A stretch of 64,000 nucleotides of DNA from an uncultured delta proteobacterium (GTDB lineage: Bacteria; Desulfobacterota; Binatia; Binatales; Binataceae): the NCBI GenBank assembly GCA_963743865.1, contig CAVURG010000006.1, forward strand, positions 2,689,638 through 2,753,637, in the 5' to 3' direction. Of this stretch, positions 1 through 64,000 are shown piece by piece (position 1 is the first letter of the stretch; each line of letters begins with the position of its first letter). Under the pieces are notes generated by a model. That model did no database searches, was not told where the DNA came from, and was given only the letters and a program-made list of their open reading frames with translations. A program made the position numbers and the translations under genes.

Positions 1-2
1 TG

Positions 3-1382
3 GTGGTGTCGAGTCTGAGCAGCGGCGTGTTTTCGATCTTCGGCGACGGCATGTCGCTGATCGCGTTGCTGGTGACGGCCTTCTGGCTCGACTGGCAGCT
101 CGCGATCATCGCCTTCATCGGTTTTCCGATCGTCATTCTGCCGATCGCCAGTCTGTCGAAGAAAGTTCGGCGCGAGACCAAGAATCAGCAAAAGCAATTG
201 AGCGGCTTGCAATCGCTGCTGGTTGAAACCTTCCAGGGAAATCGCGTGGTCAAGGCGTTCGGGATGGAAGATTACGAGCGCGCGCGTTTCAATCGGGAGC
301 TCAAGCGGCTGTTCCGAATTTTCATGCGGGTGGCGCGGATCAAGGCGTTTACCGGGCCGCTGGTCGAGGCGCTGGGCGCGTTTGCGGTCGTCGCGGTGGT
401 CTGGTGGGCGGTGGGATCGCTGCAAGCGGGCACGCGCACGCTGGGACAATTCGCCGGATTCTTTACGACCATGATCCTCGTGTACCGGCCGTTTAAGGCG
501 CTGGGCAAAACCAACAACAGTATTCAGCAGGGGCTGGCCGCGGCCGAACGCGTCTTCGAGATGATGGATCAACCGAGCGAGGTTCCCGACGATCCCAATG
601 GAATCGAGCTGCAGCCCGGCCCGCACAGCGTCGCGTTCGAGAACGTCAGTTTCCGCTACGGCGACGAATGGGTGCTGCACGATATCAACCTGGAGATCGG
701 GGTTGGCAAAGTCGTGGCGCTGGTCGGAATGAGCGGCGGCGGCAAATCCACGATGGCGGATTTGATTCCGCGCTTTTACGACGTACAGCAGGGACGCGTC
801 ATGGTTGACGGAATCGACATACGCAAGCTGCGGCTTAAGTCGCTGCGCGCGGAAATCGGTCTGGTCACGCAGAGCACGTTTCTGTTCGACGACACGATTC
901 GCGCCAATATCGCTTACGGCAGCAGCGACAAGCATCTCGAGCGCGTAATCGCGGCCGCCAAGCTCGCCAACGCTCACGACTTCATCACGCGGCTGCCCAA
1001 CGGTTACGAGACGATGGTGGGCGAACTGGGCGTGCGCATGTCGGGCGGAGAACGGCAGCGAATCGCGATCGCGCGGGCGCTGCTCAAAGACGCGCCGATT
1101 CTGATCCTCGACGAGGCAACCTCCTCGCTGGACTCCGCCGCCGAGCGCTCGGTGCAGGAAGCGCTCGAGCATCTGATGGCAAACCGCACGACGCTGGTGA
1201 TAGCGCATCGGCTGTCCACGGTGCGCCGGGCCGACCGGATCTTCGTAGTCGTTCACGGCCGGATAGTCGAAGATGGAACGCACGACGAATTGTTTGCGCG
1301 CGGGCAGGAGTACCGAAAGCTCTACGACCTTCAATTCATGTCCCCCGAAGATCTGGCCGGCAACGGCGGTCTCGTCAACTGA
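3..1382 (+). CDS. msbA: ABC transporter ATP-binding/permease, MsbA-like lipid A exporter (5' partial)
   Basis: ORF runs off the window start. C-terminal NBD has Walker A GMSGGGKST, ABC signature MSGGERQR and Walker B ILILDEAT. Lies directly upstream of kdtA/lpxK. Confidence 0.8.
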   Translation: MVSSLSSGVFSIFGDGMSLIALLVTAFWLDWQLAIIAFIGFPIVILPIASLSKKVRRETKNQQKQLSGLQSLLVETFQGNRVVKAFGMEDYERARFNRELKRLFRIFMRVARIKAFTGPLVEALGAFAVVAVVWWAVGSLQAGTRTLGQFAGFFTTMILVYRPFKALGKTNNSIQQGLAAAERVFEMMDQPSEVPDDPNGIELQPGPHSVAFENVSFRYGDEWVLHDINLEIGVGKVVALVGMSGGGKSTMADLIPRFYDVQQGRVMVDGIDIRKLRLKSLRAEIGLVTQSTFLFDDTIRANIAYGSSDKHLERVIAAAKLANAHDFITRLPNGYETMVGELGVRMSGGERQRIAIARALLKDAPILILDEATSSLDSAAERSVQEALEHLMANRTTLVIAHRLSTVRRADRIFVVVHGRIVEDGTHDELFARGQEYRKLYDLQFMSPEDLAGNGGLVN

Positions 1383-1435
1383 TACTTACTGATCGTAAAT
1401 TCGACTCGTCAGGTGTGCGGATCGACGAGGCTTCG

Positions 1436-2704
1436 ATGTTAAGCGCGCTGTACAATTTGTTGTGGTATCCGGCGCTGCCGTTTGCGCTGCTGGCCGCGCA
1501 TCCGGCAAACCTGCGGGACTATCGCGAGCGGATGGGGCACGGCGATTTTCCGGATACCGCGGGCGCGCCGCGAATCTGGATTCATGCGGCCTCGGTCGGC
1601 GAGATCGAAGCGATTCGGCCGGTCGCCAACGGTCTGCTCGAACACTATCCGGGCGCGGTCATGGCAATCACCGCGATGACGGCGGCGGGACGTGAGGCGG
1701 CCAGGCGCCGAATCCCGGGTGCGGCGGCGTGGATGCTTGCGCCGCTGGACAATCGGCGCGCGGTGCGATCCTTTCTGGAGCGGGTGCAGCCGAGCGTGGT
1801 GCTGATCACCGAGACTGAAATCTGGCCGAACTACTTCATCGAATCCGCGCGGACGGGCGCGACGATCGCGGTGGTCAACGGCCGGATGTCGGAGCGATCG
1901 TTGCGTCGTTACCTGCGCGCGCGCGGCCTGTTTGAAGATGCGCTCGGCCAGGCAACCTTGATTCTGACGCAGAGCCGCGAAGACGCGCGGCGTTACGCGA
2001 AGTTCGATCTCGCGGCAAAAGTGGTAGTCACCGGCAACACCAAAATCGAAGCGGCGCAGGCGCAGATGGCGAATGAAGAACCAATTCGTCCTGAGCTGAT
2101 GGCGTTTGCACCCGGGCGGAAAATTTTTATCGCGGGATCGACGGCGGCCGGCGAGGACGCCGTGATTGCGGGCGCCTACCGCGAACTGCGCAAGGACTTT
2201 CCGCAGCTCGCGCTGACGATAGCGCCGCGTCATCTCGAGCGCACGCCGGAGATCGAAAAGGCGCTGCATGCGGCCTCGCTCGATTACGTGAAAGCGTCGG
2301 AACTCAATTCACCGGGCGCGGCGCGCGACGCGGACGTTTTGATCCTCGACACCATGGGCGAGCTGCGCAGCTTCTATCGGCGCGGATCGATCGCGTTCGT
2401 CGGCGGCAGCCTCGCGCCGGGACGCGGCGGGCAAAACCCGGCCGAGCCCGCGTTGGCCGAGGTCCCGGTCCTGATCGGTCCGTATCACGAGAACCAGCAG
2501 CAGATAGTGTCGTCGCTGGTCAGTTCCGGCGGCGCACGAATCGTCAAAAACGCGAGCGACATAATCAGCGAAACTTCGCAATGGCTCGCCGACGATGAGG
2601 CGCGACAACAGGCAGGCCAACGCGCGCGCGCTGCGGTGAGCCGTTCGTCGGGCGGCGCGCGGTTCGCCTTGAAGCAGCTCGAAGGGCTCATTAGTCTCGG
2701 CTGA
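1436..2704 (+). CDS. kdtA: 3-deoxy-D-manno-octulosonic acid (Kdo) transferase
   Basis: N-terminus MLSALYNLLWYP... and the IWIHAASVGE motif are typical of KdtA/WaaA. The ORF track starts at 1415; the internal Met at 1436 matches KdtA N-termini better. Confidence 0.8.
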   Translation: MLSALYNLLWYPALPFALLAAHPANLRDYRERMGHGDFPDTAGAPRIWIHAASVGEIEAIRPVANGLLEHYPGAVMAITAMTAAGREAARRRIPGAAAWMLAPLDNRRAVRSFLERVQPSVVLITETEIWPNYFIESARTGATIAVVNGRMSERSLRRYLRARGLFEDALGQATLILTQSREDARRYAKFDLAAKVVVTGNTKIEAAQAQMANEEPIRPELMAFAPGRKIFIAGSTAAGEDAVIAGAYRELRKDFPQLALTIAPRHLERTPEIEKALHAASLDYVKASELNSPGAARDADVLILDTMGELRSFYRRGSIAFVGGSLAPGRGGQNPAEPALAEVPVLIGPYHENQQQIVSSLVSSGGARIVKNASDIISETSQWLADDEARQQAGQRARAAVSRSSGGARFALKQLEGLISLG

Positions 2705-2707
2705 CCG

Positions 2708-3830
2708 ATGCCCTCAAACGAGCCGAGTCCGAATCGCCCACGAATCGAGCGATTGTGGCGGCGGGATCTTCCCGCTCCACTTCTTCCAATTTGGGCCGGG
2801 CTCGCGGTTGCGGCGGGATTCTACCGAGTCGGCGTGGCCGCACGTCATCTGTACTGGCGGATGATGAAACGGCGGGCGCCAGTGATGACGGTGAGCGTGG
2901 GCAATCTGACGGTCGGCGGAAACGGCAAGACGCCGTTCACGTTGTTTCTCGCCAAGCGCTTGCAGAGCCACGGCCTGCGCGTCGGAATCGTGAGCCGGGG
3001 CTACCGACGCGCGCGATCCAAAGTGCGCGCCGAGCTGGTGGCTGACGGCGGCACGTTGAAAATCTCAGCCGGAAGACGCGGGCGACGAGCCGGCGATGAT
3101 GGCGAAGTCGTTCGCCGGTCCGATTGCGGTTGCGCGCCGGCGCCTCGACGGCGTCGAGCTGCTAAGCAAGCTCGGTCCGCTCGACGCGGTGATCCTGGAC
3201 GACGGCTTTCAGCACGTGCGCTTGAATCGCGACGTGGATCTGGTGCTGGTGAGCAATGAGCGCGGCTTCGGCAACGGCTGGCTGCTGCCGGCCGGACCGA
3301 TGCGCGAGCCGATCCGCGCGGTCGGCCGCGCAGACGCGATTATAATGATGAACTTCGGAACTGCCGCGTCGGCAATTGGACCGTCGCAGATGAAGAAGCT
3401 TTCCGCGCGCAAAATACTTCACGCGTCGGTGCGGCCGCGCGCGTTGCTGGTCACCGAGAATGGGGTGTGGCGCGAAACCCCGCTGGGGCTGGGCGGACGG
3501 CGCGTGCTGGCGGTGAGCGGTCTGGCGGATTCAAGCGCGTTCTACGCGATGCTGCGCGAACTCGACGCGGACCTGGTCGGCGTTTTCGATTATCCGGACC
3601 ATCACGCCTACACGAACGCCGACTGGCAGGCTATGGTGAATGCGATGCGCGACACCGACCTGGTCGTCACGACCGAGAAGGACCTGGTCAAGCTGGAGCG
3701 GTTTCCGTTCCCGCGCGATTCGCTATACGCTCTCAGGCTTGAAGTAACGATGGATGCGGCCGATGCGCGCGCGCTCGACGAGTTGATACTGGGTCGCATG
3801 ACCGCAGCCTCGGCGGCGGCGGATGCATAG
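2708..3830 (+). CDS. lpxK: tetraacyldisaccharide 4'-kinase, broken by a +1 frameshift near 3060
   Basis: VGNLTVGGNGKTP P-loop in frame 2 (2708..3259). The rest of LpxK (DDGFQH, LLPAGPMREP) continues in frame 3 (3096..3830). The break is at ttgaaaatctca, an A4 run, so a homopolymer indel is likely. Confidence 0.75.
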
Positions 3831-3864
3831 CGAGAGGAAAGAAAATGCCCGGAGGATTTCCGCG

Positions 3865-4035
3865 ATGGCGCTGAGTCAGGAACTGCTCGACATCCTGGCG
3901 TGCCCGAAATGCAAGGGCGACCTGCATCTCAACGACAAGCAGGACGGCCTGGTCTGCAGCGCTTGCAGACTCGAGTATCCGGTGCGCGATGACATTCCGA
4001 TCATGCTGATCGAGGAAGCCAAACCGATCGCGTGA
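3865..4035 (+). CDS. Trm112/YcaR-like small protein (UPF0434)
   Basis: LDILACPKCKG...LVC..C motif. Classic position downstream of lpxK. Start taken at the internal Met of ORF 3823..4035. Confidence 0.6.
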   Translation: MALSQELLDILACPKCKGDLHLNDKQDGLVCSACRLEYPVRDDIPIMLIEEAKPIA

Positions 4036-4070
4036 CCGCCGCGCGGCGCGCGGCCAGCCTGCCTTCCGCG

Positions 4071-5263
4071 ATGAAAACGATCGACGCCACGCGCGCCCGC
4101 CAGTTCGCATGGCTCGCGATGGGCATCTACATCGTCGGGCTCGGCATCTCGGCAACGCTTCGGACGCAGGGCGACTTCAACGTTTACTATCGCGCGGGCC
4201 GTCGCGTGCTTCACGGCCTCGCGATCTATCCGCCGGCCGACTCCGATCGGTTTCTCTACGCGCCGATCTTTGCGATCGGGTTCGCGCCGCTCGCGGCGCT
4301 GCCACGCCATGTTGCGCAATTTGTTTTCTTCACGGTCAACGCATTCTCGCTGATCGAATTGATCCTCGGCGCGGGCGTGATTCTGTTCGGCCGCGAGCGC
4401 CGAATCCCGGCCGCGCTGATCGTTGTCCCGGTGTTGCTGTCATTCCGATTCATCGACAACAACATCGAGCACGGCCAGATAAATCTTCCGACCCTGGCGT
4501 TGATCGTGTGGGCGATCATTTACGCCGACGAGTCCCGCGACGGGTGGGCGGGCCTGATGCTTGCGGCGGCGATACTGATCAAGCCGTTCGCCCTGCTGGC
4601 CGCGCTACATCTTGCGATTCGCCGGCGCTTCGCCACGCTCGGATGGGCGCTGGCGGCGGGAATCGCGCTGATCGTCGTGCCAATCGTGATCTTTGGACCG
4701 CGCGGATGGATCGATCAGACCGGCGCATACCTGAACGCGATCGTTTCGATGACGAATCGATATCGCACGATGCTCACAAACCAGTCGGCCGTGTCGGCGG
4801 TCGCGCGCCTGATGAGTCTTCGCGGCGGGGCTGACGCGGAAACGTCGTTCGGCCGCCACGATTGCCGGAATGGGACTCGAGATAATGCTCGTCGCGGCAG
4901 TGTCGCTCTGGGACGCGATGAGCGATGAGCGCCGGACACTTCGCGAGGCGGCTGGCGCTGTGCGGCTTGTTCTGCCTGATGCCCTCGTTCGCGCCGATTT
5001 CGTGGAAAAGCTACTACGCGGCGATGCTCGTGCCATACATGGCTCTGACCGCGGCGCTGTGGACCGATCGAGACGGCGGCGAGCGCCCGTTGATTTCGGT
5101 GTGGACGCTGTTCGCGCTTTCCGTGTTGCTCAATCTTGCGACGGGAAACTATTTGAACCGCATCGCGCTCTTCTACTCGGCGCATTTCCTTTCATCGTTG
5201 CTCGCGCTTGCCGCCGTGTTCGCGTTGTGGCTTCAAAGCGGGAACGAGGCGCCCCAGGCGTGA
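4071..5263 (+). CDS. DUF2029/GT87-like polytopic membrane glycosyltransferase (GT-C fold), frameshifted near 4850-4925
   Basis: Multi-TM protein with a DUF2029-like N-terminal half (FNVYYRAG, LYAPIFAIGF, IKPFALLAALHL). The C-terminal TM segments continue in other frames (4870.. and 4925..5263). Confidence 0.5.
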
Positions 5264-5278
5264 GACCGCGTTGCGCAA

Positions 5279-6004
5279 ATGAAGTGGCGCTCCGATCCGA
5301 ACTTTTCGGCGTTCAAGATCGGCCGCCGAGAGCTCGTGATTCATCGCGATATCGCCCCTCACGCCGCGGAGATCGTGCAAAAGCTCGGCGAGCTTGCGTC
5401 CGCGTCGGAAGCGGGCGCGGGAAATCGCCAGAGCGCATTTCGGCTGAATCTCGCGGGCGGGCTCGAGCTGTTCGCGCGCCGGGGACGGCGTGGCGGAATG
5501 ATTGGATCGATCCTGAGCGACGTTTACGTGGGGATCACGCCGCGCCCGTTGAATGAACTCGCCGTGACGGTTGAAGCGATGCGGCGCGGAATCCCAGTGG
5601 CGGAGCCGATGGGCGCAATGATCGAATGGATCGGTCCCGCTCTCTATCGAGGATTTTTTCTGACTCGTGCGGTGCGCGGGATGACGCTATGGGAGTTCGT
5701 GAAGACGGACGACGATCCAATCGTTCGCCGCCACGTTCTCGGGCAGGCGCGCGCAGCGATCGACACGATGCACGACAAGGGGCTCTTTCACGCCGATCTC
5801 AATCTGCACAACATCCTGGTGACGCAAGCGCGCGAGAGTTTCACCGTGATTATTATCGACCTGGACAAGGCGCGGCTGTTCGATGGGCCGTTGCCGGCGG
5901 CGATGCGCCGGGCGAATGCGGCACGCTTGATACGGTCGGCGCGCAAGCTCGATCCGTCGGGGCAATATATCGACGCGTCCGCGCTGTCGATTCTGCAGGG
6001 GTGA
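5279..6004 (+). CDS. Kdo/WaaP-family lipopolysaccharide kinase (KdkA-like)
   Basis: FHADLNLHNILV catalytic motif and IIDLDKA; protein-kinase-like fold of PF06293. Confidence 0.65.
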   Translation: MKWRSDPNFSAFKIGRRELVIHRDIAPHAAEIVQKLGELASASEAGAGNRQSAFRLNLAGGLELFARRGRRGGMIGSILSDVYVGITPRPLNELAVTVEAMRRGIPVAEPMGAMIEWIGPALYRGFFLTRAVRGMTLWEFVKTDDDPIVRRHVLGQARAAIDTMHDKGLFHADLNLHNILVTQARESFTVIIIDLDKARLFDGPLPAAMRRANAARLIRSARKLDPSGQYIDASALSILQG

Positions 6005-6211
6005 CCGCGCGCGACAGAAGAATCACCTGCGCGGTGGGCGGCAGGGGCTGCGGCCCCTGCACCCGCAGTGACAAGACGTGAAAATCTGCGCAGCGCATCT
6101 TTTCGCGACTCCGCGATAAAAGAGCCAACGAGCGCGCGCGACAACGGAGCGCGGCCTTAACACTGGCTACCCGTGCCAACGGGCGGGCGCGCGATTCACT
6201 TTTTCACTTTT
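6005..6211. repeat. composite palindromic intergenic repeat, copy 1
   Basis: Contains GGCAGGGGCTGCGGCCCCTGCACCC hairpin, GAAAATCTGCGCAGCGCATCTTTTCGCGACT (about 90% identical to 44880-44930), GGCCTTAACACTGG, CCAACGG and the reverse complement of GTGAAAAGTGAAAAG. Confidence 0.7.
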
Positions 6212-6595
6212 TCAGTCGCGTTTGAGCGCGATCGCTTCGATCTCGATTCGCGCGTGGCGCGGCAGCGCCGCCACCTGCACGGTCGAGCGCGCCGGATAGG
6301 GCGGATCGAAATGCTCTGCGTACACACGGTTGACGATTTCAAACTCGGCGAGATCGATCATGAAGATGGTGGTCTTGACCACATCGACGAAATCCAGTCC
6401 CGCCGCCGCGAGCACTCCGCCGAGGTTCTGGAGCGCGCGCCGGGTCTCGAATTCGATCCCGCCTTCGACCAGAGCGCCCGACGCCGGGTCCAGACCGACC
6501 TGCCCCGAGCAGAAGACCAAGCCGTGTTGCTCGACCGCCTGCGAATAGGGACCGATCGCGGCCGGCGCCTGAGTGGTGTGAATCGAGGTTTTCAT
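6212..6595 (-). CDS. ridA: RidA family reactive enamine/imine deaminase (YjgF/L-PSP)
   Basis: 127 aa with TTQAPAAIGPYSQA N-terminus and ARSTVQVAALP C-terminal motif. Confidence 0.85.
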   Translation of the reverse strand: MKTSIHTTQAPAAIGPYSQAVEQHGLVFCSGQVGLDPASGALVEGGIEFETRRALQNLGGVLAAAGLDFVDVVKTTIFMIDLAEFEIVNRVYAEHFDPPYPARSTVQVAALPRHARIEIEAIALKRD

Positions 6596-6602
6596 TTTTT
6601 CA

Positions 6603-8817
6603 TCAATGGCGAATGCCGTTTTGCTGGCCGAGGCGCGACACGCGCATGACGCCGTCGATCGCGCCGATCGAGTTCATCAGGTTGTTCAATTGACGGGCGC
6701 TGGAGACGCTGACCTCGAAGACCGCCAGCGCGCGTCCGTCGGCGCCGTGAGTCTTCACTTCGGCGGTCGATATATTCACGCCCGCCGAGGCGATCGCCTT
6801 GGTCATCGCGGCGAGCAAGCCCGGCTGATCGGCGCATAGGACTTCGAGCCGAATCGGGCGCGGCGCTTCCTCGCCGTCCTTCCATACTACGGGCACGCGC
6901 CGATCCGGATCGGTGTTGAGCGCATGGGCGCATCCCGCGACGTGGACCGTAACCCCGCGTCCGCGCGTGATGAAGCCGGTGATCGCCTCGCCCGGGAGCG
7001 GATTGCAGCATCGCGCGAATCGCACCAGCATGTCGCCGACGCCCGAGACCACGACCGCACCGCTGGCGGATTTGCGCGCTTCCTTGGCGGCGCGTTCTCT
7101 TTGCGCGGGTCCCAGCGGCGTGGGTAATTTCTCGGGACGATAGAGTTTCAGCTCGGCGGGCGTCAGCAGTTTCGCGAGCAACTGCGCAGGCGTGATTATT
7201 CCGTAGCCGACCGCGGCGAGCAGGCTTTCGACGTCGCGCTGCGAGAATTCCGCCAGCACTGCGTCGAGACGCTTGCTCGATCTAAGCTGCGTGACGCTGA
7301 GCTTGACGGGTTCGAGCTCGCGATCGAGCAGCGATATTCCGAGATCGCGGGAGCGTTCCGCCTGTTGACTGCGCAGCCATTGACGGATGCGCGATTTCGC
7401 ACGCGCGGTGGCCGCGTAGTTGGTCCAATCCTTGCCCGGCACCTGCTTTTCGGAGGTCAGCACCTCGACCGTATCGCCCGATCGAAGCCGGTAGCGCAGC
7501 GGCACCATGCGTCCGTTGACGCGCGCGCCGGCGAGATGGTTGCCGACCTGGGAGTGGATTCGGTAGGCGAAGTCGATCACGGTCGAGCCGAGCGGAAAAT
7601 CGAAGACGTCGCCCTTGGGGGTGAAGACGAAGACTTCCTCGGGAAACAGATCGTCCTTGACGGTGGAGAGAAATTCCTGGGGGTCCTTGAGATTCTGCTG
7701 CCATTCGATCAGCCGCCGCAGCCATGCAAAGCGCTCGGTCTCCTTGAGCTCCCTGGAGTTGCCGTCCTTGTAGCTCCAGTGCGCCGCGATTCCTTCCTCG
7801 GCCACCTTGTGCATCTCGCGGGTACGAATCTGCACTTCCATCCGCTGGCCGCGCGGACCGATCACGGTGGTGTGCAGCGACTGGTACATGTTGGCCTTGG
7901 GCAGCGCGATGTAATCCTTGAAGCGGCCGGGGACCGGCTTCCAATTGGCGTGCACGACGCCGAGCGCCTCGTAACATTCGCGCACCGAGTCCACGATGAT
8001 GCGGAACGCGACCAGGTCGTAGATTTCCTCGAAGCTGAGCCCCATCTCCTGCATCTTGGAGTGAATCGAAAAGAAATGTTTGGGCCGGCCGGTGACCTCG
8101 GCCGTGACCCCGCTGTCGGACAGGCGGCGCGACAGGATCTCGATGACGTTGGCGATGTACTCCTCGCGCTCATTGCGTTTGGCCGCGACGAAGGCCTTCA
8201 GCGTCTGGTACGCAGTCGGATTCAGATAGCGAAACGACAGGTCCTCGAGCTCCGACTTGAGCCAGTAGATTCCGAGGCGATGAGCGATCGGCGCGTAAAT
8301 TTCCATCGTCTCGCGCGCGATCTCCTGCTGCCGGTCGGCGGCGAGATGGTCGAGCGTGCGCATATTGTGCAGACGGTCGGCGAGCTTGATCAGCACGACG
8401 CGGATGTCGTGGGCCATCGCGATGATCATCTTGCGGAAATTCTCGGCCTGCTTTTCCTCGCGGCTCTGGAAAGTGATCTTCGAGACCTTGGTCACGCCGT
8501 CGACGAGCTGCGCGACCTCGGCGCCGAAATCCGTCTGCACCTCCGCGAGCGACACGTCGCGTATCCTCGACGACGTCGTGCAGCAAGCCGGTGACGATCG
8601 AAGGCACGTCGAGCTTGAGCTGCGCGATGATCATCGCGACGTTGAGCGGATGCGTGACGTAGGGCTCGCCCGATTCGCGCTTCTGATCGAGATGCATCCG
8701 CGCCGAGTAGTCGTACGCGCGCCGGATCAGACCGATGTCGGCCTGCGGGTTGTAGGTTTGCACCCGCCCGATGAGGCCGGCGAGTTGGTCGGGAGTGCTT
8801 TGCGCTAACTCTTCCAC
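6603..8817 (-). CDS. bifunctional (p)ppGpp synthetase/hydrolase RelA/SpoT, frameshifted near 8555-8590
   Basis: N-terminal HD domain (HPLNVA..LLHDVVEDT) is in ORF 8170..8817. Synthetase, TGS and ACT domains are in ORF 6603..8555 (RIHSQVGNHLAGARVNGRMVPL, ACT at the end). Confidence 0.8.
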
Positions 8818-9449
8818 GGCGCGAATTCGCCGCGCAGGCGGCCGACCTTGAGCCGCTCCGCGTTTACGATCGTTTCGAGCCGCGCGACGGATTCATGAAG
8901 CTGGGCGTTGACTATCAGGTAGTCGTATTCGGGATAGGCCTGGGCTTCGTCGCGCGCTTTGCGAAGCCGGTGCTGAATCTTCGATTCTTCCTCGGTGGCG
9001 CGGCCGCGCAGACGCCCCTCGAGCTCGGCGAAGGTTGGTGGCAGAACGAAAATCGCGACCGCATCGCGGGGATACATTGCGCGAATCTGGCGAGCGCCCT
9101 GGATGTCGATGTCGAGCAGGATGTCGCGGCCCGAAGCGATCGCGGCGTCGAGCGGCGCGCGCGGCGTGCCGTAGGAGGATTCGAACACACGCGCCCATTC
9201 GGCGAGTTCGCCGGACGATTGCCTGCGTTTGAACTCTTGTTCGCTCACGAAGCTGTAGTCGATTCCGTCCGCCTCGCCTGCTCGCGGCGCGCGCGTGGTC
9301 AAGGATACCGAAAACTCCAGGCCCGCGATGGCCTTGAGCGACGCGCGCCAAATCGTGGTTTTGCCAGCCCCCGAAGGCGCCGAAAGGATAAAAATTATAC
9401 CGCGTCTCGGCGGCAAAGAATCACGTGATTTCAATGGTATAGAAGCCAT
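8805..9449 (-). CDS. gmk: guanylate kinase
   Basis: P-loop SAPSGAGKTT; conserved yicC-gmk-spoT order. Confidence 0.85.
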   Translation of the reverse strand: MASIPLKSRDSLPPRRGIIFILSAPSGAGKTTIWRASLKAIAGLEFSVSLTTRAPRAGEADGIDYSFVSEQEFKRRQSSGELAEWARVFESSYGTPRAPLDAAIASGRDILLDIDIQGARQIRAMYPRDAVAIFVLPPTFAELEGRLRGRATEEESKIQHRLRKARDEAQAYPEYDYLIVNAQLHESVARLETIVNAERLKVGRLRGEFAPWKS

Positions 9450-9481
9450 TAAGCGGGTGCAAAGGCCCCTTCTAGTATATC

Positions 9482-10358
9482 CTATTCGACGTTCTGGACC
9501 TGCTCGCGCATCTTTTCCGCCTCCGCCTTTACTTCAACCGTTACTTGAGAAAGGGCCGCGTTCTGCGACTTTGAACCCATCGTATTTACTTCGCGGTTGA
9601 TTTCCTGGAGCAGAAATTCAATCGACTTCCCGACCTGCCCCTTGCGCTTGAGCAGCGCCTTGAGGCCGTCGAGATGGGTGCGCAGACGCGTGATCTCTTC
9701 GCTGATATCGCCGTGCTGCGAGGCGGACGACGCCTCCTCGTAGAGGCGTTTCTCGTTGACCGGCAAGTCTGCCAGGAGTTCGCGAATCCGCTTGTGAAAA
9801 TTGTCCATTATTTCCGCGCGCGTCTGCTCGGCCAGCCGTTCAATTTTCGGGACCGCCGCTTCGATATTGCGAACCCGCGCGGCAAAATCGTTGTGCAGGC
9901 TGCGCCCTTCGCGCACCCGCTCGGCATCCAGCGCTTTCAACGCGCGAACCAAAGCCTTGTGGCCAAGCCTGAATGCCGCGCGCGAGTCGTGCTCCTCCTC
10001 GACGACGTGAAAAATTTCAGGCCGGTTGAGGATCGACCCGATGTCCGGATTGCCGTTGAGATGAAGCTGCTTGCCGAGACGGCGCAGTTCGGCGACGTAC
10101 AAATTCGCCAGCCGGTCGTTCACCTCGAGCCGCACCGGCGGAGGCTTCAGCGCAACCGACTTGATAAAAATTTCGACTCGTCCGCGCGCCACGACAGTTC
10201 TGTACGGCTTTGCGAATCTCGGCCTCATGCTCGCCCCATCCGCGCGGCACCGTCAGCTTGAGTTCGAAAAAGCGCTGGTTCAGCGCGCGCACTTCGGCAA
10301 TCACGCGAGTGCCGTCCTGCTCGGCGATAGCCCTGCCGAACCCGGTCATGCTTTTCAT
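9482..10358 (-). CDS. yicC: YicC family stress-induced protein, frameshifted near 10200
   Basis: N-terminus MKSMTGFGR in ORF 10017..10397. The DUF1732 C-terminal part, ending QVQNVE, is in ORF 9482..10228. Confidence 0.7.
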
Positions 10359-11549
10359 GTGACTCCGCCCCTCTCTTCCCGCGTTTTTCTCACACACGCG
10401 CGATAGAGCGCGAGCGTCCGCGCGGCCATCGTCGCCATCGAATAATTTTCCACGGCGCGCGCCCGCGCCGCCGCGCCCATCTGCGATCTCAGCGCGGGCG
10501 ATTCCGCCAGCCGGCCGATCGCCGACGCAATTGCTTCAGGATCCGCCGGCGGCACGATGATTCCGGTGCGATCGTGTTCGACCACTTCGCGAAGCCCGCC
10601 AACGTCGCTCGCTATCACCGGGAGCGCGCTCGCCATGGCTTCCAGAGCGGCTACGCCGAGCCCTTCCTTCAGCGACGGCATCGCGAAGGCGTCCGACGCC
10701 CACAGAAGTTCGCGCGGGTCGTCGATTCTGCCGAGCAGCTTGACGCTTTCAGCGCATCCCAGTTGCGCGATTTCGCGTTCGAGTTCTCCGCGAATCGATC
10801 CGTGACCCGCGATGAAGCATTTCAGCCTTGATCGGACGCCGCTGCCAGCGCGAGCCGCGCGACGCTTCGATGAGATAGCGATGGCCCTTGCGCGGCTCGA
10901 GCGCGCCAACCGCCGATATCACGAACTCGCCATCGGATATTCCGAGCGCGTCGCGCGCCTCGACGCGTTCGCTCAGGCAGTTGGCGGGCGGAAGCGGTCG
11001 CAATCCACGCCGCTCTGAACAACCGTGATGCGCTCGCGATCGACGCCCGCGGCCGCGAGCGAATCGGCAACGCCGCCGGAGATCGCGACCACGCCATCGA
11101 CCGCGCGATTGTACAGGTACGGCGCGAAAACGCGGTTGGGCCTGTAGTCCATCCGCCGCGTAACGACCAGCGCACGCGCGAAGCCGCGCGCAAACGGCGC
11201 CATCGAATGCGCGCGCGAGGTGTGGAAATGAACGACGTCATAGCGTTCACGTTTGAGAATCGCGCGCAGCCGGATGCCGGCCGCCAGGTCGATAGCGTTG
11301 CGGATGCGCAGCGGATGGCATCTTATGCCCGCGGCGACGGCCCGCTCCCAGAGCCGTCCCGCGGGATCGCAAATCAACTCCGCGCGATGACCGCCGCGCG
11401 GCCAGCGCGATCGTCAAGCCAAGCACCTGGGTCTCGCCGCCGGCGAAGCCGAGTTCGGGATCGACGCCGGCGATGCTCAGCGCCGGGCGCAACGGTGTTG
11501 CTATCGGGATGCACTGGATGGGGTCGTCAGGTTGAACAGTCGCATCCAT
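10355..11549 (-). CDS. GT4 (glycosyltransferase family 1-type) enzyme, at least three frameshifts
   Basis: N-terminus MDATVQPDDPI...GGETQVLGLTIALA (11549 downward), then 10973..11377 (RERYDVVHFH), 10749..11003, and a C-terminal EX7E-type region (KEGLGVAALEAMASALPVIASDVGG) in 10355..10909. Confidence 0.65.
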
Positions 11550-11557
11550 TGATCGCG

Positions 11558-12226
11558 TCAGTCGAAAAATCTGTAATACAGGATTGCGCAGACCGCGGTC
11601 AGCGCGTCGCGAATGCCGATCTTCTTGCCCTCTTCGTAGGTCCGTCCCGCGTACGACACCGGCACCTCGTAGATTCGCCATCGCGCGCGCGCCGCTTTGG
11701 CGGTGATCTCCGGCTCGAAGGTGAAGCGATTGGCGCTGAGCTTGAGCGTCATCAATTTCTCGCGCACGAACGCCTTCATCCCGGTCTCCATGTCGGTCAG
11801 ATTGAGATCGCTTACCATGTCGGAGAGCAGCGTCACCGCGCGGTTGGCCACGTAATGCCAGAAGAACATGACGCGATGCGGCCCGGAGAGGAAGCGCGAG
11901 CCGTAAACCATGTCGGCACGGCCGTCGAGCAGCGGGCCAATCATTGCGGCGTAGTCCCTGGGATCGTATTCGAGGTCGGCGTCCTGCACGAAGACGTAAG
12001 GATTTTTCGCCGCCGCAAAGCCGAGCCGGAGCGCGGCGCCTTTGCCGCGATTGACGGTGTGATAGAAACATTGAACGCGCGGATGGCTGAACTCGCGCAG
12101 AAACTCGGTAGTGCCGTCGGTCGAAGCGTCATCGACGACGATGACCTCGGGATCGAAGCCGCAATCCAGCACGCGCTCGATTACGCGGCCGATCGTCGTG
12201 ACTTCGTTGTACACCGGAATCACCAC
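11558..12226 (-). CDS. GT2 polyprenyl-phosphate glycosyltransferase (DPM1-like)
   Basis: VIPVYNE...VVDDASTDGT...DADLEYDP motifs; GTG start. Confidence 0.75.
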   Translation of the reverse strand: MVIPVYNEVTTIGRVIERVLDCGFDPEVIVVDDASTDGTTEFLREFSHPRVQCFYHTVNRGKGAALRLGFAAAKNPYVFVQDADLEYDPRDYAAMIGPLLDGRADMVYGSRFLSGPHRVMFFWHYVANRAVTLLSDMVSDLNLTDMETGMKAFVREKLMTLKLSANRFTFEPEITAKAARARWRIYEVPVSYAGRTYEEGKKIGIRDALTAVCAILYYRFFD

Positions 12227-13118
12227 GGAAATTTTGGTCCGCTCGGTCCATCAGCTTCCGCTCGCCTCCCGATGCGGCGCCACGGACGCCGATGCGCGGA
12301 CGGCGGCGGCGCGCCTTGCGCTCGTGCCGAATTCTGGCCGCGAGCATCGCGGCAACGCGGCGGCGTTGCGCGCGCCGGCGTCGCGCGGAAAACGCGGCGG
12401 CGTAGCCGCACCACACGCGCATCCGATCCGTATTGGTGACGCCGCCGAGCTCGAGCTGCCCGAGCTGAACGAGATTGCGCATCCGCGGCCGCTCGAAGCG
12501 GCTCAGAATCGTGCGCCGGGTGCGTTCATGATCGATGAAAACGAATTGCGGCGGCTCAAGTCCGGTGACGAAGATGTTGAACGGCGTCAGGTCGCCGTGG
12601 ATATATCCAGCGCGATGCAATCGCGCGACCTGCGCGCCGAGCGCGCGCAACACGACGCGCCTGGACGCGAGCTTCGCGCGCTTCAAATAGCGCGCAAGAT
12701 TAGACCCGGCGACGCGCGCGGTTACTATGATCTCGCGCCCGCCGCGGCGCTCGGCGCCGAGCAGCAGAATTTCCGGGACTCCGACGCCGTCGGCGCGCAG
12801 ATGCTCCGATATCGACGCAACGTGCGCGGCGCGCATCCGCTTGAATAACCACCTGATTCGATTCAGGCCACGGATCGGGTCGAGCACTTTGAAATAGGCG
12901 TTCGGACCCCCGACCTGATCGAAATTCTCGAACCATGTCTCGGCATGACGCGAGCGGCGTACGCGAGTCGCCAAGGCGCCGTCGATGGCGGCGAATGCGG
13001 AATCGATCAGGCTCTCGCGAAACGCCTCTGAAAATCGCGCGGCGTAGCCCGGGATGAAGAAGGTCCATCCGCCGCGCGTCAACGGCGCCCCGTCAAAGCC
13101 CGTCATTCGCCAGGTCAT
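12129..13118 (-). CDS. Kdo/WaaP-family LPS core kinase
   Basis: YIHGDLTPFNIFV and VFIDHER motifs. The Arg-rich tail overlapping the GT2 start may be a frame overrun. Confidence 0.55.
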   Translation of the reverse strand: MTWRMTGFDGAPLTRGGWTFFIPGYAARFSEAFRESLIDSAFAAIDGALATRVRRSRHAETWFENFDQVGGPNAYFKVLDPIRGLNRIRWLFKRMRAAHVASISEHLRADGVGVPEILLLGAERRGGREIIVTARVAGSNLARYLKRAKLASRRVVLRALGAQVARLHRAGYIHGDLTPFNIFVTGLEPPQFVFIDHERTRRTILSRFERPRMRNLVQLGQLELGGVTNTDRMRVWCGYAAAFSARRRRAQRRRVAAMLAARIRHERKARRRRPRIGVRGAASGGERKLMDRADQNFRGDSGVQRSHDDRPRNRARAGLRLRSRGHRRR

Positions 13119-14189
13119 CCGGCCGCTCCACGCATCGCGAGCGCGCGCCTCAGGTTGGCAGTGACTTCTTCGGGGGATATTCGCCGCATGCATTCGCGCC
13201 CGACGGGGCATTGACGAAGATAGCAGGGATGACACGGGATCGCGCCGCTGATTGCGAGCTCGGCGAAACCCCACGGCGCGGAGCGCTCGGCGGCGGTAGC
13301 GCCCCACAGCGATACGACCGGGCATCCCACCGCGGCCGCGATATGCATCGGGCCGGAGTCGGGTCCGAACGCGGCGGCGCATTGGGGAAAGATCGCGATC
13401 AGATCGCGCAGCGAGGTGCGTCCGGCCAGATTGAGCGCGGGGACGCCGTCGAGATGGCGCATGACCTCGGCCGGCGAGTTGGGTTTCGCCGGGACCGCCG
13501 AGCAACACGGGAAATCAGCCAGGGCTGCCGGCTCCGGGGCGCGCGAGCGTCCGAATTACCGCGGCGGTCGATTCAGGAAAGTAGATGCGGCTTGGCCACG
13601 ACGAGCCAAGGATCACGGCCAGGATCGGACGCGGCGCATCGCGCAGCATCTCCAACGCGCGGGCGCGTTCCGCGTCCGTCGCGGCGAGTCCGAATTCGAT
13701 CGGCGACTCCGCAATGCCGAGCGCGTCGCCGAACGCCTGGTATTGCAGGAGCTTCAGGCGCATGTTCGGCTGCGGCGCGATCCAATGATTCGAAAAGAGA
13801 TGGTTGAACTCCTTGGTGTTCGGCTTGGCGAAACCAAAACGAACCGCGGCGCCCGAGATTCGCGACGTGATGCCGCTTTTGAGATGACGCTGAAGGTCTA
13901 TCGCCAGATCGAAATGCCCCTTGCGAATTCGCCGCAGGAACCCAATGAACGTCAACGGCGCGTGCGTGCGATCGTACACGATCGCTTCGTCGAGCCATCG
14001 ATGGTGGTCGAGTACCCCGCTGGACTTGGGTTCCACCGCCCACGCGATGTGCGCGTCGGGCCATGCATTGCGGATGCGGCCGAGCAAAGGAAGCGCGCGC
14101 ACCACGTCGCCGATCGCGCCGAGCAGCACTATCAGCACCCGACGCGGGGGCGGCGCGATTTGCGTAGCGATGGCTTCAGGAGAGGACAT
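13115..14189 (-). CDS. GT9 ADP-heptose:LPS heptosyltransferase, frameshifted near 13470-13515
   Basis: N-terminus RVLIVLLGAIGDVV (13515..14189). C-terminus DSGPMHIAAAVGCPVVSLWG (13115..13462). Confidence 0.75.
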
Positions 14190-14204
14190 TTTGAGAAAGC
14201 TTGA

Positions 14205-14441
14205 TTATATGTGAAACCCACCGTGGGTTTGCAGGGGTGACCCCTGCACCCAGTGTTAAGGCCGCGCTCCGTTGTCGCGCGCGGCCCCTGCCAACGGCTT
14301 AATACTGCGCTGCCGTCGCCACGGCCAGGGGTGACCCCTGCACCCGGTAACGAATCGAAAAATCCGCGCGGCGCGTCTTTTTCTCTCGGGCGTAATACTG
14401 GCCAGCCGTGCGCCTAGTGAAAAGTGAGAAGAGAAGACGCG
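14205..14441. repeat. composite palindromic intergenic repeat, copy 2
   Basis: Modules: GTGAAACCCACCGTGGGTTT hairpin; CAGGGGTGACCCCTGCACCC twice; 14264-14297 is the exact reverse complement of 6129-6162; CGAAAAATCCGCGCGGCGCGTCTTTTTCTC; GTGAAAAGTGAAAAGAGAAGACGCG. Confidence 0.75.
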
Positions 14442-15657
<1,216 letters not shown>

Positions 15658-15680
15658 GGCTTGTATCGGGTCGTGTGCTT

Positions 15681-16181
15681 TCAGCGCGAGGAGCGAATCG
15701 GATTCACGACCGGGTCGATCTCCGGGACGATCGGTTGGCGTTTGTTGTAGTGGTAGTCCTTGCGCAGCGGATGACCCTCGAACGAATCGTACATCAGGAT
15801 GCGGCGCAGATCGGGATGGCCCTTGAAGACGATTCCGAACATGTCGAAGCATTCGCGCTCGAGCCAGTCGGCGGCGCCCCACACGCCAACGACGCTGTGG
15901 ACCCAGGGATCGGCGGCGTCCACGCCAATCTTGACGCGGATGCGATGGGCGAGGTTGAGCGAGTTCAGTTGATAGACGACATCGAAGCGCGGTTTGCGCT
16001 CGGGCCAATCGACGGCGGTCACGTCGGTCAGGAAATTGAAATCGAAGTCAGGCTCGTCGCGCAGCGCGCGGAAGAAATCATACGCGTGTTCGCGATCGAT
16101 GGTGAAAGTTTCCTCGTCGCGTGCGTTTTGCGCGTCGAGAATTTCCCCGCCAAAGCGTGCTTTCAGTTTTTCAATCAGCAT
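15681..16181 (-). CDS. nuoC: NADH-quinone oxidoreductase subunit C
   Basis: 166 aa with the typical NuoC/30-kDa-subunit motif ERECFDMFGIVFKGHPDLRRIL. Confidence 0.85.
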   Translation of the reverse strand: MLIEKLKARFGGEILDAQNARDEETFTIDREHAYDFFRALRDEPDFDFNFLTDVTAVDWPERKPRFDVVYQLNSLNLAHRIRVKIGVDAADPWVHSVVGVWGAADWLERECFDMFGIVFKGHPDLRRILMYDSFEGHPLRKDYHYNKRQPIVPEIDPVVNPIRSSR

Positions 16182-16190
16182 CGATCGCAG

Positions 16191-16547
16191 CTAGTCCCAA
16201 TCAAGCGCGCCGCGCTGCCAGGCGTAGAGCAGGCCGACGCAGAGAATCGCGATGAAGATCAGCGCCTCGACGAAGCCGAACATCCCCAGATAGCGCAGCT
16301 CGACCGCCCACGGATACAGAAAAATCACCTCGACGTCGAAGATCAGAAACAGGATCGCCGTCAGGTAAAAGCGCACCGAGAACCGCCCCCACGCCGAACC
16401 GCTCGGCGGGTTGCCGCATTCGAAAGCCTCGCTCTTGACCGCAGCACCGGCACGCTTGGGGCCGATCAGCATGTTGATCGTGCACATGACGCCGACGATC
16501 ACGCCGGCGACAAACAGGGTCACAGCCACGGGATACCAGGTTGTCAT
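16191..16547 (-). CDS. nuoA: NADH-quinone oxidoreductase subunit A
   Basis: 118 aa, three TM helices, FDVEVIFLYPWA motif. Confidence 0.85.
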   Translation of the reverse strand: MTTWYPVAVTLFVAGVIVGVMCTINMLIGPKRAGAAVKSEAFECGNPPSGSAWGRFSVRFYLTAILFLIFDVEVIFLYPWAVELRYLGMFGFVEALIFIAILCVGLLYAWQRGALDWD

Positions 16548-16706
16548 TCTCGAACCGCCTACAAGCGCTTCTTATTTTGATATCAATACCTGATGAGCGG
16601 GTGTTTTGGAACGACCGCCGATTTTTTTAGCAGGGGCGGCCGCCGTCGGCAAGCGCTACTGGGGCCATTAGACCCCCCCCCAACCCGTTTGTTATCATTA
16701 GCGCTA

Positions 16707-16735
16707 TTGACGACTCCCAGCCGCAAGGCTAATTA
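16707..16735 (+). promoter_or_regulatory. candidate sigma70 promoter: TTGACG, 17 bp spacer, TAATTA
   Basis: Lies in the AT-richer divergent intergenic region between nuoA and the DUF1329 gene. The same TTGAC(G/T)-N17-TAATTA pattern is seen upstream of fmdB. Confidence 0.25.
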
Positions 16736-16819
16736 CACGTAGCACATAGTAATGTTAGCAGATTGTTGCAGGTCCAAATTCCAAACGTCGGCAACCACTT
16801 GCCGAAAGAGGGAGTCAAC

Positions 16820-18143
16820 ATGAAGCGCGCAATCGGATGGGGAGCCTGGTGCGGCGGAGTTCTGACTGCTTTGATGCTTTTGGTCGGGATTACCAACGCG
16901 CCGGCATCGGCTCAGGTAAAGCCCGGGGATGTCATCACCCCGGAAAACGCATCCAAGGTCAAAGACCTGCTCCCACCAGGCGACGTACGCACGCGTCCTG
17001 CACGGTATGGAGATGAAGATCGAGCCAACCGAGCGCATAGACTGGCCTCCGCCCTACAGCGACGCGACCGAAAAGTACTCGAGCCAGACCAGGCTGACTC
17101 CCGACCATCGCAGCCTGATCGGCTACGTCGCGGGTGAGCCGTTTCCTATCATCGATGCGAACGATCCGCAGGCGGCCGAGAAGGTGATGTGGGACGAAGT
17201 CTTCCGGCCAATATCTACGGACGACTACGATCTGCGCTGGTTCGATTGCGACAGCGTGTACTGGGGCTACAACAAGCCGTACTTCTCGATCAATGACATC
17301 GAGATCGGCCACTATGCGGGCTACAACGAAGTCGGACGGACCGAGGTGCAACCGCTGCCGATCGATCCGGATTTCAATGTGACTGGACGCTTTTACGAGG
17401 CGCTGCTCTATCCGGTTCTATCCCCGGCTACCGGTCGCGGCACCGGGATCCTCAAGTTCCGCTACGCCGCTCCCATGAGGGATGACGACACTTGGACTTG
17501 GGAGCCCGGTACGCGCCGGCTGCGGCGTCTGAGCTACACGCTGAGCGACTCCGCGACAGGCACACAGGCCTACGATCCAAACCATTACGAGGGCTGGAGC
17601 GGCAAGCCCGAGGACTACGACTTCAAGTTCCTCGGCGAAAAGACGATGCTCGCCGCCATCGACATTCACCGCAGCCCCGATCCGCGCTGCCCAACCGACG
17701 GCGGCGCAAGCCACTGCCCGGACGCGTGGCAACTCAGGCGGCTGTACATGATTGAGGCCAAGGCACGGCCGGGACGGTACGCCAGCCCCCTTTACAGCCG
17801 CGAAATTATCTACATCGACACGGAGGCCGACTTCCCGATGTTCGTGGATCTGTATGACAACCGCGGCCAGTTGTTCAATAACTACACCTCGTGGATGAAC
17901 TATGCCGATCGGGCGCGCGCCGACTCGCGCATAGCGATTTACCCCTTCAAGCGCGAGTTCCAGGTCGGCTCCTCGACGGTCGACCTGCAAGGTGGGTTTT
18001 CCACCGTTTGCTACCATCCGTCGCTGAGCGCTCCGTCAGCCGAGAGCTGGTTCATCAACATGGGCGCCGTGGATCGCGAGTGGTTCACCCCCGAGGCGAT
18101 GGCGCGCGCGGCCGAGGGCGGACACGGGATAGCAGGCGACTGA
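16820..18143 (+). CDS. DUF1329-like secreted protein (LolA-like fold family), frameshifted near 16985
   Basis: Signal peptide MKRAIGWGAWCGGVLTALMLLVGITNAPASA in ORF 16763..17137. The remainder is in ORF 16929..18143. Family assignment rests on size, signal peptide and the Y/W-rich beta-type sequence. Confidence 0.45.
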
Positions 18144-18192
18144 TGGCCGGCATGATCGAGTGAAGAAAGTCGCGCGACTGATTGAGAAATAA

Positions 18193-18228
18193 ACCGGCGC
18201 GGCCACCAACGGCCGCGCCGGTTTTTCG
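18193..18228 (+). terminator. Rho-independent terminator
   Basis: Perfect 11-bp stem CCGGCGCGGCC / GGCCGCGCCGG with loop ACCAAC, followed by TTTTT, 50 nt after the stop of the DUF1329 gene. Confidence 0.8.
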
Positions 18229-18300
18229 TCTTTTGCTTTTCACCCTCACTGGCGTTCCTCAGACTCGCGCAACCGCAATTCCGCCGCTAGAATCCATCAC

Positions 18301-19380
18301 GTGCAACCCGACAACGCGTTCGAAATATGGGCGGCAAAGGCGGTCGCGCGGCGATGGCCGCGCACGCGCGTCGACAAGATCGCCGCTCTGCGCGGCGATC
18401 TCTCAACGCGCCGTTTCTGGCGCGTATCGATTGCGCAGCCCAAGGCAAGCATCGGCCCGCAGGGCGAAACCAGCGCGCCTCTTACCGCTATCCTCGTCGA
18501 TCTCGGCCCCGACGACTTCCCCCGCTACGTTGGCGTGTTGAATTTCCTGCCACGGCGCCGCGCCGAGCCGCCGTGGATCGACGTGCATCGCTCGCTTGAG
18601 TCGATCGGTGCTCCCGTTCCCGCACTCTACGATGCGGACCTCGCCCGGCGCGCGCTGCTGATAGAAGATGTCGGCGAACTTTCCCTGCTCGACGCCGTCC
18701 GCCGTCCCGGCGCCGACGCCGCGGACCTGTTCCGGCTCGCCGCCTCCGAGCTGATTCGCCTGCACGTTGACGGCACCGTTCAAATCGACCGCCGATGCGT
18801 CGCGCGGGAGATCGCTTACAGCGGCCGGCTGTTCGAATGGGAGATGAAGGAATTTGCGGAAGTTGGCCTCGCCGCCGTCGCACCGGGCGCCGACTTTTCA
18901 CCCATCGCACCCGAGCTGACGCGGCTGGCCGCGCGGCTCGATCGCTTCCCGCGTGTGTTCTCGCATCGCGACTACCACGGCCACAACCTGTTCATCCAGG
19001 ACGGTCCGCAAATTCGAATCATAGATTTCCAGGATGCGCTCATGGCGCCGGCCGCGCAGGACCTGGCCGTGCTGCTGACGACCCGCGACACCGATGAATT
19101 CATTACCCCGGCAATCGAGCGCCGCATTCTCGACTTCTACTGCGGGGGACTCGCGCGGCGCGGCGTCCCCATCACGCTCGACCCGGCGGAATTCATGAGC
19201 AGCTATCGGATGTGCGTTTTGCAACACGCGCTCAAGATGATCGGACGCTTCGAGATGTTCGAGCGCGGCGGCAAGAGCGGATACCGTCACTACATCTCGC
19301 ATGCGCTCGCACAGGCGCGCCGGATGCTTGCTCAGATGCGGGCAGAGTTTCCTGAACTTTGTGCGGCGCTCGGCGCTTAG
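18301..19380 (+). CDS. aminoglycoside-phosphotransferase-fold kinase, AmgK-like anomeric MurNAc/GlcNAc kinase candidate
   Basis: APH-family motifs HRDYHGHNLF and IIDFQDA. Immediately followed by a MurU-like nucleotidyltransferase, the amgK-murU arrangement. Confidence 0.55.
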   Translation: MQPDNAFEIWAAKAVARRWPRTRVDKIAALRGDLSTRRFWRVSIAQPKASIGPQGETSAPLTAILVDLGPDDFPRYVGVLNFLPRRRAEPPWIDVHRSLESIGAPVPALYDADLARRALLIEDVGELSLLDAVRRPGADAADLFRLAASELIRLHVDGTVQIDRRCVAREIAYSGRLFEWEMKEFAEVGLAAVAPGADFSPIAPELTRLAARLDRFPRVFSHRDYHGHNLFIQDGPQIRIIDFQDALMAPAAQDLAVLLTTRDTDEFITPAIERRILDFYCGGLARRGVPITLDPAEFMSSYRMCVLQHALKMIGRFEMFERGGKSGYRHYISHALAQARRMLAQMRAEFPELCAALGA

Positions 19381-19395
19381 CAGGGCGTCTATTCA

Positions 19396-20196
19396 ATGAA
19401 GGCATTGGTACTGGCAGCCGGGATGGGCGAGCGGCTTCGCCCGCTGACTGAGATGACGCCGAAGCCGATGCTTGATCTCGGCGGGCGGCCGTTGATCCAT
19501 TATCCGCTCGCGATGCTGCGCCACGGCGGCGTCACCGAGGTCGTAATCAACGTCCATCATCTGGCATCCGCCATTCGGCGCGGACTCGGGGACGGATCGG
19601 GGCTCGGACTGCGCATCACGTATGCGCCGGAGCCGGTTTTGCTCGGCACCGGCGGCCCGCTCAATGGCCTGCGGGAATTCCTGGGCGGCAACGAAAAAAT
19701 CGAAAGCGAAAATACTTTCGTAATCGCCAACAGCGACACGATCCTCGATCTCGATCTGCGCGCGATGCTCGCGTTCCATCGCGACCGCGCCGCACTCGCC
19801 ACCATCGCGCTGTTCCGGCCCGCCAATCTCGATTACTACAGCCGTCTCGAAATCGACGCCAGCCAAAAACTCCGCCGGATGCGCCTGCTTGCGCGCCGCG
19901 ACCCGCTTCAATACGACGATTACCCGGCCGGCCTGGATGACAAGCTTGCCGGATCGCTCTCGCCGTTCATGTATTGCGGCGTGATCGTCGCGGATCAGGC
20001 GGTATTTGACCTGATGCCGCCGGCGCCGCCCTGGAGCCTGATGGCCGGCCTGTTCGCGCCGATGGTCGCAAACGCAATGCCGGTGTTCGGCTATGTCCAT
20101 CGCGGCTACTTCCGCACGATCGACGATCTCAAGAGTTACGACGCGCTCAAAGCGGAGTTCGTGTCCTCGCCCCCACCGGGAATTCTAGCCGGCTGA
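19396..20196 (+). CDS. sugar-1-phosphate nucleotidyltransferase, MurU-like
   Basis: N-terminal LVLAAGMGERLRPLT nucleotide-binding motif; about 266 aa. Confidence 0.6.
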   Translation: MKALVLAAGMGERLRPLTEMTPKPMLDLGGRPLIHYPLAMLRHGGVTEVVINVHHLASAIRRGLGDGSGLGLRITYAPEPVLLGTGGPLNGLREFLGGNEKIESENTFVIANSDTILDLDLRAMLAFHRDRAALATIALFRPANLDYYSRLEIDASQKLRRMRLLARRDPLQYDDYPAGLDDKLAGSLSPFMYCGVIVADQAVFDLMPPAPPWSLMAGLFAPMVANAMPVFGYVHRGYFRTIDDLKSYDALKAEFVSSPPPGILAG

Positions 20197-20199
20197 ACT

Positions 20200-20934
20200 T
20201 CACCAACCGAGCGCCTCGCGGATTTCAGCGCCTGCCGCCCCGCAACTCGTGTCGATCGTTCGCGAGACTCCGAGCCGTTTGATTCCGATGACACCGGCGA
20301 GCAGCAATAGCAGGTTGAGCACGTTAACCATCCAGAACACGATCATCGCGACCCGGTAAGTCACCGCCAATCCGTCCCGCACCAGCATCGCCGCCAGATA
20401 AGCGCCGAGCGGCGAGCCGACTGCGCCCGACAAATGCAGCGCGATTCGCGCCCACCGCGGCTGCGCAATGTAGCTGCCGTACTCCATCTTGAAGCGCGGC
20501 TCGCCATGCGCCAGGTAAGCGTAATCATAGCCCACGCCCAACGTGGTTCCTGTCACTACTTTGACCAACGGTTGAAGAGCCGTCACCCACAGCGCCACGG
20601 CGGCGATCGCCGCGAGGTTCGACGACGCGTAAACCCCAAGCGCCAGAAGAAAATCGCCGAGCCCGACAGCCGCTATCTCGATTATCACTCCGGTTTGCGC
20701 CTTGATGGTCTTTCGTTCGCGGCGCAGATGAAGCTTGCGGCTGACGCGGCTAGCGTCTGTCGAGATCGCGCGACGGTCCGCCCGCGACGCGGCGCGCACC
20801 CGAGTTAGCAGTCGCGCCCACGGACCGGGGCGATACGCACCGGCGTCGATCGCGCGCTCGATCTCGGCAATTTCCGCGCGCAGCTCTGCCGGGTTCGCGA
20901 TGGCAGGACCGGTTTGCAAGCTTCCCTTCGTCAT
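20200..20934 (-). CDS. hypothetical integral membrane protein
   Basis: C-terminal half with four or more hydrophobic helices and no recognisable motif. Converges on the murU-like gene with a 3-nt gap. Confidence 0.4.
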   Translation of the reverse strand: MTKGSLQTGPAIANPAELRAEIAEIERAIDAGAYRPGPWARLLTRVRAASRADRRAISTDASRVSRKLHLRRERKTIKAQTGVIIEIAAVGLGDFLLALGVYASSNLAAIAAVALWVTALQPLVKVVTGTTLGVGYDYAYLAHGEPRFKMEYGSYIAQPRWARIALHLSGAVGSPLGAYLAAMLVRDGLAVTYRVAMIVFWMVNVLNLLLLLAGVIGIKRLGVSRTIDTSCGAAGAEIREALGW

Positions 20935-20984
20935 TGGTGCAATGGATCACCACCCGACAAGCGCGGCAATGGCCCCTGCTCCTG

Positions 20985-22193
20985 CTAGATCAGCACCTTC
21001 GCTTCCTTGAGTCGCGCGATTTCCGCGGTGCTGTAACCAAGCAGCTCGGTCAGAACTTCAGCGGTATGCTCGCCGATCATCGGCGCGCCGCGATATTCGA
21101 GATCGATCGCGCTGAAATTCACCGGAAGTCCCGGCACCACGCGCTCGCCGACTTCGGAATGCTTCAACTTCACCAGCATCCTCGAGCGGGAGAAGGCAGC
21201 ATCCTCCATCAATTCGGGAGTGCTATAGACCGGTCCCGCGGCGAGACCGCACGCGCGAAGTTTCGCGACCAGTTCATCGCGCGGATGGACGCGCGTGCGC
21301 GCCGCGATTTCGCGCTCGAGCTCCTCGACGTTCGCGAGGCGGCCGAACAGTCGCTTGAACTTCGGATCGGACGCCATCGAAGGCGCTCCGAGCGCCTCGC
21401 ACAGCTTGGCGAACTCGTCGTCGGCGGCGATCGCAATCGCGATCCATTGGTCGTCGCCTGCCGCCGGGAACACGCCATGCGGCGCCATCGACTCGTCGCG
21501 ATTCCCAATCGCGGCCTGGTCGCGCCCGTTCATCAGAAAATCCATCATCGCTTCGGGCATCATGGTCGTAACCATCTCGGCCATCGACAGGTCGAGGTAC
21601 TGCCCCTCGCCGGTTTGATCGCGATAGTGCAGTGCCGCGAGCAGAAAGAACACCATGGCGGTGCCCACCGCGAAGTCCGGCCAGGTTCCTCCGATCCCGC
21701 ACGGAAACGAATCGGGATAGCCCGTGATATGGCACAGCCCGGCAAAGGCCTGCGCCGTCGGCCCAAAGCCGACACTACCGGCGAGCGGACCGTCCTGGCC
21801 GAGCGGAGTGCCGCTCAGCATGATTATGTCGGGTTTGATTTTAACCAGATCGTCGTAGGCGAGATTGTATTTCGCCATGTTGCCGACGGTAAAATTTTCG
21901 GTGACGAAATCGCTCTGCCGGATAATCCTGCGCGCGATTTCCTGCGCCTCGGGCATCGCAAGATTCAGCGCGATGCTGCGGCGCGAGGAATTGATCGCGT
22001 GGAAAATTCCACTGCGGTTGGCGCCAATCGATCCGTCGGTGCCGGTCAGAAATCGCACCAGGTCCGGCGCGCCCGAGGTCTCGATCCTGATTACGTCGGC
22101 GCCCAGCGCGCCCAGCCATGCGGTCGCGTGCGGAACTGAGTAGATCCACCCGAAATCCGCGATCCGGATCCCTTCCAGCGGCCGGGTTCCCAT
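20985..22193 (-). CDS. CoA-transferase family III (CaiB/BaiF) protein
   Basis: GIRIADFGWIYSVPHAT N-terminal motif; ATGA overlap with the upstream paralog. Confidence 0.75.
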   Translation of the reverse strand: MGTRPLEGIRIADFGWIYSVPHATAWLGALGADVIRIETSGAPDLVRFLTGTDGSIGANRSGIFHAINSSRRSIALNLAMPEAQEIARRIIRQSDFVTENFTVGNMAKYNLAYDDLVKIKPDIIMLSGTPLGQDGPLAGSVGFGPTAQAFAGLCHITGYPDSFPCGIGGTWPDFAVGTAMVFFLLAALHYRDQTGEGQYLDLSMAEMVTTMMPEAMMDFLMNGRDQAAIGNRDESMAPHGVFPAAGDDQWIAIAIAADDEFAKLCEALGAPSMASDPKFKRLFGRLANVEELEREIAARTRVHPRDELVAKLRACGLAAGPVYSTPELMEDAAFSRSRMLVKLKHSEVGERVVPGLPVNFSAIDLEYRGAPMIGEHTAEVLTELLGYSTAEIARLKEAKVLI

Positions 22194-23461
22194 CAGATGA
22201 TCCCCGCCGCGGCGAGTCCCGCGAGCTCCGCCTCCGACCGCCCGATTCTCTCGCCAAGAATCTTTTGATTGTGCTCGCCCAGCCGCGGCGCTCCGCGCAC
22301 GATTCGCCACGGCGTGCGCGTGAACCTGCACGGTGCACCGGGCATCCGTACTTCGCGGGCGGCGGAATGCTCGAGATCGATGAAAAATTTCCGCGCCTTG
22401 TATTGCTCGTTGCCCGCGACTTCGGCCGGGGAATGCACCGGGAAGCACGGCACGTGTTCCGCCTGCGCCTTTGCGAACACCTCGGCGCGGGTCTGCGTAG
22501 ATAGCCAGTCGATTACACCGGCTTCGATCGCGTCGATATGCGCGACGCGGCCCAGGATGGTGTCGAACAGCTCGCTATCCATCCACTCGGGATTGCCCAT
22601 CGCCTTTTTCGCGCCGCGCCAGAAGCGATCGGTGCCGGCGCTGAAGCTTACCCATCCATCCTTGCACGGATACACCCACTGCGCGGCCCTTTTGCGCCGG
22701 GTCGAGAGCCGCTGGAACGACGGCGAATCGGGCGTCTCATGAGAGTAAAAGCCGATATTGGGGCGAATCATGCTGATCATCGAAAACCACTGGCCGACGT
22801 CGACATGCTGCCCCGCGCCATTAGTCTTTCGGCTGTACAGTGCGCACATCGCGGCGGCCGCCGCTGTATAGCCAGTCAAATAGTCAGACTGCCTGCCGCC
22901 GAGCTTCAGCGGCGGTTGATTCGATGGATCGGTTACCTGATGCCACGGGGTCTCGTAGCCGACGCCGCTCATGTGCGTGGCGACCAGGTCGCCGCCGCGT
23001 AGATTCCGGTAGGGCGACTCGGCGCCAAAAAAAGTTATCGACACGACGATCAGCCTCGGAAATCGGGCCGTGAGCGTGCGCCAGTCAATCCCGAGCTTCT
23101 CGTTCAGTTCCGGACGATTCGGACTGAAAACAATGTCCGCCGGCGCGAGTAAATCGAGCGCAAGATCGCGCCCGCGCCGGTTTTCCAGGTCGATCGTCAC
23201 GCCGAGCTTGTTGCTGTTGAGGTAGAGATGCAGCCCGCCGGTTTCGGGGTCGGGCATCTCGTCGCGAAATGGTCCCAGCGCGCGTTCCCGCGATCCCGTT
23301 CGCGGCGGCTCGACCTTGACGACCTCGGCGCCGAAATCCGCGAACGACTTCGCGGCCATCGATGTGGCCAGAAAAGGCATCGTGTCGAGGCACGGCAGCT
23401 CGACGACCTTGAGGCCTTCGAGCGCGCGCGGCGGCTCGCGGAAGGGCTCGAAACGCGCCAT
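22193..23461 (-). CDS. CoA-transferase family III (CaiB/BaiF) protein
   Basis: LEGLKVVEL..., 422 aa, family III fold; tandem with 20985..22193. Confidence 0.75.
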   Translation of the reverse strand: MARFEPFREPPRALEGLKVVELPCLDTMPFLATSMAAKSFADFGAEVVKVEPPRTGSRERALGPFRDEMPDPETGGLHLYLNSNKLGVTIDLENRRGRDLALDLLAPADIVFSPNRPELNEKLGIDWRTLTARFPRLIVVSITFFGAESPYRNLRGGDLVATHMSGVGYETPWHQVTDPSNQPPLKLGGRQSDYLTGYTAAAAAMCALYSRKTNGAGQHVDVGQWFSMISMIRPNIGFYSHETPDSPSFQRLSTRRKRAAQWVYPCKDGWVSFSAGTDRFWRGAKKAMGNPEWMDSELFDTILGRVAHIDAIEAGVIDWLSTQTRAEVFAKAQAEHVPCFPVHSPAEVAGNEQYKARKFFIDLEHSAAREVRMPGAPCRFTRTPWRIVRGAPRLGEHNQKILGERIGRSEAELAGLAAAGII

Positions 23462-23463
23462 CG

Positions 23464-24156
23464 CTACTCGACCATTTCCGCTTTCAGATTGTCGAGGAGG
23501 CCGATCAACTCCGCCATCGAGCGGATCACGTAGTCGGGTTTGAAATACGGATGGGTCTGCAGGTATTTGAACGACGCCGAGCCGGTAGCGACCGCGACCG
23601 ACGCGCCGTAGCCCGCGCCGAGCGCGGCCATGATGTCGCGCGGCTCATCGCCAACGTACATGCAGGCGCGGGGAAGTATCGCCGCCTTGAGCGCGGTCTG
23701 CTTGAGGCTCTCCGTCTTGTCCAGCGCTCGCAGCGAGCTCGTGGCCTGCGTGACGACCTGGTCCAGGTACGAGGCGAGCCCGACCATCGCGAGCTTCTCG
23801 ACCAGGCGGCGCGAATCACCCGGTCGGCTGGTGATCACCCCGGTCGCATAGCCGCGCCGTTTGAGTTCGGCCAGCGTATCCTGCACGTGCGGCAGCACCT
23901 CGAGACGCTCGGTCTTGTCAACTTCAGCCAGGAAGTACGCGTACGCGAGCTTCACGTACTCAGGCCTGAGATGCTCCGGCACTCCGAGCCATACGTCATC
24001 GCTGGAAAGCGCCTCGCGAAAGCGCTCATGGGTGAGCGGCGGCTCGTGGCCGAGTTCGTCGAGCGCGGTTTTCGCGGCGATATACAACGGGCCATGGATA
24101 TCGACCAGCGTGCCGTCGAGATCGAAAAAGACCGCCTTGAATTTGCGCGATGCCAC
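23464..24156 (-). CDS. HAD-superfamily hydrolase (phosphoglycolate phosphatase-like)
   Basis: Motif I FDLDGTL follows a GTG start at 24156; motif IV YVGDEPRD. The ORF track begins upstream at 24321. Confidence 0.7.
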   Translation of the reverse strand: MASRKFKAVFFDLDGTLVDIHGPLYIAAKTALDELGHEPPLTHERFREALSSDDVWLGVPEHLRPEYVKLAYAYFLAEVDKTERLEVLPHVQDTLAELKRRGYATGVITSRPGDSRRLVEKLAMVGLASYLDQVVTQATSSLRALDKTESLKQTALKAAILPRACMYVGDEPRDIMAALGAGYGASVAVATGSASFKYLQTHPYFKPDYVIRSMAELIGLLDNLKAEMVE

Positions 24157-24221
24157 CAAAATTCCTCGAGCTTCCCAACCGGAGTGTGTGGAGATGCCGA
24201 GCGAACTGTCAAGCGGGGCCG

Positions 24222-26339
24222 CTAGGGGCTGCGCTGATACAGCAGCAGATACTCGCGCCGGCCTCCGATCACTTTCTTTACGTACTCGCGCGTCTCCTTG
24301 TACGCGATATTCTCGACCCACTCGTCGTCAGCGCCGGGAAAATCGGCCAGCCACTTCGAAACCGCGTGCTCGCCCGCGTTATACGCCGCGACGGCCCGAA
24401 ACGCGTTACCGCCGAACATCTCCAGCAGGTTTTTCAAATAGGCCGTCCCCAACTCGACGTTAACCGAGGGATCGTAGAGACGGATCGCCTCGCTATCCAT
24501 GCCATGCTCGGACGCCATCTTCTTCGCCGTCGAGGGAATCAACTGCATCAGGCCGCGCGCGTTCGAACTCGACGTGGCATTGGGGTTAAACAAGCTCTCC
24601 TGGCGCGCCAACGCGAGCACCAGGTAAGGGTCCAGCGCGAGCCGGGTGGACGCGGACTCAAAGAGATCCCAGTACGCGCGCGGATAGCGGACCCGCTCGG
24701 CGACGGCATGGCTAATCTGCCCGTTTTTTTCCATATGCGTCGCAGCTACGATCGCGTCATACCACGCATCGGCGCTCGCCAGTCCGGCCAGCACGAAACG
24801 TCGCATCTCGATGGCGCCGCCGGCATGTGACTGGAGCGCCTTCAACTCGGCGGGCTCAAGTTCCTTGAGTCCCATCGCGCGCAGCGATTGAAGCCGCGCC
24901 AAGTGAAACTCGGCGACACCGGTAACGGCAGGCGCAGCGCCGGATTGTGGGTCCGGCGCCGACGCGGCCGGAAGATCGGGCCTGGCTGCCGCGACGCGCT
25001 GGCTGGCGAGTTCGGGATAGTAGTTGGTGTCGGTGCTATCGGCGAGTTTTGCGAAAATCGCGCGAGCATCGGTGGAATCGCCCGCGTTTTCCAGCGCTCG
25101 CGCACGCCAGTACTCGCACATGTCGAGATTGGTTGCGTCTTTCGCGCGAACGCCGGCAAGCTTGAATCCCGCTGCGGCGCTGCGGTAATTGCGCGCCAGA
25201 TAGAACGTCCAGGGTATGCGAAACCGCGCGTCCTCGGCGGAGTCGCTGCGGGGATAGCGCGCGGCCAGGCGTCGATATTGCGCACGGGCGGAATCAAGCC
25301 GGTGCTGTTCTTCGAAAATTCTGCCGACACGGAGCATCGCACCGGGCGCGCGCTCGCTGGCCGGAAAATTCGCGACGAGTCTGTTCAGCGCCGCACGTGC
25401 GAGGTCGTCTTGATCATCGTGCCAGTAGCTCAGCGCCAGCGCTTCAAGCGCAGCCGGCGCGTCCGGTCCGCGGGGCGCGATTCGCAGATAGTCGAGGATC
25501 GCGCGCCTGGCGCGGCCGGGTTCCGTTTTCAGCGCTCGCGCGGTCACCCACAGCAGTTCCGCGAGAACCGATTGCTCCGACGCCATCGCAAGCCCCGCGC
25601 TTGCCTGCTCCTGGGCCGCGGACAAATCGCCCTCGCGGAGCAGCAACTCGGACTCGTCGCGATGATAAGCGAGTGAAGCCGTGTCGGCGAGCTCGGGGTT
25701 CGACGCGAGGAGCGAATGAACAATCATGCGCGCCTCGCCGTCTGAGTCGGAGCGCGGATACTTGTCTCGCAGTTCCATCGCATCCGCATAGGCTGACTTC
25801 GGATTCCCGAGCGCGATGAGCGCGCGCGCTTGCGCGATGCGCGCGCGCTGCTCGATAGACGCTTCGGGCGTCCGCGCAATCAGCCGCGACCCGACGGCAG
25901 CGGCCTCGGCGTTGCGGCCGAGCTTCAGCAGATTGTCCGCCAGGATAATCTCGCCGCGATCGACCATCACGCCATCCGGATACGACCTGACCAGCCGATC
26001 GAGCGTGTCCGCCGAGGCGTTCAGATCGCCCTGGTCGTGCTGAGCGAGTGCAAGATAGAAGAGCGCATAGTCGCCGAGCGCGGGAAAATTGTCGGCTGCA
26101 AATTTGAGACGATCGATCGCACGTGAATTGTCGTGGTTCTGATACGCGCGATAGCCGTCGAGGAATGCCGCCTGTGCGTCGGACGGCGGCTCGATGGGCG
26201 CGGCGATAGGACCGGCTGGTGGCGCGGCTTGCGAGGACGCGGCCGCTGAATCGGCACGCGCGGGCGCCGACGCGCATCCTGCGAGCAGCATCGCGAACAG
26301 AATCACCAGCGCGCCATCGCGCCACCATTTCGCTATCAT
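24222..26339 (-). CDS. soluble lytic murein transglycosylase (Slt70-like)
   Basis: Signal peptide MIAKWWRDGALVILFAMLLAGCASA, long superhelical N-terminal region, C-terminal SLT domain (ESLFNPNATSSSNARGLMQL...AYNAG). Confidence 0.8.
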   Translation of the reverse strand: MIAKWWRDGALVILFAMLLAGCASAPARADSAAASSQAAPPAGPIAAPIEPPSDAQAAFLDGYRAYQNHDNSRAIDRLKFAADNFPALGDYALFYLALAQHDQGDLNASADTLDRLVRSYPDGVMVDRGEIILADNLLKLGRNAEAAAVGSRLIARTPEASIEQRARIAQARALIALGNPKSAYADAMELRDKYPRSDSDGEARMIVHSLLASNPELADTASLAYHRDESELLLREGDLSAAQEQASAGLAMASEQSVLAELLWVTARALKTEPGRARRAILDYLRIAPRGPDAPAALEALALSYWHDDQDDLARAALNRLVANFPASERAPGAMLRVGRIFEEQHRLDSARAQYRRLAARYPRSDSAEDARFRIPWTFYLARNYRSAAAGFKLAGVRAKDATNLDMCEYWRARALENAGDSTDARAIFAKLADSTDTNYYPELASQRVAAARPDLPAASAPDPQSGAAPAVTGVAEFHLARLQSLRAMGLKELEPAELKALQSHAGGAIEMRRFVLAGLASADAWYDAIVAATHMEKNGQISHAVAERVRYPRAYWDLFESASTRLALDPYLVLALARQESLFNPNATSSSNARGLMQLIPSTAKKMASEHGMDSEAIRLYDPSVNVELGTAYLKNLLEMFGGNAFRAVAAYNAGEHAVSKWLADFPGADDEWVENIAYKETREYVKKVIGGRREYLLLYQRSP

Positions 26340-26465
26340 CTGATCTTGGTTAGCGCATGCTGGAAGCGTCTTCAATTGGAAGGTAGTTCTCCGGCGCGAC
26401 ATCGGAGCGCCGTCAGACAACTGAAAAACCGTCAGACAACTGAAAACCGTCAGGCAACTTAATAA

Positions 26466-27047
26466 ATGGCCGATTCAACCAAAGTGATTCTTGCCTCGGC
26501 GTCGCCGCGGCGCCGTCAATTGTTGGGGGCAGCGGGAATTTCGTTCGAGGTTATCGAAAGTTTCGTGCCCGAGCGGCGCCTCGCGGGCGAGCCGGCGCGC
26601 GACTACGCGCTCAGGATGGCGCGGGAAAAGGCGGGCGCGGTTTCATCGCGGCTCCCGGAAGCGATTGTGATCGGCGCCGACACCATCGTGATGTGCGAGA
26701 CTCAAATTCTGGAAAAGCCCGCCCATCCCGAGGACGCGCGCCGGATGCTCGAGATGCTCTCCGGGCGCACTCACACGGTCGTGACTGCGTTTGCATTGGC
26801 GCGCGGCGGAAGCGTCCTGGAGAGTTCGCCGGTCGAGAGCCGGGTCACTTTTCGCAAACTGTCCAAGGCCGAAATCGACGATTACATCGCCACCGAGGAA
26901 CCATTCGACAAGGCCGGGGCGTACGGAATTCAGGGCGTTGGCGGTGGATTTATTTCCCACGTCGAAGGATCGCGCGACAACGTGATGGGCCTGCCGACCG
27001 AGCGCGTCGTCGCGGCGCTGGCGCGATGGGGCGTGAAGCCCGCTTAG
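26466..27047 (+). CDS. maf: Maf-like nucleoside triphosphate pyrophosphatase
   Basis: [14 protein letters not shown]-terminus; 193 aa. Confidence 0.85.
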
Positions 27048-27062
27048 CCGAGGTCGCGGGAA

Positions 27063-27752
27063 ATGTCGATCGGCAATGAAATCGAACGGCGGCTGGAGAT
27101 CGTGCGAGCGCGGATCGCCGCGGCTGCCCGCCGCGCCGGCCGCGATCCCGCCTCGATTCGGCTCGTGCTCGCGAGCAAGACGCAGCCAAGCGAGGCGATT
27201 CGCGCCGCAACGCGGGCAGGCGCGCGCGATTTCGGCGAGAATTATGTCCAGGAGGCGATTGCGAAGCGCGCCGAGCTGGCGGACTTGCCCGAAATTCGAT
27301 GGCATCTGATCGGCCATCTGCAAACCAACAAGGCAAAGGCGGCGGCGCGCGCATTCGCGCTCATCCACAGTGTCGATTCGGTCCGCCTGGCCGAGGCGCT
27401 GGGGCGGGCGCAACCGTCGCCGCGCGTCCGCGCGCTCATCGAAGTGAATCTCGGCGCCGAGGCGAGCAAGAGCGGAGTCGCGCCCGACGGCATCACCGCC
27501 ATTTTGGATGCTGCCCCCGGAAAAATCGAAATCGAGGGCCTGATGACGATTCCGCCGCCCGCCGCCAGCGCCGAGACGACGCGTCCCTACTTCGTGCGGT
27601 TGCGCGAGATGCGCGATCGCCTTGCAGTGCAATCGGGCCTTGCGCTAAGCGAACTCTCGATGGGCATGACCGACGACTTCGAAATCGCCATCGAGGAAGG
27701 CGCGACGATCGTGCGGATCGGACGCGCGGTCTTCGGCGAACGCACGGCGTGA
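27063..27752 (+). CDS. yggS: YggS-family PLP homeostasis protein
   Basis: [11 protein letters not shown] motif; 229 aa. Confidence 0.85.
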
Positions 27753-27772
27753 AAACGTGAGAACGTGAAAGA

Positions 27773-28612
27773 ATGAAAAAACTCGGATTCATCGGCGGCG
27801 GCAACATGGCCGAGGCGCTCGCGCACGGCCTTATCGCGCACAAGGTTTTCAAGCCGGCCGAAATTATTGTGTCCGACGTTGCGCCGGAGCGCCGGCGCAA
27901 ACTGGCCCGCGCGCTCAAGCTCGCGACGACCGACGACAATGCCGAGGTCGTGCGCGAGGCCGGAGCCGTCGTGCTCGCCGTCAAGCCGCAAACGATCGAC
28001 GCGGTGATGGCGGAAATCGCGGCCGAACTGGCGAAAGCGCGCGGAAAAGCGGCCGGCAGGGGCAAGCTGTTCGTTTCGATTGCGGCCGGCGTGACGATCG
28101 CGCGGCTGACGCGCGGGCTCGGCAAGCGCGCGCGAGTGATCCGCGTGATGCCGAACGCACCCGCGATGGTGGGCCACGGGATGGCGGCGATGGTGCGCGG
28201 GCGCGGAGCGTCGGCGGGTGACGAGGCGTTCGCGCTGCGCATTTTCAGGGCGGTAGGCGACGCCGTCGCGCTCAAGGACGAAAAGCTCCTGGACGTGGTC
28301 ACGGCGCTCTCGGGCAGCGGCCCCGCTTACGTTTACCTGTTCGCCAAGGCGATGGCGGATGCGGCGGTGAGCGAGGGAATCCCGCGCGAACTGGCTTTAC
28401 GGATGGCGCTGAAGACGATTCGTGGCGCCGAACAGCTGATGCGCGAGTCCAAACGCGAGGTCGGCGATTTGATTGCGGCGGTCGCTTCGCCGGGCGGCAC
28501 AACCGAGGCCGCGCTGCGCCGGTTCGCCGAGCATGGGTTTTCTGATATCGTGGCCGCCGCATTGCACGCCGCCAGCGATCGCTCGCGCGAACTTGGCCGC
28601 GGAATCAACTAG
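27773..28612 (+). CDS. proC: pyrroline-5-carboxylate reductase
   Basis: LGFIGGGNMAEAL Rossmann N-terminus; GGTTEAAL C-terminal motif. Confidence 0.85.
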   Translation: MKKLGFIGGGNMAEALAHGLIAHKVFKPAEIIVSDVAPERRRKLARALKLATTDDNAEVVREAGAVVLAVKPQTIDAVMAEIAAELAKARGKAAGRGKLFVSIAAGVTIARLTRGLGKRARVIRVMPNAPAMVGHGMAAMVRGRGASAGDEAFALRIFRAVGDAVALKDEKLLDVVTALSGSGPAYVYLFAKAMADAAVSEGIPRELALRMALKTIRGAEQLMRESKREVGDLIAAVASPGGTTEAALRRFAEHGFSDIVAAALHAASDRSRELGRGIN

Positions 28613-28627
28613 CGGGAGCGCTATCGC

Positions 28628-28930
28628 GTGTACGCCTGGACCAACCTGATCATCTTCGTCGCGCAGACCCTCGACAGTTTGCTGACGCTCTATTTGTACG
28701 TCGTGATCATTTCCGCGTTGATGACGTGGATCGAGCCGAATCCGTACAATCCGATCGTCCGCTTCATCTATTCGATCACGGAGCCGATCTTCGAATGGTT
28801 CCGCGAGCATGTCCCGGTGGTCTTCGGCGGAATCGATTTTTCACCGCTGATCGTGATTGTCGTCATCCAGCTCATCCAGCGCGTGGTCATTCCGAGCGTG
28901 GTGCACGCGCTGATTCCCGTCTACGCGTGA
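28628..28930 (+). CDS. yggT: YggT family membrane protein
   Basis: 100 aa, two TM helices, YLYVVIISALMTW. Confidence 0.8.
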   Translation: MYAWTNLIIFVAQTLDSLLTLYLYVVIISALMTWIEPNPYNPIVRFIYSITEPIFEWFREHVPVVFGGIDFSPLIVIVVIQLIQRVVIPSVVHALIPVYA

Positions 28931-28969
28931 TTCCGGGCGGCAATCCGCCGGCGGGATACACGCCCTGGA

Positions 28970-29262
28970 TGCGAGTGGCCGACGGCGAGGTAACGATCGA
29001 AGTCACGGCTCGGCCGGGCGCCTCGCGCCGCGGCGTCATCGGCACGAGTGGAGAGCGCCTCGTCGTCGGCGTCCATTCAGGGCCGCAAAAAGGCAAAGCG
29101 AACGACGAACTGATCGAGTATCTTGCCGGCGAGCTGCGCGTGCCGCGCTCGGCGATCCTGATCGTTCGCGGGGCAACCTCGCGTCGCAAGACGATCCGAA
29201 TCGTTACGCATGACGCGGCCAAGGCGGCCTCGCGGCTGCGGCAGATTGGCAGACCAAAGTAG
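28970..29262 (+). CDS. yggU: DUF167 (YggU) protein
   Basis: RPGASRRGVIG...GKANDELIEYLA motif. Start chosen at the ATG inside ORF 28726..29262. Confidence 0.65.
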
Positions 29263-29313
29263 CGTCTGCCAGCGCGAACCAGGCGAATCGAAGGCGAACA
29301 ATCTGTGTTTCGG

Positions 29314-29342
29314 TTGACTGCGCTGCTCGTCGTGGTTAATTA
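29314..29342 (+). promoter_or_regulatory. candidate sigma70 promoter: TTGACT, 17 bp spacer, TAATTA
   Basis: Lies 47 nt upstream of the fmdB-like start. Confidence 0.25.
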
Positions 29343-29388
29343 AAGGGGTGGACGGTGGGAGTTTTCGATTAGCAGTCCCGGTTTTGCG

Positions 29389-29778
29389 ATGCCAATTTAC
29401 GAATACAAGTGCAACAAATGCGGCGTGTTCGAGGCGATGCAGGGGATCAAGGAATCTGCGCTCAAGAAATGTCCGACGTGCAACAGCAAGGTGGAGCGGC
29501 AGATGTCGCGCGGCTCGTTCATCCTGAAGGGCAGCGGATGGTACGCGACGGACTACGGCAAGAAGAGCAGCCCGAGCAGCACGGACTCGGATTCAACGGC
29601 GTCGCCGTCGACGCCCGCGACCAACGGTAGTACGGCGTCGTCGAACGATTCGCCGGCGAAGTCGGCGGGCGAGTCGAAGCCGGCGTCTGAGTCGAAATCG
29701 GCGTCATCGGAATCGAAAACGTCCTCGCGCTCGAAATCCTCATCCGAAAAATCAGTGTCAGCCAAATCCGCCGACTGA
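29389..29778 (+). CDS. FmdB-family zinc-ribbon protein with Ser-rich acidic tail
   Basis: MPIYEYKCNKCG...CPTCNS zinc ribbon (CxxC-N15-CxxC), followed by a low-complexity S/T/E/K tail. Confidence 0.8.
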   Translation: MPIYEYKCNKCGVFEAMQGIKESALKKCPTCNSKVERQMSRGSFILKGSGWYATDYGKKSSPSSTDSDSTASPSTPATNGSTASSNDSPAKSAGESKPASESKSASSESKTSSRSKSSSEKSVSAKSAD

Positions 29779-29979
29779 TCCTGTTCCCCACTAAATAATC
29801 AAGCGCATCCAGCCGTGGCGACCCTGCGGCGCAAGTGAGCGAGAGTGCCGCTTTGTGTCCGGGTTTTCTGGTGGGCCGTCGGAGACTCTAATTCAAGACC
29901 CGTGTTTGCGGCTGGTCGGCGCGGCGATTATGCTCCCTAACCAGCGGCGTGGGACTTTCGCACGGGGAGGTAAAGGGAC

Positions 29980-30300
29980 GTGAAGAAAAGCAGGATCGTC
30001 CTTTGCGGCCTCGCGCTGGCCGGTTGTCTGTGGGCTGGCTCGGCCAAGGCACAGGATCAACCACCAGCGTACATGAATCCAATTCCCAACGGTGGTTATA
30101 TGGTCACGCAACCCGGCGCGCGGCCCTACCAGCCACCGATCTACGTCAAGCCAATACCGAACGGCGGATACATGGTCACGCAACCCGGTGCTCAGCCATA
30201 TGAACCGCCCACGTATATCAGACCCATTCCCGGCGGCGCATTTCAGCCGGGTGTTCCTGGCAGGCGCACGTTTGATCTCCCCGAGGGCGGAGACCACTAA
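29980..30300 (+). CDS. small secreted protein with tandem P/G/Y-rich repeats (PIPNGGYMVTQPGA units)
   Basis: GTG start after GGGGAGG; signal peptide MKKSRIVLCGLALAGCLWAGSAKAQ; 72-bp DNA tandem repeat at 30061..30270 (about 2.9 copies). Confidence 0.6.
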   Translation: MKKSRIVLCGLALAGCLWAGSAKAQDQPPAYMNPIPNGGYMVTQPGARPYQPPIYVKPIPNGGYMVTQPGAQPYEPPTYIRPIPGGAFQPGVPGRRTFDLPEGGDH

Positions 30301-30315
30301 TCACCCGGTTCGACT

Positions 30316-30621
30316 ATGAGCATCCGCCATGCTGCCGCGCTTGCGGTTGTGGGCTGGTATCTGATGCTGGCGCCCAAAACGTTAGACACACCGCTTGCGT
30401 TTGACGAAAGCGCACCATTGAGCAAATGGAGCATCGTCGGCTCCTATGACTCGGCGAGTGATTGCAACGAGGGCAGGAACTATATTCCAAAGGGTTTGTT
30501 GCAACTAGCTAATGGTGAATCTGACGAGGGCAAGAAGAACCAGCTTACGCAGCAGGCGGTTAGCCTCGCAGGAGCTTACCTGTGCATCGCGACCGACGAT
30601 CCGCGCCTCAAGGGGAAGTAA
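30316..30621 (+). CDS. small protein A1 with N-terminal hydrophobic segment, two Cys and a C-terminal CIATDDPRLKGK motif
   Basis: 101 aa; paralog of 30851..31228 (shared RHAAALAxVGWYL N-terminus, W.I..SYD....C..R, LCIATDDPRLKG). Confidence 0.55.
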   Translation: MSIRHAAALAVVGWYLMLAPKTLDTPLAFDESAPLSKWSIVGSYDSASDCNEGRNYIPKGLLQLANGESDEGKKNQLTQQAVSLAGAYLCIATDDPRLKGK

Positions 30622-30623
30622 CG

Positions 30624-30854
30624 ATGGGAGACAAAATTAATTGCGTAGTCGTCAACAAACGACCGGTGGGGCCGCTGATATTCGGCGCAATAAAGGACGC
30701 TCTCTCGGACGCCAAAATCCGATTCACTCATGATTCTCTTGAGGATGCATTCCTGTTCTTCATCAGTGCCGATTACTTCCCGAAGGCGCGCGCAGTTTTC
30801 GACAAACTGAAGAACGATGGCAAAATTGATAATTTCGAGGTCAAGGAGAAGTGA
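30624..30854 (+). CDS. small cytoplasmic-type protein B (77 aa), unknown function
   Basis: Internal Met of ORF 30582..30854, placed 2 nt after the A1 stop, with a 4-nt overlap onto A2. Confidence 0.45.
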   Translation: MGDKINCVVVNKRPVGPLIFGAIKDALSDAKIRFTHDSLEDAFLFFISADYFPKARAVFDKLKNDGKIDNFEVKEK

Positions 30855-31228
30855 TCCCCCGTCATGCAGCCGCGCTCGCGCTTGTGGGCTGGTATCTGAT
30901 TGTGCCGCCGCGAGGGATCAAATCGAATGGGGTGCTGCTCCAGCCCGACATAAAGAGGCTGGAAGAAGCCATCCAGAACGGTACCGCTGAGGTAGCCCCC
31001 GATCCAACACAGCCTTACTCAGATTGGAAGATTATGTCGTCGTACGATACCGGGGGGCAGTGCGAGCAAGAGAGGAGCAAGTACCATAAGATTGCGACTT
31101 ACGCGAAGGAGAGGGAATATCGCGATGCGAAAGGCCAACCTCTCTCGGATCAGATCAAGATTTCTACCGAGCAATACGAGTTTGCGCTTTGCATCGCGAC
31201 CGACGATCCGCGCCTAAAAGGAGACTAA
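30851..31228 (+). CDS. small protein A2, paralog of A1
   Basis: 125 aa; same N-terminal segment and the C-terminal FALCIATDDPRLKGD. Confidence 0.55.
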   Translation: MIPRHAAALALVGWYLIVPPRGIKSNGVLLQPDIKRLEEAIQNGTAEVAPDPTQPYSDWKIMSSYDTGGQCEQERSKYHKIATYAKEREYRDAKGQPLSDQIKISTEQYEFALCIATDDPRLKGD

Positions 31229-31232
31229 TACC

Positions 31233-31460
31233 ATGGGAGCCTGTAAAATATGTGAAAGGCCGAAAGCGGATGTTTGCCTGCGTGATTACGATGGACCCGG
31301 GGAGGCGTACGCAGGCGGAAAGGCAACTGGTCCCGTCACTGGACAACTAGAAACCTGCGATGACTGCCACAAGGATATCGAGGATTCTTGCCGCCCAAAG
31401 CATAACACCGCCGCTAGCAAGAAAAACGACTTGCTTTTGACGCGTCCCGGTCGCCCTTAA
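31233..31460 (+). CDS. small Cys-rich protein (6 Cys: CKIC..C..CDDC..C), zinc-ribbon-like
   Basis: 75-aa ORF lying 4 nt after the A2 stop. Confidence 0.45.
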   Translation: MGACKICERPKADVCLRDYDGPGEAYAGGKATGPVTGQLETCDDCHKDIEDSCRPKHNTAASKKNDLLLTRPGRP

Positions 31461-31620
31461 CTAGGGCCGCCCGCCCCCGCCCCCGCCACCGCCTTCTCGT
31501 GCGCCATCATCTGACCCGATTGTCGCATCCAGCTCAGGCTAATATGGGGCCCCCGGCTCTTTCCCCCCTAACCCGTTCTAACAGGCCGTCAGGCCGCATC
31601 TATTCTTATTTCCTCGCTAA

Positions 31621-31756
31621 GGTGCAGGGGTTACCCCTGGCCGTGGCGACGGCAGCGCAGTATTAAGCAGTTGGCAGGGGCCGCGCCCGCCAACGGCGGG
31701 CGGCCTTAATACTGGGTGCAGAGGGGTCGCCCCTGCAAATCCACGGTGGGTTTCAC
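31621..31756. repeat. composite palindromic intergenic repeat, copy 3 (inverted relative to copy 2)
   Basis: About 90% identical to the reverse complement of 14221-14340, with compensatory stem changes (CCGCCCGCC AAC GGCGGGCGG). Ends CCACGGTGGGTTTCAC. Confidence 0.75.
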
Positions 31757-31770
31757 TAGAATCGTGCGCT

Positions 31771-32721
31771 ATGCGCGCGCTGATATTCGATCGCAATCTG
31801 GAATTTCGCGGCGACTATCCCGATCCCGTCGCTGTGCCAGGCGAGAGTATCGTCCGCGTCCGAGTGGCCGGCATCTGCGGAACCGACCTGGAGATCGCCC
31901 GCGGCTACATGCAATATCGCGGTGTGCCGGGTCATGAATTCGCCGGCCGCGTAGTCGAATCGAAAAACGCCGCGCTCGCCGGACGACGCGTCGTTGGCGA
32001 GATCAACGCGGGATGCGGGCGATGCGCGATGTGCGCTGTCGGTCTCGCGCGCCATTGTCCCAATCGCACAGTGCTGGGAATCCTCGGGCGCGACGGCGCC
32101 TTTGCAGATTTCCTTCGCCTTCCCGACGCCAACCTGAATCCGATTCCCGATTCGATGCCCGACGAGGTTGCGGTATTCGTCGAGCCGGTCGCGGCCGCCT
32201 ACGAGATCTTCGAGCAGGCACATCTGGCGCGCAATCAGACGATTGCGGTGATGGGCGACGGCAGGCTCGGCGCGATTGTCGCGTTGGCGCTCAAGGCCGA
32301 GAAGTACCAGCCGTTGGTCGCGGGCCATCATCGGGAAAAACTCGCGCGGCTGGCTGACCTCGGACTCGACACCACCGAGGAATCTTCTGTGCGGGACAAA
32401 TTCGAGGTTGTGATCGATTGCAGTGGAAGTGGATCCGGTTTTCGGCGCGCAGTCGAACTGCTGCGGCCGCGCGGAAAGATCATACTGAAGAGCACTGCGG
32501 CAGCGGCGGCTGAAATTAATCTGGCGCCGATCGTAGTGAATGAGATCACCGTGATCGGTTCGCGATGCGGCCGCTTTGAGCCTGCGCTCGACGCACTCGC
32601 GGCCGGAAAAATCGATCCTCGCCCGCTGATCGATGGGATCTTCGCGCTCGACGAGGGCCTTAAGGGCTTCGAGGCCGCGAAGAATCCGCTCAATTTCAAA
32701 ATACTGTTGAGAGCGCCGTGA
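31771..32721 (+). CDS. zinc-dependent medium-chain alcohol dehydrogenase
   Basis: GICGTDLE and GHEFAG zinc motifs; Rossmann VMGDGRLG. Confidence 0.8.
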   Translation: MRALIFDRNLEFRGDYPDPVAVPGESIVRVRVAGICGTDLEIARGYMQYRGVPGHEFAGRVVESKNAALAGRRVVGEINAGCGRCAMCAVGLARHCPNRTVLGILGRDGAFADFLRLPDANLNPIPDSMPDEVAVFVEPVAAAYEIFEQAHLARNQTIAVMGDGRLGAIVALALKAEKYQPLVAGHHREKLARLADLGLDTTEESSVRDKFEVVIDCSGSGSGFRRAVELLRPRGKIILKSTAAAAAEINLAPIVVNEITVIGSRCGRFEPALDALAAGKIDPRPLIDGIFALDEGLKGFEAAKNPLNFKILLRAP

Positions 32722-34715
32722 AACAGCGGAGTTCCCGCCCGTTCAGCGGCGGCCGAATCGTCGTCGGGATAGATACGGGCGGCACGTTCACCGATCTGGT
32801 CGCGATCGCCGGCGGTGAAATCCGCGTGCACAAAGTGCTCTCGACGCCGGCGGACCCTGCCGACGCTGTCATCCGCGGCCTGCGCGAGATGCTTGCGGGG
32901 ATCGACACGGCGCCGGAGTCCGTCACCTACAGCTCCACCGTCGCGACCAACGCGCTGCTCGAGAAGAAAGGCGCGCGCGTCGCGCTGTTTACCAACGCGG
33001 GGTTCGAAGACCTTATCGAGATCGGCCGGCAGAACCGCGACGACCTGTACGCGCTGGCGCCTTCGCGGCCCGAGCCGCTGGTCGGCCGCGCGATGCGCTT
33101 CGGCGTAGCCGAGCGCACGCTGTTCGACGGGACCATCATCAAATCGCTCAGCCGCGGTGAACTCGCGCGAATTCGCGGCCGCGCGGCACGGAGCGGCGCC
33201 GACGCGTTCGCCATCTGCCTGCTTCACTCGTACGCCAATCCGAAAGGCGAGGAATCGATCGCGCGGGCGCTGGCGCCTCTCGGACGGCCGCTTACGGTCT
33301 CGCATCGGATTCTCGCCGAATATCGCGAATATGAGCGCTTCTCGACCGCGGTCGTGAATGCGTACGTCGCGCCGCGGATGTCATCGCATCTGAAAAACCT
33401 GGAGACCCGGCTCGAAGGGGCGCGGCTGCGAGTCATGCAATCCAACGGCAGCGCGATCGGCCCGGAGTTGGCGCGGGCGGAGCCGGTGCGAACGATTCTC
33501 TCCGGTCCCGCGGCAGGCGTGATTGGAGCAGCGAGCCTGGCGCGCGCCTTTGGCACCGATCGTTTCATCACGTTCGACATGGGTGGTACCTCGACGGATG
33601 TATCGCTGTTCGATCGCCGCGCGCGAATCCGCACCCTGAGTCATCCCGACGGATACGCGGTGCGCACGCCGGTTATCGACATTCACACCGTCGGCGCAGG
33701 CGGCGGATCGATCGCGCGGATTGACGCAGGCGGTTCGCTCCGAGTCGGGCCGGATAGCGCGGGCGCCGATCCCGGACCCGCGTGCTATGGACGCGGCGAA
33801 TCGTGCACCGTTACCGACGCCGACCTGGTGGCGGGCAGACTGGTCGCGGAAAATTTCCTGGGCGGCCAAATGAAGCTCTATCCGGAGCGCGCCGAGCGCG
33901 CGGTGTCGCGGCTCGCGAGCGAGATGAAAACGAATCCGATTGCGGCGGCGCGCGGGATTATTCGCGTCGTCAACGCGAACATGGAGCGTGCGATTCGCGT
34001 GATCACAGTCGAGCGCGGCTACGATCCGCGCGACTTCGCGTTGCTGGCGTTCGGCGGCGCCGGCCCGATGCATGCGTGCGAACTGGCGCTCGATTTGGGC
34101 ATCGGGCGAATCGTGATGCCGCGAAATCCCGGCCTGCTGTGTGCGTGGGGCGCGTCGAGCGCTCCGTTGGGCCGCGAGTATTCGCTCACGGTGCGCGAGA
34201 CAAATCCGAGCTATCGAGGCCTGCTCGCGCGCGCCTCGCGGCTGGTCCGCCGCGCGCACGCCGAACTCGCGGCTGAAGGAGCGGCCGCGATTCGTCACGA
34301 ACTGTGGGCCGACATGCGCTATCGGGGGCAATCGTACGAACTCGAAATCGCGCTCACGCCCCGATTCGTCGCCGACTTTCACTCGACGCATCGCAGAACC
34401 TTCGGACATTGCGCCGCCAGCGCCCCCGTCGAAGTGGTGAATATCCGAATCCGCGCGGTCGCGGGGGATTCGCTCGCCAGGCCCAGGCGAATCGCGCGCC
34501 AGGCCGGGAAGCCAACGCCGGTTTCACGCGGACGAGCGCTGGTTGGCGGCCGGGAACGCGCGGTGCCGATCTACGAGCGAGGCTCATTTGGCGCAGGCGC
34601 GCGCGTGCGCGGACCGATCGTCGTCGTCGAGCTGAGTTCCACCGCGTACGTCGCGCCGGAATTCATTTTGCGGGTGGACGACTTCGGCAATCTCCAGCTG
34701 GAGGCGGCGCGATGA
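32718..34715 (+). CDS. hyuA: hydantoinase/oxoprolinase A subunit
   Basis: 665 aa; GIDTGGTFTD N-terminus. Confidence 0.8.
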   Translation: MKQRSSRPFSGGRIVVGIDTGGTFTDLVAIAGGEIRVHKVLSTPADPADAVIRGLREMLAGIDTAPESVTYSSTVATNALLEKKGARVALFTNAGFEDLIEIGRQNRDDLYALAPSRPEPLVGRAMRFGVAERTLFDGTIIKSLSRGELARIRGRAARSGADAFAICLLHSYANPKGEESIARALAPLGRPLTVSHRILAEYREYERFSTAVVNAYVAPRMSSHLKNLETRLEGARLRVMQSNGSAIGPELARAEPVRTILSGPAAGVIGAASLARAFGTDRFITFDMGGTSTDVSLFDRRARIRTLSHPDGYAVRTPVIDIHTVGAGGGSIARIDAGGSLRVGPDSAGADPGPACYGRGESCTVTDADLVAGRLVAENFLGGQMKLYPERAERAVSRLASEMKTNPIAAARGIIRVVNANMERAIRVITVERGYDPRDFALLAFGGAGPMHACELALDLGIGRIVMPRNPGLLCAWGASSAPLGREYSLTVRETNPSYRGLLARASRLVRRAHAELAAEGAAAIRHELWADMRYRGQSYELEIALTPRFVADFHSTHRRTFGHCAASAPVEVVNIRIRAVAGDSLARPRRIARQAGKPTPVSRGRALVGGRERAVPIYERGSFGAGARVRGPIVVVELSSTAYVAPEFILRVDDFGNLQLEAAR

Positions 34716-36277
34716 AGCTCGATTCGATCCAGCTGGCCGTAATGAACAGTCGGCTTGCGGCGATTGCCGACGAGATGGGCGTTGTGCTCGGACAGACGGC
34801 GTTCTCGCCCAACATCAAGGAGCGGCACGATTTTTCGTGCGCGATTTTCGACGCGCGCGGCGAGCTGGTCGCACAGGCCGCGCATATTCCGGTGCATCTC
34901 GGATCGACGCCGCTCTCGGTGCGCGCGGCAATTGAGAATCTCGATCTCCAGCGCGGCGACGTCGCTGCGCTGAACGATCCCTTCGCCGGCGGGACGCACC
35001 TGCCCGACTTGACCCTGGTCGCACCGGTGTTTATCGGGGTCGAGCGCCGCCCGTTCGCGTACGCCGCCAACCGGGCGCATCACGCGGATATGGGCGGGAT
35101 CGCGCCGGGCTCGATGGCGCTGGCGACGGAGATTTACCAGGAAGGTTTCCGGTTGCCGCCGGTGAAAATTGTCAGCGGCGGCAAGATCGCTCGCGACGTG
35201 ATGACGCTGTTTCTCGCCAACACCAGAGTCCGCGAGGAGCGCGAAGGCGACCTGCGCGCGCAGATTGCCGCGTTGTCGGTCGGCGCCGAGCGGTTGCTCG
35301 AGACAGTAAAGACGTCGGGACGGAAGACGGTCGAAGCTGCGATGGACGGGCTCAAGGATTACGCGGCGCGCCTGATGACCGCGGCGCTTGCCGAGCTTCC
35401 GCCGGGAACCTATTGCGCGGAGGATTTTCTCGATGACGACGGATTCGGCACGGGTCCGATTCCAATTCGCGCCGCAATCAAAATTGGCGGCGGCAAGGCG
35501 CTCGTCGATTTCACCGGCTCCGCGCCGCAGGTGCGCGGTTCGGTCAACGCAAATTTCGCGATCACCCTGTCGGCGACTTTCTATGTAATGAAATGCCTCG
35601 CAGCGGAGGCCGTGCCCGCCAACGAGGGCCTGATGCGCCCGATCAGCCTCGTCGCGCCGCCGGGCTCGATCGTCAACGCTTTGGCTCCAGCAGCGGTCGC
35701 GGGCGGAAACGTCGAGACCTCGCAGCGAATTGTTGACGTTCTGTTTCGCGCGCTCGCCAAGGCGGCGCCGAATCGAATCCCGGCGGCGAGTTCGGGCTCG
35801 ATGTCGAATCTCACAGTCGGCGGCTTCGACCGATTTCGCGACCGCCATTTTTCTTACTACGAAACGATCGCCGGCGGCGCGGGCGCCGCAAGCGGCCGGC
35901 CCGGCGCGGCCGGCATCCACACCCACATGACCAACACGCTCAACACGCCGATCGAGGCGCTCGAGGCCTACTACCCGATGCGGATCACCGAGTATCGAAT
36001 CCGGCGCGGCTCTGGCGGCCGTGGCCGCGCGCGCGGCGGCGACGGACTGATTCGCGAACTCGAGTGCCTGGTCGATTCGAACGTCAGCTTGCTCACTGAA
36101 CGGCGGACAATCGCGCCATACGGACTCGCCGGCGGATCACCGGGCGCGACGGGGATAAACATTCTGGTGCGCGGCACGCGACGAACCCGGTTACCCGGCA
36201 AAACGAATATCGAGCTCAAAGCCGGCGAGCGCATTCGAATCGAGACGCCCGGCGGCGGCGCCTGGGGCCGTCGCTAA
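34712..36277 (+). CDS. hyuB: hydantoinase B/oxoprolinase subunit
   Basis: Starts MKLDSIQLAVMNSRL with an ATGA overlap on hyuA; hydantoinase_B family. Confidence 0.8.
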   Translation: MKLDSIQLAVMNSRLAAIADEMGVVLGQTAFSPNIKERHDFSCAIFDARGELVAQAAHIPVHLGSTPLSVRAAIENLDLQRGDVAALNDPFAGGTHLPDLTLVAPVFIGVERRPFAYAANRAHHADMGGIAPGSMALATEIYQEGFRLPPVKIVSGGKIARDVMTLFLANTRVREEREGDLRAQIAALSVGAERLLETVKTSGRKTVEAAMDGLKDYAARLMTAALAELPPGTYCAEDFLDDDGFGTGPIPIRAAIKIGGGKALVDFTGSAPQVRGSVNANFAITLSATFYVMKCLAAEAVPANEGLMRPISLVAPPGSIVNALAPAAVAGGNVETSQRIVDVLFRALAKAAPNRIPAASSGSMSNLTVGGFDRFRDRHFSYYETIAGGAGAASGRPGAAGIHTHMTNTLNTPIEALEAYYPMRITEYRIRRGSGGRGRARGGDGLIRELECLVDSNVSLLTERRTIAPYGLAGGSPGATGINILVRGTRRTRLPGKTNIELKAGERIRIETPGGGAWGRR

Positions 36278-36313
36278 ACCCGGACGTGGCGCATCGGCGA
36301 GCGGCCCGCTAGC

Positions 36314-36733
36314 TTGAGCACGATGGCGGAGCAGCAATTCTACGTCGGCATCCATGGCGTTATCGCCAGTCGCGGGCGAATGCTCGTGCTCAAGCGCGCG
36401 CCGGTGATGCCGTATCGCCCCGGAAGCTGGGACCTTCCCGGCGGCCATCTTGCGCTCGGCGAGAGTTTCGAGGATTGCCTGTTGCGCGAGGTCAAGGAGG
36501 AAACTGCGCTTGATGTCGCGATCGACCGCCTGCTCGGCTTGCACAGCATGGTTTCAGAGCCTTATCTGCAGGCGCTCTACTCGTGTCGGTTGACAGTGTT
36601 TCAGAAAGTGCAGCTGCGGCCCGACGAACACGAAGAGCATCGATGGGTCACGCCGGCCGAGCTCGCGAGCCTGGAGTTGATTCCTTATCTCGCGGCAATA
36701 TTGAAGCGCGGTATGCTGAGTTACGTGAAGTGA
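36314..36733 (+). CDS. NUDIX hydrolase
   Basis: NUDIX box GGHLALGESFEDCLLREVKEETAL. Confidence 0.8.
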   Translation: MSTMAEQQFYVGIHGVIASRGRMLVLKRAPVMPYRPGSWDLPGGHLALGESFEDCLLREVKEETALDVAIDRLLGLHSMVSEPYLQALYSCRLTVFQKVQLRPDEHEEHRWVTPAELASLELIPYLAAILKRGMLSYVK

Positions 36734-36749
36734 TCGAGGCGATGCGGCG

Positions 36750-37652
36750 CTATCTTGCTATCAGGCGGCCGCGCCAATAGCCGAAAAAGTTGGCGCATTC
36801 GAGTTCGTGATAAATCGCCCGCTCCGGATCGCCGCGCATCGCGGCAGCCGCCATCCGCACGCCGTTGCGGATCAGCTTGTCGAGGCGATTGTGGTTTTGC
36901 AGTCCCGCAAATGCGGTGCCCATGCCGAAGGCGAAGCTCTTGCGCCGCAGATACGCGCCCGTCATCCGCTCGGGCGGGATCAGATGATGCACGATTGCGC
37001 GCGGTGCAAAACCCATGGCGCCGCCGCGCGCCAATATCCGCGCGAACAGTTCGGTGTCCTCGCCTGAGATAGGATTGCCGCCGACCACGCCGAGGTCCTC
37101 GCGAAATTTCCCGAAACGCGCGAACGCAGAGCGCTTGAACCCGACATTCGCGCTGAAATAATTATCCAACCGCTCGGCAGATGACGTTGGCGCCGACTCG
37201 ATCGTACGCCGGTCGTGAACTGCGAGCTTGACCCACAGGCTCGGCCCCAACCACTTGGGCGGTGGCGACGACCATCGCGGGATGACCATACCGCACGCGG
37301 CGTCCAGGTCGCGCCGGCGCATGTCATCGAGCAGTTCGGCGGCCCAATCGCGCTCGGCCAGTGCGTCGTCGTCGATGAAGAAGATGAAGTCCGACGCGGT
37401 TTCGTCCACCGCACGATTTCGCGCAAAGCTCGAACCCAGGCGCGGTTCGAACACGCACCGCATCGCAAGCGGCGCGCCACGCGCCGAGGCATCGATTACC
37501 GCTGCGGTGTCGTCGGTCGATCCATTGTCGATGACGAGGCAGTCGGCCTCGACGCCCGACGGTATCGCGAGCGACGCGATACTCGCCAACGTCTCGCGCA
37601 CCAGCGCCGCGCGATTATGCGTGGGAATCGCAATTGTGAGTTTGACTGTCAA
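36750..37652 (-). CDS. GT2 glycosyltransferase
   Basis: IAIPTHNRA...VIDNGSTDDT...DDDA motifs. Confidence 0.75.
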   Translation of the reverse strand: MTVKLTIAIPTHNRAALVRETLASIASLAIPSGVEADCLVIDNGSTDDTAAVIDASARGAPLAMRCVFEPRLGSSFARNRAVDETASDFIFFIDDDALAERDWAAELLDDMRRRDLDAACGMVIPRWSSPPPKWLGPSLWVKLAVHDRRTIESAPTSSAERLDNYFSANVGFKRSAFARFGKFREDLGVVGGNPISGEDTELFARILARGGAMGFAPRAIVHHLIPPERMTGAYLRRKSFAFGMGTAFAGLQNHNRLDKLIRNGVRMAAAAMRGDPERAIYHELECANFFGYWRGRLIAR

Positions 37653-37788
37653 TGCGGTCGTGCGCGCCTGCCAAGCGAATCCGTCGCCGCTTCATGCCGC
37701 GTTCCGTCTCCATAATAGCCGAACCGCGCCTCGCATCGGATAACCCGGCACCGCCGCGTAGCTCGGCGCCGCTGCGGCGGGGGCCGCG

Positions 37789-38928
37789 TCAGTTCTTCGC
37801 CGGCGATGGCGCCGCGGCGGGCGATGCTCCCGGCGACGGCGATGGCGCCGCAGGCTTGGGCAGCGGAGCGCCCGATTGCGTGAACACGATCGACGTGACC
37901 GTCAGGTCGGGCGTCGCCTTTTGCTGGATGTCGGCCGGGGCCGTCAGGCGGAAACCGAAGCTGCGCGTCTCGCCCGGCACGAACGGCAGCACCGGACGCC
38001 CGAAGTTGGTGAACTCGAGCGGCGTCGCAATCGGGGTGTGAACCTCGGTGAAGACTTCCTTTTTGGTTTTCCCTTTGCCCTCGGAATACGTGACCGTGAA
38101 CTGAACCTCGTCGATAGCCTTGTCGCCGCTGTTCGTCATCTTGCCGAAAATTCCCGGTACCCGCGATGCCGCCATCTTCATGTCCACATCGCTCAACACG
38201 ATTTTCGGTATGTACGCCTGCGCTTCGGGGAGCTGCTTCTGCGCGTTTTGTATATCCGCCAACTCGCGCCCGTACCGGAACTTGAGGCCCGCGTTGCCGG
38301 TCGCCTGCTCTTTGTCCAGTTCGTCGAGGATTTTCTGATAGGCGGCCGCCGCCTTGTCGTAGTCGTGCTTGTGGTAGAGATCGACGGCGTCCTTGTGTTC
38401 CTTGATGATATTTTCTTTGAACGGGAAATCGACGAACACCCGCCATTCGCCGCCCTGATTCACCATCACCATATTGTCGTCGTAGCTGACCTTGGGGTAC
38501 GTGTTTTCGGTCAGGTTTTTCTGCGCGATCGAGTCGGGGGTCTGATCTCCGCCAAGTGAAGCATCCACCGTCCGCTCCCAGAGTGCGAGATCGGGCCGCG
38601 TCACGCTGACCGTGACGATCGCCTTGTCGCCGTCGGTCTTCGCCTCGCCAACCTTGTAGTCATAGGTGCGCAGCACGCCCTTGAACCAGTCCTTGCTCAC
38701 GTCAGGCGCCATCGGGATTTCGCCGAGGAACTGATCCATCGTGCGATCGACCTGGTCCTGATGCGACAGCGCCTCGTAGCAGGCCGGGTAATTGTAAAAT
38801 TTCAGGTTGCTCAGATAGGCTTCCGCCGCGCGCTGGGGCGTATGACCCTGGCATCCCGCCACCAGAAACGCGCAAACCACGCCGGCCGCAAGCATCGCAC
38901 CCTTGGCCTGAATTCTGCTCATTGTCAT
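37789..38928 (-). CDS. hypothetical lipoprotein
   Basis: Lipobox LVAGC after an N-terminal signal; Pro/Ala/Ser-rich C-terminal tail; no recognised domain. Confidence 0.5.
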   Translation of the reverse strand: MTMSRIQAKGAMLAAGVVCAFLVAGCQGHTPQRAAEAYLSNLKFYNYPACYEALSHQDQVDRTMDQFLGEIPMAPDVSKDWFKGVLRTYDYKVGEAKTDGDKAIVTVSVTRPDLALWERTVDASLGGDQTPDSIAQKNLTENTYPKVSYDDNMVMVNQGGEWRVFVDFPFKENIIKEHKDAVDLYHKHDYDKAAAAYQKILDELDKEQATGNAGLKFRYGRELADIQNAQKQLPEAQAYIPKIVLSDVDMKMAASRVPGIFGKMTNSGDKAIDEVQFTVTYSEGKGKTKKEVFTEVHTPIATPLEFTNFGRPVLPFVPGETRSFGFRLTAPADIQQKATPDLTVTSIVFTQSGAPLPKPAAPSPSPGASPAAAPSPAKN

Positions 38929-39322
38929 CGTCGAAATTCCTCTTCATGCGAGCCGCAAACGGTTTGATTCTAATGTCGCTCCCACCAAAAACAAGCTCGG
39001 CTCGACGGCAGTTTCCACCCCTGGCCGCCATCTCGGGGGGCAACAGTCTTGCTTATCAGAAAGAAGGCGCGCTATGCGAACGGCCGCCGATCCGCCGTTC
39101 ACGCCGCGGCCGGCATCTGCTTGAGTTCAGCGACGTTGCCCTCGGCGCGATTCTGATCGTGGGCATCTCAGAACAACTAAATACGAAAAACGTGATCGAA
39201 TTGCGCGGCCTTGAGTGGAATTTCCATACCGACTCTCCCGGACTATAACTCTGATCCCGATGCTTCCAACATCCTCGCCGCTTGATTGCCGCTCTTGCGC
39301 CAACCATCATTCCTGAACCACG

Positions 39323-40555
39323 ATGCTCTCCAGCCACGCCCCGGCCCTCGCCATATTCGCCCTGACCTACGCAGTGATCGCGCTCGGCGAAATTCCGTGG
39401 CTGCGCATCGATCGCACCGGCGCCGCGTTGGCGGGCGCGGTCGCGATGGTCGCGTCTGGCGCTCTCAGCGGAGCCGCGGCCGAGCGCGCCATCGACTTCC
39501 ACACGATTGCCCTGCTGCTCGGGATGATGATCGTAGTGGCGAACTTGCGCCTCTCTGGCGCCTTTGCGTTCTTCGCGCGCGTGCTGCTGAGGAGGGCGCG
39601 CTCTGGCTTCGGGATGCTTGCGATGACCGTCGCCGCGGCGGGCTTGCTCGCCGCGTTTTTCATTAATGACGTTGTCTGCCTGGCGCTCACCCCTCTGATA
39701 ATCGACGCCGCCGAAATTGCGGACCTCGATCCCATCCCGCTTTTGTTGGGACTCGCGACCGCCAGCAACATCGGCAGCGCCGCGACGATCACTGGCAACC
39801 CGCAGAACATGATCGTCGCAGGCTTCGCGCATCTCGGCTACTCCAGCTTCGCAATTCACCTGGCGCCGGCCGCCATCATCGGCCTCGTGATCGATTTCCT
39901 GGTGATCGCCGCGGTTTACCGACGATCGATCGGAGCGCCACGTCGGCCCCGTAACGCCCCCGCTCCACGCACGCTTCGCGTCATCCGCCCGCTGATGATC
40001 AAATCGTCGATCGTCGCGCTCGGTGCGTTGGCGATGTTCGTCGCCGGCTATCCTACCCACCTGGTCGCGATGAGCGCCGGCGTGATCCTGCTGTTCACCC
40101 GGCGAATCAAGCCGCATCGCGTGTATCGGTTGATCGATTGGACGATGCTCGCGATGTTCACCGGACTCTTCATCGTGGTGGCCGGTTTCGAAACCACCGG
40201 CTTCCAAACCGAAGTCTTGAGCCTGGTCGGCGTTCAGCGGTTGACCCATCCCGTCACCCTGACGGTCGTCGTCGCGATCCTTTCCAACCTGGTCAGCAAC
40301 GTGCCCGCCGTGCTGCTGTTCCGTCCGCTCTATCCGATGCTTGGCGGCGGCCGCGCGCTTGCGCTGTTGATCGCGAGCGCGAGCACCTACGCGGGAAATC
40401 TTACCCTGGTTGGATCGATCGCCAATCTGATCGTGGTCGAGCAGGCGCGGTTCAGGAGGATTGACGTGACCTTCGTCGATTACTTGCGCGTTGGCGTGCC
40501 AATCACGCTGATCACGCTGGCGATCAATACTGCGTTTCTGGCGCTCTGGCCCTAG
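39323..40555 (+). CDS. ArsB/NhaD-superfamily anion permease
   Basis: 410 aa; 10-12 TM helices; internal repeat typical of ArsB/YbiR-type permeases. Confidence 0.6.
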   Translation: MLSSHAPALAIFALTYAVIALGEIPWLRIDRTGAALAGAVAMVASGALSGAAAERAIDFHTIALLLGMMIVVANLRLSGAFAFFARVLLRRARSGFGMLAMTVAAAGLLAAFFINDVVCLALTPLIIDAAEIADLDPIPLLLGLATASNIGSAATITGNPQNMIVAGFAHLGYSSFAIHLAPAAIIGLVIDFLVIAAVYRRSIGAPRRPRNAPAPRTLRVIRPLMIKSSIVALGALAMFVAGYPTHLVAMSAGVILLFTRRIKPHRVYRLIDWTMLAMFTGLFIVVAGFETTGFQTEVLSLVGVQRLTHPVTLTVVVAILSNLVSNVPAVLLFRPLYPMLGGGRALALLIASASTYAGNLTLVGSIANLIVVEQARFRRIDVTFVDYLRVGVPITLITLAINTAFLALWP

Positions 40556-41732
40556 CCGCTTGCGCAGCCCGCGGCGGAAACCAAAAACGCTCGACTTCGG
40601 TGGCGCGGACCACGTCGTCAATCATCCGCGGGATATCGAATCGCGATTCCGCCGCCTCGACTTCCTCGATTCGCGCCCGCGTCTCGGGATGCGCCGGCAC
40701 AAACAGCGTGCAGCAGTCCTGATCGGGCAATATCGATGTCTCAAAGGTGCGCAGCCGGCGCGCCTGATCGATAATCTCGTTTTTGTCCATCCCGACCAGC
40801 GGCCGCATGACCGGAAACGCCGCCGCCTTCTCGATCACCGCCATGTTTTCCAGCGTCTGCGAGGCGACCTGCCCCAGGCTCTCGCCCGTTACCAGCACCG
40901 TCGCGCCTGAACGCTCCGCAAGCGCGCTGGCGATTCGCAGCATGAAGCGCCGGTACAGCACCACGCGCAGCGGACGCAGAGTGTTCGCCACGATCTCGCG
41001 CTGCAAGTTTCCAAACGGCGCCAGCATCAGCGTCGATCGCGCTTGCCATCGCGTGAGATGAGCCGCAAGCTCCGCCGCCTTCTCCCGGCTCGCCGCCGAA
41101 ACGATCGGATACGCATGAAAATGTACGAAGTCCAGCCGAAGCCCGCGCCGCATCATTCGATGCGCCGCGACCGGCGAATCGATCCCGCCCGACAGCAGCG
41201 CCAATCCACGTCCCGTCACCCCCACCGGAAGTCCGCCCGCACCCGGCATCTTGCCCGCCGACACGTACGCGGCGTCATTCATTATCTCGATCGATATCGT
41301 GAGCTCGGGCGCGCGCAGATCCACTTCGAAGCCGAGCGCCTCCTGCACTTCACCGCCGACCGCTCGATCTATTTCCACCGAATTCATCGCGAACCGCTTG
41401 TCCTCGCGCTTGGTCCGCACCGCAAATGTCCTCGCACTGCTTCCGGTCGCGAGCTTGATCGCTTCGCGCGCGATCGATTCGATGTCGCGAGCGGTCGCAT
41501 GGCTGAGCGAGAAGTTCTGCAGCCCGAAAATCAAAGCCGCGCGCTCGGCGGCGGTTTCGTCGCTAAGCTCCTCGGGAATTTGCACCATCAGGCGCGGCCC
41601 GACGCTGCGGATATTGCCCAGCCGGTAGTCGCCGAATATATCGCGCAGATTCTGCTTGACCTGATCCACGAATCGCCATTGATTGCGGCCTTTGAGCGCG
41701 ATCTCGTGGTATCTGCCAATCAAATATCGCAT
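40524..41732 (-). CDS. thiI: tRNA 4-thiouridine(8) synthase ThiI
   Basis: THUMP N-terminus; PP-loop LLSGGIDSPVAA. Confidence 0.8.
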   Translation of the reverse strand: MRYLIGRYHEIALKGRNQWRFVDQVKQNLRDIFGDYRLGNIRSVGPRLMVQIPEELSDETAAERAALIFGLQNFSLSHATARDIESIAREAIKLATGSSARTFAVRTKREDKRFAMNSVEIDRAVGGEVQEALGFEVDLRAPELTISIEIMNDAAYVSAGKMPGAGGLPVGVTGRGLALLSGGIDSPVAAHRMMRRGLRLDFVHFHAYPIVSAASREKAAELAAHLTRWQARSTLMLAPFGNLQREIVANTLRPLRVVLYRRFMLRIASALAERSGATVLVTGESLGQVASQTLENMAVIEKAAAFPVMRPLVGMDKNEIIDQARRLRTFETSILPDQDCCTLFVPAHPETRARIEEVEAAESRFDIPRMIDDVVRATEVERFWFPPRAAQAARARAPETQY

Positions 41733-41846
41733 ATTATGAAGTCGCTCGCGTGCATCCGCCGGACTTGAGGTTAGCCCAGGCACGGGCAGCATTGAAAACC
41801 GGCTGCGCGCTTGCAACAAGGCCGCTGCGCGCGATTATCTGTAGTG

Positions 41847-42473
41847 ATGAGCGACGCCAATTCATTCGCCCGCCAGGTCGAGACGATCCGGCGCAAGCTC
41901 TCCACCGTCACTCCCGCCCCGCGCGAGGCACTGGCGAACAAGTCGAATGCCGCCGCGGTGCTGATGCCGCTGTTCGAGCGCGCCGGCGGCCTTCACGTCA
42001 TCTATATCCGCCGCTCTGACCATGTCGCCAGCCATCGCGGCCAGGTCGCGTTTCCGGGCGGACGCGTCGATCCCGTGGATGCGACCCTGCTCGACGCGGC
42101 TCTGCGCGAGGCGCACGAAGAAGTCGGCATCCATCCTTCGACCGTAGAGGTGGTCGGCGCTTTCCCCACCATGCAAACGACGACCAGCGGAATTGTCGTC
42201 GCGCCATTCGTCGGCGTGATTCCGTCCGACGCGCCGCTCAGGCCTCAAATCTCCGAAGTCGCCGAAATCTTCGACGTGCCTCTTACCGCGCTGCGCGATC
42301 CGAAGTTTCGCGGCGACTATGAATGGAAGAGCGACGGGCCGGCCGGTCGTTCCTCGAAATTTCCGGCGATTCTCTACGGCGGCCAGGTAATCTGGGGCCT
42401 CACCCTGCGCATCACGCTGAACCTGCTCGAACTTCTTGAAACGGCCCCCTTTTCTTCCAATTCTTCCTTGTAA
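41847..42473 (+). CDS. NUDIX CoA pyrophosphatase (NudL-like)
   Basis: AAVLMPLF, VAFPGGRVDP and LREAHEEVGI motifs. Confidence 0.7.
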   Translation: MSDANSFARQVETIRRKLSTVTPAPREALANKSNAAAVLMPLFERAGGLHVIYIRRSDHVASHRGQVAFPGGRVDPVDATLLDAALREAHEEVGIHPSTVEVVGAFPTMQTTTSGIVVAPFVGVIPSDAPLRPQISEVAEIFDVPLTALRDPKFRGDYEWKSDGPAGRSSKFPAILYGGQVIWGLTLRITLNLLELLETAPFSSNSSL

Positions 42474-42505
42474 TTGCACTGTTAATGTAATAAGTTTCGC
42501 GCCTG

Positions 42506-43105
42506 ATGCAGCAACTTTCCCGTCTCGACGGACGCCTGGCCCGCTCGGCTCGCACTCGCCGCGCCGTGGTCGATGCGCTGCTCGATCTTCTCGGCGAGGG
42601 CGACCTGAAGCCCACCGCGGCGCGAATCGCCGAACGCGCGGGCGTCTCGATTCGGCTCGTGTTCCATCATTTCGACGACCTCGAAGAGATCTACAGCGAG
42701 CTCGCCGACCGCCAGGCCGAGCGCGTCAAGCCGCTCACCGTGCCGATTGCGGTCTCGATCCCGCTGGCGCGCCGCATCGAGGGATTCTCGGCGCAGCGCG
42801 GCCGTCTGCTCGAGACGTTATCGCCGATCCGCCGCGCCGCTGTCTTGATGGAACCGTTTCGCCCTGCGCTGGCCATGCGCCTCAAGCATGCGCGCGATCT
42901 GACGCGAGCCGCCACGCTTGCCGCATTCGCGCCCGAACTGTCGAAACTCGCCGCCGATGAAAAGCGTGCGACGATCGCCGCGCTCGACGTTGCTACTTGC
43001 TGGCTGGCGTGGGAGCAGATGCGCCGGCATCAAGGGCTTTCCGAAACCGAGGCGCGAGGCGTGATGGCGACGACCATCCGCGCGCTGCTGACAACGAAAA
43101 AGTGA
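42506..43105 (+). CDS. TetR family transcriptional regulator
   Basis: N-terminal HTH (TAARIAERAGVSIRLVFHHF). Confidence 0.75.
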   Translation: MQQLSRLDGRLARSARTRRAVVDALLDLLGEGDLKPTAARIAERAGVSIRLVFHHFDDLEEIYSELADRQAERVKPLTVPIAVSIPLARRIEGFSAQRGRLLETLSPIRRAAVLMEPFRPALAMRLKHARDLTRAATLAAFAPELSKLAADEKRATIAALDVATCWLAWEQMRRHQGLSETEARGVMATTIRALLTTKK

Positions 43106-43130
43106 AATCTCCAAACGGGAGGCGAAGCCA

Positions 43131-44708
43131 ATGGGACGCAACATCCTTTTCATCACCACCGATCAGCAGCGCTACGACGCGCTGGGATGCAACGGCGGTA
43201 AGATCGCGAAGACGCCGGTCGCCGACCGGCTCGCCAATGGCGGGATCAACTATCGGCGCGCGCACAATCAGAATGTCGTCTGCATGCCGGCCCGCTCCAC
43301 CATGATCACCGGCCAATACGTGCGCACCCACGGCGTCGTCGCCAACGGGGTTGCGCTTCCGCCCGATTCGCCGAGCGTCGCGGCATATCTTCACGAGAAA
43401 GCCGGTTATCACACCGCGCTGCTGGGCAAGGCGCATTTCGAGCCCGCTTTCGATTTGCAGGGGCGATGGTTCGAGAACAAGATGGCGCGCCAGAATTCAA
43501 CCGGCCCGTATCGCGGCTTCGACCGGATGGAACTGGCGATGCATTCGCCGATCGGCGGATGGCATTATTCGCTGTGGTTGCAGAAAAACCATCCCGACGA
43601 ATTGGGCGGCTTTGCGCCGCTTCTCACCGCGCTGCCCGGCGGCGACACCGGCGCGCCGGAAGTGAAGTACAATCCGATTCCGCGCGAGCATTACCACACC
43701 GACTGGGTGGCGGCGCGGACGATCGCATACCTCGATTCGCTCGAGCCCGACGACAACTGGTTCGTGTGGATGAGCTTCCCCGATCCCCATCATCCGTGGG
43801 ATCCGCCGCAGGACGAGGCGCGGCGAATCAATTGGCGCGATCTCGATCTGCCCGCCGGCTATCCGGGCTCGCGCGAGAAAATTGAAAAAATACTGGCCGG
43901 CAAGCCGCGCCATTGGCTCGATTGGTACCAGGGCCGCTTCGGCAACTTCGAGGGCGGCCCCGCCAGCTTCGTCCCGTGCCAGCTCACCGAGGATCAGCTT
44001 CGCGAAGTCAACGCGATGATCCACGTCGAAAACGAATTGATCGACCAGGCTTGCGGCCGCGTGCTCGCCCGAATCGCCGAGCGGGGATGGGAGGCGCGCA
44101 CCGACGTATTCTTCACCACCGACCACGGCGAGTTGCAAGGCGACTTCGGGTTGCTCTACAAGGGCCCGTATCACGTTGACGCGCTGATGCGGCTGCCGAT
44201 GATCTGGCGTCCCGCGCCGTCAGCCAAAATCACGCACAGCGAAATCGCGGAACCGGTCGGGCAGCTCGATCTCGCGCCGACGTTCTGCCAAATCGCGGGC
44301 GTCCCGGTCCCCGACTGGATGCAGGGCAAGCCGCTTCCCGTCGCTCCGGGCTCGGGCCGCCAGCGCGTGATCACCGAATGGGACAGCCAGTTCGCCGCGA
44401 TCGGGATGCATCTGCGCAGCATCTACCGCGACGGTTACACGCTCACCGTTTACGAGAAATCGACTCGTGACTATGGATTCGACATCGCCGATATTCCCGC
44501 GTTTCTGGCGCCGCGCCGTCCGATTGCCGATATCCGCTACGACGGCAGCGAGGGCGAGCTTTACAATCTGCGCGAGGATCCGATGCAATGGCGCAATCTG
44601 TGGGACGATCCGGCCTGCGCGAAGCTGAAGTCCGATCTGCGCGCCGACCTGTACGACAATCTTCCTGCCGAGCGCAACCCGAAGCTGCCGGTGGAGGCGC
44701 CCGCCTAA
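43131..44708 (+). CDS. Cys-type sulfatase (arylsulfatase family)
   Basis: LFITTDQQRYD N-terminus; C-x-P-x-R formylglycine motif at VVCMPARSTMITG. Confidence 0.8.
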   Translation: MGRNILFITTDQQRYDALGCNGGKIAKTPVADRLANGGINYRRAHNQNVVCMPARSTMITGQYVRTHGVVANGVALPPDSPSVAAYLHEKAGYHTALLGKAHFEPAFDLQGRWFENKMARQNSTGPYRGFDRMELAMHSPIGGWHYSLWLQKNHPDELGGFAPLLTALPGGDTGAPEVKYNPIPREHYHTDWVAARTIAYLDSLEPDDNWFVWMSFPDPHHPWDPPQDEARRINWRDLDLPAGYPGSREKIEKILAGKPRHWLDWYQGRFGNFEGGPASFVPCQLTEDQLREVNAMIHVENELIDQACGRVLARIAERGWEARTDVFFTTDHGELQGDFGLLYKGPYHVDALMRLPMIWRPAPSAKITHSEIAEPVGQLDLAPTFCQIAGVPVPDWMQGKPLPVAPGSGRQRVITEWDSQFAAIGMHLRSIYRDGYTLTVYEKSTRDYGFDIADIPAFLAPRRPIADIRYDGSEGELYNLREDPMQWRNLWDDPACAKLKSDLRADLYDNLPAERNPKLPVEAPA

Positions 44709-44714
44709 GTTAGA

Positions 44715-45035
44715 TGCGGAACCCACCGTGATTGAATGTGAAACCCTGCGCGGGTTTCACCCTTCCGCGGCAGGGCTGAGCCCTGCACCCGGTAACGAAT
44801 CGAAAAATCCGCGCGGCGCGTCTTTTTCTCCCGGGCGTAATACTGGCCAGCCGTGCCAACGGGCAGGGGCTGCGGCCCCTGCATCCGCATTGAGAAGACG
44901 CGAAAATCTGCGCAGCGCATCTTTTCGCGACTACGCGACGACAGGGGCGACCGCAGGGGCGACCTCCTTCGGCTTCGCTCAGGACGGGCTCTGCACCCAG
45001 TGAAAAGTGAAAAGAGAAGATGCGGGCTTCGCCCT
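44715..45035. repeat. composite palindromic intergenic repeat, copy 4
   Basis: GTGAAACCCTGCGCGGGTTTCAC hairpin; GGTAACGAATCGAAAAATCCGCGCGGCGCGTCTTTTTCTCCCGGGCGTAATACTGGCCAGCCGTG near-identical to 14345-14410; GGGCAGGGGCTGCGGCCCCTGCA module shared with copy 1; GTGAAAAGTGAAAAGAGAAGATGCG. Confidence 0.75.
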
Positions 45036-45214
45036 GTTAGAAGGGTAAGGGGGAAAAGGGGCTGCTGCCCGCCGGCACAGTAGTGATAATCAAGCCTCGA
45101 TGGCGCGCGGAGCCGGCCACCACGAATTGGTGGACTCTGCGCTGGAATCGACCGGCGCCGACACAATCTTCAGCGGTTGCGTCTGAGCGGTATGGCCGCG
45201 AAGCTCCACTTCTT

Positions 45215-46210
45215 TCAAAAGAGCGATGTCTGTAACGCGAGTGGGGCCGGTTCTGCCAGCCGATCCGGCAAGCGCGCCAATTCACCCTCGAATCGAAACT
45301 TGCTCGCCTCGAGGTAGGGCGAGTGGTTCTCGATGGCTATCCATTTGCGGCCTTCGCGTTCACAAGCCTCTCCCGTCGTGTTGCTTCCGGCAAAAGGGTC
45401 AAGAACCAAATCGCCAGAGTCGGTAAGGAATCGAATGAAGAAAGCCGGTACCTGAACAGGGAAGCGAGCCGGATGAGGCTTGATATTGTTCTGCTTGCAC
45501 AGTTCAAGATAGCGCCCGTTGGCGTCGTTGTTGCCATGCACCAGAAGATTCGAAGGAATGGAACCGCCGCGATCGGTAAATTTCTTCGTAATGATATGTC
45601 CAGACGGACGCACCTTCGCTTTGTATCCGCGTTTCACCAGCCGTCGCATGTCTGGGCTGTATTCATTTAGCACACGCTGATTGTCTGCCTTGGGGTCGGG
45701 CGTCTTTGACAACCACCAAAGACAGTTGACTGCGTCCTTCATCCGGATCTTTCGGACCGTTACCCATTCAGCAGGTGAAGGAAGCTTCGCAGGATTGTAC
45801 CAATAGAATTCTTGCGCCAGGTAAAAGCCGACCTCCCGAACGAGAGCAATCAGCAAATCGAAATGATACAAGGAGCGGGTCGGCTTACCGGGTGTCCACG
45901 CACCGCCAATGTCGATCACAAAACTGCCGTTGTCCCGCAAGAGGCGGCGTACTTCGCGCGCAAACGGCAGAAACCATTCCACATAGTCTCGCTGATTGGC
46001 GTTGCCGTATTCCTTCTTGAAGTGAAGTGCGTAGGGCGGGGAGGTGAAAGCGAGATTCACGCTCCCGGCCTCAAGCCCCGCCATGAACGGTAGGGAATTC
46101 GCTACGTAGGCACGACCCAGCTTTGTTTCGTAAAGCGGTTTCGCCGGCAACTGCGGGTCGCCGGAGTGCCCGTTACTTAACCGCGTCCTTGAAGGCATCG
46201 AGCAAATCAT
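45215..46210 (-). CDS. type II DNA methyltransferase (beta-class amino-MTase; N4-cytosine or N6-adenine)
   Basis: Motif IV TSPPY precedes motif I ([14 protein letters not shown]), the beta-class order IV..I. About 330 aa. Confidence 0.75.
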
Positions 46211-46721
46211 AGCTCCAAAAGCCTTCCGGTTGGAGCGGAACGGGCTGCATGATCGTAAGAAATTGGGCTAGCGGCTTGGGTCGTCTAGTGAGGCGGCGGG
46301 TTGCCACAAAAAGGTATTCCCACTTCCCAGTGAAATTGAAGAGACAAGCGGCGAGCACGTCGAATTCCTCCGGCTTGTAGCCGCGTGTGGGCTCGCCTTT
46401 CTTGTTGTTGCGGGTCTTCTGGAGTTCGACGCGCGCCGATTCCTGCGGACGTTTAGTTTGGCTCGGCGAACGGACGTTCTTGCACTCGATCTTAATTTCC
46501 CGACCTGCATAGGGCACGAGGAAATCTGGTTGGCCGTCCTTGTCTTGCCAGATGACGTTTTGGAGAGCACCTTCCCGTTGCATTTGTTCGAGCTTCTGAA
46601 AGAGAAACCACTCGGCAAGCTTGCCTTTCACGTCCACCTGTGCACGAAACCCGCGCTCTATGGCGGACAGAATATCCGATGCTGTGGTATTCCATTTCTC
46701 TTCGAGCGGATGCTTCTTCAT
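46173..46721 (-). CDS. type II restriction endonuclease candidate (PD-(D/E)xK)
   Basis: PDFLV...EIKIECK core, 182 aa, 38-nt overlap with the MTase. Lies between the C gene and the MTase. Confidence 0.55.
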
Positions 46722-46951
46722 CTCGCACCGCGCTCGGGAAAAAGCTCGCGCACCGCGATGCCAAGTGCCTGTGCGAGGTCGCTGATAACGCGGAGAGTGG
46801 GATTCCTCTCACCACGCTCAATACCGCCGACGTAGGTCCAGTGCCGCCCGCATTTGACGGCGAGCTCTTCCTGGGTCCAACCTCGCTGTTCGCGAAGCTC
46901 GCGAACGCGTCGGCCGAATGCGATAGAGGGCGACGCCACAACCGCATACAA
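46718..46951 (-). CDS. XRE-family HTH controller (C) protein
   Basis: 77 aa; HTH WTQEELAVKCGRHWTYVGGIERGER; ATGA overlap onto the endonuclease gene. Confidence 0.7.
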   Translation of the reverse strand: MYAVVASPSIAFGRRVRELREQRGWTQEELAVKCGRHWTYVGGIERGERNPTLRVISDLAQALGIAVRELFPERGAR

Positions 46952-47124
46952 GCCGGAATGAAGACGATGTTTCTAGAGACTATAAGTATTGTGCGCTGAG
47001 AAATCCCACCCGACCTGAAAGATGCGAAGGCACTGCTGGACGAATTGAACGAGGGCTAGATTTTCGCGGGCATCTCGAAGCGGGACATATCGATTCAGAT
47101 TGGCCTGCGTGACTGCGCGCGCCG

Positions 47125-47390
47125 CCAGGGTTTGCAGGAGTGACCCCTGGCAGGGGACGCCCCTGCACCCACCGTTAATCGAAAAATCCGCAGGATGCGT
47201 CTTTTTCTCCCACGGCCGAGAGCGAGAGACGCGGTTGCCGCGTATCTCGCGCTTACCGTGCGCCCCCGTCGCAACGGGCGCCCACCGCGCAGGTGATTCT
47301 TCCTTCATGCGGCCGCCAACGGCGGGCGCGGCACCCTGCCAACGGCTTAATACTGCGCTGCCGTCGCCACGGCCGGGGGAAACTTGACAG
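47125..47390. repeat. composite palindromic intergenic repeat, copy 5
   Basis: GGGTTTGCAGGAGTGACCCCTGGCAGGGGACGCCCCTGCACCC; CGAAAAATCCGCAGGATGCGTCTTTTTCTCCC; CCCACCGCGCAGGTGATTCTTCC (reverse complement of 6020-6042); GCCAACGGCTTAATACTGCGCTGCCGTCGCCACGGCC identical to 14302-14338. Confidence 0.75.
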
Positions 47391-47416
47391 GTTGGGAAGG
47401 CCGCGCGTAGGCTCCC

Positions 47417-47599
47417 AGCAGGCTGTTGAAAAAGTAATTTTCAACGCCTGCTCCCTCTCTCTTGTCTCCCCCAAAGGGGTTTTTCACTGGTCTCCCCCAA
47501 AGGGGGAGATGTTGTAGGTAAGAAGACAGTTTTCACGCAGGGTGTTGAAGTGCCTGAAATCGAAAACGACGATTGATCCCAAATTTTTCAACACCCTGC
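47417..47599. repeat. AT-richer structured element: two nested long-range inverted repeats enclosing two TCTCCCCCAAAGGGG(GAGA) hairpins
   Basis: Arms AGCAGGCTGTTGAAAA/TTTTCAACGCCTGCT (47417-47452) and GCAGGGTGTTGAA/TTCAACACCCTGC (47537-47599). Internal palindrome TCTCCCCCAAAGGGGGAGA. Confidence 0.55.
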
Positions 47600-47621
47600 T
47601 GGGACTTCGCACGGCATTCAT

Positions 47622-48810
47622 TTGAGTAATTCACGGGAAACGAATCCGGACGATGCGAAACTGATCGAAGCCGGCTTCGACCCGGCGCTCGCGCCCGCCG
47701 CCGCGATCGCGAAACTGCGCGAGCTCAAGGGCAAGCCTGGAATCGCGGACGGCGCAATCGCGCGCGCGCTTGGCAGGATCGCAGACCCCGGCGCGAGCGC
47801 GATGCTCATCGAGATGGAAGCCGGCGCGGCCGGCGAAATCCGGCGCGAAGTCCGCCGCGCGCTGTACAAGCTGAAGCAACACGGCATCGACGCACCCGCG
47901 GCCACCGCCCGCGGCGGTCAGCACCATCCACGACACTGCCGCTGAAAAAAGTGAAAAAACCGCGATGCTCTCGCCGATCGACGCCGAAGGCGCGCGCATC
48001 GTCTGGATCGTCAAGCCGCGCGTGCAGGGCGGCGTGATCCGGCTGTGGGCGCTGATCTCCGAGCGCGAGGGTCTGGTCGGCGCGCAGAACGCGCACTGTC
48101 GCGGCGCGAACTGAAATCCGAACGCGAGGAACTCGAGCGCCGCGCGCAGGTCAAGCTGGTTGACGCCGACTGGCGCGTCGCGGACTTTATCGCGTGCGAG
48201 GCCTGGCGCATCACGCCCGAGTCGCGGCGCGGTCAGGTCGGAAACTTTCTCACGCTGCGCTCCGAGTTGATCGCGTCGCCGCCGCCGACCGAGCTGCTTC
48301 ATCCGGTATATGCCGAGCTCGCGGCCGAGGCTGCCGGCGAGCCGTCAGTCGAACTGCTCAAGGAACCGGAACTGCTCGAATGGCGGATTGCCCGACGCGA
48401 TCCTCAAACCCTACGTCGAGGAGATTGCCCGCGCCGGCGAAAGCGTGATCGTCTTGAATCCGCTCCACAAGCAGGAACGGGTGAATGCCGTGATCGATCG
48501 CGCGACCGCGGAATTGCTGACGGGAGACAACGGGCGCGCGGTCCGGCGGCGGCTCGAGGATATCGCGTACTACATGGCGCGGGTCGGACGCCGCGCGCAG
48601 GCGGGATGGGCCGCGGCGGCAGCGGCGCGGCTGCGCGACGGAATCGACGTGACGAAGGTGCTTTTCTTTCAGGCCTTCATCCGCACCCAGCTCGGCACGG
48701 TCGCGGCGGCCGAGCAGGAGAAGGCCGAGCAGGAGCCGCGGCTGATCATGACTCCGGCCGAGGCGATGCGCGCGCGCGAAGCTCAAGCAGCAAGGACTCG
48801 CCGGCGCTAG
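47622..48810 (+). CDS. hypothetical protein, fragmented into three or more frames
   Basis: Pieces at 47622..47945, about 47956..48110, 48045..48420 and 48310..48810 look contiguous (one Ala/Arg/Glu-rich helical protein). TTG start; no recognisable domain. Confidence 0.3.
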
Positions 48811-48898
48811 CCGCGCTTCGATCCCGATCCGCGTCGCCACAATTGAGCGACCATTCCCTCGATTCTACCCGGCGTTTACCCCGGCGGGCCGGCGAGAG

Positions 48899-49525
48899 TT
48901 AGAGCAGCGGGCGCTGGGCGGCGGCGGCGACGGGCGAGAACGAGCGGCGATGAACCGGCGAGGGGCCGAGCCTGGCGAGCGACTGCATATGCTCACTGGT
49001 GCAATAGCCCTTGTGTTGCGCGAAGCCGTAGCCGGGGTAGATCGCGTCGAGGGCGACCATCATGCGATCACGGGTGACTTTGGCGACGATGGAGGCGGCG
49101 GCAATGCAGAAACTTTTGCGATCGCCGCCTACGATTCGGGTCTGTGGAAGTTCGAGGCCCGGAATCAGGCGGCCATCGACGAGCACGTGGCCGGGCGCCA
49201 GATTCAACGCGGACAGCGCGCGGCGGCTCGCGGACATGGTGGCCCAATAGATATTGAGGCGATCGATTTCGTTGACCTCGGCGATGCCGACGCCGACCGC
49301 GATGGCGCGGTCGCGGATCGGGGTGAACAGTTGCTCGCGCTGATCGTGGGTCAACTGTTTGGAATCGTGCACGCCGCTGATGAATGTTTCGGGTGCGAAG
49401 ACCACGGCGGCGGCGACGACGGGACCGGCCATCGGACCGACGCCGGCTTCGTCAACACCGGCGACTGCGTCGATGCCGAGTTTCCACAGGCGCCGTTCGT
49501 AGCGCAGGTCGGGCCGCTTGCTCAT
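48899..49525 (-). CDS. rnhB: ribonuclease HII
   Basis: GVDEAGVGPMAGPVV active-site motif; 208 aa. Confidence 0.85.
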   Translation of the reverse strand: MSKRPDLRYERRLWKLGIDAVAGVDEAGVGPMAGPVVAAAVVFAPETFISGVHDSKQLTHDQREQLFTPIRDRAIAVGVGIAEVNEIDRLNIYWATMSASRRALSALNLAPGHVLVDGRLIPGLELPQTRIVGGDRKSFCIAAASIVAKVTRDRMMVALDAIYPGYGFAQHKGYCTSEHMQSLARLGPSPVHRRSFSPVAAAAQRPLL

Positions 49526-49565
49526 CGTGATAGTCGATGCTCGTCAGTCACAGGTTGCGTGTCGT

Positions 49566-50114
49566 TTACGCCATCCGTTTCAGGCGCGCCTTGCGAATCG
49601 TCTCAGCGGTTTCATCGGGAGCGCCGATGTCGTTGAGACGGATCGCGTAGTCGGCGCTGGCGGCGGACGCGATCGTGACGTCGCCAAGGCCGATCATCCG
49701 TTGAACGACGCGCTTGCTGACCTCGACCGAGCGGATGTCGGCCAGTTCCATCTCGCGACGGCGTGACGCGACCAGCCCGCGCTTTTCGATCAAGCGATCG
49801 GAAGTGAGACTCCAGCTGATGGTCCTGGAGCGAATCATGGTGACGATGAAGGTCAGCACGCCGACGCCTGTTACAGCGAAGCCGGCCTGAATCGGTTCGC
49901 GCTTGACGTGCAGCACGTACAGCAAGCTGGCGCCGATCGCGATCAGCACTCCACCGGTGAGGAAGCCGTTGGCGTAGTACCATAGCGAGGGACGGAATTG
50001 GGCGAGCGCGTACTCGCGCACGGCGGCGGGCTTGGGCGCGTACATCCGCGCACCGCATCGCGAGCAAAAGGCGGCGCCTTGCTGGGTGTCGTTACCGCAC
50101 TGGGGACATCTCAT
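49566..50114 (-). CDS. zinc-ribbon plus bacterial PH-domain (YdbT/DUF304-like) membrane protein
   Basis: MRCPQCGNDTQQGAAFCSRCG zinc ribbon, two TM helices, then a bPH-like region. Confidence 0.55.
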   Translation of the reverse strand: MRCPQCGNDTQQGAAFCSRCGARMYAPKPAAVREYALAQFRPSLWYYANGFLTGGVLIAIGASLLYVLHVKREPIQAGFAVTGVGVLTFIVTMIRSRTISWSLTSDRLIEKRGLVASRRREMELADIRSVEVSKRVVQRMIGLGDVTIASAASADYAIRLNDIGAPDETAETIRKARLKRMA

Positions 50115-50239
50115 CGCGCCGCCTCACGCCACCGCATCGGAAACAGTGTCAGTCGGTGCGATTATGATGATGCGTGGCGCGTCGCGTCAATTGAAACCGC
50201 GTCGATGCCGGAGCAAGGAGAAGCCGCCGACTGCGCATC

Positions 50240-52479
50240 TTAGTTGATGGGGTGGCCCCAGGTGCGGGAGCAACTGAGGATGTCGATCGGGGTTCCATCC
50301 TGGACCGCGCGGTACTTGTCCCAGAAGCTGGAATCGATTTGTTTGAGCGCAGGCGGCTCCCGCCGGCGCCATCGATTGCACGCGCCCGGACCGCCGTTGT
50401 AGGCCGCGTAGGCAGATCGGGCGAGATGGCCGGCGACCGGGACGGGATCGAACTTCAGCTGAGCGGACGCATAGCGCATCATCCGCGCGAGAATCTCGCA
50501 GCCCGCGCCCGCGTTGTAGAGAACGTCCCACTTAAGGCGATCGATATCGTAAAACCCGCGCCAGACGTGCTTATTCACCTGCATCAGGCCGATGTCGCCG
50601 GTGGCAGATTCAAGCCATCGGATGCCCGCGCGGGCCATCACGAACTGTCGCCAGCAGCTTTCCTGCCATGCCGTGCTGCGCACGAGCGTCACATAGATGG
50701 GGGAGCCGCCGGCGTCAACGGCGCTTTCGCCGAGTTGGCGCTCGGCGCTGAGATCGAGCAGCAGGCCCATGTCGCGGCGATAGGTCTGGGCGTTGTCTTC
50801 GGTCACGACGCGGCGGTAGAGGCGTTCGGCGACCTCCTGGAGTTGGGGGAGTATCGCGGGCTCGTCGTCCTTGTCCTGCCGGGCAGCGGCGGCGGCCTCT
50901 CGTGGCGACACGACGGAGAGCATTCGCAGGAGGAGAGGAGCAAGGCGGGCGATTTGGCGCGACGCTCGACGGCTGGCGCCGGGTCTGGGCGACGCGGGAG
51001 GAGCAGAGCTGCTCGGCGACGCATCCGCGGCAGGGGTGCTCGCGCCGCCTGAGCTCGGCGACGGGCCGGGGGCGGAAGGCGGCACGTCCTCTTCTTCGAT
51101 TGGGTGGCGGCTGGCGGGCGGCTCAGGGACGGCGAACAGTTTCTTCAGGTCAGGGTCTTCGCGGTAGTTGAATTGAAGCGGATCGCCGCGTCGCGCGCGG
51201 GCGCCATGATGTGTGCGAGGCGGCGAAGGTCGGCGGCCGAAATGCGCATCCCAAGGGCGGGCGCAGCCTGATCGAGCGCAAACAACGCGTCGCCGGCGGA
51301 GATGAACGACATGAATTCGAGCGCGTGCGCCCCGAGCATCCCGCGCCGTGCGGCGGCGCGCACCGCGTCGTGGAGCTGGCGCCATTCGTCGAGGAAAAGA
51401 ATGCGCACCGGATCGGGCCCAGCCGCCGCGGGCGAATTATTCAGCGCCTGGACGAGGCGGTAGCGGCTGTCGAGCAGGATTTGCAGCAACTGGTCGCGGA
51501 ACTGCTGGTCGCCGACCGCGTCGCCGAGCTGCTTGATCGAAAAAACCAGAAACGCGTCCCACTGATCGAGCGTGTCCTGAAAGGCTTTGAGCTCGGCGGG
51601 CGTGGGCGAGGCGGCTGCGCCGGGAATCGCGGCGGGAGTGGGGACATCGGGGACGGTCATCACCAGCGTGACTCGGATGCCGTCGTCGAGTGCGGCGATG
51701 TCGGGCTCGGCGGAGAGCGATGCGATTGCGGCGCGGACGCGGTCGGCGGCCTCGGGCATGACCGAATCTGAGACCATCGCGCCGAGCTGCTGGACGGCGG
51801 GTTTGAGATCGTAGGAAAAGCCGTCGAGCTGCGGAATGAGATAGCTCTTGATCAGGTCGAAGCCGCGACTGACGAGCTCGGTTTTCTGATGAGCGGAGTC
51901 GTAGAGATTCAAATCGGTGAAATGAAATTTAAGCTGGAGGCCGGGGGCGATGTAGGGGACGCCGAGCGCCTCGACGATGCCGCTCCATTGGATAGCGTTC
52001 AGGCATTGAGAACCGATCGAGACGCCCAAGCCGAGGCTGTTGGCGGTTTGGAGCGTTACGGTGGCCGGGCCGGCAGCGGCGGCGCGTGAGAACTCGGGAT
52101 TTTCAGCGTAAAGAAACTGGCAATCGTCGCTGCCGTTCCAAAGCTGAGCGCGTCCGCCGGGCGCGGTAAAAAGATTGCGCTTGAGCGCCTCGCGCAGCGT
52201 GACGTAGTCGATGGTGAGCGGAATCCTGACCTGGGCGGCGCGGGCGGGAGCGGGCCCGGCGAGGAAGATTGCGCCGGCGGCCGCGGCGATTATCAACAAC
52301 CTGACTGCTGACGCCTTTTCTGCGCCCTCACCTACCGAGCGCGAGGCGGCCAGCCGCCTCTCCCGAGAAATCAGCACCCTCACCCGCGCCGGTAGCGCGG
52401 CCTCTCCCGGAAGCAAGCGGGCGAGGCGGGTAACAAGTGGCGCGGGACGCGGCACCCTAACTCGGGCGAGTGTGGTCAT
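50240..52479 (-). CDS. secreted protein with C-terminal family-1 lytic transglycosylase (SLT) domain, frameshifted near 51180
   Basis: N-terminal part with signal-like LLIIAAAAGAIFLAGPAPARA in ORF 51145..52479. The SLT catalytic region (AWQESCWRQF...GLMQV...YNAG) is in ORF 50240..51385. Confidence 0.6.
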
Positions 52480-52642
52480 GAATTACCGGCTTTGGCGATC
52501 ATTGCGATTTTGTCGCGCGCGCATCGTGAGCGCACGCGGTTCACGAGTCAACCATTATGGCAAGTTCATTGCGCCTTGAAAGCCGCGGTGTCGCTATTGA
52601 TAATCAAACTGGAAGCATCAGCGGAAATTGCGGGTAAGCCCG

Positions 52643-53158
52643 ATGAGTACTGAACGCCAGGCAGACTTTTACGAAGCGGAACTGCCGCAGGCGTCGCGCG
52701 AGCTGGCCAAGCTGCGCGCCTCGAGCGACTACGTGGCGCCGTTCGAGATCGTGCGGCGGCGCGTGATCGACGACGTCAACGAAGGCAGGATGACGGTCGA
52801 TGCGACGGTCGTAATCCGAATCGGCAACGTCGAGGAAACCGAAGCGGCGTCGGGCGTCGGCGTGGTGCACGCGCTCGACGTGGCGCTGCGCAAGGCGCTG
52901 CTGAAATATTTTCCATACCTCGAGCCGGTGCGCGTGATCGAAACCTACCAGCATGCGACCGGCGACTCGACCGAGGCGGACGTGGTATCGGTGAAGAAAT
53001 TTTCCGACGGCCAACTGCTGTGGACGACGCTGGCCAAGTCGTCGAATACGGTCGAAGCGGGATGGGTGTCGCTGCTCGACGGTTACGAGTGGCGAATCAT
53101 CAACGAGAACGCGAGGCGGCACCGGATGAATGCGAATCCGAGGTTGTCGAGGCGCTGA
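52643..53158 (+). CDS. stand-alone LeuA-allosteric/dimerisation-domain-like protein
   Basis: Two tandem beta-alpha units (ATVVIRIGNVEETEAASGVGVVHALDVALRKAL; EADVVSVKKFSDG...TVEAGWVSLL) resembling the LeuA C-terminal regulatory fold. Low-confidence family call. Confidence 0.3.
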   Translation: MSTERQADFYEAELPQASRELAKLRASSDYVAPFEIVRRRVIDDVNEGRMTVDATVVIRIGNVEETEAASGVGVVHALDVALRKALLKYFPYLEPVRVIETYQHATGDSTEADVVSVKKFSDGQLLWTTLAKSSNTVEAGWVSLLDGYEWRIINENARRHRMNANPRLSRR

Positions 53159-53182
53159 CCCCCAAGGGGCGAGGCGATCGCG

Positions 53183-53668
53183 ATGAGCACGGACGAGCGA
53201 GCAGCCGGAAGCGGCAAGGCGGCGGCGGGCAAACTGGCGATTTTGTACGACGGTTCGTGCGAGATGTGCCGCGCGAGTGTGGACGGAATCATGCAATTCG
53301 ACAACTCGGGAGCGATCGAACCGCTCGATCTTCATCGCGAAGAAGTGCGCGGGCAGTTTCCCGGGTTGACGCTGGAGAATCTGCTCGAGGAATTGCACGC
53401 GGTGGACGAGAGCGGACGGGTGTACCGCGGGGCGCGGGCGATCAACGAAATACTGCGGCGGCAGCGCGGGCTGCGGGGCTACCTCGCGTACCTGTGGTAC
53501 CTCCCGCCGTACGCGTGGCTCGCGGATCGGCAGTACAAGCGGATCGCGGCGTCGCGATACGCGACGCGATGCGCGCGGCAAGTTGAAGGGGCAGGCGGCG
53601 GCGCAGCGCTAGCGGGGCGCGGCTTGTTCGAGATCGCGAGCGCAGCGGTAAGCTGTACGCTCGCATTC
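53183..53668 (+). CDS. DUF393 (DCC-type thiol-disulfide oxidoreductase) domain ORF, in frame with downstream cysS and no intervening stop
   Basis: LAILYDGSCEMCR...CxxC motif; about 110-aa DUF393 domain plus linker. Confidence 0.5.
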
Positions 53669-55100
53669 GTGAAACCATTTTACATTTTCAATTCGCTGAC
53701 GCGCGCGGTCGAGGAATTCCAGGCGCTCAAGCCGCCCGAGGTGACGCTGTATTCATGCGGGCCGACGGTCTATCTGCCGCAGCATCTTGGGAATCTGCGC
53801 GCGTACGTGTTCGTGGACAGTCTGCGCCGGGCGCTGGAGTTCAACGGCTACCGGGTGCGCCACGTGATGAACGTGACCGACGTCGGCCACATGACGGGGG
53901 ACGTGGACGACGGCGAGGACAAAGTCGAGAAAACCGCACGGGCGCAAGGGAAATCGCCACTGGAAGTCGCGAACTATTATTTCGAGCAGTTTCGGCGCGA
54001 TTGCGCCGCGCTCAATCTCGAGCCGCCGCAGGTGTGGTCGCGCGCGACCGATCATATCGGCGACATGATCGCGCTTAGCGCGAGAATTATCGACGCGGGA
54101 TTCGCCTACGTCACGAAAAGCGGGGTGTACTTCGACGTCGAGAAGTATCGCGGGAACAACCGGGCCGGGCGGCTCTCGCGCCAGAGCCTCGACGAGCAGA
54201 ACGCCGACGCAGCGCCTGGAGCATTCGGCCGACAAGCATAGCCCGCACGATTTCGCGCTGTGGGTGCTCGACCAGCCGGGCCATCTGATGCAATGGGAGA
54301 GTCCGTGGGGGCGCGGCTATCCGGGCTGGCATATCGAGTGCTCGGCGATGGCGATGAAATACCTGGGCGAGACTATCGACATCCACACCGGCGGCATCGA
54401 TCACATCCCGGTGCATCACGAGAACGAGATCGCGCAATCCGAAAGCGCGACGCACAAGCCGTTCGCGCGGTACTTCGTGCACAACGCGTTCCTGGTCGGC
54501 AAAGAGGGAGCCAAGATCAGCAAGAGCGCGGGCAAGTTCCCGCTGCTGAGCGATCTTGGGGCGGCGGGGATCGATCCGCAGGCGTTTCGGATTTTCTGTT
54601 ACGGCGCGAAGTACCGTTCCGAAATTGCATTCAACGACGACGCGATCCGCGCGGCGCAGAGCAATCTCGATTATTTTCGGGAGTTCGCGCGCAGCGTGCC
54701 GGACGACGCGGCGGCGGACGGCGCCGAGGCGGCGGGATGGGCGGCGGAGTACTACGAGCGCTTCCACGACGCGATCAACAACGATCTGAACACGCCGCAG
54801 GCGATCGCGGTGGCTCTGGAACTGATCGCGGAAGCATACCGGCGCAAGGATTTCCGGGCGTGGCCGACACTGCGGGCGCTCGACGCGGTGCTGGGACTCG
54901 ACCTGGAAAAGCATCGCGAGTCGGCGCACGCGGGCTCGATCGCGGCGGACGTGCAGCAATTGATCGACAATCGAACGGCGGCGCGCAAGGCGAAAGACTT
55001 CAACCTCGCCGATGAACTGCGCAAGGAAATCGAGCGGCGCGGCTACGAGGTCAAGGATAATCGCGACGGCACGGCGAGCTATCAGCAGCGTCGCGCCTGA
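53669..55100 (+). CDS. cysS: cysteine--tRNA ligase, frameshifted near 54240
   Basis: GTG-start MKPFYIFNSLTR matches the CysS N-terminus; HIGH-type HLGN; KMSKS as KISKS; CysS-type C-terminal helical domain in ORF 54264..55100. Confidence 0.8.
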
Positions 55101-55210
55101 ACGGTTGCGAGCGAGCGGGATTTCGGGCCGCAGGTTTGCCTTGAATGGTTGCGCGAAAGTCTCTTAGAATCGCGCGTTGACGAGTCAAATCGTCCGCCCA
55201 GAAGGAAGCG

Positions 55211-56078
55211 ATGGGGATTGAGTTAAAGAAGTTCGACACCAGGCTGCAGGCCGAAGGACCCGAGGTACGCCATCTCGATCCGGCTGCGGCGCCGTTCTAC
55301 CTGCCGATTGGCGACGAAGTGGAAATCTTCAGCGCCGCGTACAAAGCCCGCCTGCCCGTGCTGCTCAAAGGACCGACCGGGTGCGGCAAGACGCGCTTCG
55401 TCGAGCACATGGCGCATCAACTGTCCTCGCTGGCCGACGGCCCCAATGAGCTGATAACCGTTGCGTGCCACGAGGATCTGACCGGCAGCGACCTGGTCGG
55501 CCGCTTCCTGATCCAGGCCGACGAGACGGTGTGGGTTGACGGTCCGCTGACGCAGGCGGTGCGGCGCGGCGCGATTTGCTACCTGGACGAGGTGGTCGAG
55601 GCGCGCAAGGACACGACGGTGCTGATCCATCCGCTGTCGGATCATCGGCGGATTCTGCCGATCGAAAAGCGCGGCGAGACGATCGTGGCGCACGACGGAT
55701 TTCTGCTGGTGATTTCGTACAATCCCGGCTACCAGAGCATCCAGAAAAACCTGAAGCATTCGACGCGCCAGCGCTTCGTGACGATCGAGTTCACGTATCC
55801 GCCGGCGGACAAGGAAGTCGAGATTATCGCGCACGAGGCGGGGGTCGATCAGGATATGGCGCATGCAGCTCGCGGTGCTGGGCGAGAAGGTGCGCCATCT
55901 GAAGGCGTCGGGATTGGAGGAGGGCGTTTCGACGCGCCTGTTGATCTACGCCGGGGAGCTGATCCAGCAGGGAATCGCGCCACGGCGCGCCGCGACCGTC
56001 GCGGTCACGTGGTCGCTGACCGACGAAGCCGACAGCAAGCGCGCGATCGACGAAGTGGTAAAGGCGATCTTTCCATAA
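55211..56078 (+). CDS. MoxR-type AAA+ ATPase of the CbbQ/NirQ/NorQ/GvpN family, frameshifted near 55860
   Basis: Walker [12 protein letters not shown], Walker B CYLDEV, sensor region; C-terminal 70 aa are in ORF 55863..56078. Confidence 0.75.
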
Positions 56079-56139
56079 GTTGCGAGCAAGATTCCCGAAT
56101 CGACGCGAATGACGCCAACAAATTCAGCGAGGTCGCGCA

Positions 56140-57175
56140 AATGACAGTCTCCGCAAAGTTCAAGGTGATTCTGGTTTCGGTTTCAGCCGCGACGCTGGTC
56201 GCCGGCGCATCCGCGATGGCGCAAGATCTGCAAGGGCTCCAGTCACAGACCGGACCGAGGCTGGATTTTCCGGCCGGGCTGGCGACCGACGGCCGCGCGG
56301 TTTACGTTTCCAACAGCCGCAACAATACGATCGAGGCGATCGACGCGGCGTCGAAATCGCTCCGAATCGTCGCCGGCAAGCTTTTCCAGCAAGGCAGCAA
56401 CGACGGCACCGGCGATTCGGCGCGCTTCAACAGCCCCGACGGGATGACGATCTCCGGACAGGATCTCTATCTTTGCGACACCGCCAATTCCGACATCCGC
56501 AAGATCGATATCGGCAGCGCGACGGTCACCACGATTGCGGGGACGGCGAATATCGCGGGCACCGAGGACGGCACCGGCTCGGCGGCGCATTTCAACCTGC
56601 CGACGCAGATCACGACCGACGGCGCCTCGCTATACGTAGCCGACAGCGGCAACAACACGATCCGGCGCATCACGCTCGCCGACATGAAGGTCAAGACGAT
56701 CGGAGGCCAGCCGGGGACGACGGGCAAGGCCGAGGGTGGTCCGGACAAGTCACAGTTCACCGGACCGCGTGGAATCGCGGTGGACAAGAAGGCCATCTAC
56801 GTCGCGGATACCGGCAATGAGGTGATCCGCAAGATCGATATCTCGACGCTGCAGACCAGCACGCTTGCGGGCACCGGCGAGCAAGGGGACAAAGACGGTC
56901 CCGCGCTGGAAGCGCAGTTCAACAATCCCGGCGCGCTGTGCACCGACGGAACGATGCTCTACGTGATGGACGCGGACAATCATGCGATTCGCAAGATCGA
57001 CCTCACCGCCAACACCGTAACCAAACTGACGCTGGTCAACGGCCATATCGGTTCGGGCTGCGCGCTCAGCAGCGACGGCAAGCAACTGTACTTCTCCGAC
57101 ACCACGGAAAACGCCGTGGAGGTCGTCGATACGACCAGCGGCAACTTCACCGCGCTCTATCCGCCGGGGCAGTAG
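56140..57175 (+). CDS. secreted NHL-repeat beta-propeller protein
   Basis: Signal peptide [28 protein letters not shown]; six or more NHL-like repeats ([42 protein letters not shown]). Confidence 0.7.
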
Positions 57176-57199
57176 GGCACGCGCGGCGGGCATCGCGTC

Positions 57200-58247
57200 T
57201 TGATCGATCTGCGCAGCGACACGGTTACGTTGCCGACGCCCGAGATGCGCGAGGCGATCGCGCGCGCCGAGCTGGGTGACGACGTTTACGGCGAAGACCC
57301 GAGCGTGAACCGGCTCGAAGCGATGGCGGCGGCGCTGATGGGGAAAGCGGCGGCGATGCTCGTGCCGAGCGGCACGATGGGCAATCTGGCCGCGATGCTG
57401 ACGCATTGCGCGCGCGGCACCAAGGCGATAGTCGGCTCGCAGTCGCACACGAATCTTTACGAGGCGGGCGGCGCGTCGGCTCTGGGAGGCATCGTGCTAA
57501 CCGCAGTCACCAACACCGACGACGGCGAGCTCGACCCCGGACGCGCTCGCGCGCGAGCTTGGGACGCCGGCCGACGTTCATTTCGCGCAGCCGTCGCTGG
57601 TCGTGATCGAGAACACTCACAACCAATGCGGCGGCGCGCCGATCAAGCTATCGCACATGGCGGAAGTATCCGACGCGGCGCATCGGCGAAAAATCCGGCT
57701 TCATCTCGACGGCGCGCGAATCTTCAACGCAGCGATTGCGCTGGAAACGACGCCGAGGGAAATCGCGAGCGGCGCGGACACGGTATCGTTTTGCCTGTCG
57801 AAGGGGCTTGGATGTCCGGTGGGCTCGATTCTGTGCGGGAGCCGCGAATTTATCGCCGGTGCGCGCCGGACCCGCAAAGTGCTGGGCGGAGGAATGCGGC
57901 AGGCGGGAATAATCGCGGCGGCAGGAATCGTCGCGCTGACCACGATGGTCGATCGGCTGGCCGAGGATCATCAGAATGCGCGCGCGCTGGCGCAGGGACT
58001 TGCGCTGGTCGCGGGACTGAACGTGCGGGCGGTTAAGAATCGGACCAACATGGTCGTATTCGACGTGGACGGCGACGCGGAAGCATCGCGGCGTTTCGCG
58101 GCGGCGATGCAACAGCGGGGGGTGCTGATATCGCCGCGCGAGGCGACATCTTTCCGCGCCGTGACGCATCATGGGATTTCGCGCGCCGACGTCGATCGGG
58201 CGGTCGCAGCGGCCGCACAAGCCGCCGGCGAAGTCTTCGGCGACTGA
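57200..58247 (+). CDS. ltaE: low-specificity L-threonine aldolase, frameshifted near 57540
   Basis: MIDLRSDTVTLPT N-terminus; PLP fold; second half in ORF 57603..58247. Confidence 0.75.
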
Positions 58248-58264
58248 ATCGTTCGATCGCGCGC

Positions 58265-59063
58265 ATGGGAAATCACGAGATGGATTCGCTCGATTCGCTG
58301 TTCTCTCTGCGCGGGCGTCGCGGACTGGTAACCGGCGCGTCGTCCGGGTTGGGAGTGGAATGCGCAAGGGCGCTGGCGATTGCGGGCGCCGACGTTGCAC
58401 TGGTCGCGCGGCGCAAAGAACGCGTCACACAAATTGCGGCCGAGCTGGCGAAGACGCACGGCGTCAAGGCGATCGGAATCGGCGCCGACGTGACGCGCGA
58501 GGACGACCTCGATCGCGCTGATGGCGGAGACATCGGCCGCGCTTGGCGACGTGGATATCCTGGTGAACAACGCGGGCGTGTCGCCGACCGGCCGCGCCGA
58601 GAATTTCAAGCGTGAAGCATGGGACGAAGCGATCGCGGTGAATCTGACCGCGCCGATGATGCTGGCACAGCGCGTCGCGCGCCGGCTCATCGAGACCGGA
58701 CAGCCGGGCCGAATCATCAACATGGTTTCGATCTACGCGTCGGTGGCGAGTTCGGTGTACCGGCTGTCGGCATACGCGGCGACCAAGGCGGCGTTGGCGA
58801 ATTTGACGCGTCAGCTGGCGGTCGAATGGGCCGGCTATGGAATTCTGGTCAATGCGATCGCGCCGGGATGGATTCCCACCGAGGCCACCGAGGGCGGAAT
58901 CGCGAAGCCCGCGAACAAGGAACGGATGGAGGCGTTTACGCCGATGAAGCGGCTGGGGCTTCCGCACGAGATTCGCGGCGCGGTGATCTTCCTTGCCAGC
59001 GCGGCTTCAAGCTACGTTACGGGTTCGGTAGTTTCGGTGGACGGCGGATACCAGGCGTGGTGA
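58265..59063 (+). CDS. SDR-family oxidoreductase, frameshifted near 58510
   Basis: TGASSGLG cofactor motif (58265..58615); NNAG, Y-x3-K (YAATK) and the C-terminus in ORF 58521..59063. Confidence 0.75.
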
Positions 59064-59140
59064 AAGCGGCGCGGGTCCGATCGCAAAGCTGCAAGCCGCG
59101 CCGCAGCAATCTCCGGGCAGTCGTTAGATCAGGAGCGGGG

Positions 59141-60579
59141 ATGAACGGCACCGGGCTTCGGGCGCAACTTTTCCGGCGCAAGCCGGCGGCGGCCTTGATG
59201 GCGGAAGCCGCGGAGCACTCGGGCGGGCTCAAACGGGCTCTGGGAGCGCTCGATCTCACGCTGCTCGGGATAGGCGCGATCGTCGGTGCGGGAATTTTCG
59301 TGCTGACCGGCGTCGGCCGCGGCAAGATACGCCGGGCCGGCGATCGTGCTCTCGTTCGTGGTGTCGGGATTCGCGTGCGCGATGGCGGCGCTGTGCTACG
59401 CGGAGTTCGCGGCGATGATCCCGGTGGCGGGCAGCGCGTATTCATATTCGTACGCGACGATGGGCGAGCTGGTCGGCTGGATCATCGGATGGGACCTGGT
59501 GCTGGAGTACGCGGTCGCCGCGGCGGCGGTTGCGGTGGGATGGTCGGGGTACCTTACCGTCATCCTGCACGGCGTCGGGATTCATTTGCCGATCGCGATA
59601 ACGAATGCGCCCGGGTCGGCTCCCGGCGCGATCGTCAACCTGCCGGCGTTGCTGGTCGTGATGCTGATCACCTGGGTGCTGTACATCGGGATATCGGAAA
59701 GCGCGCGGATCAATTCGATCATCGTGGCGGTGAAGCTGATCGTGGTCGGCGCCGTGATCGTCGTCGGTGCGTTTTTCGTAAGGCCGGAGAACTGGAGTCC
59801 GTTCGCGCCGATGGGATGGAGCGGGAGTGATGAAAGGCGCGGCGGTGATCTTCTTCGCGTACATCGGGTTCGACGCGGTCTCGACGGCAGCCGAGGAAGT
59901 GATCGATCCGAAGCGCGACCTGCCGCTCGGCATCCTCGGTTCGCTGTTCGTCTGCACGGTGCTTTATATCCTGGTCGCGGGCGTGTTGACCGGGATGGTG
60001 CCGGCGCACCTGATCGACGTGAACGCGCCGCTGGCGTCGGCGTTCGTGCTGCGCGGGATGCATGCGTTGTCGGGATTTATCTCGCTGGGCGCGGTTGCGG
60101 GGCTGACCTCGGTGCTGCTGGTGATGATGCTCGGGCAGTCGCGGGTTTTTTTCGCCGTGTCGCGCGACGGCCTGCTGCCGCCAGCCTTCACCCGGATTCA
60201 TCCGAAGTATCGCACGCCGTACATACCGACCACGCTGACCGGAATCGGAGTCGGAATCGCGGCGGCGCTGCTGCCGATCCAGGAAATCGCGGAGCTGACG
60301 AATATCGGGACGCTGTTCGCGTTCGTGCTGGTATGCTTCGGCGTGTGGATCCTGCGCCACGCCGAGCCGGACTTGAAGCGCCCGTTCCGCACGCCGCTGG
60401 TGCCGCTGGTGCCGATTTTCGGCGTCGTTTTCTGCCTTTACCTGATGGCGAGTCTGCCGCTGGTTACGTGGATTCGTTTTTTCGTGTGGATGGCGATCGG
60501 GCTGGTTATCTATTTCAGTTACGGCCGCTTCCACAGCCGGGTGCAGAACAACGCTCAGTCGAGCGCAGGGGCCGCGTAG
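59141..60579 (+). CDS. APC-superfamily amino acid permease (CAT/YhdG-like), two frameshifts near 59330 and 59830
   Basis: ATG at 59141 after AGGAGCGGGG. GIGAIVGAGIFVLTG motif; 12-TM topology reconstructed across three frames. Confidence 0.7.
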
Positions 60580-60693
60580 GCCGGCGTCGGGCGAGGCCTG
60601 CAACGGCTAACGCGCTGCGTCGCCCGCAGTGCGCACGGATGCTGAAGGCCCTGCCCTGCGACGTAGGGGAGGATGCTCACGGGCAGCGGCACG

Positions 60694-61275
60694 CTATTGG
60701 CCGGAGCGATCGGCGGCCTTCTGCGCGGCTGCGGCGGCGGCGGAGGCGGCGGCGCGGGTCTGGGCGGCCTTTTCCATCGCGGCCTTGTGCTGCTCGCCGC
60801 GAGCGAGGTTCTGTTCATTTGCTTGGCGCCCGCGACGCCGAGGTCCTGCGATTCCCACTTGGGCTTCGCGACGGAGACCCATTGTCTTCCGTCAAGCGCG
60901 TAGGTGAAGACCAGGTACTTGAGCTTGCCGGTGGCGAGGCCCTTGGCTGTTCCCGGCTTGGCAGGGTCGTACTCGACGCCGCCGAGCTTGCAGCTCACGA
61001 CCAGATGATTATGCGGGCCGTAGGTCGGCAGGTACTCGAACTTTTGCTGCAAATCGATGTACAGCTGGCCCTTGGCCTTTTTTTCATCCTGCTCGACAAA
61101 GTAAGGCTCGGCGACATCGGAAAGTTTATCCTGGAGCGACTGCTGGAGGGCAGGCGAGAGGTCTTTCTGCGCGCGCGCGTGCTCGCAAGTCCATCGCATA
61201 TGCACGCGACGCATCGAGCGAAAACGAAAGCGCGGCCGCAAGGGCGACCGCGCTGAGAATCTTGAGATTTTTCAT
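60694..61275 (-). CDS. hypothetical secreted protein, two frameshifts
   Basis: Signal peptide MKNLKILSAVALAAALSFSLDASRAYA at 61275. Body (KDLSPALQQSLQDKL...YLVFTYALDGRQWVSVAKPKWESQDLG) is in frame 60555..61241. Ala-rich tail in 60694..60882. Confidence 0.4.
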
Positions 61276-62541
61276 GGCGTCCCGGCCACCATCATAGTGG
61301 ACGATTGACCGGGCGCAAATATTTACGGGCTGAGCTACTCGCCGAGCCCGCGGCCGAACGACAGCGACCTGCGACTGCCATTGGTCGCCGAAGGCGAGGA
61401 TCAGCACCTGCTGATTGATGTGCGCGTCCTTGGTCAGCGATTTCATCGAGCCGCCACCGGCGGTAGCCAGCACTTTGTAGGCCGCCTGCGTCTGCCGGTA
61501 GAACTCCGGCAACGGCGAGATTTTCGGCGGCTCCTCGCGATGCACCTTGAGCCAGAACTCGCGCTCGAAGCGCTCGTGCTCCTCGGCCGCCACGTCCACC
61601 GTGTTGAAGGTGCCGTTGTTGGTCTTGAACTGCCGAATCAGCGCGAGCAGCGGACCGAAGTCCTCCTTGTGCGGGGGAGAATCGCCGACCAGCACGACCA
61701 CCTTTTTGGCGTACGGCTTCCAGTCCATCTTGTTTATCGCCGTCTCGCACGCGCCAAACGTATCCTCTTCCCATTCGCCGCCACCCATCGCCTGGATGCC
61801 GTTGAGGAAGTCGCTGAGCTTTTGCGGCGACAGCGTCAGCGGCTGGACATTCATCTTCTCGCCCTTGCCGCCGAACACGATTATTCCGATTCGCGCGATC
61901 GGCACCAGCCGGTGAATCGACTGCACCAGCTGCTCCATCTTGGCCTTGACGTCGTCGATGATCAGTTTCATCGAGCCGGTCCCGTCAATGACCAGCACCA
62001 CGTCCAGTCCCTTGCGCCGCAGCTCACCGATGAACCCGCCGAAGCCCGAGCCGATGCCGTGACCGTAGCCCGAGCCCATGCCGCCGCCACGGCCGATGCC
62101 GATTCCGCCGCCGCCGGCTGCGCGCACGTAGTCACTGGCGAGTCCAACGGCCTGCGAGGTGTCCACCGCGGTCGGCGCTTCCATCTGCTGCTGCGCCGTG
62201 TCGGGCATCGGCACTTCGGGCATGTCGAGATCCTGCATCTCGTTGCCGCCACCGCCGCCGCCGCCCGCTTCCAGGTTCACCATGATCAACTCGCGCCCGC
62301 GCTGCTCGTGCACCGTGATGATCAGGAAAAGCAGGGCAAGCACGTGAATGGCGACCGACAGCGGAAAGGGGCCGATCAGCAGACCGAGCGCATCTTTGAT
62401 CTTCTGAAGACGGGTCGCGTCGGCTTCGTCTTCTTCGCGGCGCGTCTCGGCCGCGAGCTCTCGTTTGCCGATAATGCGGTAGAAGATGAAAGCGACGACG
62501 AACGTCGAGAGGACAAGCAAAATAACAATTGCTGCGATCAT
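61126..62541 (-). CDS. membrane-anchored von Willebrand factor A domain protein (BatA-like)
   Basis: Two N-terminal TM helices, Gly-rich spacer, MIDAS motif VIDGTGSM. The C-terminal about 50 aa of the ORF actually belong to the next gene's signal peptide. Confidence 0.65.
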   Translation of the reverse strand: MIAAIVILLVLSTFVVAFIFYRIIGKRELAAETRREEDEADATRLQKIKDALGLLIGPFPLSVAIHVLALLFLIITVHEQRGRELIMVNLEAGGGGGGGNEMQDLDMPEVPMPDTAQQQMEAPTAVDTSQAVGLASDYVRAAGGGGIGIGRGGGMGSGYGHGIGSGFGGFIGELRRKGLDVVLVIDGTGSMKLIIDDVKAKMEQLVQSIHRLVPIARIGIIVFGGKGEKMNVQPLTLSPQKLSDFLNGIQAMGGGEWEEDTFGACETAINKMDWKPYAKKVVVLVGDSPPHKEDFGPLLALIRQFKTNNGTFNTVDVAAEEHERFEREFWLKVHREEPPKISPLPEFYRQTQAAYKVLATAGGGSMKSLTKDAHINQQVLILAFGDQWQSQVAVVRPRARRVAQPVNICARSIVHYDGGRDAMKNLKILSAVALAAALSFSLDASRAYAMDLRARARAERPLACPPAVAPG

Positions 62542-62661
62542 ATAAAAACGTGCTCCCCGCTTGGGCCACGCTTGGCGCGGCCGAGGCCGAGATCCTCATT
62601 CACTAGATTTAAAGCCGCGCGATCGTCGCGGCGACGCGTGAGCCGTCCGAAAATCAAATTC

Positions 62662-63114
62662 CTACGCTCCGCCTCCCGGCGCTCCGGCAGCGACGCCCCC
62701 GGGAGGGAGAGAAGACACGGCGATAGCGATAGCCTCCGCGCCGGCCGACTTGGCCATATCCAGAATACGAACCATATCACCGAGTATAACCTTTGGGTCG
62801 CCCTGGAAAATCACAATTTTGTCGGTCGAATTTGCAAGCGCGTCATGAAGCTGGGGCACCAACTCGGGCTCGGTGACCTGCTTGTCGCCCAAATAAATCA
62901 GATGGTCGGCGGTGTACGTCACGATGATGCCCTTGGGCTTTTCGTTCGCCGCGGGCGCAGCTTCAGCTTTGGGCAAATCGACGTGGGCCGCGGACTCGAT
63001 CGTCACCGCGGTCGTCACCATAAAGATGATCAGCAGGACGAGAAAGATATCGGTCAACGGGGTGATGTTGATATCGGCGAACACCCCGCCGCCTTTGTTT
63101 CTGCTCATTGCCAT
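62662..63114 (-). CDS. exbD: biopolymer transport protein ExbD/TolR (paralog 2)
   Basis: MAMSRNKGGGVFADINITPLTDIFLVLLIIFMVTT. ATG at 63114 chosen over the upstream TTG of the ORF track. Confidence 0.75.
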   Translation of the reverse strand: MAMSRNKGGGVFADINITPLTDIFLVLLIIFMVTTAVTIESAAHVDLPKAEAAPAANEKPKGIIVTYTADHLIYLGDKQVTEPELVPQLHDALANSTDKIVIFQGDPKVILGDMVRILDMAKSAGAEAIAIAVSSLPPGGVAAGAPGGGA

Positions 63115-63170
63115 GGAGCAAATACCTCTGCGTGTATCGATGCTCAGGTCAGCCACCGGGGCCGGCCCGA

Positions 63171-63621
63171 TCAACCTCCACCACCTGAGGAGTTGGCTAG
63201 TTGCGCACCGGTAACCCGCTTGGCCGCGATTGCAATTTGTTCGGCGCCGGCGGCCTTGGCGATATTCAGGATTCGCACCATGTCGCCGAGCAGCACTTTG
63301 CGATCACCCTGGAACACGACGATCTTCTGGTCCACTTTGCTCAGCGCCTCGCCCAGGGCTGGAGCGGAGTTCGCGCTCGGGAACGTCCTTGGAGTTCACG
63401 AACAGCTCGTGCTGGGCGGTATACGTCACGATGACGCCCTTGTTCTCGGGCGCGGTATTGGTCGCGGTGGGCAGATCGACGTGGGCGGCAGATTCGATCG
63501 TGACAGAGGTCGTCACCATGAAGATGATGAGCAGAACCAGAAAGATATCGGTGAGCGGCGTGATATTGATGTCGGCAAAAACGCCGCCACCGCCGCCCTG
63601 ATGTGGTCCGCTAATTGCCAC
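63171..63621 (-). CDS. exbD: biopolymer transport protein ExbD/TolR (paralog 1), frameshifted near 63365
   Basis: GTG start at 63621; VFADINITPLTDIF. C-terminus (KVDQKIVVFQGDRKVLLGDMVRILNIAKAAGAEQIAIA) is in another frame. About 85% nt identity to paralog 2. Confidence 0.7.
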
Positions 63622-64000
63622 GCGCCTGTCTCCCCTGGAGTGTAGCGTCGATCAGACGGTCGTCGTTGATGTGCTGGATGGCGCTGATGTTCTCAATCTT
63701 GACCGAGAAATAGTTGTAGAAGATAACCGCGATGATCGCGACGGCGAGTCCGAGCGCGGTTGAAATCAAGGCTTCCGAAATACCAGCGGCGACGACCGAG
63801 AAACCGCCGGTGCCCATGATTGCCATCGATTGGAACGCCACGAGGATACCAACGACCGTGCCGAACAGCCCGATGAACGGCGCCGATGCGCCGGCGGTCG
63901 CGAGCACCCAGATGTAGCGCTTGAACTCGAGGCCTTCCTGGTAACGGCGCTCGTCGTCGAGCTCGAGCAGATGATCCCTGTCCATCGTCTGCGAACCCGC
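63611..64000 (-). CDS. exbB: MotA/TolQ/ExbB proton-channel protein (5' partial, runs off window)
   Basis: TM2/TM3 region LATAGASAPFIGLFGTVVGI; the ORF is open upstream to the window end. Confidence 0.7.
   Translation of the reverse strand, partial: AGSQTMDRDHLLELDDERRYQEGLEFKRYIWVLATAGASAPFIGLFGTVVGILVAFQSMAIMGTGGFSVVAAGISEALISTALGLAVAIIAVIFYNYFSVKIENISAIQHINDDRLIDATLQGRQARGN

Follow-up and report, generated by a model that had tools for sequence, protein, structure and literature searches.

What are the repeated palindromes that fill five gene-free gaps of the 64-kb stretch of DNA analyzed here (the window), does their folding matter as RNA or as DNA, and how have they come to be shared among gaps that lie so far apart? 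Each block is a cluster of short DNA repeats that form hairpins. These repeats make up an undescribed family of the REP/BIME/NIME kind, and the repeat system is non-coding and specific to the Binataceae.

Results

A common set of modules

The five gaps are mosaics of about 12 common palindromic modules, which occur in both orientations and far more often than chance would allow. Long segments are shared between blocks: 14211-14344 matches 31756-31621 in reverse complement (136 nt, 92% identity), 14326-14411 matches 44771-44856 (86 nt, 97%), 6040-6116 matches 44862-44938 (77 nt, 94%), 14286-14331 matches 47334-47379 (46 nt, 98%), and 6133-6166 matches 14283-14250 in reverse complement (34 nt, 100%). 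When the window was compared with dinucleotide shuffles, GAAAA(A)TCYGC..GCRTCTTTT and GCAGGG..CCCTGCAYCC were each present five times (0.00 expected for either), TTAATACTG 11 times with at most one mismatch (1.6 expected), GCCAACGG 11 times (3.5 expected), GTGAAAAGTGAAAAGAGAAGACGCG twice (0.00 expected), and GTGAAACCC-N5-GGGTTTCAC twice (0.01 expected). These shared segments and shuffle counts bear out the preliminary description of the locus, which had proposed a modular, palindromic intergenic family with five copies and modules in both orientations; its view of copy 3 as the reverse complement of half of copy 2 holds for the 136-nt segment, and the resemblance it saw to REP/BIME-type elements is supported. 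Some of its details need adjustment. An exact reverse-complement pair does exist, 34 nt long, but lies at 6133-6166 and 14250-14283 rather than at 6129-6162 and 14264-14297; the left limit of copy 3 moves out to about 31557, with a further module at 31560-31601, and copy 4 extends right to about 45054. The module set had been called unrecognized, and indeed no Rfam family matched it, but one of the modules is a bona fide GTAG-tagged REP.

Copy 1 (6005-6211) separates the convergent genes for an LPS kinase (5279-6004, + strand) and RidA (6212-6595, - strand). It contains module E (CGCCCACCGCGCAGGTGATTCTTC..., 6017-6040, - strand, 24 of 24 nt), which occurs a second time at 47279-47309 (+ strand); hairpin B2 (GGCAGGGGCTGCGGCCCCTGCACCCGC, 6040-6066, + strand), a variant of hairpin B with a long stem; a type-a REP (6067-6117, sense strand -) with the hairpin CGCGAAAAGATGCGCTGCGCAGATTTTCACG and a degenerate tag, GGAG at 6109-6112 replacing GTAG; and module H1 with its junction arm (CAGTGTTAAG + GGCCGCGC..GCGCGGCC hairpin, 6133-6166, - strand), the exact reverse complement of 14250-14283. 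Copy 2, the element at 14205-14441, lies between a NuoD-like gene (stop at 14442, - strand) and a GT9 gene (start at 14189, - strand). It opens with hairpin A (GTGAAACCCACCGTGGGTTT, 14211-14230), the 3' end of which is cut off by hairpin B (GCAGGGGTGACCCCTGC + tail ACCCA, 14231-14252, + strand), and continues with H1 (junction CAGTGTTAAG plus a hairpin with a TC/TC internal loop, 14251-14286, + strand), module Cr (CCCTGCCAACGGCTTAATACTGCGCTGCCGTCGCCACGGCCAGGGG, 14286-14331, + strand), a second hairpin B in tandem with the first (14326-14345, + strand), a type-b GA hairpin unit (14346-14411, sense strand -, core 14357-14381) that is 97% identical to 44791-44856, and module F (GTGAAAAGTGAGAAGAGAAGACGCG, 14417-14441, + strand).

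Copy 3 (31557-31756) lies directly 5' of the start of an ADH gene at 31771, which itself comes directly after a stretch of 54-55% GC; on the + strand it reads, from left to right, G2 (31560-31601), B, Cr, H2, B, and a partial A, with its oriented modules on the - strand. Copies 4 and 5 bracket a restriction-modification (R-M) segment of 53-57% GC. Copy 4 (44715-45054), between the convergent genes for a sulfatase (stop at 44708, + strand) and a DNA methylase (stop at 45215, - strand), consists of A (44738-44760), B (44769-44790), Rb (44791-44862), B2 (44862-44888), a type-a REP (44891-44938, - strand), an interrupted B, and F+G (45000-45054). The tag of this REP is intact (GTAG on the - strand at 44931-44934, hairpin at 44898-44929). 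Copy 5 (47125-47390), across the R-M segment from copy 4, consists of two B hairpins (47128-47171), a type-c GA hairpin unit (47172-47234, core 47181-47205), E (47279-47309), a partial H2, and Cr (47334-47379). The gene context given in the preliminary description thus agrees with the flanks listed here. Next to copy 5, at 47410-47604, is a separate element with the characteristics of a MITE, for which one pair of filled and empty sites shows a TTA duplication.

Structure of the core unit

Two hairpins make up the core unit. One, the GA hairpin, is of the REP type and GTAG-tagged, with an A/T-rich lower stem of 8 bp and a G/C upper stem of 4 bp; its internal loop is a tandem G·A (GA/GA) that is invariant across eight subtypes. 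The second is hairpin B, GGGT-GCAGGGG-N3-CCCCTGC, found 10-40 nt 3' of the GA hairpin and in the same sense; B comes next in the same sense after 187 of 219 GA hairpins (85%). Interleaved with the core unit are the small palindromes A, H1/H2 (with CAGTRTTAAG arms on their flanks), E, Cr, and F/G. The type-a hairpin is 32 nt long (8+4 bp, a 2x2 internal loop, and a 3-nt loop), and RNA and DNA parameters alike predict this fold as the MFE structure (z about -3). At loci whose scan pattern left out the tag, 36 of 40 type-a copies carry GTAG, the variants being GGAG, GTGG, ATAG, and ATGG; the tag is confined to type a and absent from types b-d. The unit is, like a REP, a stem-loop palindrome in the range of 20-40 bp, with a conserved GTAG tag in type a.

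On either strand, the predicted folds of whole blocks are more stable than those of dinucleotide shuffles (z -1.8 to -4.4). Among the subtypes of the GA hairpin 7 of 12 pairs are altered on both sides, and covariation reaches 0.320, against 0.146±0.016 in shuffles, a level attained by 0 of 500 shuffles; all eight subtypes retain their stems through two-sided changes. The two subfamilies of module A are set apart by two pairs, both of them fully compensated. Both results agree with the compensatory stem changes reported earlier; the shuffling of modules proposed there is supported as well. The example then offered, CGCGCG.. against CCGCCCGCC AAC GGCGGGCGG, contains one compensated pair; at the other positions that changed, judged by eye, the CGCGCG variant carries a tandem GA/GA (TC/TC) mismatch where CCGCCCGCC AAC GGCGGGCGG has Watson-Crick pairs. 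Since the stems are kept by two-sided changes and the GA/GA loop is invariant, the alignments favor the view that constraint acts on the hairpin rather than on its sequence.

Genomic context and the level of selection

The mosaics are strictly intergenic: 300 of 12,453 mosaic bp (2.4%) overlap called genes, in DNA that is 80% coding. They occupy 15 of 41 convergent gaps (37%), 43 of 216 tandem gaps (20%), and 7 of 40 divergent gaps (18%), and they share with REPs an extragenic location that is mostly between co-directional and convergent ORFs. The enrichment in convergent gaps is what might be expected if the host had selected the units as RNA structures, maintained by RNA folding and acting as terminators, as stabilizers of 3' ends against exonucleases, or as small RNAs. 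The compensatory changes in the stems point the same way, as do the greater stability of the GA-sense strand (about 3 kcal/mol relative to its complement, with RNA parameters), a C(UUCG)G-type loop in one subtype, and the mRNA stabilization that a passage in PMC3733652 reports for REPs elsewhere. Compensation alone, however, cannot tell an RNA structure from a DNA hairpin, and other observations argue against RNA. At co-directional gaps we found no orientation preference with respect to transcription (14 sense and 17 antisense for the GA hairpin, 29 and 35 for B). G·T mismatches are not in excess of A·C mismatches (13 versus 22 in B, 2 versus 5 in type a). The mosaics contain no canonical terminators; counts from the terminator scan do not rise above those in shuffles, and one weak 5-pair site (14454-14437, - strand) lies at a mosaic edge. 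Rfam returned 0 matches at the gathering threshold for the whole window, and chance-level matches only for the mosaics in E-value mode. In addition, content varies between relatives of 92-95% identity at one and the same gene pair, which ill fits a tuned regulatory RNA. Given the lack of orientation bias, G·U excess, terminators, and Rfam matches, the evidence speaks more for a constrained DNA hairpin than for a strand-specific RNA, and we regard host-selected RNA structures as a rather unlikely explanation. The preliminary suggestion of selection on secondary structure stands to the extent that stems are compensated; selection at the RNA level finds no backing in orientation, mismatches, or terminators. 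A replication-strand bias, which the location of all five GA hairpins of the window on one strand might suggest, was also discarded, orientations being mixed along long MAG contigs.

Distribution and turnover

The window is collinear with a long-contig MAG at 92-95% identity. The modules are present in at least six species genomes of the Binataceae (phylum Binatota) and in more than 120 stretches of peat or bog metagenome contigs, and among the matches listed there is no clearly non-Binatia locus that carries them. A scan of a viral collection yielded chance matches only, apart from one probable host fragment (L007). Burkholderia-type repeats, a guess made from GC, were set aside when a genome scan placed the family in Binataceae MAGs. 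Density in the window is 5 mosaics per 64 kb. Within 1.19 Mb of ascertained loci, which comprise 351 kb and 839 kb of Binataceae-type DNA around repeats and are a small fraction of any genome, there are 186 type-a and 331 B/B2 copies; mosaics account for 3.6% of the DNA in the genome-locus set (12.6 of 351 kb).

Numerous metagenome contigs assembled from short reads stop at a repeat or no more than about 50 nt from one, which might raise the suspicion of an assembly or adapter artifact, the circumstance in which the preliminary description would have had to be abandoned. The contig ends show only that repeats break assemblies. Independent assemblies carry mosaics at the same gaps, among them a MAG with contigs of 59-686 kb and flanks 92-95% identical; the modules recur in several species and many samples; and the mosaics lie inside contigs, between intact genes. 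We give the idea of an artifact virtually no credence.

Mosaic content at gaps 1 and 2 of the window differs from that of two relatives (L042 and L049), and it differs again in three relatives (L226, L182, and L228) that cover one flank of copies 2, 4, and 5. Paralogous copies within a genome are 97-100% identical, compared with 92-95% for orthologous flanks, and this disparity points to recent copying or homogenization of the repeats. Between syntenic pairs, 33 of the 59 indels of at least 40 nt touch modules, to be set against the 3.6% of the genome-locus set that mosaics occupy. Three module-level indels were read: two are bounded by B hairpins and the third by GGGCGG microhomology, and none of their junctions shows a target-site duplication. 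A clean pair of filled and empty sites for a single unit was not seen among the orthologous gaps compared. The units persist only within gene-free gaps, and a colonized gap stays a nest, its content reshuffled by gain and loss of B-bounded segments.

Recombination alone can account for all of the observed indels, and transposition is the step that we infer. It is conceivable, then, that the mosaics are a recombination-only system of the NIME type, in which B, CAGTRTTAAG, or both serve as a recombination site at which cassettes are swapped and duplicated, by a site-specific or a homologous process and with no dedicated transposase. The arrangement of the modules is in keeping with this: neighboring B hairpins are mostly in tandem (147 versus 45 inverted), at a median spacing of 74 nt and with other modules between them; the junction CAGTRTTAAG, counted 351 times in 1.19 Mb, precedes many different modules; and indels between relatives begin and end in B or in microhomology, with no target duplications. 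Such a system would nevertheless leave unexplained both the spread of the repeats to many separate gaps (about 5 per 64 kb) and the conserved GTAG tag and G·A loop, features that are read by HUH enzymes in known systems. An unsystematic look beside the mosaics noticed no recombinase gene, and on balance we consider recombination by itself an unlikely answer.

Classical MITEs, which arise by deletion from insertion sequences with a DDE transposase and use terminal inverted repeats for cut-and-paste movement, are another candidate identity for the modules. Module H1/H2 together with Cr lies between 10-nt inverted arms (CAGTATTAAG...CTTAATACTG), and a true MITE with TIRs of about 20 nt exists in the same genomes (window 47410-47604). 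Yet the mosaic modules lack target-site duplications, the arms occur independently of each other and beside many partners, the units are hairpins of 20-60 nt rather than TIR-bounded elements of 100-300 nt, and indels are bounded by B hairpins. A MITE origin is in our opinion very improbable.

Search for a cognate transposase

No RAYT/HUH gene was found in the 1.19 Mb around the repeats, an amount of DNA in which fewer than one would be expected at about one per genome. The search combined tblastn with one E. coli TnpA-REP query (100% identical to PDB 4ER8, and itself without a Pfam family), a screen for the motif HxH...YxxxNP, and inspection of the 1-1.3 kb indels and of REP-flanked ORFs. Throughout the 1.19 Mb, tblastn gave chance-level matches only, the best of which (L203) was rejected as a RAYT, being antisense to an ABC-ATPase gene; the single match to the motif was spurious. 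Judged by eye from their translations, the 1-1.3 kb indels encode no transposase; they contain an HNH-motif ORF, a zinc-peptidase-motif (HExxH) ORF, a methyltransferase-like ORF, and an unassigned 452-aa ORF. ORFs between REPs resemble, again by eye, ordinary genes or low-coding stretches.

Discussion

It seems probable, though well short of certain, that these are Binataceae-specific clusters of hairpin repeats that are selfish, are copied by an HUH/Y1 enzyme, and are reshuffled by recombination. The hairpin units would be selfish, non-autonomous DNA. An HUH/Y1 transposase acting in trans, which may be RAYT or IS200/IS605-like, would copy them in the form of folded single strands and would read the hairpin, the G·A loop, and the 5' tetranucleotide. 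Within a colonized gap, the repeated B hairpins and the junction motifs could recombine or slip against one another, and this, together with further insertions, would reshuffle the content. A benefit to the host, for instance in protecting the 3' ends of mRNAs, would be at most a secondary matter.

A different reading of the core unit deserves attention even if we hold it to be unlikely. The GTAG hairpin, with its tandem G·A, and the GGGT-tagged B could together form a bipartite element peculiar to the Binatota that is not a RAYT/REP system; a different enzyme, for instance from an unrecognized HUH or recombinase family, would then move it, and B would act as a cassette boundary. If this proved true, the mosaics would be recombination-built cassette arrays of an undescribed kind.

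With this family, GTAG-tagged REP elements are extended to the uncultured phylum Binatota. The literature searched describes no repeat family there and includes no paper that links Binatia with REP, REPIN, or MITE. The family is confined, among the matches listed, to uncultured Binataceae of peat and soil, and it opens no new mechanism. It does offer a defined hairpin, with an invariant tandem G·A and covarying stems, as a handle for seeking the cognate protein. Contig breaks and structural differences among close Binataceae genomes are also due mainly to the repeats; a consensus should aid MAG assembly, strain typing, and annotation, in which the modules ought not to be called genes or sRNAs.

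Relationship to known repeat systems

The mosaics are not CRISPR arrays: their repeats are irregularly spaced, repeated modules stand where unique spacers would be, and a locus has only 2-4 copies of B. The sole match to a CRISPR direct repeat in Rfam scored 20 bits (E 0.33), where the gathering score is 39. Nor do the blocks show the regular alternation of BIMEs, the inverted-pair unit of REPINs, the tag and sequence of NIMEs/dRS3, or the TIRs with duplication of DDE-type MITEs.

Palindrome-associated elements derived from IS200/IS605 have sub-terminal hairpins and a 5' guide tetranucleotide and make no target duplication. The Binataceae units likewise have two sub-terminal hairpins with conserved 4-nt 5' extensions (GTAG and GGGT) and lack both target-site duplications and terminal inverted repeats, but their hairpins are mutually unrelated, and tnpA/tnpB were not found in the sampled DNA. 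In the NIMEs of N. meningitidis, RS modules are punctuated by dRS3 repeats. There, as here, a 20-nt palindrome in arrays separates a limited set of longer modules, and the arrays vary between strains in a way that appears to be driven by recombination. The dRS3 repeats are CGTC-1 REPs (PMC3733652), whereas B has neither a CGTC tag nor ATTCCC-N8-GGGAAT; the Binataceae arrays are short (2-4 B copies), and we saw no phage or integrase link for them.

A REPIN consists of two inverted REPs that form one long hairpin (Bertels and Rainey 2011, PMC3116915, PMC3337134). Like REPINs, the repeats described here are populations of near-identical hairpins with quasi-species-like variants, inherited vertically in a lineage. 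Unlike them, they are inverted in only 18 of 35 adjacent pairs of GA hairpins (17 are tandem), with tags that face inward nearly always when they are (17 versus 1), and their common unit joins a REP to a tandem B. Enterobacterial BIMEs, those of E. coli among them, resemble the Binataceae blocks in being intergenic mosaics of REP hairpins and a small set of other conserved motifs; at any one locus, strains differ in how many units they have and which ones. In its treatment of BIMEs, PMC2817692 describes REPs that alternate in orientation at regular spacing; the Binataceae neighbors do not alternate (17 tandem to 18 inverted for GA hairpins, 147 to 45 for B), and the repertoire is larger, at about 12 modules.

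From the GTAG REPs (Di Nocera et al. 2013, PMC3733652; Nunvar 2010, PMC2817692; 4ER8) the Binataceae elements differ in an unrelated stem sequence, in a new host phylum (Binatota), in a tag set one base off the stem (GTAG-T-CGCG), and in obligatory coupling to an unrelated hairpin, B, in the same sense, with types b-d lacking GTAG altogether; they differ from RAYT systems in that no RAYT has yet been found for them. Both are short extragenic palindromes in which about 90% of copies keep an unpaired GTAG at the 5' side. In P. aeruginosa the long stems of GTAG-24 REPs contain unpaired GA (PMC3733652), and an unpaired GA interrupts the long stem in the same manner here. Both comprise subfamilies with complementary stem changes, with several families per genome, and both lie mostly between co-directional and convergent genes.

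Results

Five gene-free gaps of the window hold mosaics, blocks of short palindromic modules, at 6005-6211, 14205-14441, 31557-31756, 44715-45054, and 47125-47390 (copies 1 to 5). The preliminary description had proposed five intervals with common modules in both orientations, and this is borne out by long near-identical segment pairs in a comparison of the window with itself: 14211-14344 matches the reverse complement of 31621-31756 (136 nt, 92% identity), 14326-14411 matches 44771-44856 (86 nt, 97%), 6040-6116 matches 44862-44938 (77 nt, 94%), 14286-14331 matches 47334-47379 (46 nt, 98%), and 6133-6166 matches the reverse complement of 14250-14283 (34 nt, 100%). That last exact pair had been noticed earlier, at coordinates off by about 4-14 nt, and copies 3 and 4 prove longer than first given. 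The modules listed at that stage are real, each being commoner in the window than in dinucleotide shuffles, and their intergenic placement holds against genes from Pfam and a codon-usage gene call: mosaics lie between an LPS kinase and RidA, between a NuoD-like gene and GT9, upstream of an ADH gene, and between a sulfatase and a DNA methylase. The GC content is 53-57% in the methylase segment and in the stretch before copy 3, versus 63% for the whole window.

An iterative similarity search of the window and 36 Binataceae loci, run to convergence, delimited 75 mosaic regions that together cover 12.6 of 351 kb, and assembling k-mers yielded about a dozen consensus modules. Over 1.19 Mb (window, genome loci, and metagenome loci) there are 331 copies of module B/B2, 217 of H1/H2, 186 of type a, 84 of E, 72 of Cr, and 65 of A; since the loci were chosen through the repeats themselves, these are not genome frequencies. 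The module first described as CGAAAAATCCGCGCGGCGCGTCTTTTTCTC, with its relative GAAAATCTGCGCAGCGCATCTTTTC (on the opposite strand, AAAA-GA-YGC...GCR-GA-TTTT), folds into an A/T-rich lower stem, a 2x2 tandem G·A internal loop, a G/C upper stem, and a loop of 3-4 nt. This GA hairpin has at least eight subtypes; the commonest, type a, reads ...ATCGC-GTAG-T-CGCGAAAAGATGCGCTGCGCAGATTTTCGCG-TCTTCTCACT, and the GTAG tag is present in 36 of 40 type-a copies, counted only at loci whose scan pattern omitted the tag. Hairpin B (GGGT-GCAGGGG-TCA-CCCCTGC) has the same sense and lies no more than 40 nt after a GA hairpin in 187 of 219 cases. Neighboring B copies, with other modules in between, are tandem 147 times and inverted 45 times, and adjacent GA hairpins are tandem (17), tags inward (17), or tags outward (1). 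A junction motif, CAGTRTTAAG (n = 351 in 1.19 Mb), continues from the B tail, and many different modules come after it.

When 24 distinct GA-hairpin variants were aligned and a 12-pair helix was scored, standard pairs filled 85.6% of cells, both sides had changed in 7 of the 12 pairs, and the G·A columns were essentially invariant. The covariation score was 0.320, versus 0.146 ± 0.016 for shuffled alignments (0 of 500 as high) and 0.27 or lower in slid registers; because the rows were hand-picked among related copies, it reflects pairing kept in a few lineages rather than a large number of independent events. Module A falls into two subfamilies, TGCGG...CCGCA and TGTGA...TCACA, two fully compensated pairs apart and with few hybrids. 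The earlier example of compensation, H1 against H2, holds for one pair; at two other positions, by inspection, H1 has a tandem GA/GA mismatch where H2 is Watson-Crick.

Selection at the RNA level, or on DNA cruciforms, had also been suggested, and a system of host-selected RNA structures would fit the one hint of strandedness that we have, namely an advantage of about 3 kcal/mol for the GA strand when folded with RNA parameters, which is absent with DNA parameters. We nevertheless consider it distinctly unlikely. At co-directional gaps there is no orientation preference relative to transcription (GA hairpin, 14 sense and 17 antisense; B, 29 and 35), G·T mismatches do not outnumber A·C ones whichever strand is read (B, 13 versus 22; type a, 2 versus 5), a terminator scan of the mosaics found no canonical intrinsic terminators apart from a single weak candidate at the margin of copy 2, and Rfam gave the mosaics no match even at E≤1. 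Taken together, these results favor constraint on a hairpin that can form from DNA, or that can act in both orientations, rather than a strand-specific RNA gene.

A taxonomic scan with a degenerate pattern for one hairpin, one genome per species, returned densely clustered matches in MAGs of Candidatus Binatus and Binataceae and, elsewhere among the matches listed, scattered single chance matches. The commonest module, scanned for as an exact 36-nt sequence, occurs in at least 120 metagenome contig stretches from peat and bog. Among the matches listed, modules outside the Binatia set occur only in L007 (IMGVR_UViG_3300014165_000192, a viral-collection contig) and in L040 and L045 (CALAOW01, a MAG labelled only "uncultured proteobacterium"). 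Several Binataceae modules (B, H1, E, Rd, and Ra) are present in both the contig and the MAG, and these are probably Binataceae DNA, mislabelled or misbinned. Contig CAWFAJ010000018.1 of MAG MFD00991.bin.1.136 runs collinear with the window at 92-95% identity, and two of its loci (L042 and L049) span window positions 1698-16629. Both orthologous gaps in this independent assembly hold a mosaic, differing in length and module content, and we give practically no weight to an assembly artefact. Many short-read metagenome contigs (L126-L245; e.g., L126, L132, L138, L147, L148, and L172) have an end no more than about 50 nt from a type-a repeat; the repeats are evidently a major reason for broken contigs in Binataceae assemblies.

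Mosaics are confined strictly to intergenic DNA: their bases overlap called genes in 2.4% of cases, versus 80% coding overall. They are present in 37% of convergent gaps, compared with 20% of tandem ones and 18% of divergent ones. Repeat copies within the window are 97-100% alike (the listed segment pairs span 92-100%), versus 92-95% for orthologous flanks of relatives. The five window gaps compared are occupied in every alignable relative, so mosaic sites seem long-lived, with content turning over; metagenome loci L226, L182, and L228 have one flank in common with the window at copies 2, 4, and 5, and the mosaic there differs in content in every one of them. A comparison of 132 syntenic locus pairs gave 59 indels of at least 40 nt; 33 of them involve a module, and in 21 both alleles contain modules. 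The junctions that we read show entire B-bounded segments present versus absent (L062/L175 and L090/L216), and another indel lies between GGGCGG microhomologies (L093/L203). No target duplication is seen at these three sets of junctions, and we judge DDE-type MITEs a very improbable reading of the mosaics.

There are other elements besides the mosaics. Adjoining copy 5 is one of about 190 nt (47410-47604) with terminal inverted repeats of roughly 20 nt, CCCAGCAGGCTGTTGAAAAAG ... TTTTTCAACACCCTGCTGGG. It is absent from the orthologous site in metagenome contig L228 (flank identity 95.5%) and has relatives in L028 (97%), L091, L223, and L153; at a sister copy in L177 (7639-7769), whose counterpart site in L146 is empty, TTA is duplicated. 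The inverted repeats, the filled and empty sites, and this duplication suggest a DDE-type MITE, possibly IS5-like, of another class than the hairpin mosaics. Between copies 4 and 5, the segment 45215-47100 (GC 53-57%) encodes an N6_N4 DNA methylase (45215-46210, minus strand) and a 182-aa ORF (46173-46721, minus strand); since L182 is collinear as far as window position 45191 and divergent beyond, the segment looks like an inserted restriction-modification island. Immediately 5' of copy 3, 30500-31500 (GC 54-55%) contains small ORFs at 30624-30854 and 30851-31228, the latter having a 58-nt segment in common with ORF 30316-30621 (83% identity). In locus L120, 5671-6770 is a 1.1-kb insertion relative to syntenic L074, flanked by the 22-nt direct repeat GGCCCCTGCACGGGGCTGAGGC and encoding an HNH-motif protein and a second ORF. 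Further window repeats are coding and unrelated to the mosaics: four units about 165 nt apart at 56466-57000 (within the 654-aa ORF 55211-57175), a tandem 72-nt repeat at 30058-30201, and two paralogous segments about 500 nt apart at 62864-63591.

Discussion

A lineage-specific REP-type system is the best-supported reading of these mosaics, and we regard it as somewhat probable. The hairpin units would be selfish, non-autonomous DNA that accumulates, as is observed, in gene-free gaps. Judging from their GTAG tag and invariant mismatch and from the absence of duplications, the units are probably handled as folded single strands by a HUH-type enzyme, and the observed reshuffling may proceed by recombination between repeated B hairpins and junction motifs. 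We searched for such an enzyme with E. coli RAYT (100% identical to PDB 4ER8), screened for the motif HxH...YxxxNP, and inspected 1-1.3 kb indels and REP-flanked ORFs; nothing resembling a Y1/HUH transposase appeared in 1.19 Mb of sampled Binataceae DNA. This negative carries little weight, as RAYT-type genes usually occur in a single copy and the sampled DNA comes in pieces from many genomes. That a two-hairpin element is propelled by something other than RAYT seems rather doubtful to us. A system working by recombination only, like that of NIMEs, is unlikely. The Binataceae family is like NIMEs in mosaic architecture but fails their sequence definition.

We found no earlier description of repeats from the host phylum in the literature searched. 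As for the REP-type reading, type a has the GTAG-tagged REP format of Di Nocera et al. (PMC3733652), whose account also includes long-stem GTAG-24 REPs with unpaired GA, and the family passes the sequence-level tests of palindrome, tag, and extragenic location. It shares its mosaic architecture with BIMEs but fails their orientation rule, as it fails that of REPINs. Features of its own are the coupling of a REP to another, unrelated hairpin of the same sense (187 of 219), tandem G·A loops that recur in two different modules, and a rich module repertoire.

Follow-up and report, generated by a model that had tools for sequence, protein, structure and literature searches.

The window analysed here, 64,000 nucleotides of one contig, carries at positions 29980-31460 a block of five tightly packed open reading frames (ORFs) on the + strand, laid out as the first-pass annotation had described. 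In order these are R (29980-30300, 106 aa), A1 (30316-30621, 101 aa), B (30624-30854, 76 aa), A2 (30851-31228, 125 aa, with a GTG start and a 4-nt overlap with the stop of B), and C (31233-31460, 75 aa); the intergenic spacings are 15, 2, -4, and 4 nt, and the 3' ends of A1 and A2 supply the Shine-Dalgarno sequences for B and C, respectively. No match to any of the five proteins was found in Pfam, NCBIfam, PADLOC, or PHROGs, which bears out the earlier remark that the block fits no recognised family. Rfam gave no match anywhere in the window, and promoter and terminator scans gave no informative signal.

The islet has a GC content of 55.3% (53.8% at 30316-31460) versus a window mean of 63.2% (sd 2.5%, 1150-nt windows), and ties with 45200-47400 as the lowest-GC stretch of the window; within it, GC over 60 nt ranges from 42% to 70%. 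The low-GC island of the first-pass annotation is thus real, at about 3.7 sd, but the 65-70% quoted for its surroundings is slightly high. A good part of the drop lies at codon position 2 (GC2 of B is 0.30) and so reflects amino-acid composition; GC3 is 0.53-0.66 in the islet genes versus 0.70-0.79 in neighbouring genes.

An accessory insertion at a hot spot

The genes lie between the terminator stem of fmdB and the start region of an alcohol dehydrogenase (ADH) gene. Because fmdB and ADH adjoin in 37 of the 47 orthologous proC-yggU-fmdB-ADH loci of relatives (ADH 80-93% identical in amino acids), the block is an insertion at 29831-31758 (no strand assigned) of about 1.9 kb; the start-to-start distance from fmdB to ADH is 459-483 nt in those 37 loci versus 2382 nt here. 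Its junctions come from blastn and alignment against the empty sites L092 and L106, where homology ends at 29830 and restarts at 31759-31770. In other strains the same site holds other cargo: a Gp49 toxin with an HTH antitoxin, a GNAT acetyltransferase, or an FRG gene with an A gene. The earlier proposal of a horizontally acquired module is sustained by this pattern of absence and replacement. The islet is thus one small accessory insert, in a Binataceae-type genome, at a hot spot whose cargo varies, and per se it is routine cargo of that hot spot.

There is no tRNA in the window and no integrase among the genes flanking the islet. No clean att duplication was found; the single candidate, of uncertain meaning, is CGCATCCAGC, a 10-nt sequence directly repeated at 29804 and 31524. 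The 3' part of the insertion is a REP-like palindromic element (31517-31758, no strand assigned) that is separate from the five genes: a homologue, 75-78% identical, stands alone at the same site in L097, and others occur in L099, L101, and L047. The palindromic repeat that had been placed 3' of the block is present at 31620-31740, with relatives in the window at 14231-14341, 44770, and 47134-47166 (13 matches versus 0.17 expected).

The A family

A1 and A2, previously called paralogs, are 35% identical (E=8e-21) and share an N-terminal RHAAALA(L/V)VGWYL and a C-terminal CIATDDPRLKG; sequence comparison identifies them as tandem paralogs of a lineage-specific multigene family, and they make up the meaningful content of the islet. 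The family comprises at least 618 protein clusters (E<=0.01) and, across species-representative genomes, 300 confirmed loci; one genome can hold as many as 4. All 80 loci kept come from Binataceae, Binatus, or (delta)proteobacterial metagenome-assembled genomes (MAGs), and every organism-named record of the family is from Binataceae. Two to four A copies, mostly abutting and in the same orientation, are present in 24 of 81 loci. The family is undescribed: none of 118 aligned members belongs to a curated family (Pfam gave two chance-level matches), a literature search for the motif returned nothing, the Binatota papers hold no description of it, and no relative was found in cultured phages and plasmids. 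It is in no curated library, and its predicted fold has no solved relative, the PDB having given no match.

Members share an invariant N-terminal block, M-x-x-RHAAALALVGWYLMxPP, a C-terminal block, C-I-A-T-DDPRLK, and a conserved W...D-x-A-x-x-C element; a lysine near the C-terminus is near-invariant, and the terminal residue itself is not conserved. The AlphaFold2 model of A1 (pLDDT 89.7) has strands at residues 14-18, 39-44, and 88-92 and helices at 47-67 and 71-87. In this model the termini and the W...D-x-A-x-x-C element would form a small beta-sheet base, from which a helical hairpin of variable length and sequence would project. The copies look like complete genes: a start codon is present in at least 79%, and they have a purine-rich ribosome-binding region. 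Frameshift errors are likely in many of the source MAGs, which are long-read assemblies. The variable middles are under purifying selection (dN/dS 0.07-0.59; 0.45-0.48 for the middle of A2), which is counted as support for A genes being real genes. A genes are lower in GC than their own loci in 86% of cases.

The N-terminal hydrophobic segment attributed earlier to A1 and A2 recurs across the family: a basic start, M-K-P-R-H, leads into 13 hydrophobic residues (Kyte-Doolittle mean 2.0), and in 169 of 191 members the position of the segment is fixed at the very N-terminus. Among the same 191 members, 158 have exactly two cysteines, 16 have four, and 14 have three; on a Poisson background, 70 members would have no extra cysteine, 70 would have one, and 35 would have two, versus 158, 14, and 16 observed, and the count is even (2 or 4) in 174. 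Judged from these sequence features, A is most likely exported and stabilized by one disulfide bond. Other features weigh against export: there is no conserved AxA site for signal peptidase I (the hydrophobic stretch ends in PP and then variable sequence), and the stretch is too short for a membrane anchor. AlphaFold2 places it in the sheet as strand 1 (pLDDT 94), which is incompatible with its being a cleaved signal.

Genes R, B, and C

R is a small secreted protein, the signal-peptide tandem-repeat protein that it had been taken for. Its signal peptide ends AKA|Q, it carries about three repeats of PPxY(I/V)xPxPNGGY(M/I)VTQPGAxPYQ, and its gene contains a 72-nt tandem repeat at 30058-30201. 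It is proline-rich, and the islet copy has a LAGC lipobox-like motif; across the R family the lipobox cysteine is generally absent. Relatives with the same architecture fall into 55 representative clusters (E<=1e-3). One relative, in L036, adjoins A genes; the R family as a whole shows no linkage to A.

B is an orphan, cytoplasmic-type protein encoded in the junction between two A genes. Its single relative, 96% identical, comes from a second genome and is likewise flanked there by two A genes. A model built from this 2-sequence alignment predicts an ACT/ferredoxin-like beta-alpha-beta-beta-alpha-beta fold; identity to ACT/ferredoxin-like domains is 11-14% and B has no Pfam ACT match. This fold is very common, and therefore no function is implied for B. 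C has a CxxC...CxxC, zinc-ribbon-like arrangement and a GC3 of 0.53; it matches only itself among 5.8 billion proteins, none of the retrieved loci holds a relative of it in DNA or in protein, and its standing as a real gene is uncertain.

The first-pass annotation saw A1-B and A2-C as cassettes of an A gene with its partner, and gave effector/immunity pairs, bacteriocin-like peptides, or a signalling system as possible roles; toxin/antitoxin-like pairs come under the same reading. Tight spacing and translational coupling inside the block speak for such cassettes, as does the recurrence of B between two A genes in the second genome. The wider distribution of A speaks against them: about 130 other A genes were compared and none has a B-like or C-like gene next to it, C being a pure orphan, and tandem A genes elsewhere follow one another directly at 1-30 nt, leaving no room for a partner. 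Among 149 neighbours, a Pfam census found no family enriched beside A genes, and all-vs-all clustering of 3906 ORFs found no conserved partner of A; the second-largest cluster in it is an artefact, the antisense reading of the A 5' block. An upstream ORF, U (68-136 aa), is translationally coupled to A in a phage and in three chromosomal loci; neither the window nor most of the loci have U, Pfam gives no match to it, and it was rejected.

The bacteriocin version of the proposal fares no better at the locus level: A, a domain of about 80 residues that folds compactly, is no peptide precursor and lacks a double-glycine leader, and neither a transporter nor a modifying enzyme, as a bacteriocin or RiPP would need, is encoded nearby, the neighbours being housekeeping genes. 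For effector/immunity pairs and for a signalling system there is no positive evidence; Pfam, NCBIfam, and PADLOC found no toxin/antitoxin or defence domain in the five proteins. The cassette model is largely refuted, and what is left of it is very improbable. R, B, and C are instead taken as passengers of the islet and not as partners of A, as part of an overall explanation to which we give an even chance: an accessory islet that carries members of an exported A family whose ends serve as recombination handles.

Conserved gene ends and mosaic tracts

The case for such handles starts from the nucleotide sequence of the A genes. Family-wide conservation begins at the start codon and covers the first 58 nt, and resumes in part of the last 39 nt, ending at the stop codon. 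All four blocks of the islet lie on the + strand. The 5' block of A1 (30316-30373, codons 1-20) is 83% identical in nucleotides to that of A2 (30851-30908); the 3' block of A1 (CIATDDPRLKGK plus stop, 30583-30621) holds the Shine-Dalgarno sequence for B in its last codons, and that of A2 (31190-31228) holds AAAGGAG, the Shine-Dalgarno sequence for C. The blocks are conserved at synonymous sites, with codon diversity far below expected at codons 3-19 and in T-D-D-P-R-L, and with codons that are specific to a position: Leu11 is CTT in 67% (background 13%), Ala8 is GCG in 95%, Tyr15 is TAT in 83% versus 36%, and the two aspartates are GAC and then GAT in 87% and 88%. Equally conserved residues of the middle (C50, A47, and E51) have codon diversity at the background level, that is, saturated.

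The second line of evidence is mosaicism. The stretch 30583-30909, which comprises a 3' block, B, and a 5' block, is 95.7% identical to L087, with the left edge of identity at the A1 3' block and the right edge at the A2 5' block, and the A middles that flank it are unrelated. In at least 10 gene pairs the middles are 72-95% identical and the flanks are unrelated; in such pairs the blocks are more diverged than the middles. A tract shared by L046 and L049 of one genome (96%) has both ends inside blocks, the similarity of A2 to its close relatives L085 and L086 is confined to the gene with unrelated flanks, and orphan blocks exist. Comparison of these loci demonstrates mosaic tracts with breakpoints inside the blocks. 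The terminal blocks may therefore double as homology arms for recombination at the DNA level; exchange with breakpoints inside them would move variable middles between loci, genomes, and phages, and would also carry whatever sits between tandem copies, here the orphan gene B.

Several other causes of block conservation were considered. Block divergence is the same within genomes (0.194) as between them (0.193), so intragenomic gene conversion alone fails to explain the conservation; block distances are overdispersed, but the near-identical pairs are consensus-like sequences, and such conversion was rejected as the cause. RNA structure was likewise rejected, since shuffled sequences fold just as well as the consensus blocks (z 0.3 and 0.9), as was 5'-3' block pairing, which is weaker than in shuffled controls. 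An integron cassette is at odds with conservation that stops at the stop codons with no inverted repeat after the genes, and a diversity-generating retroelement with variable parts that occur only once in the window and with middles that differ by indels and at 60-75% of residues. Part of the conservation of the blocks could come from translation or export, if these impose selection on the 5' coding region.

By analogy, the A genes recall Helicobacter pylori babA/babB and other Hop genes, Anaplasma msp2, Neisseria pilE/pilS, and Borrelia vlsE, paralogous surface-protein families that recombine through conserved ends. Like these they have conserved 5' and 3' ends around a variable centre, with ends conserved at the nucleotide level, tracts that end inside them, and the same variable segment at different loci. 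Unlike these proteins, A is only about 100 aa long, has no sequence or fold relationship to them, and has only putative surface exposure; every copy looks complete with its own start and ribosome-binding site, unlike an arrangement of one expression site fed by silent donor cassettes, and the exchange is seen between genomes and a phage, not programmed within one cell. A stronger version of the recombination reading would have the blocks be a selected DNA-level shuffling device: in tandem arrays, the 3' block of one copy and the 5' block of the next would together make a portable recombination site about 100 nt long, by which Binataceae and their phages would exchange and reassort variable envelope-protein middles and now and then capture a foreign gene such as B; we put this forward as a possibility on the unlikely side.

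Mobile elements and possible roles of A

One A gene is carried by a T7-like phage contig, where the replication module is on one side of it and the packaging module on the other, and it is just upstream of the gene for the small terminase subunit; others are found in a prophage-like element and beside a conjugative type IV secretion system. Viral contigs with an A gene number 2 of 2.9 million, and most A genes lie among housekeeping genes with no mobile-element or defence gene adjoining. A 98-aa phage ORF of similar layout was tried as a relative of A and rejected (hhalign probability 2.5%).

The phage copy invites comparison with Rz-type i-spanins, which have an N-terminal anchor, a helical periplasmic domain, and cysteines. 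A could resemble them in layout and thus be a lysis or exclusion component, with chromosomal copies as prophage remnants; its place before the terminase gene and the proline-rich R with its lipobox-like motif would fit. Against this, the hydrophobic stretch of A has only 13 residues, no endolysin or holin is recognised beside the phage copy, R family members generally have neither the lipobox cysteine nor linkage to A, and a genome can have several copies surrounded by housekeeping genes, with phage genes otherwise absent. The spanin reading is highly improbable.

Copies among housekeeping genes would be expected of a lineage-specific structural envelope protein, such as a periplasmic tether or an abundant small protein, whose base and DDPRLK tail bind an envelope component, whose middle is unconstrained, and whose blocks are translation or export signals. 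Several copies in apparently most Binataceae genomes, invariant termini with the near-invariant lysine, and purifying selection agree with this role. It is quite unlikely nonetheless: A genes are absent from orthologous sites in close relatives, move between unrelated contexts, are in one case carried by a phage, and are consistently below the host in GC and GC3, and the C-terminal residue itself is unconserved.

A further candidate role is that of an orphan immunity repertoire, in which A proteins are periplasmic inhibitors of the envelope-acting toxins of neighbours (polymorphic, type VI secretion, or contact-dependent inhibition toxins) and the hairpin matches variable toxins. Like the orphan immunity arrays of polymorphic toxins, A genes form tandem arrays of divergent small paralogs in variable regions; they are exchanged between genomes, their products are probably periplasmic, and their accessory hot-spot sites lie next to toxin-antitoxin and FRG cargo. 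Unlike those arrays, all copies belong to a single family with termini conserved in DNA, and no toxin, Rhs, CdiA, or type VI secretion gene stands beside A, either among the 149 neighbours or in the all-vs-all clustering; nor is there a PADLOC or Pfam match to an immunity family. This role is unlikely.

The role that we favour, with low confidence, is that of a variable envelope or periplasmic protein in the conflict of phages and mobile elements with the host, for example in exclusion or immunity; the variable hairpin would then be its recognition surface. Cor, Llp, TraT, TrbK, and Ltp-type lipoproteins are small envelope proteins by which phages and mobile elements effect exclusion. A is similar in being small, N-terminally targeted, highly variable, and carried as phage or conjugative accessory cargo; it differs in having no lipobox and no homology to them and in that most copies are outside recognisable mobile elements. 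A function in conflict is a guess because A genes are mostly among housekeeping genes and so few viral contigs carry one.

Binataceae are abundant and uncultured in soils and peat, and A gives them a family of hundreds of members with a confident predicted fold and a probable location in the cell envelope. Its invariant ends, set against the saturated middle residues, provide an internal contrast that separates protein-level from DNA-level constraint within a single gene. If the blocks are recombination handles, then the conserved ends and variable centre of antigenic-variation systems would have a counterpart in free-living organisms that are not pathogens, and the family would be an entry point to phage-host interactions in an uncultured phylum. 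Should the blocks prove, against the likelier outcome, to be a shuffling device, they would make up a gene-scale diversification system in that phylum, built on a fold that has no known relative.

An inserted islet between fmdB and an alcohol dehydrogenase gene

The five-gene block comprises tightly packed + strand ORFs: R (29980-30300, 106 aa), A1 (30316-30621, 101 aa), B (30624-30854, 76 aa), A2 (30851-31228, 125 aa, with a GTG start and a 4-nt overlap with the stop of B) and C (31233-31460, 75 aa). The gaps between successive genes are 15, 2, -4 and 4 nt, which bears out the layout described in the first-pass annotation, as does the paralogy of A1 and A2 (35% identity, E=8e-21). GC content is 55.3% for the block and 53.8% for 30316-31460, the lowest in the window (level with 45200-47400), against a window mean of 63.2% (sd 2.5%, 1150-nt windows); the low-GC contrast thus stands, while the 65-70% given earlier for the surroundings is slightly too high. 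Codon position 2 accounts for a good part of the drop, and GC3 is also low in the block genes (0.53-0.66 vs 0.70-0.79 for neighboring genes).

Both flanks are housekeeping: lytic transglycosylase, maf, yggS, proC, yggU, and fmdB genes upstream, and a zinc alcohol dehydrogenase (ADH) gene followed by hydantoinase A/B downstream. Of 80 loci recovered by searching metagenomes with the ADH protein, 47 had sufficient upstream sequence to be judged; in 37 of these the fmdB and ADH starts lie 459-483 nt apart with only the fmdB terminator in between, compared with 2382 nt in the window. Alignment to these empty sites delimits the inserted segment as 29831-31758. The block is therefore an insertion at a hot spot. 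In other relatives this spot is occupied by a toxin of the Gp49 type paired with an HTH antitoxin (L096, L098, L103), by the same antitoxin (L099, L101), by a GNAT acetyltransferase (L126), by an A-family gene alongside one with an FRG domain (L153), or by nothing but a REP-like element (L097). The 37 loci lacking the block and the varied cargo support the earlier suggestion of an acquired module; a search for an integrase, a tRNA or a cleanly duplicated target gave none. The neighboring yggU-fmdB interval also carries insertions in six loci (L120, L121, L131, L138, L139, L152).

The palindromic repeat noted 3' of the block is present as a REP-like element forming the last 240 nt of the insertion (31517-31758). 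Its homologue stands alone at the fmdB-ADH site in L097 and also occurs in L099, L101, and L047, so the element is independent of the five genes. The REP/MITE-like family (core GCAGGGGT(T/G/C)ACCCCTG) has 13 matches vs 0.17 expected, and lies in the window at 14231-14341, 31517-31758, 44770-44786, and 47134-47166. A second low-GC islet (45215-46951, about 53-55% GC), bounded by the same repeat at 44770 and 47134-47166, holds the gene for a 331-aa DNA methyltransferase with an SPPY motif, plus two ORFs, one restriction-endonuclease-like (182 aa) and one resembling an HTH controller (77 aa); it looks like a restriction-modification system.

A family of small proteins without recurring partners

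The five-gene islet itself is ordinary hot-spot cargo, and its interest rests in the family of A1 and A2. In line with the first-pass annotation, none of the five proteins has a match in Pfam, NCBIfam, PADLOC, or PHROGs. A search with A2 retrieved 618 protein clusters at E<=0.01, all of 84-153 aa and none with a Pfam domain, among which Candidatus Binataceae is the sole named record. Scanning species-representative genomes confirmed 300 A loci, up to four per genome; the 80 kept all come from Binataceae, Binatus or (delta)proteobacterial MAGs. Two to four A copies occur in 24 of 81 loci, mostly pointing the same way, with gaps of just 1-30 nt. In the alignment, an almost invariant N-terminus (M-x-x-RHAAALALVGWYLMxPP) and C-terminus (C-I-A-T-DDPRLK-x-x) enclose a middle variable in both sequence and length, with a conserved P-x-x-x-W...D-x-A-x-x-C element.

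The first-pass annotation read A1-B and A2-C as cassettes, each a paralog with a small partner, possibly effector/immunity pairs. This rival reading is not supported: no relatives of B or C lie beside other A genes, clustering of all 3906 ORFs of the loci gave no recurring neighbor family, and among 149 immediate A-gene neighbors (ribosomal proteins, PlsX, DnaE, GcvP and similar) no Pfam family was seen more than twice. An orphan immunity repertoire is a further rival. C is a candidate gene, with CxxC...CxxC and a good Shine-Dalgarno sequence but a GC3 of only 0.53; it has no protein relative, and none of the fetched loci matches it at the DNA level. R belongs to a modest family (55 representative clusters) of secreted repeat proteins, in which 2-3 copies of PPTY(I/V)NPxPNGGY(I/V)xTQPGAxPYQ come after a signal peptide. 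Translational coupling to an upstream small ORF, U, which ends in an ATGA overlap with the A start, is limited to one phage and three chromosomal loci (L091 4332-4538; L026 3594-4004; L067 about 3762-3998; L001 about 5768-6001, this copy with an in-frame stop); U has the motif TGEINPL..L.E.LP.SGEW.R...D.W.R.F..T..KL.K.K and no Pfam match.

Few extra cysteines and a bias to even numbers are a known signature of exported, disulfide-bonded proteins. Exactly two cysteines are found in 158 of 191 A members, four in 16 and three in 14; from the background Cys frequency one would expect 70 members with no extra cysteine, 70 with one and 35 with two. The N-terminus, a basic start with a 13-residue hydrophobic stretch fixed at the very end, is compatible with a signal-peptide core. 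A simple signal-peptide reading is argued against by the lack of an AxA cleavage site, by a stretch too short for a membrane anchor, and by the AlphaFold2 model, in which the stretch forms strand 1 of the sheet. In a 230-aa variant (L087 9306-9998) a longer, conventional-looking hydrophobic signal is inserted before GWYLM and splits the N-terminal block (MNPRHAAALALVG-CFLTASLVSAGTALAG-GWYLMEPP). The insertion produces LVGC, similar to a lipobox, and an ALA|G site immediately ahead of GWYLM, a hint that the mature protein could begin near there. On balance the A proteins are probably exported; a structural envelope protein and a spanin-like role are rival readings of their function.

Conserved gene ends and recombination

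Across 77 distinct A genes, conservation runs from the start codon to nt 58 (5' block) and over about the last 39 nt, ending at the stop (3' block), with only a purine-rich ribosome-binding signal upstream. Synonymous codons in these blocks are position-specific (Ala7 GCC 83%, Ala8 GCG 95%, Leu9 CTC 92%, Leu11 CTT 67% vs 13% background, Tyr15 TAT 83% vs 36% background, Asp-Asp GAC 87% then GAT 88%), and the codons vary far less than 76,000 background codons would predict. At the equally conserved middle residues C50, A47, E51, and F44, and in C-I-A of the C-terminal motif, diversity equals expectation and synonymous sites are saturated. As an internal control, this contrast shows extra nucleotide-level constraint or homogenization in codons 3-19 and in ACC GAC GAT CCG CGC CTC. 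Neither RNA structure nor within-genome conversion (block divergence 0.194 within vs 0.193 between genomes) explains it. The final codons, AAG GAG AAG, also provide the Shine-Dalgarno sequence for the next gene, here B and C. The antisense of the 5' block (…IRYQPT(S/T)ASAAAWR…) yields a spurious "ORF family" that ORF callers could take for a gene (minus strand, 30297-30434 and 30862-30972 in the window, and 48 other loci).

The segment 30583-30909, made up of the 3' block of A1, the gene B and the 5' block of A2, shares 95.7% identity with L087, where B likewise lies between two A genes in a prophage-like region (terminase, primase, DUF4145, DUF4760 genes); identity ends sharply at each block's outer edge and the A middles are unrelated. 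The closest A2 relatives (82-86% nt) are similar only within the gene, with unrelated flanks, and at least 10 more pairs share 72-95% identity in their middles although the contexts are unrelated; a single pair is syntenic. Within one genome, L046 and L049 share a 96% tract from about codon 9 to the C-terminal Cys codon, while the outer block parts and flanks differ. In such pairs divergence is often higher in the blocks than in the middle (pS 0.51 vs 0.18; 0.49 vs 0.23). These patterns place recombination breakpoints within the blocks. Isolated 3' or 5' blocks beside complete A genes (L038 about 3970; L055 about 3969; L050 3032 and 6067) may be scars of recombination or deletion; for many other split A ORFs, frameshift or assembly errors in the long-read MAGs are a possible cause. 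Purifying selection on the middles (dN/dS 0.07-0.59; A2 0.45-0.48) indicates functional genes.

A variable, probably mobile family

A-gene GC is below that of its own locus in 86% of cases, and GC3 of the middles is 0.59 vs 0.73 in long ORFs. A T7-like phage contig carries one A gene, placed between the genes for the helicase and the small terminase subunit; further copies are found within a prophage-like element and next to a conjugative type IV secretion system. No relatives were found in cultured phages and plasmids. Just upstream of U and A in the phage, an ORF (L091 4054-4350; same in L090 2143-2439) resembles A in its layout: a hydrophobic segment at the N-terminus, SYYLV, F-x-x-x-x-S-C, and a second Cys with LCVPSR at the C-terminus. 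This ORF shows no significant relation to A (hhalign probability 2.5%) and may be a distant analogue. The favored function, proposed tentatively, is a variable envelope protein in phage or mobile-element conflict.

The A family has in common with antigenic-variation families the plan of conserved ends and a variable center. It differs in that every A copy is a complete gene and in that the A family is not known to undergo programmed switching. The terminal blocks of A genes would serve both as protein core and as DNA homology arms, through which loci, genomes, and phages could exchange variable middles together with intervening DNA.

Follow-up and report, generated by a model that had tools for sequence, protein, structure and literature searches.

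Two small genes, A1 and A2, lie within a 64-kb stretch of DNA from an uncultured delta proteobacterium (hereafter, the window) and are true, intact and functional paralogues of one large, undescribed family that is specific to the Binataceae. The best explanation of the data, which we hold with moderate confidence, is that the members of this family are exported binding modules with two cysteines, whose variable hairpins make up a recombining repertoire. The features discussed herein are listed in Table 1.

Table 1. Features of the A1/A2 region, in coordinates of the window.
Feature	Position	Strand	Evidence
A1, 101-aa family member	30316..30621	+	ORF; exact protein on record (P0001); profile score 122 bits
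Predicted parts of A1, in order: leader MSIRHAAALAVVG, strand 1 WYLML, strand 2 WSIVGS, two-helix hairpin, strand 3 YLCIA, DDPRLKGK tail			
A1 N-terminal block, M..RHAAALAVVGWYLMLAP: fixed 12-residue leader and first strand	30316..30375	+	alignments; excess of codon identity
A1 Cys50 codon: first invariant Cys, where helix 1 begins	30463..30465	+	
A1 C-terminal block, CIATDDPRLKGK and stop; codon of second invariant Cys at 30583-30585	30583..30621	+	
Mosaic segment: A1 C-block, orf76 and A2 N-block	30583..30909	+	95.7% DNA identity to soil contigs L082/L083/L084
orf76, 76-aa ORFan, not a family member	30624..30854	+	no Pfam, NCBIfam, PADLOC or PHROG match
A2, 125-aa family member, GTG start	30851..31228	+	ORF; exact protein on record (P0094); profile score 111 bits
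A2 Cys71 codon: first invariant Cys	31061..31063	+	
A2 C-terminal block, CIATDDPRLKGD and stop; codon of second invariant Cys at 31190-31192	31190..31228	+	
orf75, 75-aa Cys-rich ORF (CxxC ... CxxC), not a family member	31233..31460	+	no family match; singleton cluster

An earlier description of this region, made without database searches (the sequence-only reading), had proposed that A1 and A2 share three blocks, located at the N-terminus, in the centre (W...SYD...C) and at the C-terminus (CIATDDPRLKG). These blocks read as claimed. BLASTP aligned the two proteins at 35% identity (E=8e-21), and the alignment gaps of 21 and 3 residues correspond to the 24-aa insertion that had been ascribed to A2. 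The N-blocks (30317-30374 and 30852-30909; 58 nt) match at 83% of DNA positions, and the C-blocks (30580-30621 and 31187-31228; 42 nt) at 86%. This likeness is far beyond chance, as all three blocks are invariant, or nearly so, in alignments of both 30 and 122 homologues. No third copy of the family was found in the 64-kb window. Since an in-frame TAA lies six codons upstream of the A1 ATG at 30316, the N-terminus of A1 is fixed; the GTG start of A2 at 30851 shares nucleotides with the stop codon of orf76, the ORF before it.

With A1 as the query, a word-indexed search yielded 171 relatives, each of them unnamed or annotated as 'hypothetical'. Profile searching of 1.84 billion cluster representatives identified at least 4,853 proteins (50%-identity clusters) at E<=1e-3 and 2,607 at E<=1e-10, and 259 loci were confirmed in species-representative genomes, nearly all of them from Candidatus Binataceae/Binatus or from MFD MAGs labelled 'uncultured delta proteobacterium'. 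Among the best 80 of these 259 loci, there are up to four separate family loci per genome. Tandem arrays of two to five copies were found at 30 of 81 loci, and at 49 of 168 in a larger set; in most arrays the family copies lie back to back without intervening genes. With respect to known families, A1 had no Pfam or NCBIfam match at E<=1, A2 had no Pfam match and only a 12-bit chance match in NCBIfam, and scanning 30 members one by one against Pfam gave single chance matches only. PADLOC and PHROGs returned nothing relevant for A1, A2, orf76, orf75 or the upstream ORF, Pfam and NCBIfam likewise had nothing relevant for the last three of these, a sequence-profile search of the PDB yielded 0 matches at E<=10, and a literature search for the family motifs found none. 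The motif search that had been suggested showed that CIATDDPRLKG is not part of any housekeeping domain and that the family has no name. The concern that one of the two genes might be a remnant of duplication was also checked, and neither A1 nor A2 is such a remnant. The family is real, very large, almost confined to the Binataceae and so far undescribed.

Across the alignments of 30 and 122 members, the nearly invariant N-terminus reads M-x-x-R-H-A-A-A-L-A-L-V-G-W-Y-L-M-x-P-P, the central block A-P-L-S-x-W-x4-S-F-D-(T/S)-A-x2-C, and the C-terminus C-I-A-T-D-D-P-R-L-K-G-(K/N). The stretches between the three blocks vary in both sequence and length, and the middles of paralogues are only ~20% identical while their ends are invariant. 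In 167 members the glycine of GWYL occupies position 13, and the exceptions are mostly over-extended ORF calls. M17 is conserved in only 80% of members and is replaced by Ile in A2, so translation cannot start at this position.

AlphaFold2 models of A1 (pLDDT 89, pTM 0.73) and A2 (pLDDT 89.8, pTM 0.77) predict the same core. In this core residues 1-13 are unstructured, WYLM(L/V) forms strand 1 and W-x-I-x-x-S forms strand 2; two helices follow, the first of which starts at the first Cys, and the second Cys lies in strand 3, with a one-turn helix over P-R-L-K. Between strands 1 and 2, A2 adds an extra beta-hairpin and helix (residues ~21-50) to this A1-like core. Foldseek found no match in the PDB (best E 1.2) or in BFVD (best E 0.016, with TM<0.45). 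According to these models, the family would be a mini-domain of ~100 residues, in which a three-stranded sheet built from the conserved blocks GWYLM, W...S(F/Y)D and xCIAT carries a two-helix hairpin that varies in length and sequence. As the DDPRLK motif is kept in the internal domains of fused proteins, it is part of the domain and not a sorting tag that requires a free C-terminus.

Several relatives suggest that the members of the family are exported, either to the periplasm or outside the cell. The protein P0129 has a classical signal peptide of ~35 residues followed by three domains, each of which begins at (G)WYLM.PP without RHAAALAL, and in two-domain proteins the RHAAALALV leader is present on the first domain only. 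The 230-aa member encoded on the soil contig L082 reads MNPRHAAALALVG + CFLTASLVSAGTALAG + GWYLMEPP, which constitutes a signal of normal length with an ALA|G site before the same strand. A search with P0129 for relatives bearing signal peptides returned only one further protein.

The standard leader of the family contains some of the elements of a signal peptide. A positively charged n-region is present (conservation is 84% for R4 and 97% for H5, and position 2 is often K), as is an h-region of about 7-15 residues, AAALALVGWYLM(V/L), whose last five residues belong to the folded domain; the mean Kyte-Doolittle hydropathy of consensus residues 6-18 is ~2.0 by hand arithmetic. Where a c-region would be expected, the hydrophobic stretch is followed not by a small-x-small site but by Pro-Pro, and the candidate cleavage sites ALA|L (8-10) and LVG|W (11-13) fall inside the hydrophobic stretch. 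In lipoprotein (class II) signals, the first ~25 residues include a lipobox whose +1 position is Cys; neither A1 nor A2 nor the consensus has a Cys ahead of the central block. The twin-arginine motif of Tat signals (S/T-R-R-x-F-L-K) is absent, the single Arg being followed by His (R-H-A-A-A). Type IV pilin (class III) signals are cleaved after Gly, with ~20 hydrophobic residues next and Glu at +5; after G13 of the family only W-Y-L-M is hydrophobic, x-P-P follows, and there is no Glu at +5. Double-glycine leaders and RiPPs are recognised by a GG/GA cleavage motif and a neighbouring C39-peptidase ABC exporter or modification enzymes; the alignment contains no GG motif, and no conserved neighbour was found in 81 loci.

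We propose that M-x-x-R-H-A-A-A-L-A-L-V, together with the hydrophobic first strand, may act as an unusually short export signal of the Sec type. Like a Sec class I signal, the family leader has a basic n-region (K/R, R4, H5) followed by an uninterrupted hydrophobic stretch, is found on the first domain only, and is replaced or extended by canonical signals in some relatives. Unlike such a signal, it leaves only 12 residues before the mature fold, which is much shorter than normal, and lacks a small-x-small site behind the hydrophobic core; its sequence also hardly varies among thousands of members, while drift is the norm for Sec signals. A minimal, invariant leader of 12 residues that overlaps strand 1 of the mature fold is of wider interest.

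The Pro-Pro, and the lack of a cleavage motif behind the hydrophobic stretch, would also suit an uncleaved anchor, in which case the family would comprise periplasmic envelope components tethered to the inner membrane, structural or chaperone-like in function and with redundant paralogues. The invariance of the leader, which suggests a functional part of the mature protein, agrees with this alternative, as does purifying selection on orthologues (see below). However, only ~12-13 residues are hydrophobic, which is short for a membrane span, and five of them (GWYLM) are modelled confidently as a strand of the domain and are kept by internal domains, which cannot be anchors. Copy number also differs among close relatives, which would be odd for a core component. 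We therefore consider an anchor unlikely, while granting it some weight.

The sequence-only reading had taken the strongly divergent middle as the mark of a diversifying effector or ligand, a claim that our analysis does not bear out. In the closest orthologous pairs, pN/pS of the variable middle is ~0.15-0.5 (omega ~0.14-0.5 after Jukes-Cantor correction by hand), which indicates purifying selection, and neither a conserved partner nor a secretion system was found across 81 loci. Orthologues are under purifying selection, and ongoing diversifying selection is unsupported. The synonymous sites in the middle of A1 and A2 are saturated (pS 0.72), so dN/dS between these two genes is uninformative there. 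The idea of an arms race, in which positive (diversifying) selection still acts on the middle of a family of secreted effectors or ligands, could draw on the low identity of paralogue middles (~20%) against invariant ends, on the presence of one copy on a phage (see below), and on the syntenic Binatus loci, where divergence is faster in the family genes than in the ~90%-identical housekeeping genes that flank them. We regard it as doubtful, as the pN/pS values of the closest orthologous pairs point the other way, the comparison of A1 with A2 is saturated, and no conserved secretion system or cognate partner lies nearby.

The conserved Cys pair described in the sequence-only reading holds family-wide, with both residues invariant in the 30- and 122-member alignments. 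Amongst 229 single-domain members, exactly two Cys are found in 195 (85%), four or six in 14, and an odd number in 20. A disulfide probably joins the Cys at the start of helix 1 to that in the last strand. Together with the signal peptide of P0129 and the signal of the 230-aa relative, these counts make an extracytoplasmic, disulfide-stabilised domain, as had originally been suggested, the best reading. Alternatively, the members could be small cytoplasmic proteins in which the N-terminus is the region of the first strand and the two Cys serve in metal binding or redox, and AlphaFold2 does place residues 14-18 in the sheet behind a leader that is too short for a textbook signal peptide. A cytoplasmic location is nevertheless improbable: canonical signal peptides precede the same domain in both P0129 and the 230-aa member from L082, internal domains drop the leader, two distant Cys without a His/Cys cluster do not constitute a metal site, and the even-Cys rule holds.

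A1, orf76, A2 and orf75 are closely packed, with gaps of 2, -4 and 4 nt: orf76 begins 2 nt past the A1 stop, its TGA overlaps the A2 GTG, and orf75 starts 4 nt after the A2 stop as the last gene of an apparent four-gene unit. The GC content of the four-ORF stretch is 52-55%, and that of its flanks 60-70%. The ORFan orf76 falls into a single cluster of three sequences amongst 5.8 billion clusters, and no homologue of orf76 or orf75 was found in 81 related family loci. When the neighbouring ORFs of these 81 loci were clustered, no conserved partner gene emerged, including any secretion system, receptor, recombinase or toxin; the clusters that did form represent the family itself, its antisense shadow (52 loci) and, in one orthologous group, the housekeeping synteny rpsB-tsf. 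Given their absence from the other loci, orf76 and orf75 were rejected as partners of the family genes. An 84-nt match near 26.4 kb was also rejected as a tRNA or integration site, as it contains no tRNA and represents a 19-nt tandem repeat.

The tight packing of the four genes (2, -4 and 4 nt) might be taken to indicate toxin- or bacteriocin-immunity cassettes, with A1 and A2 as small secreted toxins and orf76 and orf75 as their immunity proteins, and the segment shared with L082, whose break points lie in the conserved blocks, does resemble the exchange of orphan modules. In polymorphic toxin systems, the downstream immunity gene co-varies with the variable part of the toxin. By comparison, orf76 is 96% identical in L082, yet lies there between wholly different family members of 230 and 141 aa, and so co-varies with neither neighbour. 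With no orf76 or orf75 homologue in the 81 other loci, most arrays made up of back-to-back family copies with nothing between them, and no PADLOC match of note, we find this arrangement very improbable.

We compared codon usage across 107 coding sequences at positions where two members share an amino acid. Codon identity was 58% in the N-block (29% expected) and 60% in the C-block (38% expected), while it was 37.6% in the central block (35.7% expected) and 36% in the variable middle (35% expected). In the central block, the protein is conserved and synonymous sites are at random expectation. Conservation at the DNA level is confined to the two end blocks and does not extend to the central block. 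Within the end blocks, codon choice is specific to the position: D100 is GAC in 85% beside D101, which is GAT in 81%; A13 is GCC in 80% beside A14, which is GCG in 92%; L15 is CTC in 90%; and Y21 is TAT in 74%, though TAC makes up 68% in flanking genes. Local gene conversion among tandem copies was rejected as the cause of this pattern, as two copies from one locus resemble each other no more closely than two from different genomes, and RNA structure was rejected on the measures given below. The C-block may be partly constrained by the placement of its last codons (AAGGRRAAR) at the Shine-Dalgarno position for the next gene. Tandem copies follow one another after 0-13 nt, and in A1 the last codons of the C-block are purine-rich (AAGGGGAAG) and lie 2-10 nt ahead of the next start codon. 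The alternative that the ORFs are accidental and overlie non-coding DNA repeats or an RNA element, for which the conserved synonymous sites of the blocks and the recurrent antisense shadow ORF (52 loci) could be cited, is effectively refuted already, as nucleotide conservation spans precisely the interval from ATG to stop, with ~0 bits outside and third codon positions least conserved (3-nt periodicity), thousands of ORFs are intact, fold predictions are confident, and there is neither excess RNA stability (mean z +0.3 and +0.5) nor an Rfam match.

Two cases of mosaicism were identified. The first involves the segment of the window that runs from the A1 C-block through orf76 to the A2 N-block. 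In three independent assemblies (L082, L083 and L084), this segment lies between the 230-aa and 141-aa family members in an unrelated neighbourhood, and the 7.2 kb of L082 otherwise share with the 64-kb window only short matches of 39-59 nt between family end blocks. The second comes from a single MAG, in which contigs of 953 and 254 kb (L050 and L070) have only the body of a family gene in common and their flanks are unrelated. This gene body is 91.8% identical over 255 nt by BLAST and ~96% identical between the blocks; the similarity breaks off within the N-block on one side and at the C-block Cys codon on the other. Both cases counted here involve long contigs, namely the window and the MAG contigs. 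Further block-bounded matches are found in short metagenome contigs (L106/L151/L110), from JGI and other sources, and these were left out of the count because assemblers can mis-join at conserved repeats of ~55 nt, making such contigs possible chimeras. From their Flye-style names and megabase lengths, we infer that the MFD contigs are long-read assemblies. Whole copies also come and go: of the syntenic loci L071 and L081, the former has one extra whole tandem copy.

Copies on mobile carriers were seen as well. Two IMG/VR contigs represent one phage with a gene for a canonical member of 109 aa, placed between the genes for a DnaB-like helicase and the small terminase subunit (TerS), and portal, protease and HNH genes on the carrier contig confirm its identity as a phage. 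This is the only phage lineage amongst 2.9 million viral contigs that carries a copy. The gene encoding P0129 adjoins an HTH_17 gene and a Prim-Pol/PriCT/DnaB_C gene, consistent with a mobile element of the primase type. No family homologue was found in cultured phages or plasmids.

If the members of the family are indeed exported two-Cys binding modules, the conserved sheet and the DDPRLK tail would provide a common scaffold or docking face, and the variable hairpin would set the binding specificity of each paralogue, giving each genome a repertoire of modules. This repertoire would change in two ways, first by tandem duplication and loss, and second by homologous exchange with break points in the two end blocks, as in the two mosaic cases. 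Exchange at the end blocks would also account for their synonymous conservation, although this conservation could have another cause. Since tandem neighbours show no greater likeness than copies taken from different genomes, such exchange is not frequent local gene conversion. The binding function of the repertoire is proposed from the anatomy of the proteins. Because family copies also occur in a phage and next to a mobile element of the primase type, we would further guess that envelope components, or incoming agents that target the envelope (phage, bacteriocin or effector proteins), are what the modules bind or mask. As a more tentative extension, which we think possible though not likely, the end blocks may be kept identical as DNA so as to serve as homology handles. 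The Binataceae and at least one of their phages would then run a cassette exchange in which variable hairpins, and now and then a passenger ORF like orf76, move among dozens of two-Cys modules that are exported. Across the population, this would yield a repertoire of binders that protect the envelope, analogous to gene families of antigenic variation, though in the setting of a free-living soil organism. On this view, a processing or sorting enzyme specific to the lineage could also recognise the invariant leader of 12 residues.

Recombining families with conserved ends and a variable core include Opa and pilE/pilS of Neisseria, Bab/Hop of Helicobacter, and Msp2/P44 of Anaplasma. Like families of the Opa/Bab/Msp2 type, the family described here is present in many copies in each genome, its variable core is framed by conserved coding blocks at the 5' and 3' ends, and its nucleotide-level conservation is confined to these blocks; the two long-contig cases suggest mosaics that break in the blocks as well. 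In Neisseria pilin, too, a conserved Cys-containing block borders the variable part. There is, however, no sequence or fold relationship between them, and the host is a free-living soil bacterium rather than a pathogen facing adaptive immunity. Every copy of the family is a complete ORF with its own start codon and leader, without silent cassettes or a single expression site, its orthologues are under purifying selection, and its tandem copies show no concerted evolution. Simple-sequence tracts of the kind associated with phase variation were not found in or before A1 or A2. The arrays of orphan periplasmic immunity genes in Bacteroidales (acquired interbacterial defence clusters) are similar in that small, probably periplasmic proteins are encoded in tandem arrays of variable copy number, sometimes on mobile elements. 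They differ in that the present family has no homology to known immunity families and no associated recombinase or toxin gene, and in that the known arrays bring together unrelated families, in contrast to one family with invariant termini here. The family is best filed amongst multi-copy, recombining families of variable exported proteins, and is itself uncharacterised.

This family is among the largest lineage-specific gene expansions of the Binataceae, which are abundant, uncultured soil bacteria, and it has no name, domain model or structural relative. It deserves a domain model, which would end the annotation of these genes as unrelated hypothetical proteins. Synonymous conservation that is restricted to the gene ends, with mosaic break points at those same ends, would represent a rare case of cassette-type recombination in a non-pathogen. 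If the reading of the family as an exported repertoire is true, it marks how the Binataceae deal with their surroundings at the cell envelope.

The gene orf76, which lies between A1 and A2, the two paralogues of the two-Cys family in the window, is an ORFan represented by a single cluster of three sequences among 5.8 billion clusters. Its protein is 96% identical between the window and L082, a locus that is otherwise unrelated, and the two copies of the gene differ by about three non-synonymous and four synonymous changes, counted by eye. At both loci orf76 is squeezed between two family members, which are different ones each time. It looks like a passenger that has been moved by exchange at the end blocks of the family, the conserved N- and C-blocks. 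The coordinates of this and the other features discussed here are collected in the table.

Features in the window and at the loci compared with it
Feature	Location	Remark
FmdB-type CxxC_CxxC_SSSS zinc-ribbon protein	window 29389-29778	
106-aa ORF	window 29980-30300	immediately upstream of A1
orf76	window 30624-30854; L082 5001-5231	ORFan flanked by family members
orf75	window 31233-31460	75-aa singleton ORF
Phage-borne canonical family member	L088 4535-4864 (= L087 2624-2953)	IMG/VR contigs
P0129, three-domain relative	L169 5001-5915 / L170 4183-5097	classical signal peptide
~19-nt repeat array	window 26412-26464; L085 3763-3797; L086 2669-2703	unit GTCAGRCAACTGAAAA(A/C)

The A1-orf76-A2-orf75 stretch (window ~30300-31350) has a GC content of 52-55%, compared with 60-70% in its flanks, which carry yggS-proC-yggT and dehydrogenase and hydantoinase genes. 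AT-ending codons are also commoner in family genes generally than in adjoining housekeeping genes. Family-wide, the last codons are CTC AAG GGN/GAA AAR, encoding L-K-G/E-K (window 30607-30621 in A1 and 31214-31228 in A2), and make up a stretch that is rich in purines and Shine-Dalgarno-like. Where family genes stand in tandem, 0-13 nt separate a stop codon from the start of the following gene; in the window, orf76 starts 2 nt past the A1 stop and orf75 4 nt past the A2 stop, and A2 and orf75 are translationally coupled. No homologue of orf75 was found across all libraries and loci searched. Its CxxC ... CxxC spacing (C4/C7 and C42/C45, with C15 and C53 in addition) makes its product look like a zinc ribbon. 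A reverse-strand ORF (...QPTSASAAAWR...) antisense to the N-block recurs in 52 of the 81 loci and clusters across them, but was rejected as a gene, being merely the shadow of a conserved block in GC-rich DNA.

Elsewhere, one orthologous group of the family adjoins rpsB-tsf-frr in Binatus spp. (L036, L047, L051, L060, L067, L071 and L081). Between species the flanks of this group are ~90% identical and the family genes <88%, and L071 carries one tandem copy more than L081. Family members also occur on mobile carriers. One is a phage, whose contigs encode HNH, metallopeptidase, DnaB-like helicase, TerS, portal and prohead-protease genes, and the family gene stands isolated between the replication and packaging modules. 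The P0129 gene, whose protein is present on at least 25 contigs, has ilvC on one side and on the other a block with HTH_17 (excisionase-like) and Prim-Pol/PriCT_1/DnaB_C genes; it is therefore located within, or at, an integrated mobile element.

Upstream of A1, the N-terminus of the 106-aa ORF is of the lipoprotein type (LAGC), and a 24-residue repeat (PIPNGGYMVTQPGA...) occurs in the ORF in two to three tandem copies, corresponding to a 72-nt DNA repeat at 30058-30201. The ORF shares its 90% cluster with a single companion and is not assigned to any family. The FmdB-type protein has a long tail rich in Ser/Thr/Ala and a sub-threshold match to the NCBIfam 'RPWMISH' domain.

Further upstream, three tandem copies of the ~19-nt unit end 2 nt from the start codon (26466) of a maf-like gene. 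The unit is absent from the rest of the window and from the other 84 loci compared, but recurs at L085/L086, which are otherwise unlike the window. There it lies directly 3' of a histidine-kinase gene and ~130 nt upstream of the gene for P0002, the closest homologue of A1 (65% identity). The repeat may be a binding array for a regulator.

Follow-up and report, generated by a model that had tools for sequence, protein, structure and literature searches.

The window (the whole stretch of 64,000 nucleotides that was analysed) derives from an assembly of Candidatus Binatus (Binatota) and ends in a locus that probably encodes a dedicated Ton/Tol-like proton-motive-force motor together with its own, non-TonB transducer, as judged from its gene content and structural models. 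The putative transducer is a membrane-anchored protein with a VWA head, encoded directly downstream of the motor genes.

Gene order and motor subunits

Five genes lie on the minus strand. First comes exbB, truncated by the window end, then exbD1 and exbD2, and these are followed by a membrane VWA gene and a gene for a small secreted protein:

63611..64000, minus strand: motor subunit of the exbB/tolQ type, truncated to its last 129 codons, with ~84 codons at the 5' end past the window end
63171..63621, minus strand: exbD1 (tolR-like), Pfam ExbD, with a GTG start overlapping the exbB stop and an extra C at 63358
62662..63114, minus strand: exbD2 (tolR-like), intact, 150 aa, Pfam ExbD
61335..62541, minus strand: putative TonB-like VWA transducer, ~401 aa without an extra T at 61363 (from homologue lengths, Pfam, AF2 and Foldseek)
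60694..61275, minus strand: small presumed-secreted protein, 193 aa after correction, an intact ORF in relatives

The first two genes overlap by 11 nt and the following intergenic gaps are 56, 120 and 59 nt; on the coding strand, these regions contain no promoter- or terminator-like sites between the five genes. The first-pass annotation had described exbB, two exbD genes, a VWA gene and a secreted-protein gene on one strand with small gaps or overlaps. Both gene content and layout hold, with Pfam finding MotA_ExbB, ExbD twice and VWA in the genes so named. The arrangement is also kept in related genomes. At least ~50 distinct Binataceae species genomes, among the loci listed, have the same five-gene order, which is far beyond chance expectation. 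The listing of related loci covers Binataceae alone, and other phyla were reached via three protein look-ups. Both in the window and in the ~50 species, the motor part of this synteny is one tolQ-like gene followed by a divergent tolR-like pair and the VWA gene, and both exbD paralogues are retained.

The ExbB part present in the window matches Pfam MotA_ExbB (E 3.7e-28) and shares 94.6% identity with the corresponding part (residues 85-213) of an intact ExbB, 213 aa long, in a syntenic relative (L001). The best solved relatives of the latter are E. coli ExbB (5sv0, E 7e-16) and TolQ, and the channel motifs GLFGTV and I-S-T-A align with solved ExbB/TolQ. The frame-corrected ExbD1 matches Pfam ExbD with an E value of 7e-24 and contains the membrane-helix Asp ('PLTDIFLVLLIIFMV'). 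ExbD2 matches the same domain (E 2e-23), and its helix Asp aligns with that of its best solved relatives, ExbD 7ajq_F and 6tyi_Y. The hallmarks of a 5:2 motor are thus found: MotA_ExbB and ExbD domains, the ExbD helix Asp and Thr-containing ExbB channel helices. The two ExbD proteins are ~63% identical. The ~85% nucleotide identity first given for their genes applies only to the stretch for the membrane helix, ~120 nt at the 5' end (82-85%), while overall identity is 72%. Among the NCBIfam models, TolQ/TolR score slightly above ExbB/ExbD, and because no score comes near its equivalog cut-off, the motor genes are not assignable to Ton versus Tol.

A gene of 224 aa called upstream of exbB in L001 was rejected, as the sequence does not look like that of a protein; the region is a non-coding leader that is conserved. 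Nor is a structured RNA claimed for this leader: Rfam has no match, and RNAalifold supports one hairpin of 5 bp only, nearly invariant and backed by one compensatory change. Scanned for tRNAs and Rfam families, the window as a whole gave no hits.

The VWA protein and its proposed coupling to the motor

From its N-terminus, the VWA protein consists of an extra helix, a charged loop, an anchor helix with an S-x3-H motif, a motif resembling a motor box, a Gly-rich linker and a VWA head:

62470..62538, minus strand: extra N-terminal hydrophobic helix, residues 2-24 (sequence; AF2 helix)
62308..62382, minus strand: anchor helix with the TonB/TolA-type motif S62-x3-H66-x6-L73-x2-T76 ('GPFPLSVAIHVLALLFLIITVH')
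62269..62289, minus strand: 'ELIMVNLE', candidate motor box 7 residues past the helix (from conservation)
62047..62268, minus strand: Gly-rich low-complexity linker, residues ~92-165, predicted disordered
61365..62010, minus strand: periplasmic VWA domain (Pfam, AF2, Foldseek)
61972..61986, minus strand: MIDAS-type D186-G-T188-G-S190, inside the VWA domain

The anchor helix has a motif of the TonB/TolA type. At least 90% of 21 homologues, with identities as low as 26%, retain S62 and H66, and both are invariant in a set of 30. When a profile of the anchor region was compared with 177,635 PDB sequences, the top match was E. coli TonB (9ddo_F) with S16/H20 in register, at an E value of 1.1 that is not significant alone. 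Within Binataceae, only the motor-linked form has the extra N-terminal helix (P0006 versus P0082, P0091, P0099 and P0101). Past the anchor, 'ELIMVNLE' is conserved in all Binataceae paralogues, and distant homologues show similar alternating hydrophobic patterns. By analogy with the TonB/TolA motor box as treated in PMC12204202, it is a candidate ExbD-contacting strand; AF2, run on the single chain, extends the helix through it and draws no strand. The linker, with a run of seven Gly and GxG repeats, has pLDDT < 50 over residues 85-164.

The head is modelled with pLDDT ~90 and matches Pfam VWA_2, VWA_4 and VWA. Foldseek places it next to BatB (3ibs), ITIH1 (6fpy), Rpn10 and integrin I domains, with E values of 1e-8 to 1e-6 at ~15% identity; values of 1e-9 to 1e-8 were also obtained against solved VWA domains. 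D186, T188 and S190 are invariant in both the 21 and the 30 homologues. Conservation is not clear for MIDAS ligands four and five, the 'GD' before SPP being variable.

No TonB-like protein had been noticed in the window, and a heuristic motif scan for TonB-like Pro-rich or TonB_C-like proteins found none there either. A tonB gene just past the window end is absent in syntenic relatives, and the intact L001 has no TonB_C within +/-8-10 kb. Canonical TonB was rejected as the identity of the VWA protein itself, which has no TonB_C match and a Gly-rich linker; the sole Pro-rich stretch at the locus is an off-frame read. Two further identities were rejected. For Zorya (ZorAB), PADLOC returned a weak generic ZorA match for ExbB (E 0.0028, 14.6 bits) and none for the other proteins. 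A CbbQ/VWA chaperone pair does not fit the layout, as the CbbQ-like AAA+ gene, 5 kb off, belongs to a separate unit of opposite orientation.

The S-x3-H helix, the conserved linkage to exbB/exbD and the lack of an adjacent tonB in relatives all support the original proposal that an ExbB/ExbD motor is coupled to a VWA protein in the place of TonB, as does the retention of motor residues (the Asp in both ExbD helices and the ExbB channel motifs). We infer the following mechanism. An ExbB pentamer would enclose the two divergent ExbD proteins as a heterodimer, and the VWA protein would dock outside the ExbB ring via its S-x3-H helix, like TonB and TolA. The 'ELIMVNLE' strand would touch the periplasmic domains of ExbD, the flexible Gly-rich linker of ~80 residues would span the periplasm, and the VWA head would hold a partner through its metal-ion (MIDAS) site. 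Rotation of the motor would thereby exert a pull on this partner or remodel it. In Binataceae, the most likely partner or adaptor would be the co-transcribed small secreted protein; in distant relatives, a large TPR protein takes its position.

The gene of this secreted protein had been placed at 60694..61275, and these coordinates are exact. Its hydrophobic N-terminus resembles a signal peptide when read by eye. Among its 259 homologues, every match with a taxon name is from Binatus or Binataceae, so the protein appears to be lineage-specific, and none of the 259 has a Pfam domain. AF2 predicts a helix, a four-stranded sheet and a long Ala-rich C-terminal helix (pLDDT 82), and a comparison of this structure with the PDB gave no significant match. 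As a small, conserved and co-transcribed candidate partner, it would be one handle on the system; the invariant D-x-T-x-S site, which is open to mutation, would be another.

Signalling, a distant TonB and gene decay as alternatives

A new observation was made outside the window: the VWA protein has a paralogue, ~93% identical over the helix, the linker and the VWA head, in which a zinc-finger anti-sigma domain of the H-x3-C-x2-C type (zf-HC2, 28.7 bits at best) replaces the extra helix at the N-terminus. Its gene overlaps the stop of the preceding ECF sigma gene, which hints at motor-coupled signalling. The system might then be mainly a signalling device, in which the VWA heads act as sensors for a ligand in the periplasm or outer membrane and the motor, pulling on the ligand-bound anti-sigma factor, releases the ECF sigma factor; the motor-linked VWA protein would cooperate or compete with its near-identical paralogue for motor and ligand. 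We consider this unlikely as the main role. In its favour, all paralogues keep GPFPLS-x3-H...ELIMVNLE-G7, and paralogues within a genome are more alike (mean 92.9% over helix, motor-box motif, linker and head) than orthologues are, on average, between species. For instance, one pair is 91.7% identical within its genome, as against 83.6% and 81.4% across genomes. Such a pattern indicates concerted evolution and thereby shared partners, although gene conversion without functional coupling could also explain it, and two reciprocal chimeric contigs (L018 and L052) reflect recombination or misassembly between the copies. Distant motor-linked homologues adjoin a histidine kinase/LytTR pair and other relatives have cytoplasmic FHA domains; against this, neighbouring regulators may merely control expression, and the anti-sigma loci are elsewhere in the genome. 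Since regulators adjoin other members of the VWA family, signalling is indicated at least as much as the gliding, surface assembly or uptake first suggested, to which nothing found points specifically.

A wider form of the signalling reading, in which a single ExbB-ExbD1-ExbD2 motor of Binataceae serves interchangeable VWA-headed transducers, including the zinc-finger anti-sigma factor, and in which a proton-motive pull on the ligand-bound anti-sigma factor activates the ECF sigma factor, can be put forward only tentatively. If true, it would amount to mechanically proof-read transmembrane signalling, with the anti-sigma factor itself a TonB-like element. The paralogue would also be a practical handle, as the sigma output could read out motor-dependent activity and so give a testable reporter assay.

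Against a dedicated transducer, relatives with the same helix fused to FHA or anti-sigma domains sit far from any exbBD genes, so the motif does not always occur with motor genes in cis, and the motor could also be used by a canonical TonB from another part of the genome. It is improbable that exbB-exbD-exbD serve such a TonB and that the VWA protein is an unrelated BatA/BatB-like protein sharing the operon. In many bacteria tonB is indeed encoded away from exbBD, and the VWA head has a Bacteroides BatB as one of its top fold matches. Yet the linkage of the VWA gene to exbB/exbD persists over deep divergence despite changes in gene order, and S-x3-H is conserved where an anchor would need hydrophobicity only. 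A Bat identity also failed at the profile level, with the BatB model NF047506 scoring 16.6 bits against a cut-off of 350, and a Bat operon was rejected for the further reason that the operon has no MoxR, DUF58 or BatC-E genes.

Three reading frames, those of exbD1, the VWA gene and the secreted-protein gene, are interrupted in the window. Compared with the three closest relatives (93-96% nucleotide identity), the VWA gene has the extra T at 61363, and exbD1 has a unique extra C in a C-run at 63358 (tblastn sets the frame change at ~63359); the secreted-protein gene has an extra G at 61184 and lacks an A at 60814. As a consequence, the VWA ORF had been read as 61126..62541 (471 aa), running into the signal peptide of the next protein. 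This is an indel artefact and the true gene spans ~61335..62541: intact relatives encode a VWA protein of 401-408 aa separately from a secreted protein of 193-197 aa, and ~120 homologues of the VWA protein are 400-410 aa long. Frame breaks occur nearby also in cysS, cbbQ, an aldolase, an SDR and an amino-acid permease. With ~1 indel per kb across several genes, the breaks in the window point to assembly error. That they are real mutations in a locus decaying to pseudogenes is hardly credible: all four fall within 3.3 kb and are unique to the window among its closest relatives, but frame breaks are equally dense in housekeeping genes, cysS among them, over 53-64 kb, two of the four are in short homopolymer runs, the relatives stem from long-read MAG projects, and the coding sequence between the indels retains 79-92% protein identity to L001.

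Comparison with known systems

To our knowledge, Ton and Tol are the only well-understood routes by which inner-membrane energy reaches the periplasm and outer membrane in diderm bacteria. VWA-headed transducers would form a third class beside them, which this locus would extend to the Binatota, an abundant uncultured soil phylum.

With TonB-ExbB-ExbD, the locus shares the 5:2-type motor gene set, the conserved ExbD Asp and the S-x3-H helix of the transducer, as well as the succession of helix, motor-box-like motif, long flexible region and globular head. It differs in having two ExbD paralogues and a transducer with a MIDAS-type VWA head in place of a TonB_C domain and a Pro-rich region, so that partner capture would use metal-ion coordination rather than TonB-box beta-strand addition. 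In TolA, an SHLS helix is followed by a Gly run. The slight preference of NCBIfam for TolQ/TolR is a further likeness to TolQ-TolR-TolA, whereas tolB, pal and cpoB are not found nearby and a TolA domain III is lacking. BatA and BatB also combine N-terminal membrane helices with a VWA domain, and BatB is a top fold match, but identity is ~15% and both the profile score and the gene context differ, as given above.

ECF289 anti-sigma factors (ZAS with a periplasmic VWA; PMC7826278) resemble the Binataceae paralogue, which likewise forms an ECF sigma/zf-HC2 anti-sigma pair with a periplasmic VWA. They carry DUF3520 and VWA (YfbK-like) and have no reported motor link, whereas the anti-sigma factor of Binataceae has a twin encoded beside the motor, with which it has both the TonB-type helix and the motor-box motif in common.

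The closest parallel is an in silico study (PMC12204202, Mol Biol Evol 2025), the only relevant paper found in a literature search on ExbB/TolQ with VWA; a search on Binatota Ton systems found nothing. It describes vWA 'force transducers' with an SHLS helix that adjoin tolQ and paired tolR-like genes, starting from a seed of Tichowtungia aerotolerans, and AF3 complexes gave the same model for homologous architectures. The arrangement had been called unusual in the first-pass annotation. Though it is not a Bat/TonB cluster, such an arrangement is already proposed in that paper, so the refuting condition given with the annotation, a common arrangement annotated as a known Bat/TonB cluster, applies in part. 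A second family in the same paper, trans-pore-helix vWA proteins, occurs with tolQ only (no tolR/exbD) and has a helix with a proton-binding Asp and without SHLS; it was rejected here, given two exbD genes and a VWA helix with S/H and without Asp.

By architecture and synteny, the Binataceae system matches the published force transducers, a kind proposed from genomes only. Both have an S/H-motif inner-membrane helix and a VWA fold at the C-terminus, and in both the VWA gene comes right after a tolQ/exbB-like gene and a divergent pair of tolR/exbD-like genes. The linker of the Binataceae protein, predicted to be disordered, and its candidate motor box would be further likenesses. A co-occurring TPR gene is frequent in the PVC group and not strictly defining (PMC12204202), and our three protein look-ups likewise retrieved homologues at 30-45% identity in exbB-exbD-VWA-TPR or VWA-exbB-exbD-TPR clusters. 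In contrast, the Binataceae operon has the lineage-specific 193-aa secreted protein in place of a TPR gene, and Binatota are not among the phyla given in that study. The Binataceae VWA protein further differs in its extra N-terminal helix and in its linker, which is Gly-rich where the published ones are Pro-rich.

Gene cluster and sequence quality

We translated the minus strand of window positions 60400-64000 in three frames and scanned it with Pfam and NCBIfam, which recovered five genes in the order exbB, exbD1, exbD2, VWA and secreted.

Genes of the cluster, with the basis of each call
63611-64000, minus strand: exbB (MotA_ExbB), truncated by the window end (Pfam)
63171-63621, minus strand: exbD1 (ExbD; Pfam)
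62662-63114, minus strand: exbD2 (ExbD; Pfam)
62541 (start) to near 61335 (true end), minus strand: membrane VWA gene (Pfam and homologue lengths)
61275-60694, minus strand: secreted gene, signal-peptide-like N-terminus (translation)

The five genes of the first-pass annotation are thus all present on one strand. The exbD1 start overlaps the exbB stop, the remaining gaps measure 56, 120 and 59 nt, and no promoter- or terminator-like sites were present on the coding strand between the genes. The nucleotide identity of about 85% that had been given for the two exbD copies holds for their first ~120 nt only (82-85%); overall it is 72%.

Homologues of the VWA protein carry the names Candidatus Binatus or Binataceae, and the nearest relatives of the window are soil and peat MAGs, both long-read and short-read. 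A tblastn search of the window with the proteins of L001, an intact syntenic relative, revealed that the reading frame shifts in exbD1 and in the SDR, aldolase, cbbQ and cysS genes, at the 3' end of the VWA gene, and twice each in the secreted gene and an amino-acid permease gene. When the window was aligned with its three closest relatives (93-96% nucleotide identity), four indels were found in the window only: single-base insertions at 63358 (C), 61363 (T) and 61184 (G), and a single-base deletion (A) at 60814. Because an essential gene such as cysS is broken as well, these indels are almost certainly assembly errors; real pseudogenisation of the locus is very improbable. The 471-aa VWA ORF, which had been read as running into the next signal peptide, is therefore an artefact (about 120 homologues have 400-410 aa), and the secreted gene, whose position had been given exactly, is a separate 193-aa ORF. 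The original five-gene observation is thus confirmed in part, for the genes but not for the fusion.

Across window positions 53000-64000, comparison with intact orthologues shows nearly every gene to be split by a single-base shift of frame, at roughly one per kb, which resembles the error of a long-read assembly that was not polished. Annotating the window by its ORFs will yield spurious fusions and truncations.

Examples of frame-broken genes
53669-55097: cysS
55211-56075: cbbQ
57200-58244: aldolase
58280-59060: SDR
59141-60555: permease

At 55211-57175 on the plus strand, a CbbQ/NorQ-type AAA+ ATPase gene (AAA_5 and CbbQ_C domains in a relative) is directly followed by a gene for a secreted NHL-repeat protein. 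The usual CbbO/NorD-type VWA partner does not adjoin it, and the sole nearby VWA gene is the periplasmic one on the opposite strand.

Conservation and flanking regions

The same five-gene arrangement, between a lipoprotein gene and a permease gene that both lie on the other strand, occurs in about 50 of the 80 listed species-level Binataceae loci, which answers the earlier question of its conservation. In one species (L019 5999-6988), exbD2 and the VWA gene are separated by a third exbD copy. Homologues of 30-45% identity, sampled by three look-ups, lie in clusters of the form exbB-exbD-VWA-TPR (TPR protein of 791 aa) or histidine kinase-LytTR regulator-VWA-exbB-exbD-TPR (711 aa), so the linkage of VWA gene and motor endures despite altered gene order. 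The secreted protein has 259 homologues, all named ones from Binataceae, and gave no Pfam domain and no significant fold match.

Upstream of exbB, L001 and some 50 further Binataceae species among the loci listed have ~700 nt of non-coding DNA and then a divergent small lipoprotein-like gene. The absence of a TonB-like protein noted at first pass stands for the window, where neither a TonB_C-like motif nor a genuine Pro-rich protein turned up in a heuristic scan, and extends past its end, with no TonB_C protein within 8-10 kb of exbB in L001 and syntenic relatives. The linkage to the motor is tight and deeply conserved; that the exbB-exbD set is merely co-located with the VWA gene and serves a TonB encoded elsewhere seems to us quite unlikely.

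Just past the window end (L001 7730-8316, and the same region in 52 relatives), a conserved promoter-like box, TTGACA-N17-tGCATT, lies ~200 nt upstream of exbB. It is followed by a conserved leader in which a hairpin (GAGCGG...CCGCTC), nearly invariant, lies ~35 nt ahead of the ribosome-binding site; Rfam gave no match, and the hairpin showed a single compensatory change.

The VWA protein, the linked motor genes and an anti-sigma twin

The VWA protein begins with a hydrophobic helix (residues 2-24) and a charged loop. Residues 54-78 read GPFPLSVAIHVLALLFLIITVH, and homologues with as little as 26% identity keep S62 and H66 almost without exception. The spacing in this helix (S, H at +4, L at +11, T at +14) mirrors the SHLS motif with which TonB and TolA bind their motors (PMC12204202). 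A 54-position profile of the region, searched against all 177,635 PDB sequences, had E. coli TonB (ExbBD-TonB structures) as its top match with S16/H20 in register, at an E value of 1.1 that is not significant alone. Seven residues past the helix, the conserved, alternating-hydrophobic 'ELIMVNLE' occupies the place of the TonB/TolA motor box. It is followed by a G7 run and a Gly-rich stretch of ~80 residues, disordered in the AlphaFold model (pLDDT < 50), which forms a flexible linker long enough to cross the periplasm. Residues ~166-400 fold confidently (pLDDT ~90) into a MIDAS-type head that matches the solved VWA domains of BatB, ITIH1, Rpn10 and integrin I domains at ~15% identity; D186-x-T188-x-S190 is invariant among homologues, the other MIDAS ligands having no clear assignment. 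The protein carries a TonB-type anchor motif.

The motor gene set is complete and of the 5:2 type. The intact ExbB of L001 matches E. coli ExbB and TolQ structures along the channel helices, ExbD2 matches ExbD and TolR with the essential helix Asp aligned, and ExbD1 retains this Asp. Because NCBIfam scores fall under every equivalog cut-off, they do not place the motor with either Ton or Tol. The ExbB site aligned to E. coli ExbB E176 is Glu in the window ('GISEAL', ~63770) and Ala in L001 ('GISAAL'), a 91%-identical relative, and is therefore not conserved in this motor.

We consider a generic motor-plus-transducer reading probable. The S-x3-H helix would dock on ExbB, the motif past it would touch ExbD, and the rotating motor would pull the VWA head plus whatever the head holds, with the secreted protein here, and the TPR protein elsewhere, as candidate partner or adaptor. 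The first-pass interpretation, a coupling of motor and VWA protein, is partly supported: the conserved linkage and the TonB-type helix speak for it, and the ORF fusion falls away.

Outside the window, Binataceae genomes also encode a second form of the VWA protein (~465 aa), in which the first helix and loop are swapped for a cytoplasmic domain with a C...H-x3-C-x2-C zinc-finger anti-sigma signature. The best Pfam match was zf-HC2 in all four sequences tested, above the gathering score in one. The gene for this form overlaps an ECF-type sigma factor gene (Sigma70_ECF/r4_2) at the latter's stop, and downstream of it there usually lie a further SHLS-VWA paralogue, the third, and then an Hpt gene; this unit, with S-x3-H helix, linker and VWA head in the anti-sigma protein, is conserved in ~28 of the 80 listed species loci.

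Sigma-anti-sigma unit in related Binataceae contigs
L002 7117-11657
L003 7186-12072

Over the stretch that starts some eight residues ahead of the S-x3-H helix and runs to the C-terminus, the motor-linked and anti-sigma forms share a mean identity of 92.9% within a genome, versus 90.9% and 87.9% when orthologues are compared across genomes and 88.0% over all cross-form pairs. One lineage has a within-genome pair at 91.7% versus 83.6% and 81.4% for the nearest orthologues. This excess of within-genome identity indicates that the two forms evolve in concert. The helix motif, 'ELIMVNLE' and the Gly run are kept in all paralogues.

The anti-sigma twin suggests that the output is at least partly transcriptional. 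A motor-coupled anti-sigma factor is conceivable, if somewhat unlikely, and a primarily signalling role for the locus is unlikely. VWA domains have precedent in anti-sigma factors (ECF289; PMC7826278), and we found no published case in which such a factor and a motor-encoded twin have a TonB-type anchor in common.

Two contigs of MAG SMAG_U11458 (L018 and L052) are reciprocal chimeras of the two loci: in one, exbB-exbD-exbD-VWA continues into the downstream portion of the anti-sigma locus, and in the other, sigma-antisigma-VWA continues into the secreted and permease genes. Their origin is recombination between the VWA genes, which are ~90% identical, or else misassembly of short reads. A divergent Binataceae subclade (L043, L056, L062, L071) has a two-helix paralogue of the motor-linked type immediately 3' of the anti-sigma-VWA gene, which suggests that the two forms may act as a pair. 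In more distant homologues (P0241, P0245, P0259, P0264, P0265; loci L087/L088), a cytoplasmic FHA domain is joined to the S-x3-H helix and VWA head, with a C-terminal extension in addition; exbBD was not found near the one such locus examined, on a marine contig.

Comparison with known systems

Several known systems were ruled out. The VWA protein is not a TonB (no TonB_C), nor a Bat protein, the clade raised at first pass (score 16.6 bits, cut-off 350; MoxR and DUF58 absent), nor a member of the Asp-bearing trans-pore vWA family, and the locus is not Zorya.

A published proposal (PMC12204202) concerns vWA-headed proteins of the inner membrane whose SHLS helix leads into a disordered linker that holds a motor box; it lists Proteobacteria, Planctomycetes, Verrucomicrobia, Bacteroidetes and Rhodothermaeota and reports no phenotypes. 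The defining features that the analysis could assess, namely the helix motif, the VWA head and the linkage to one exbB and two exbD genes, are all present in the window locus, which is therefore a new member of this recently proposed, experimentally untouched kind in a phylum outside that list. It differs as follows: the cluster has no TPR gene and carries a lineage-specific secreted protein in its stead, the VWA protein has an additional N-terminal helix, and its linker is Gly-rich whereas those of the proposal are Pro-rich.
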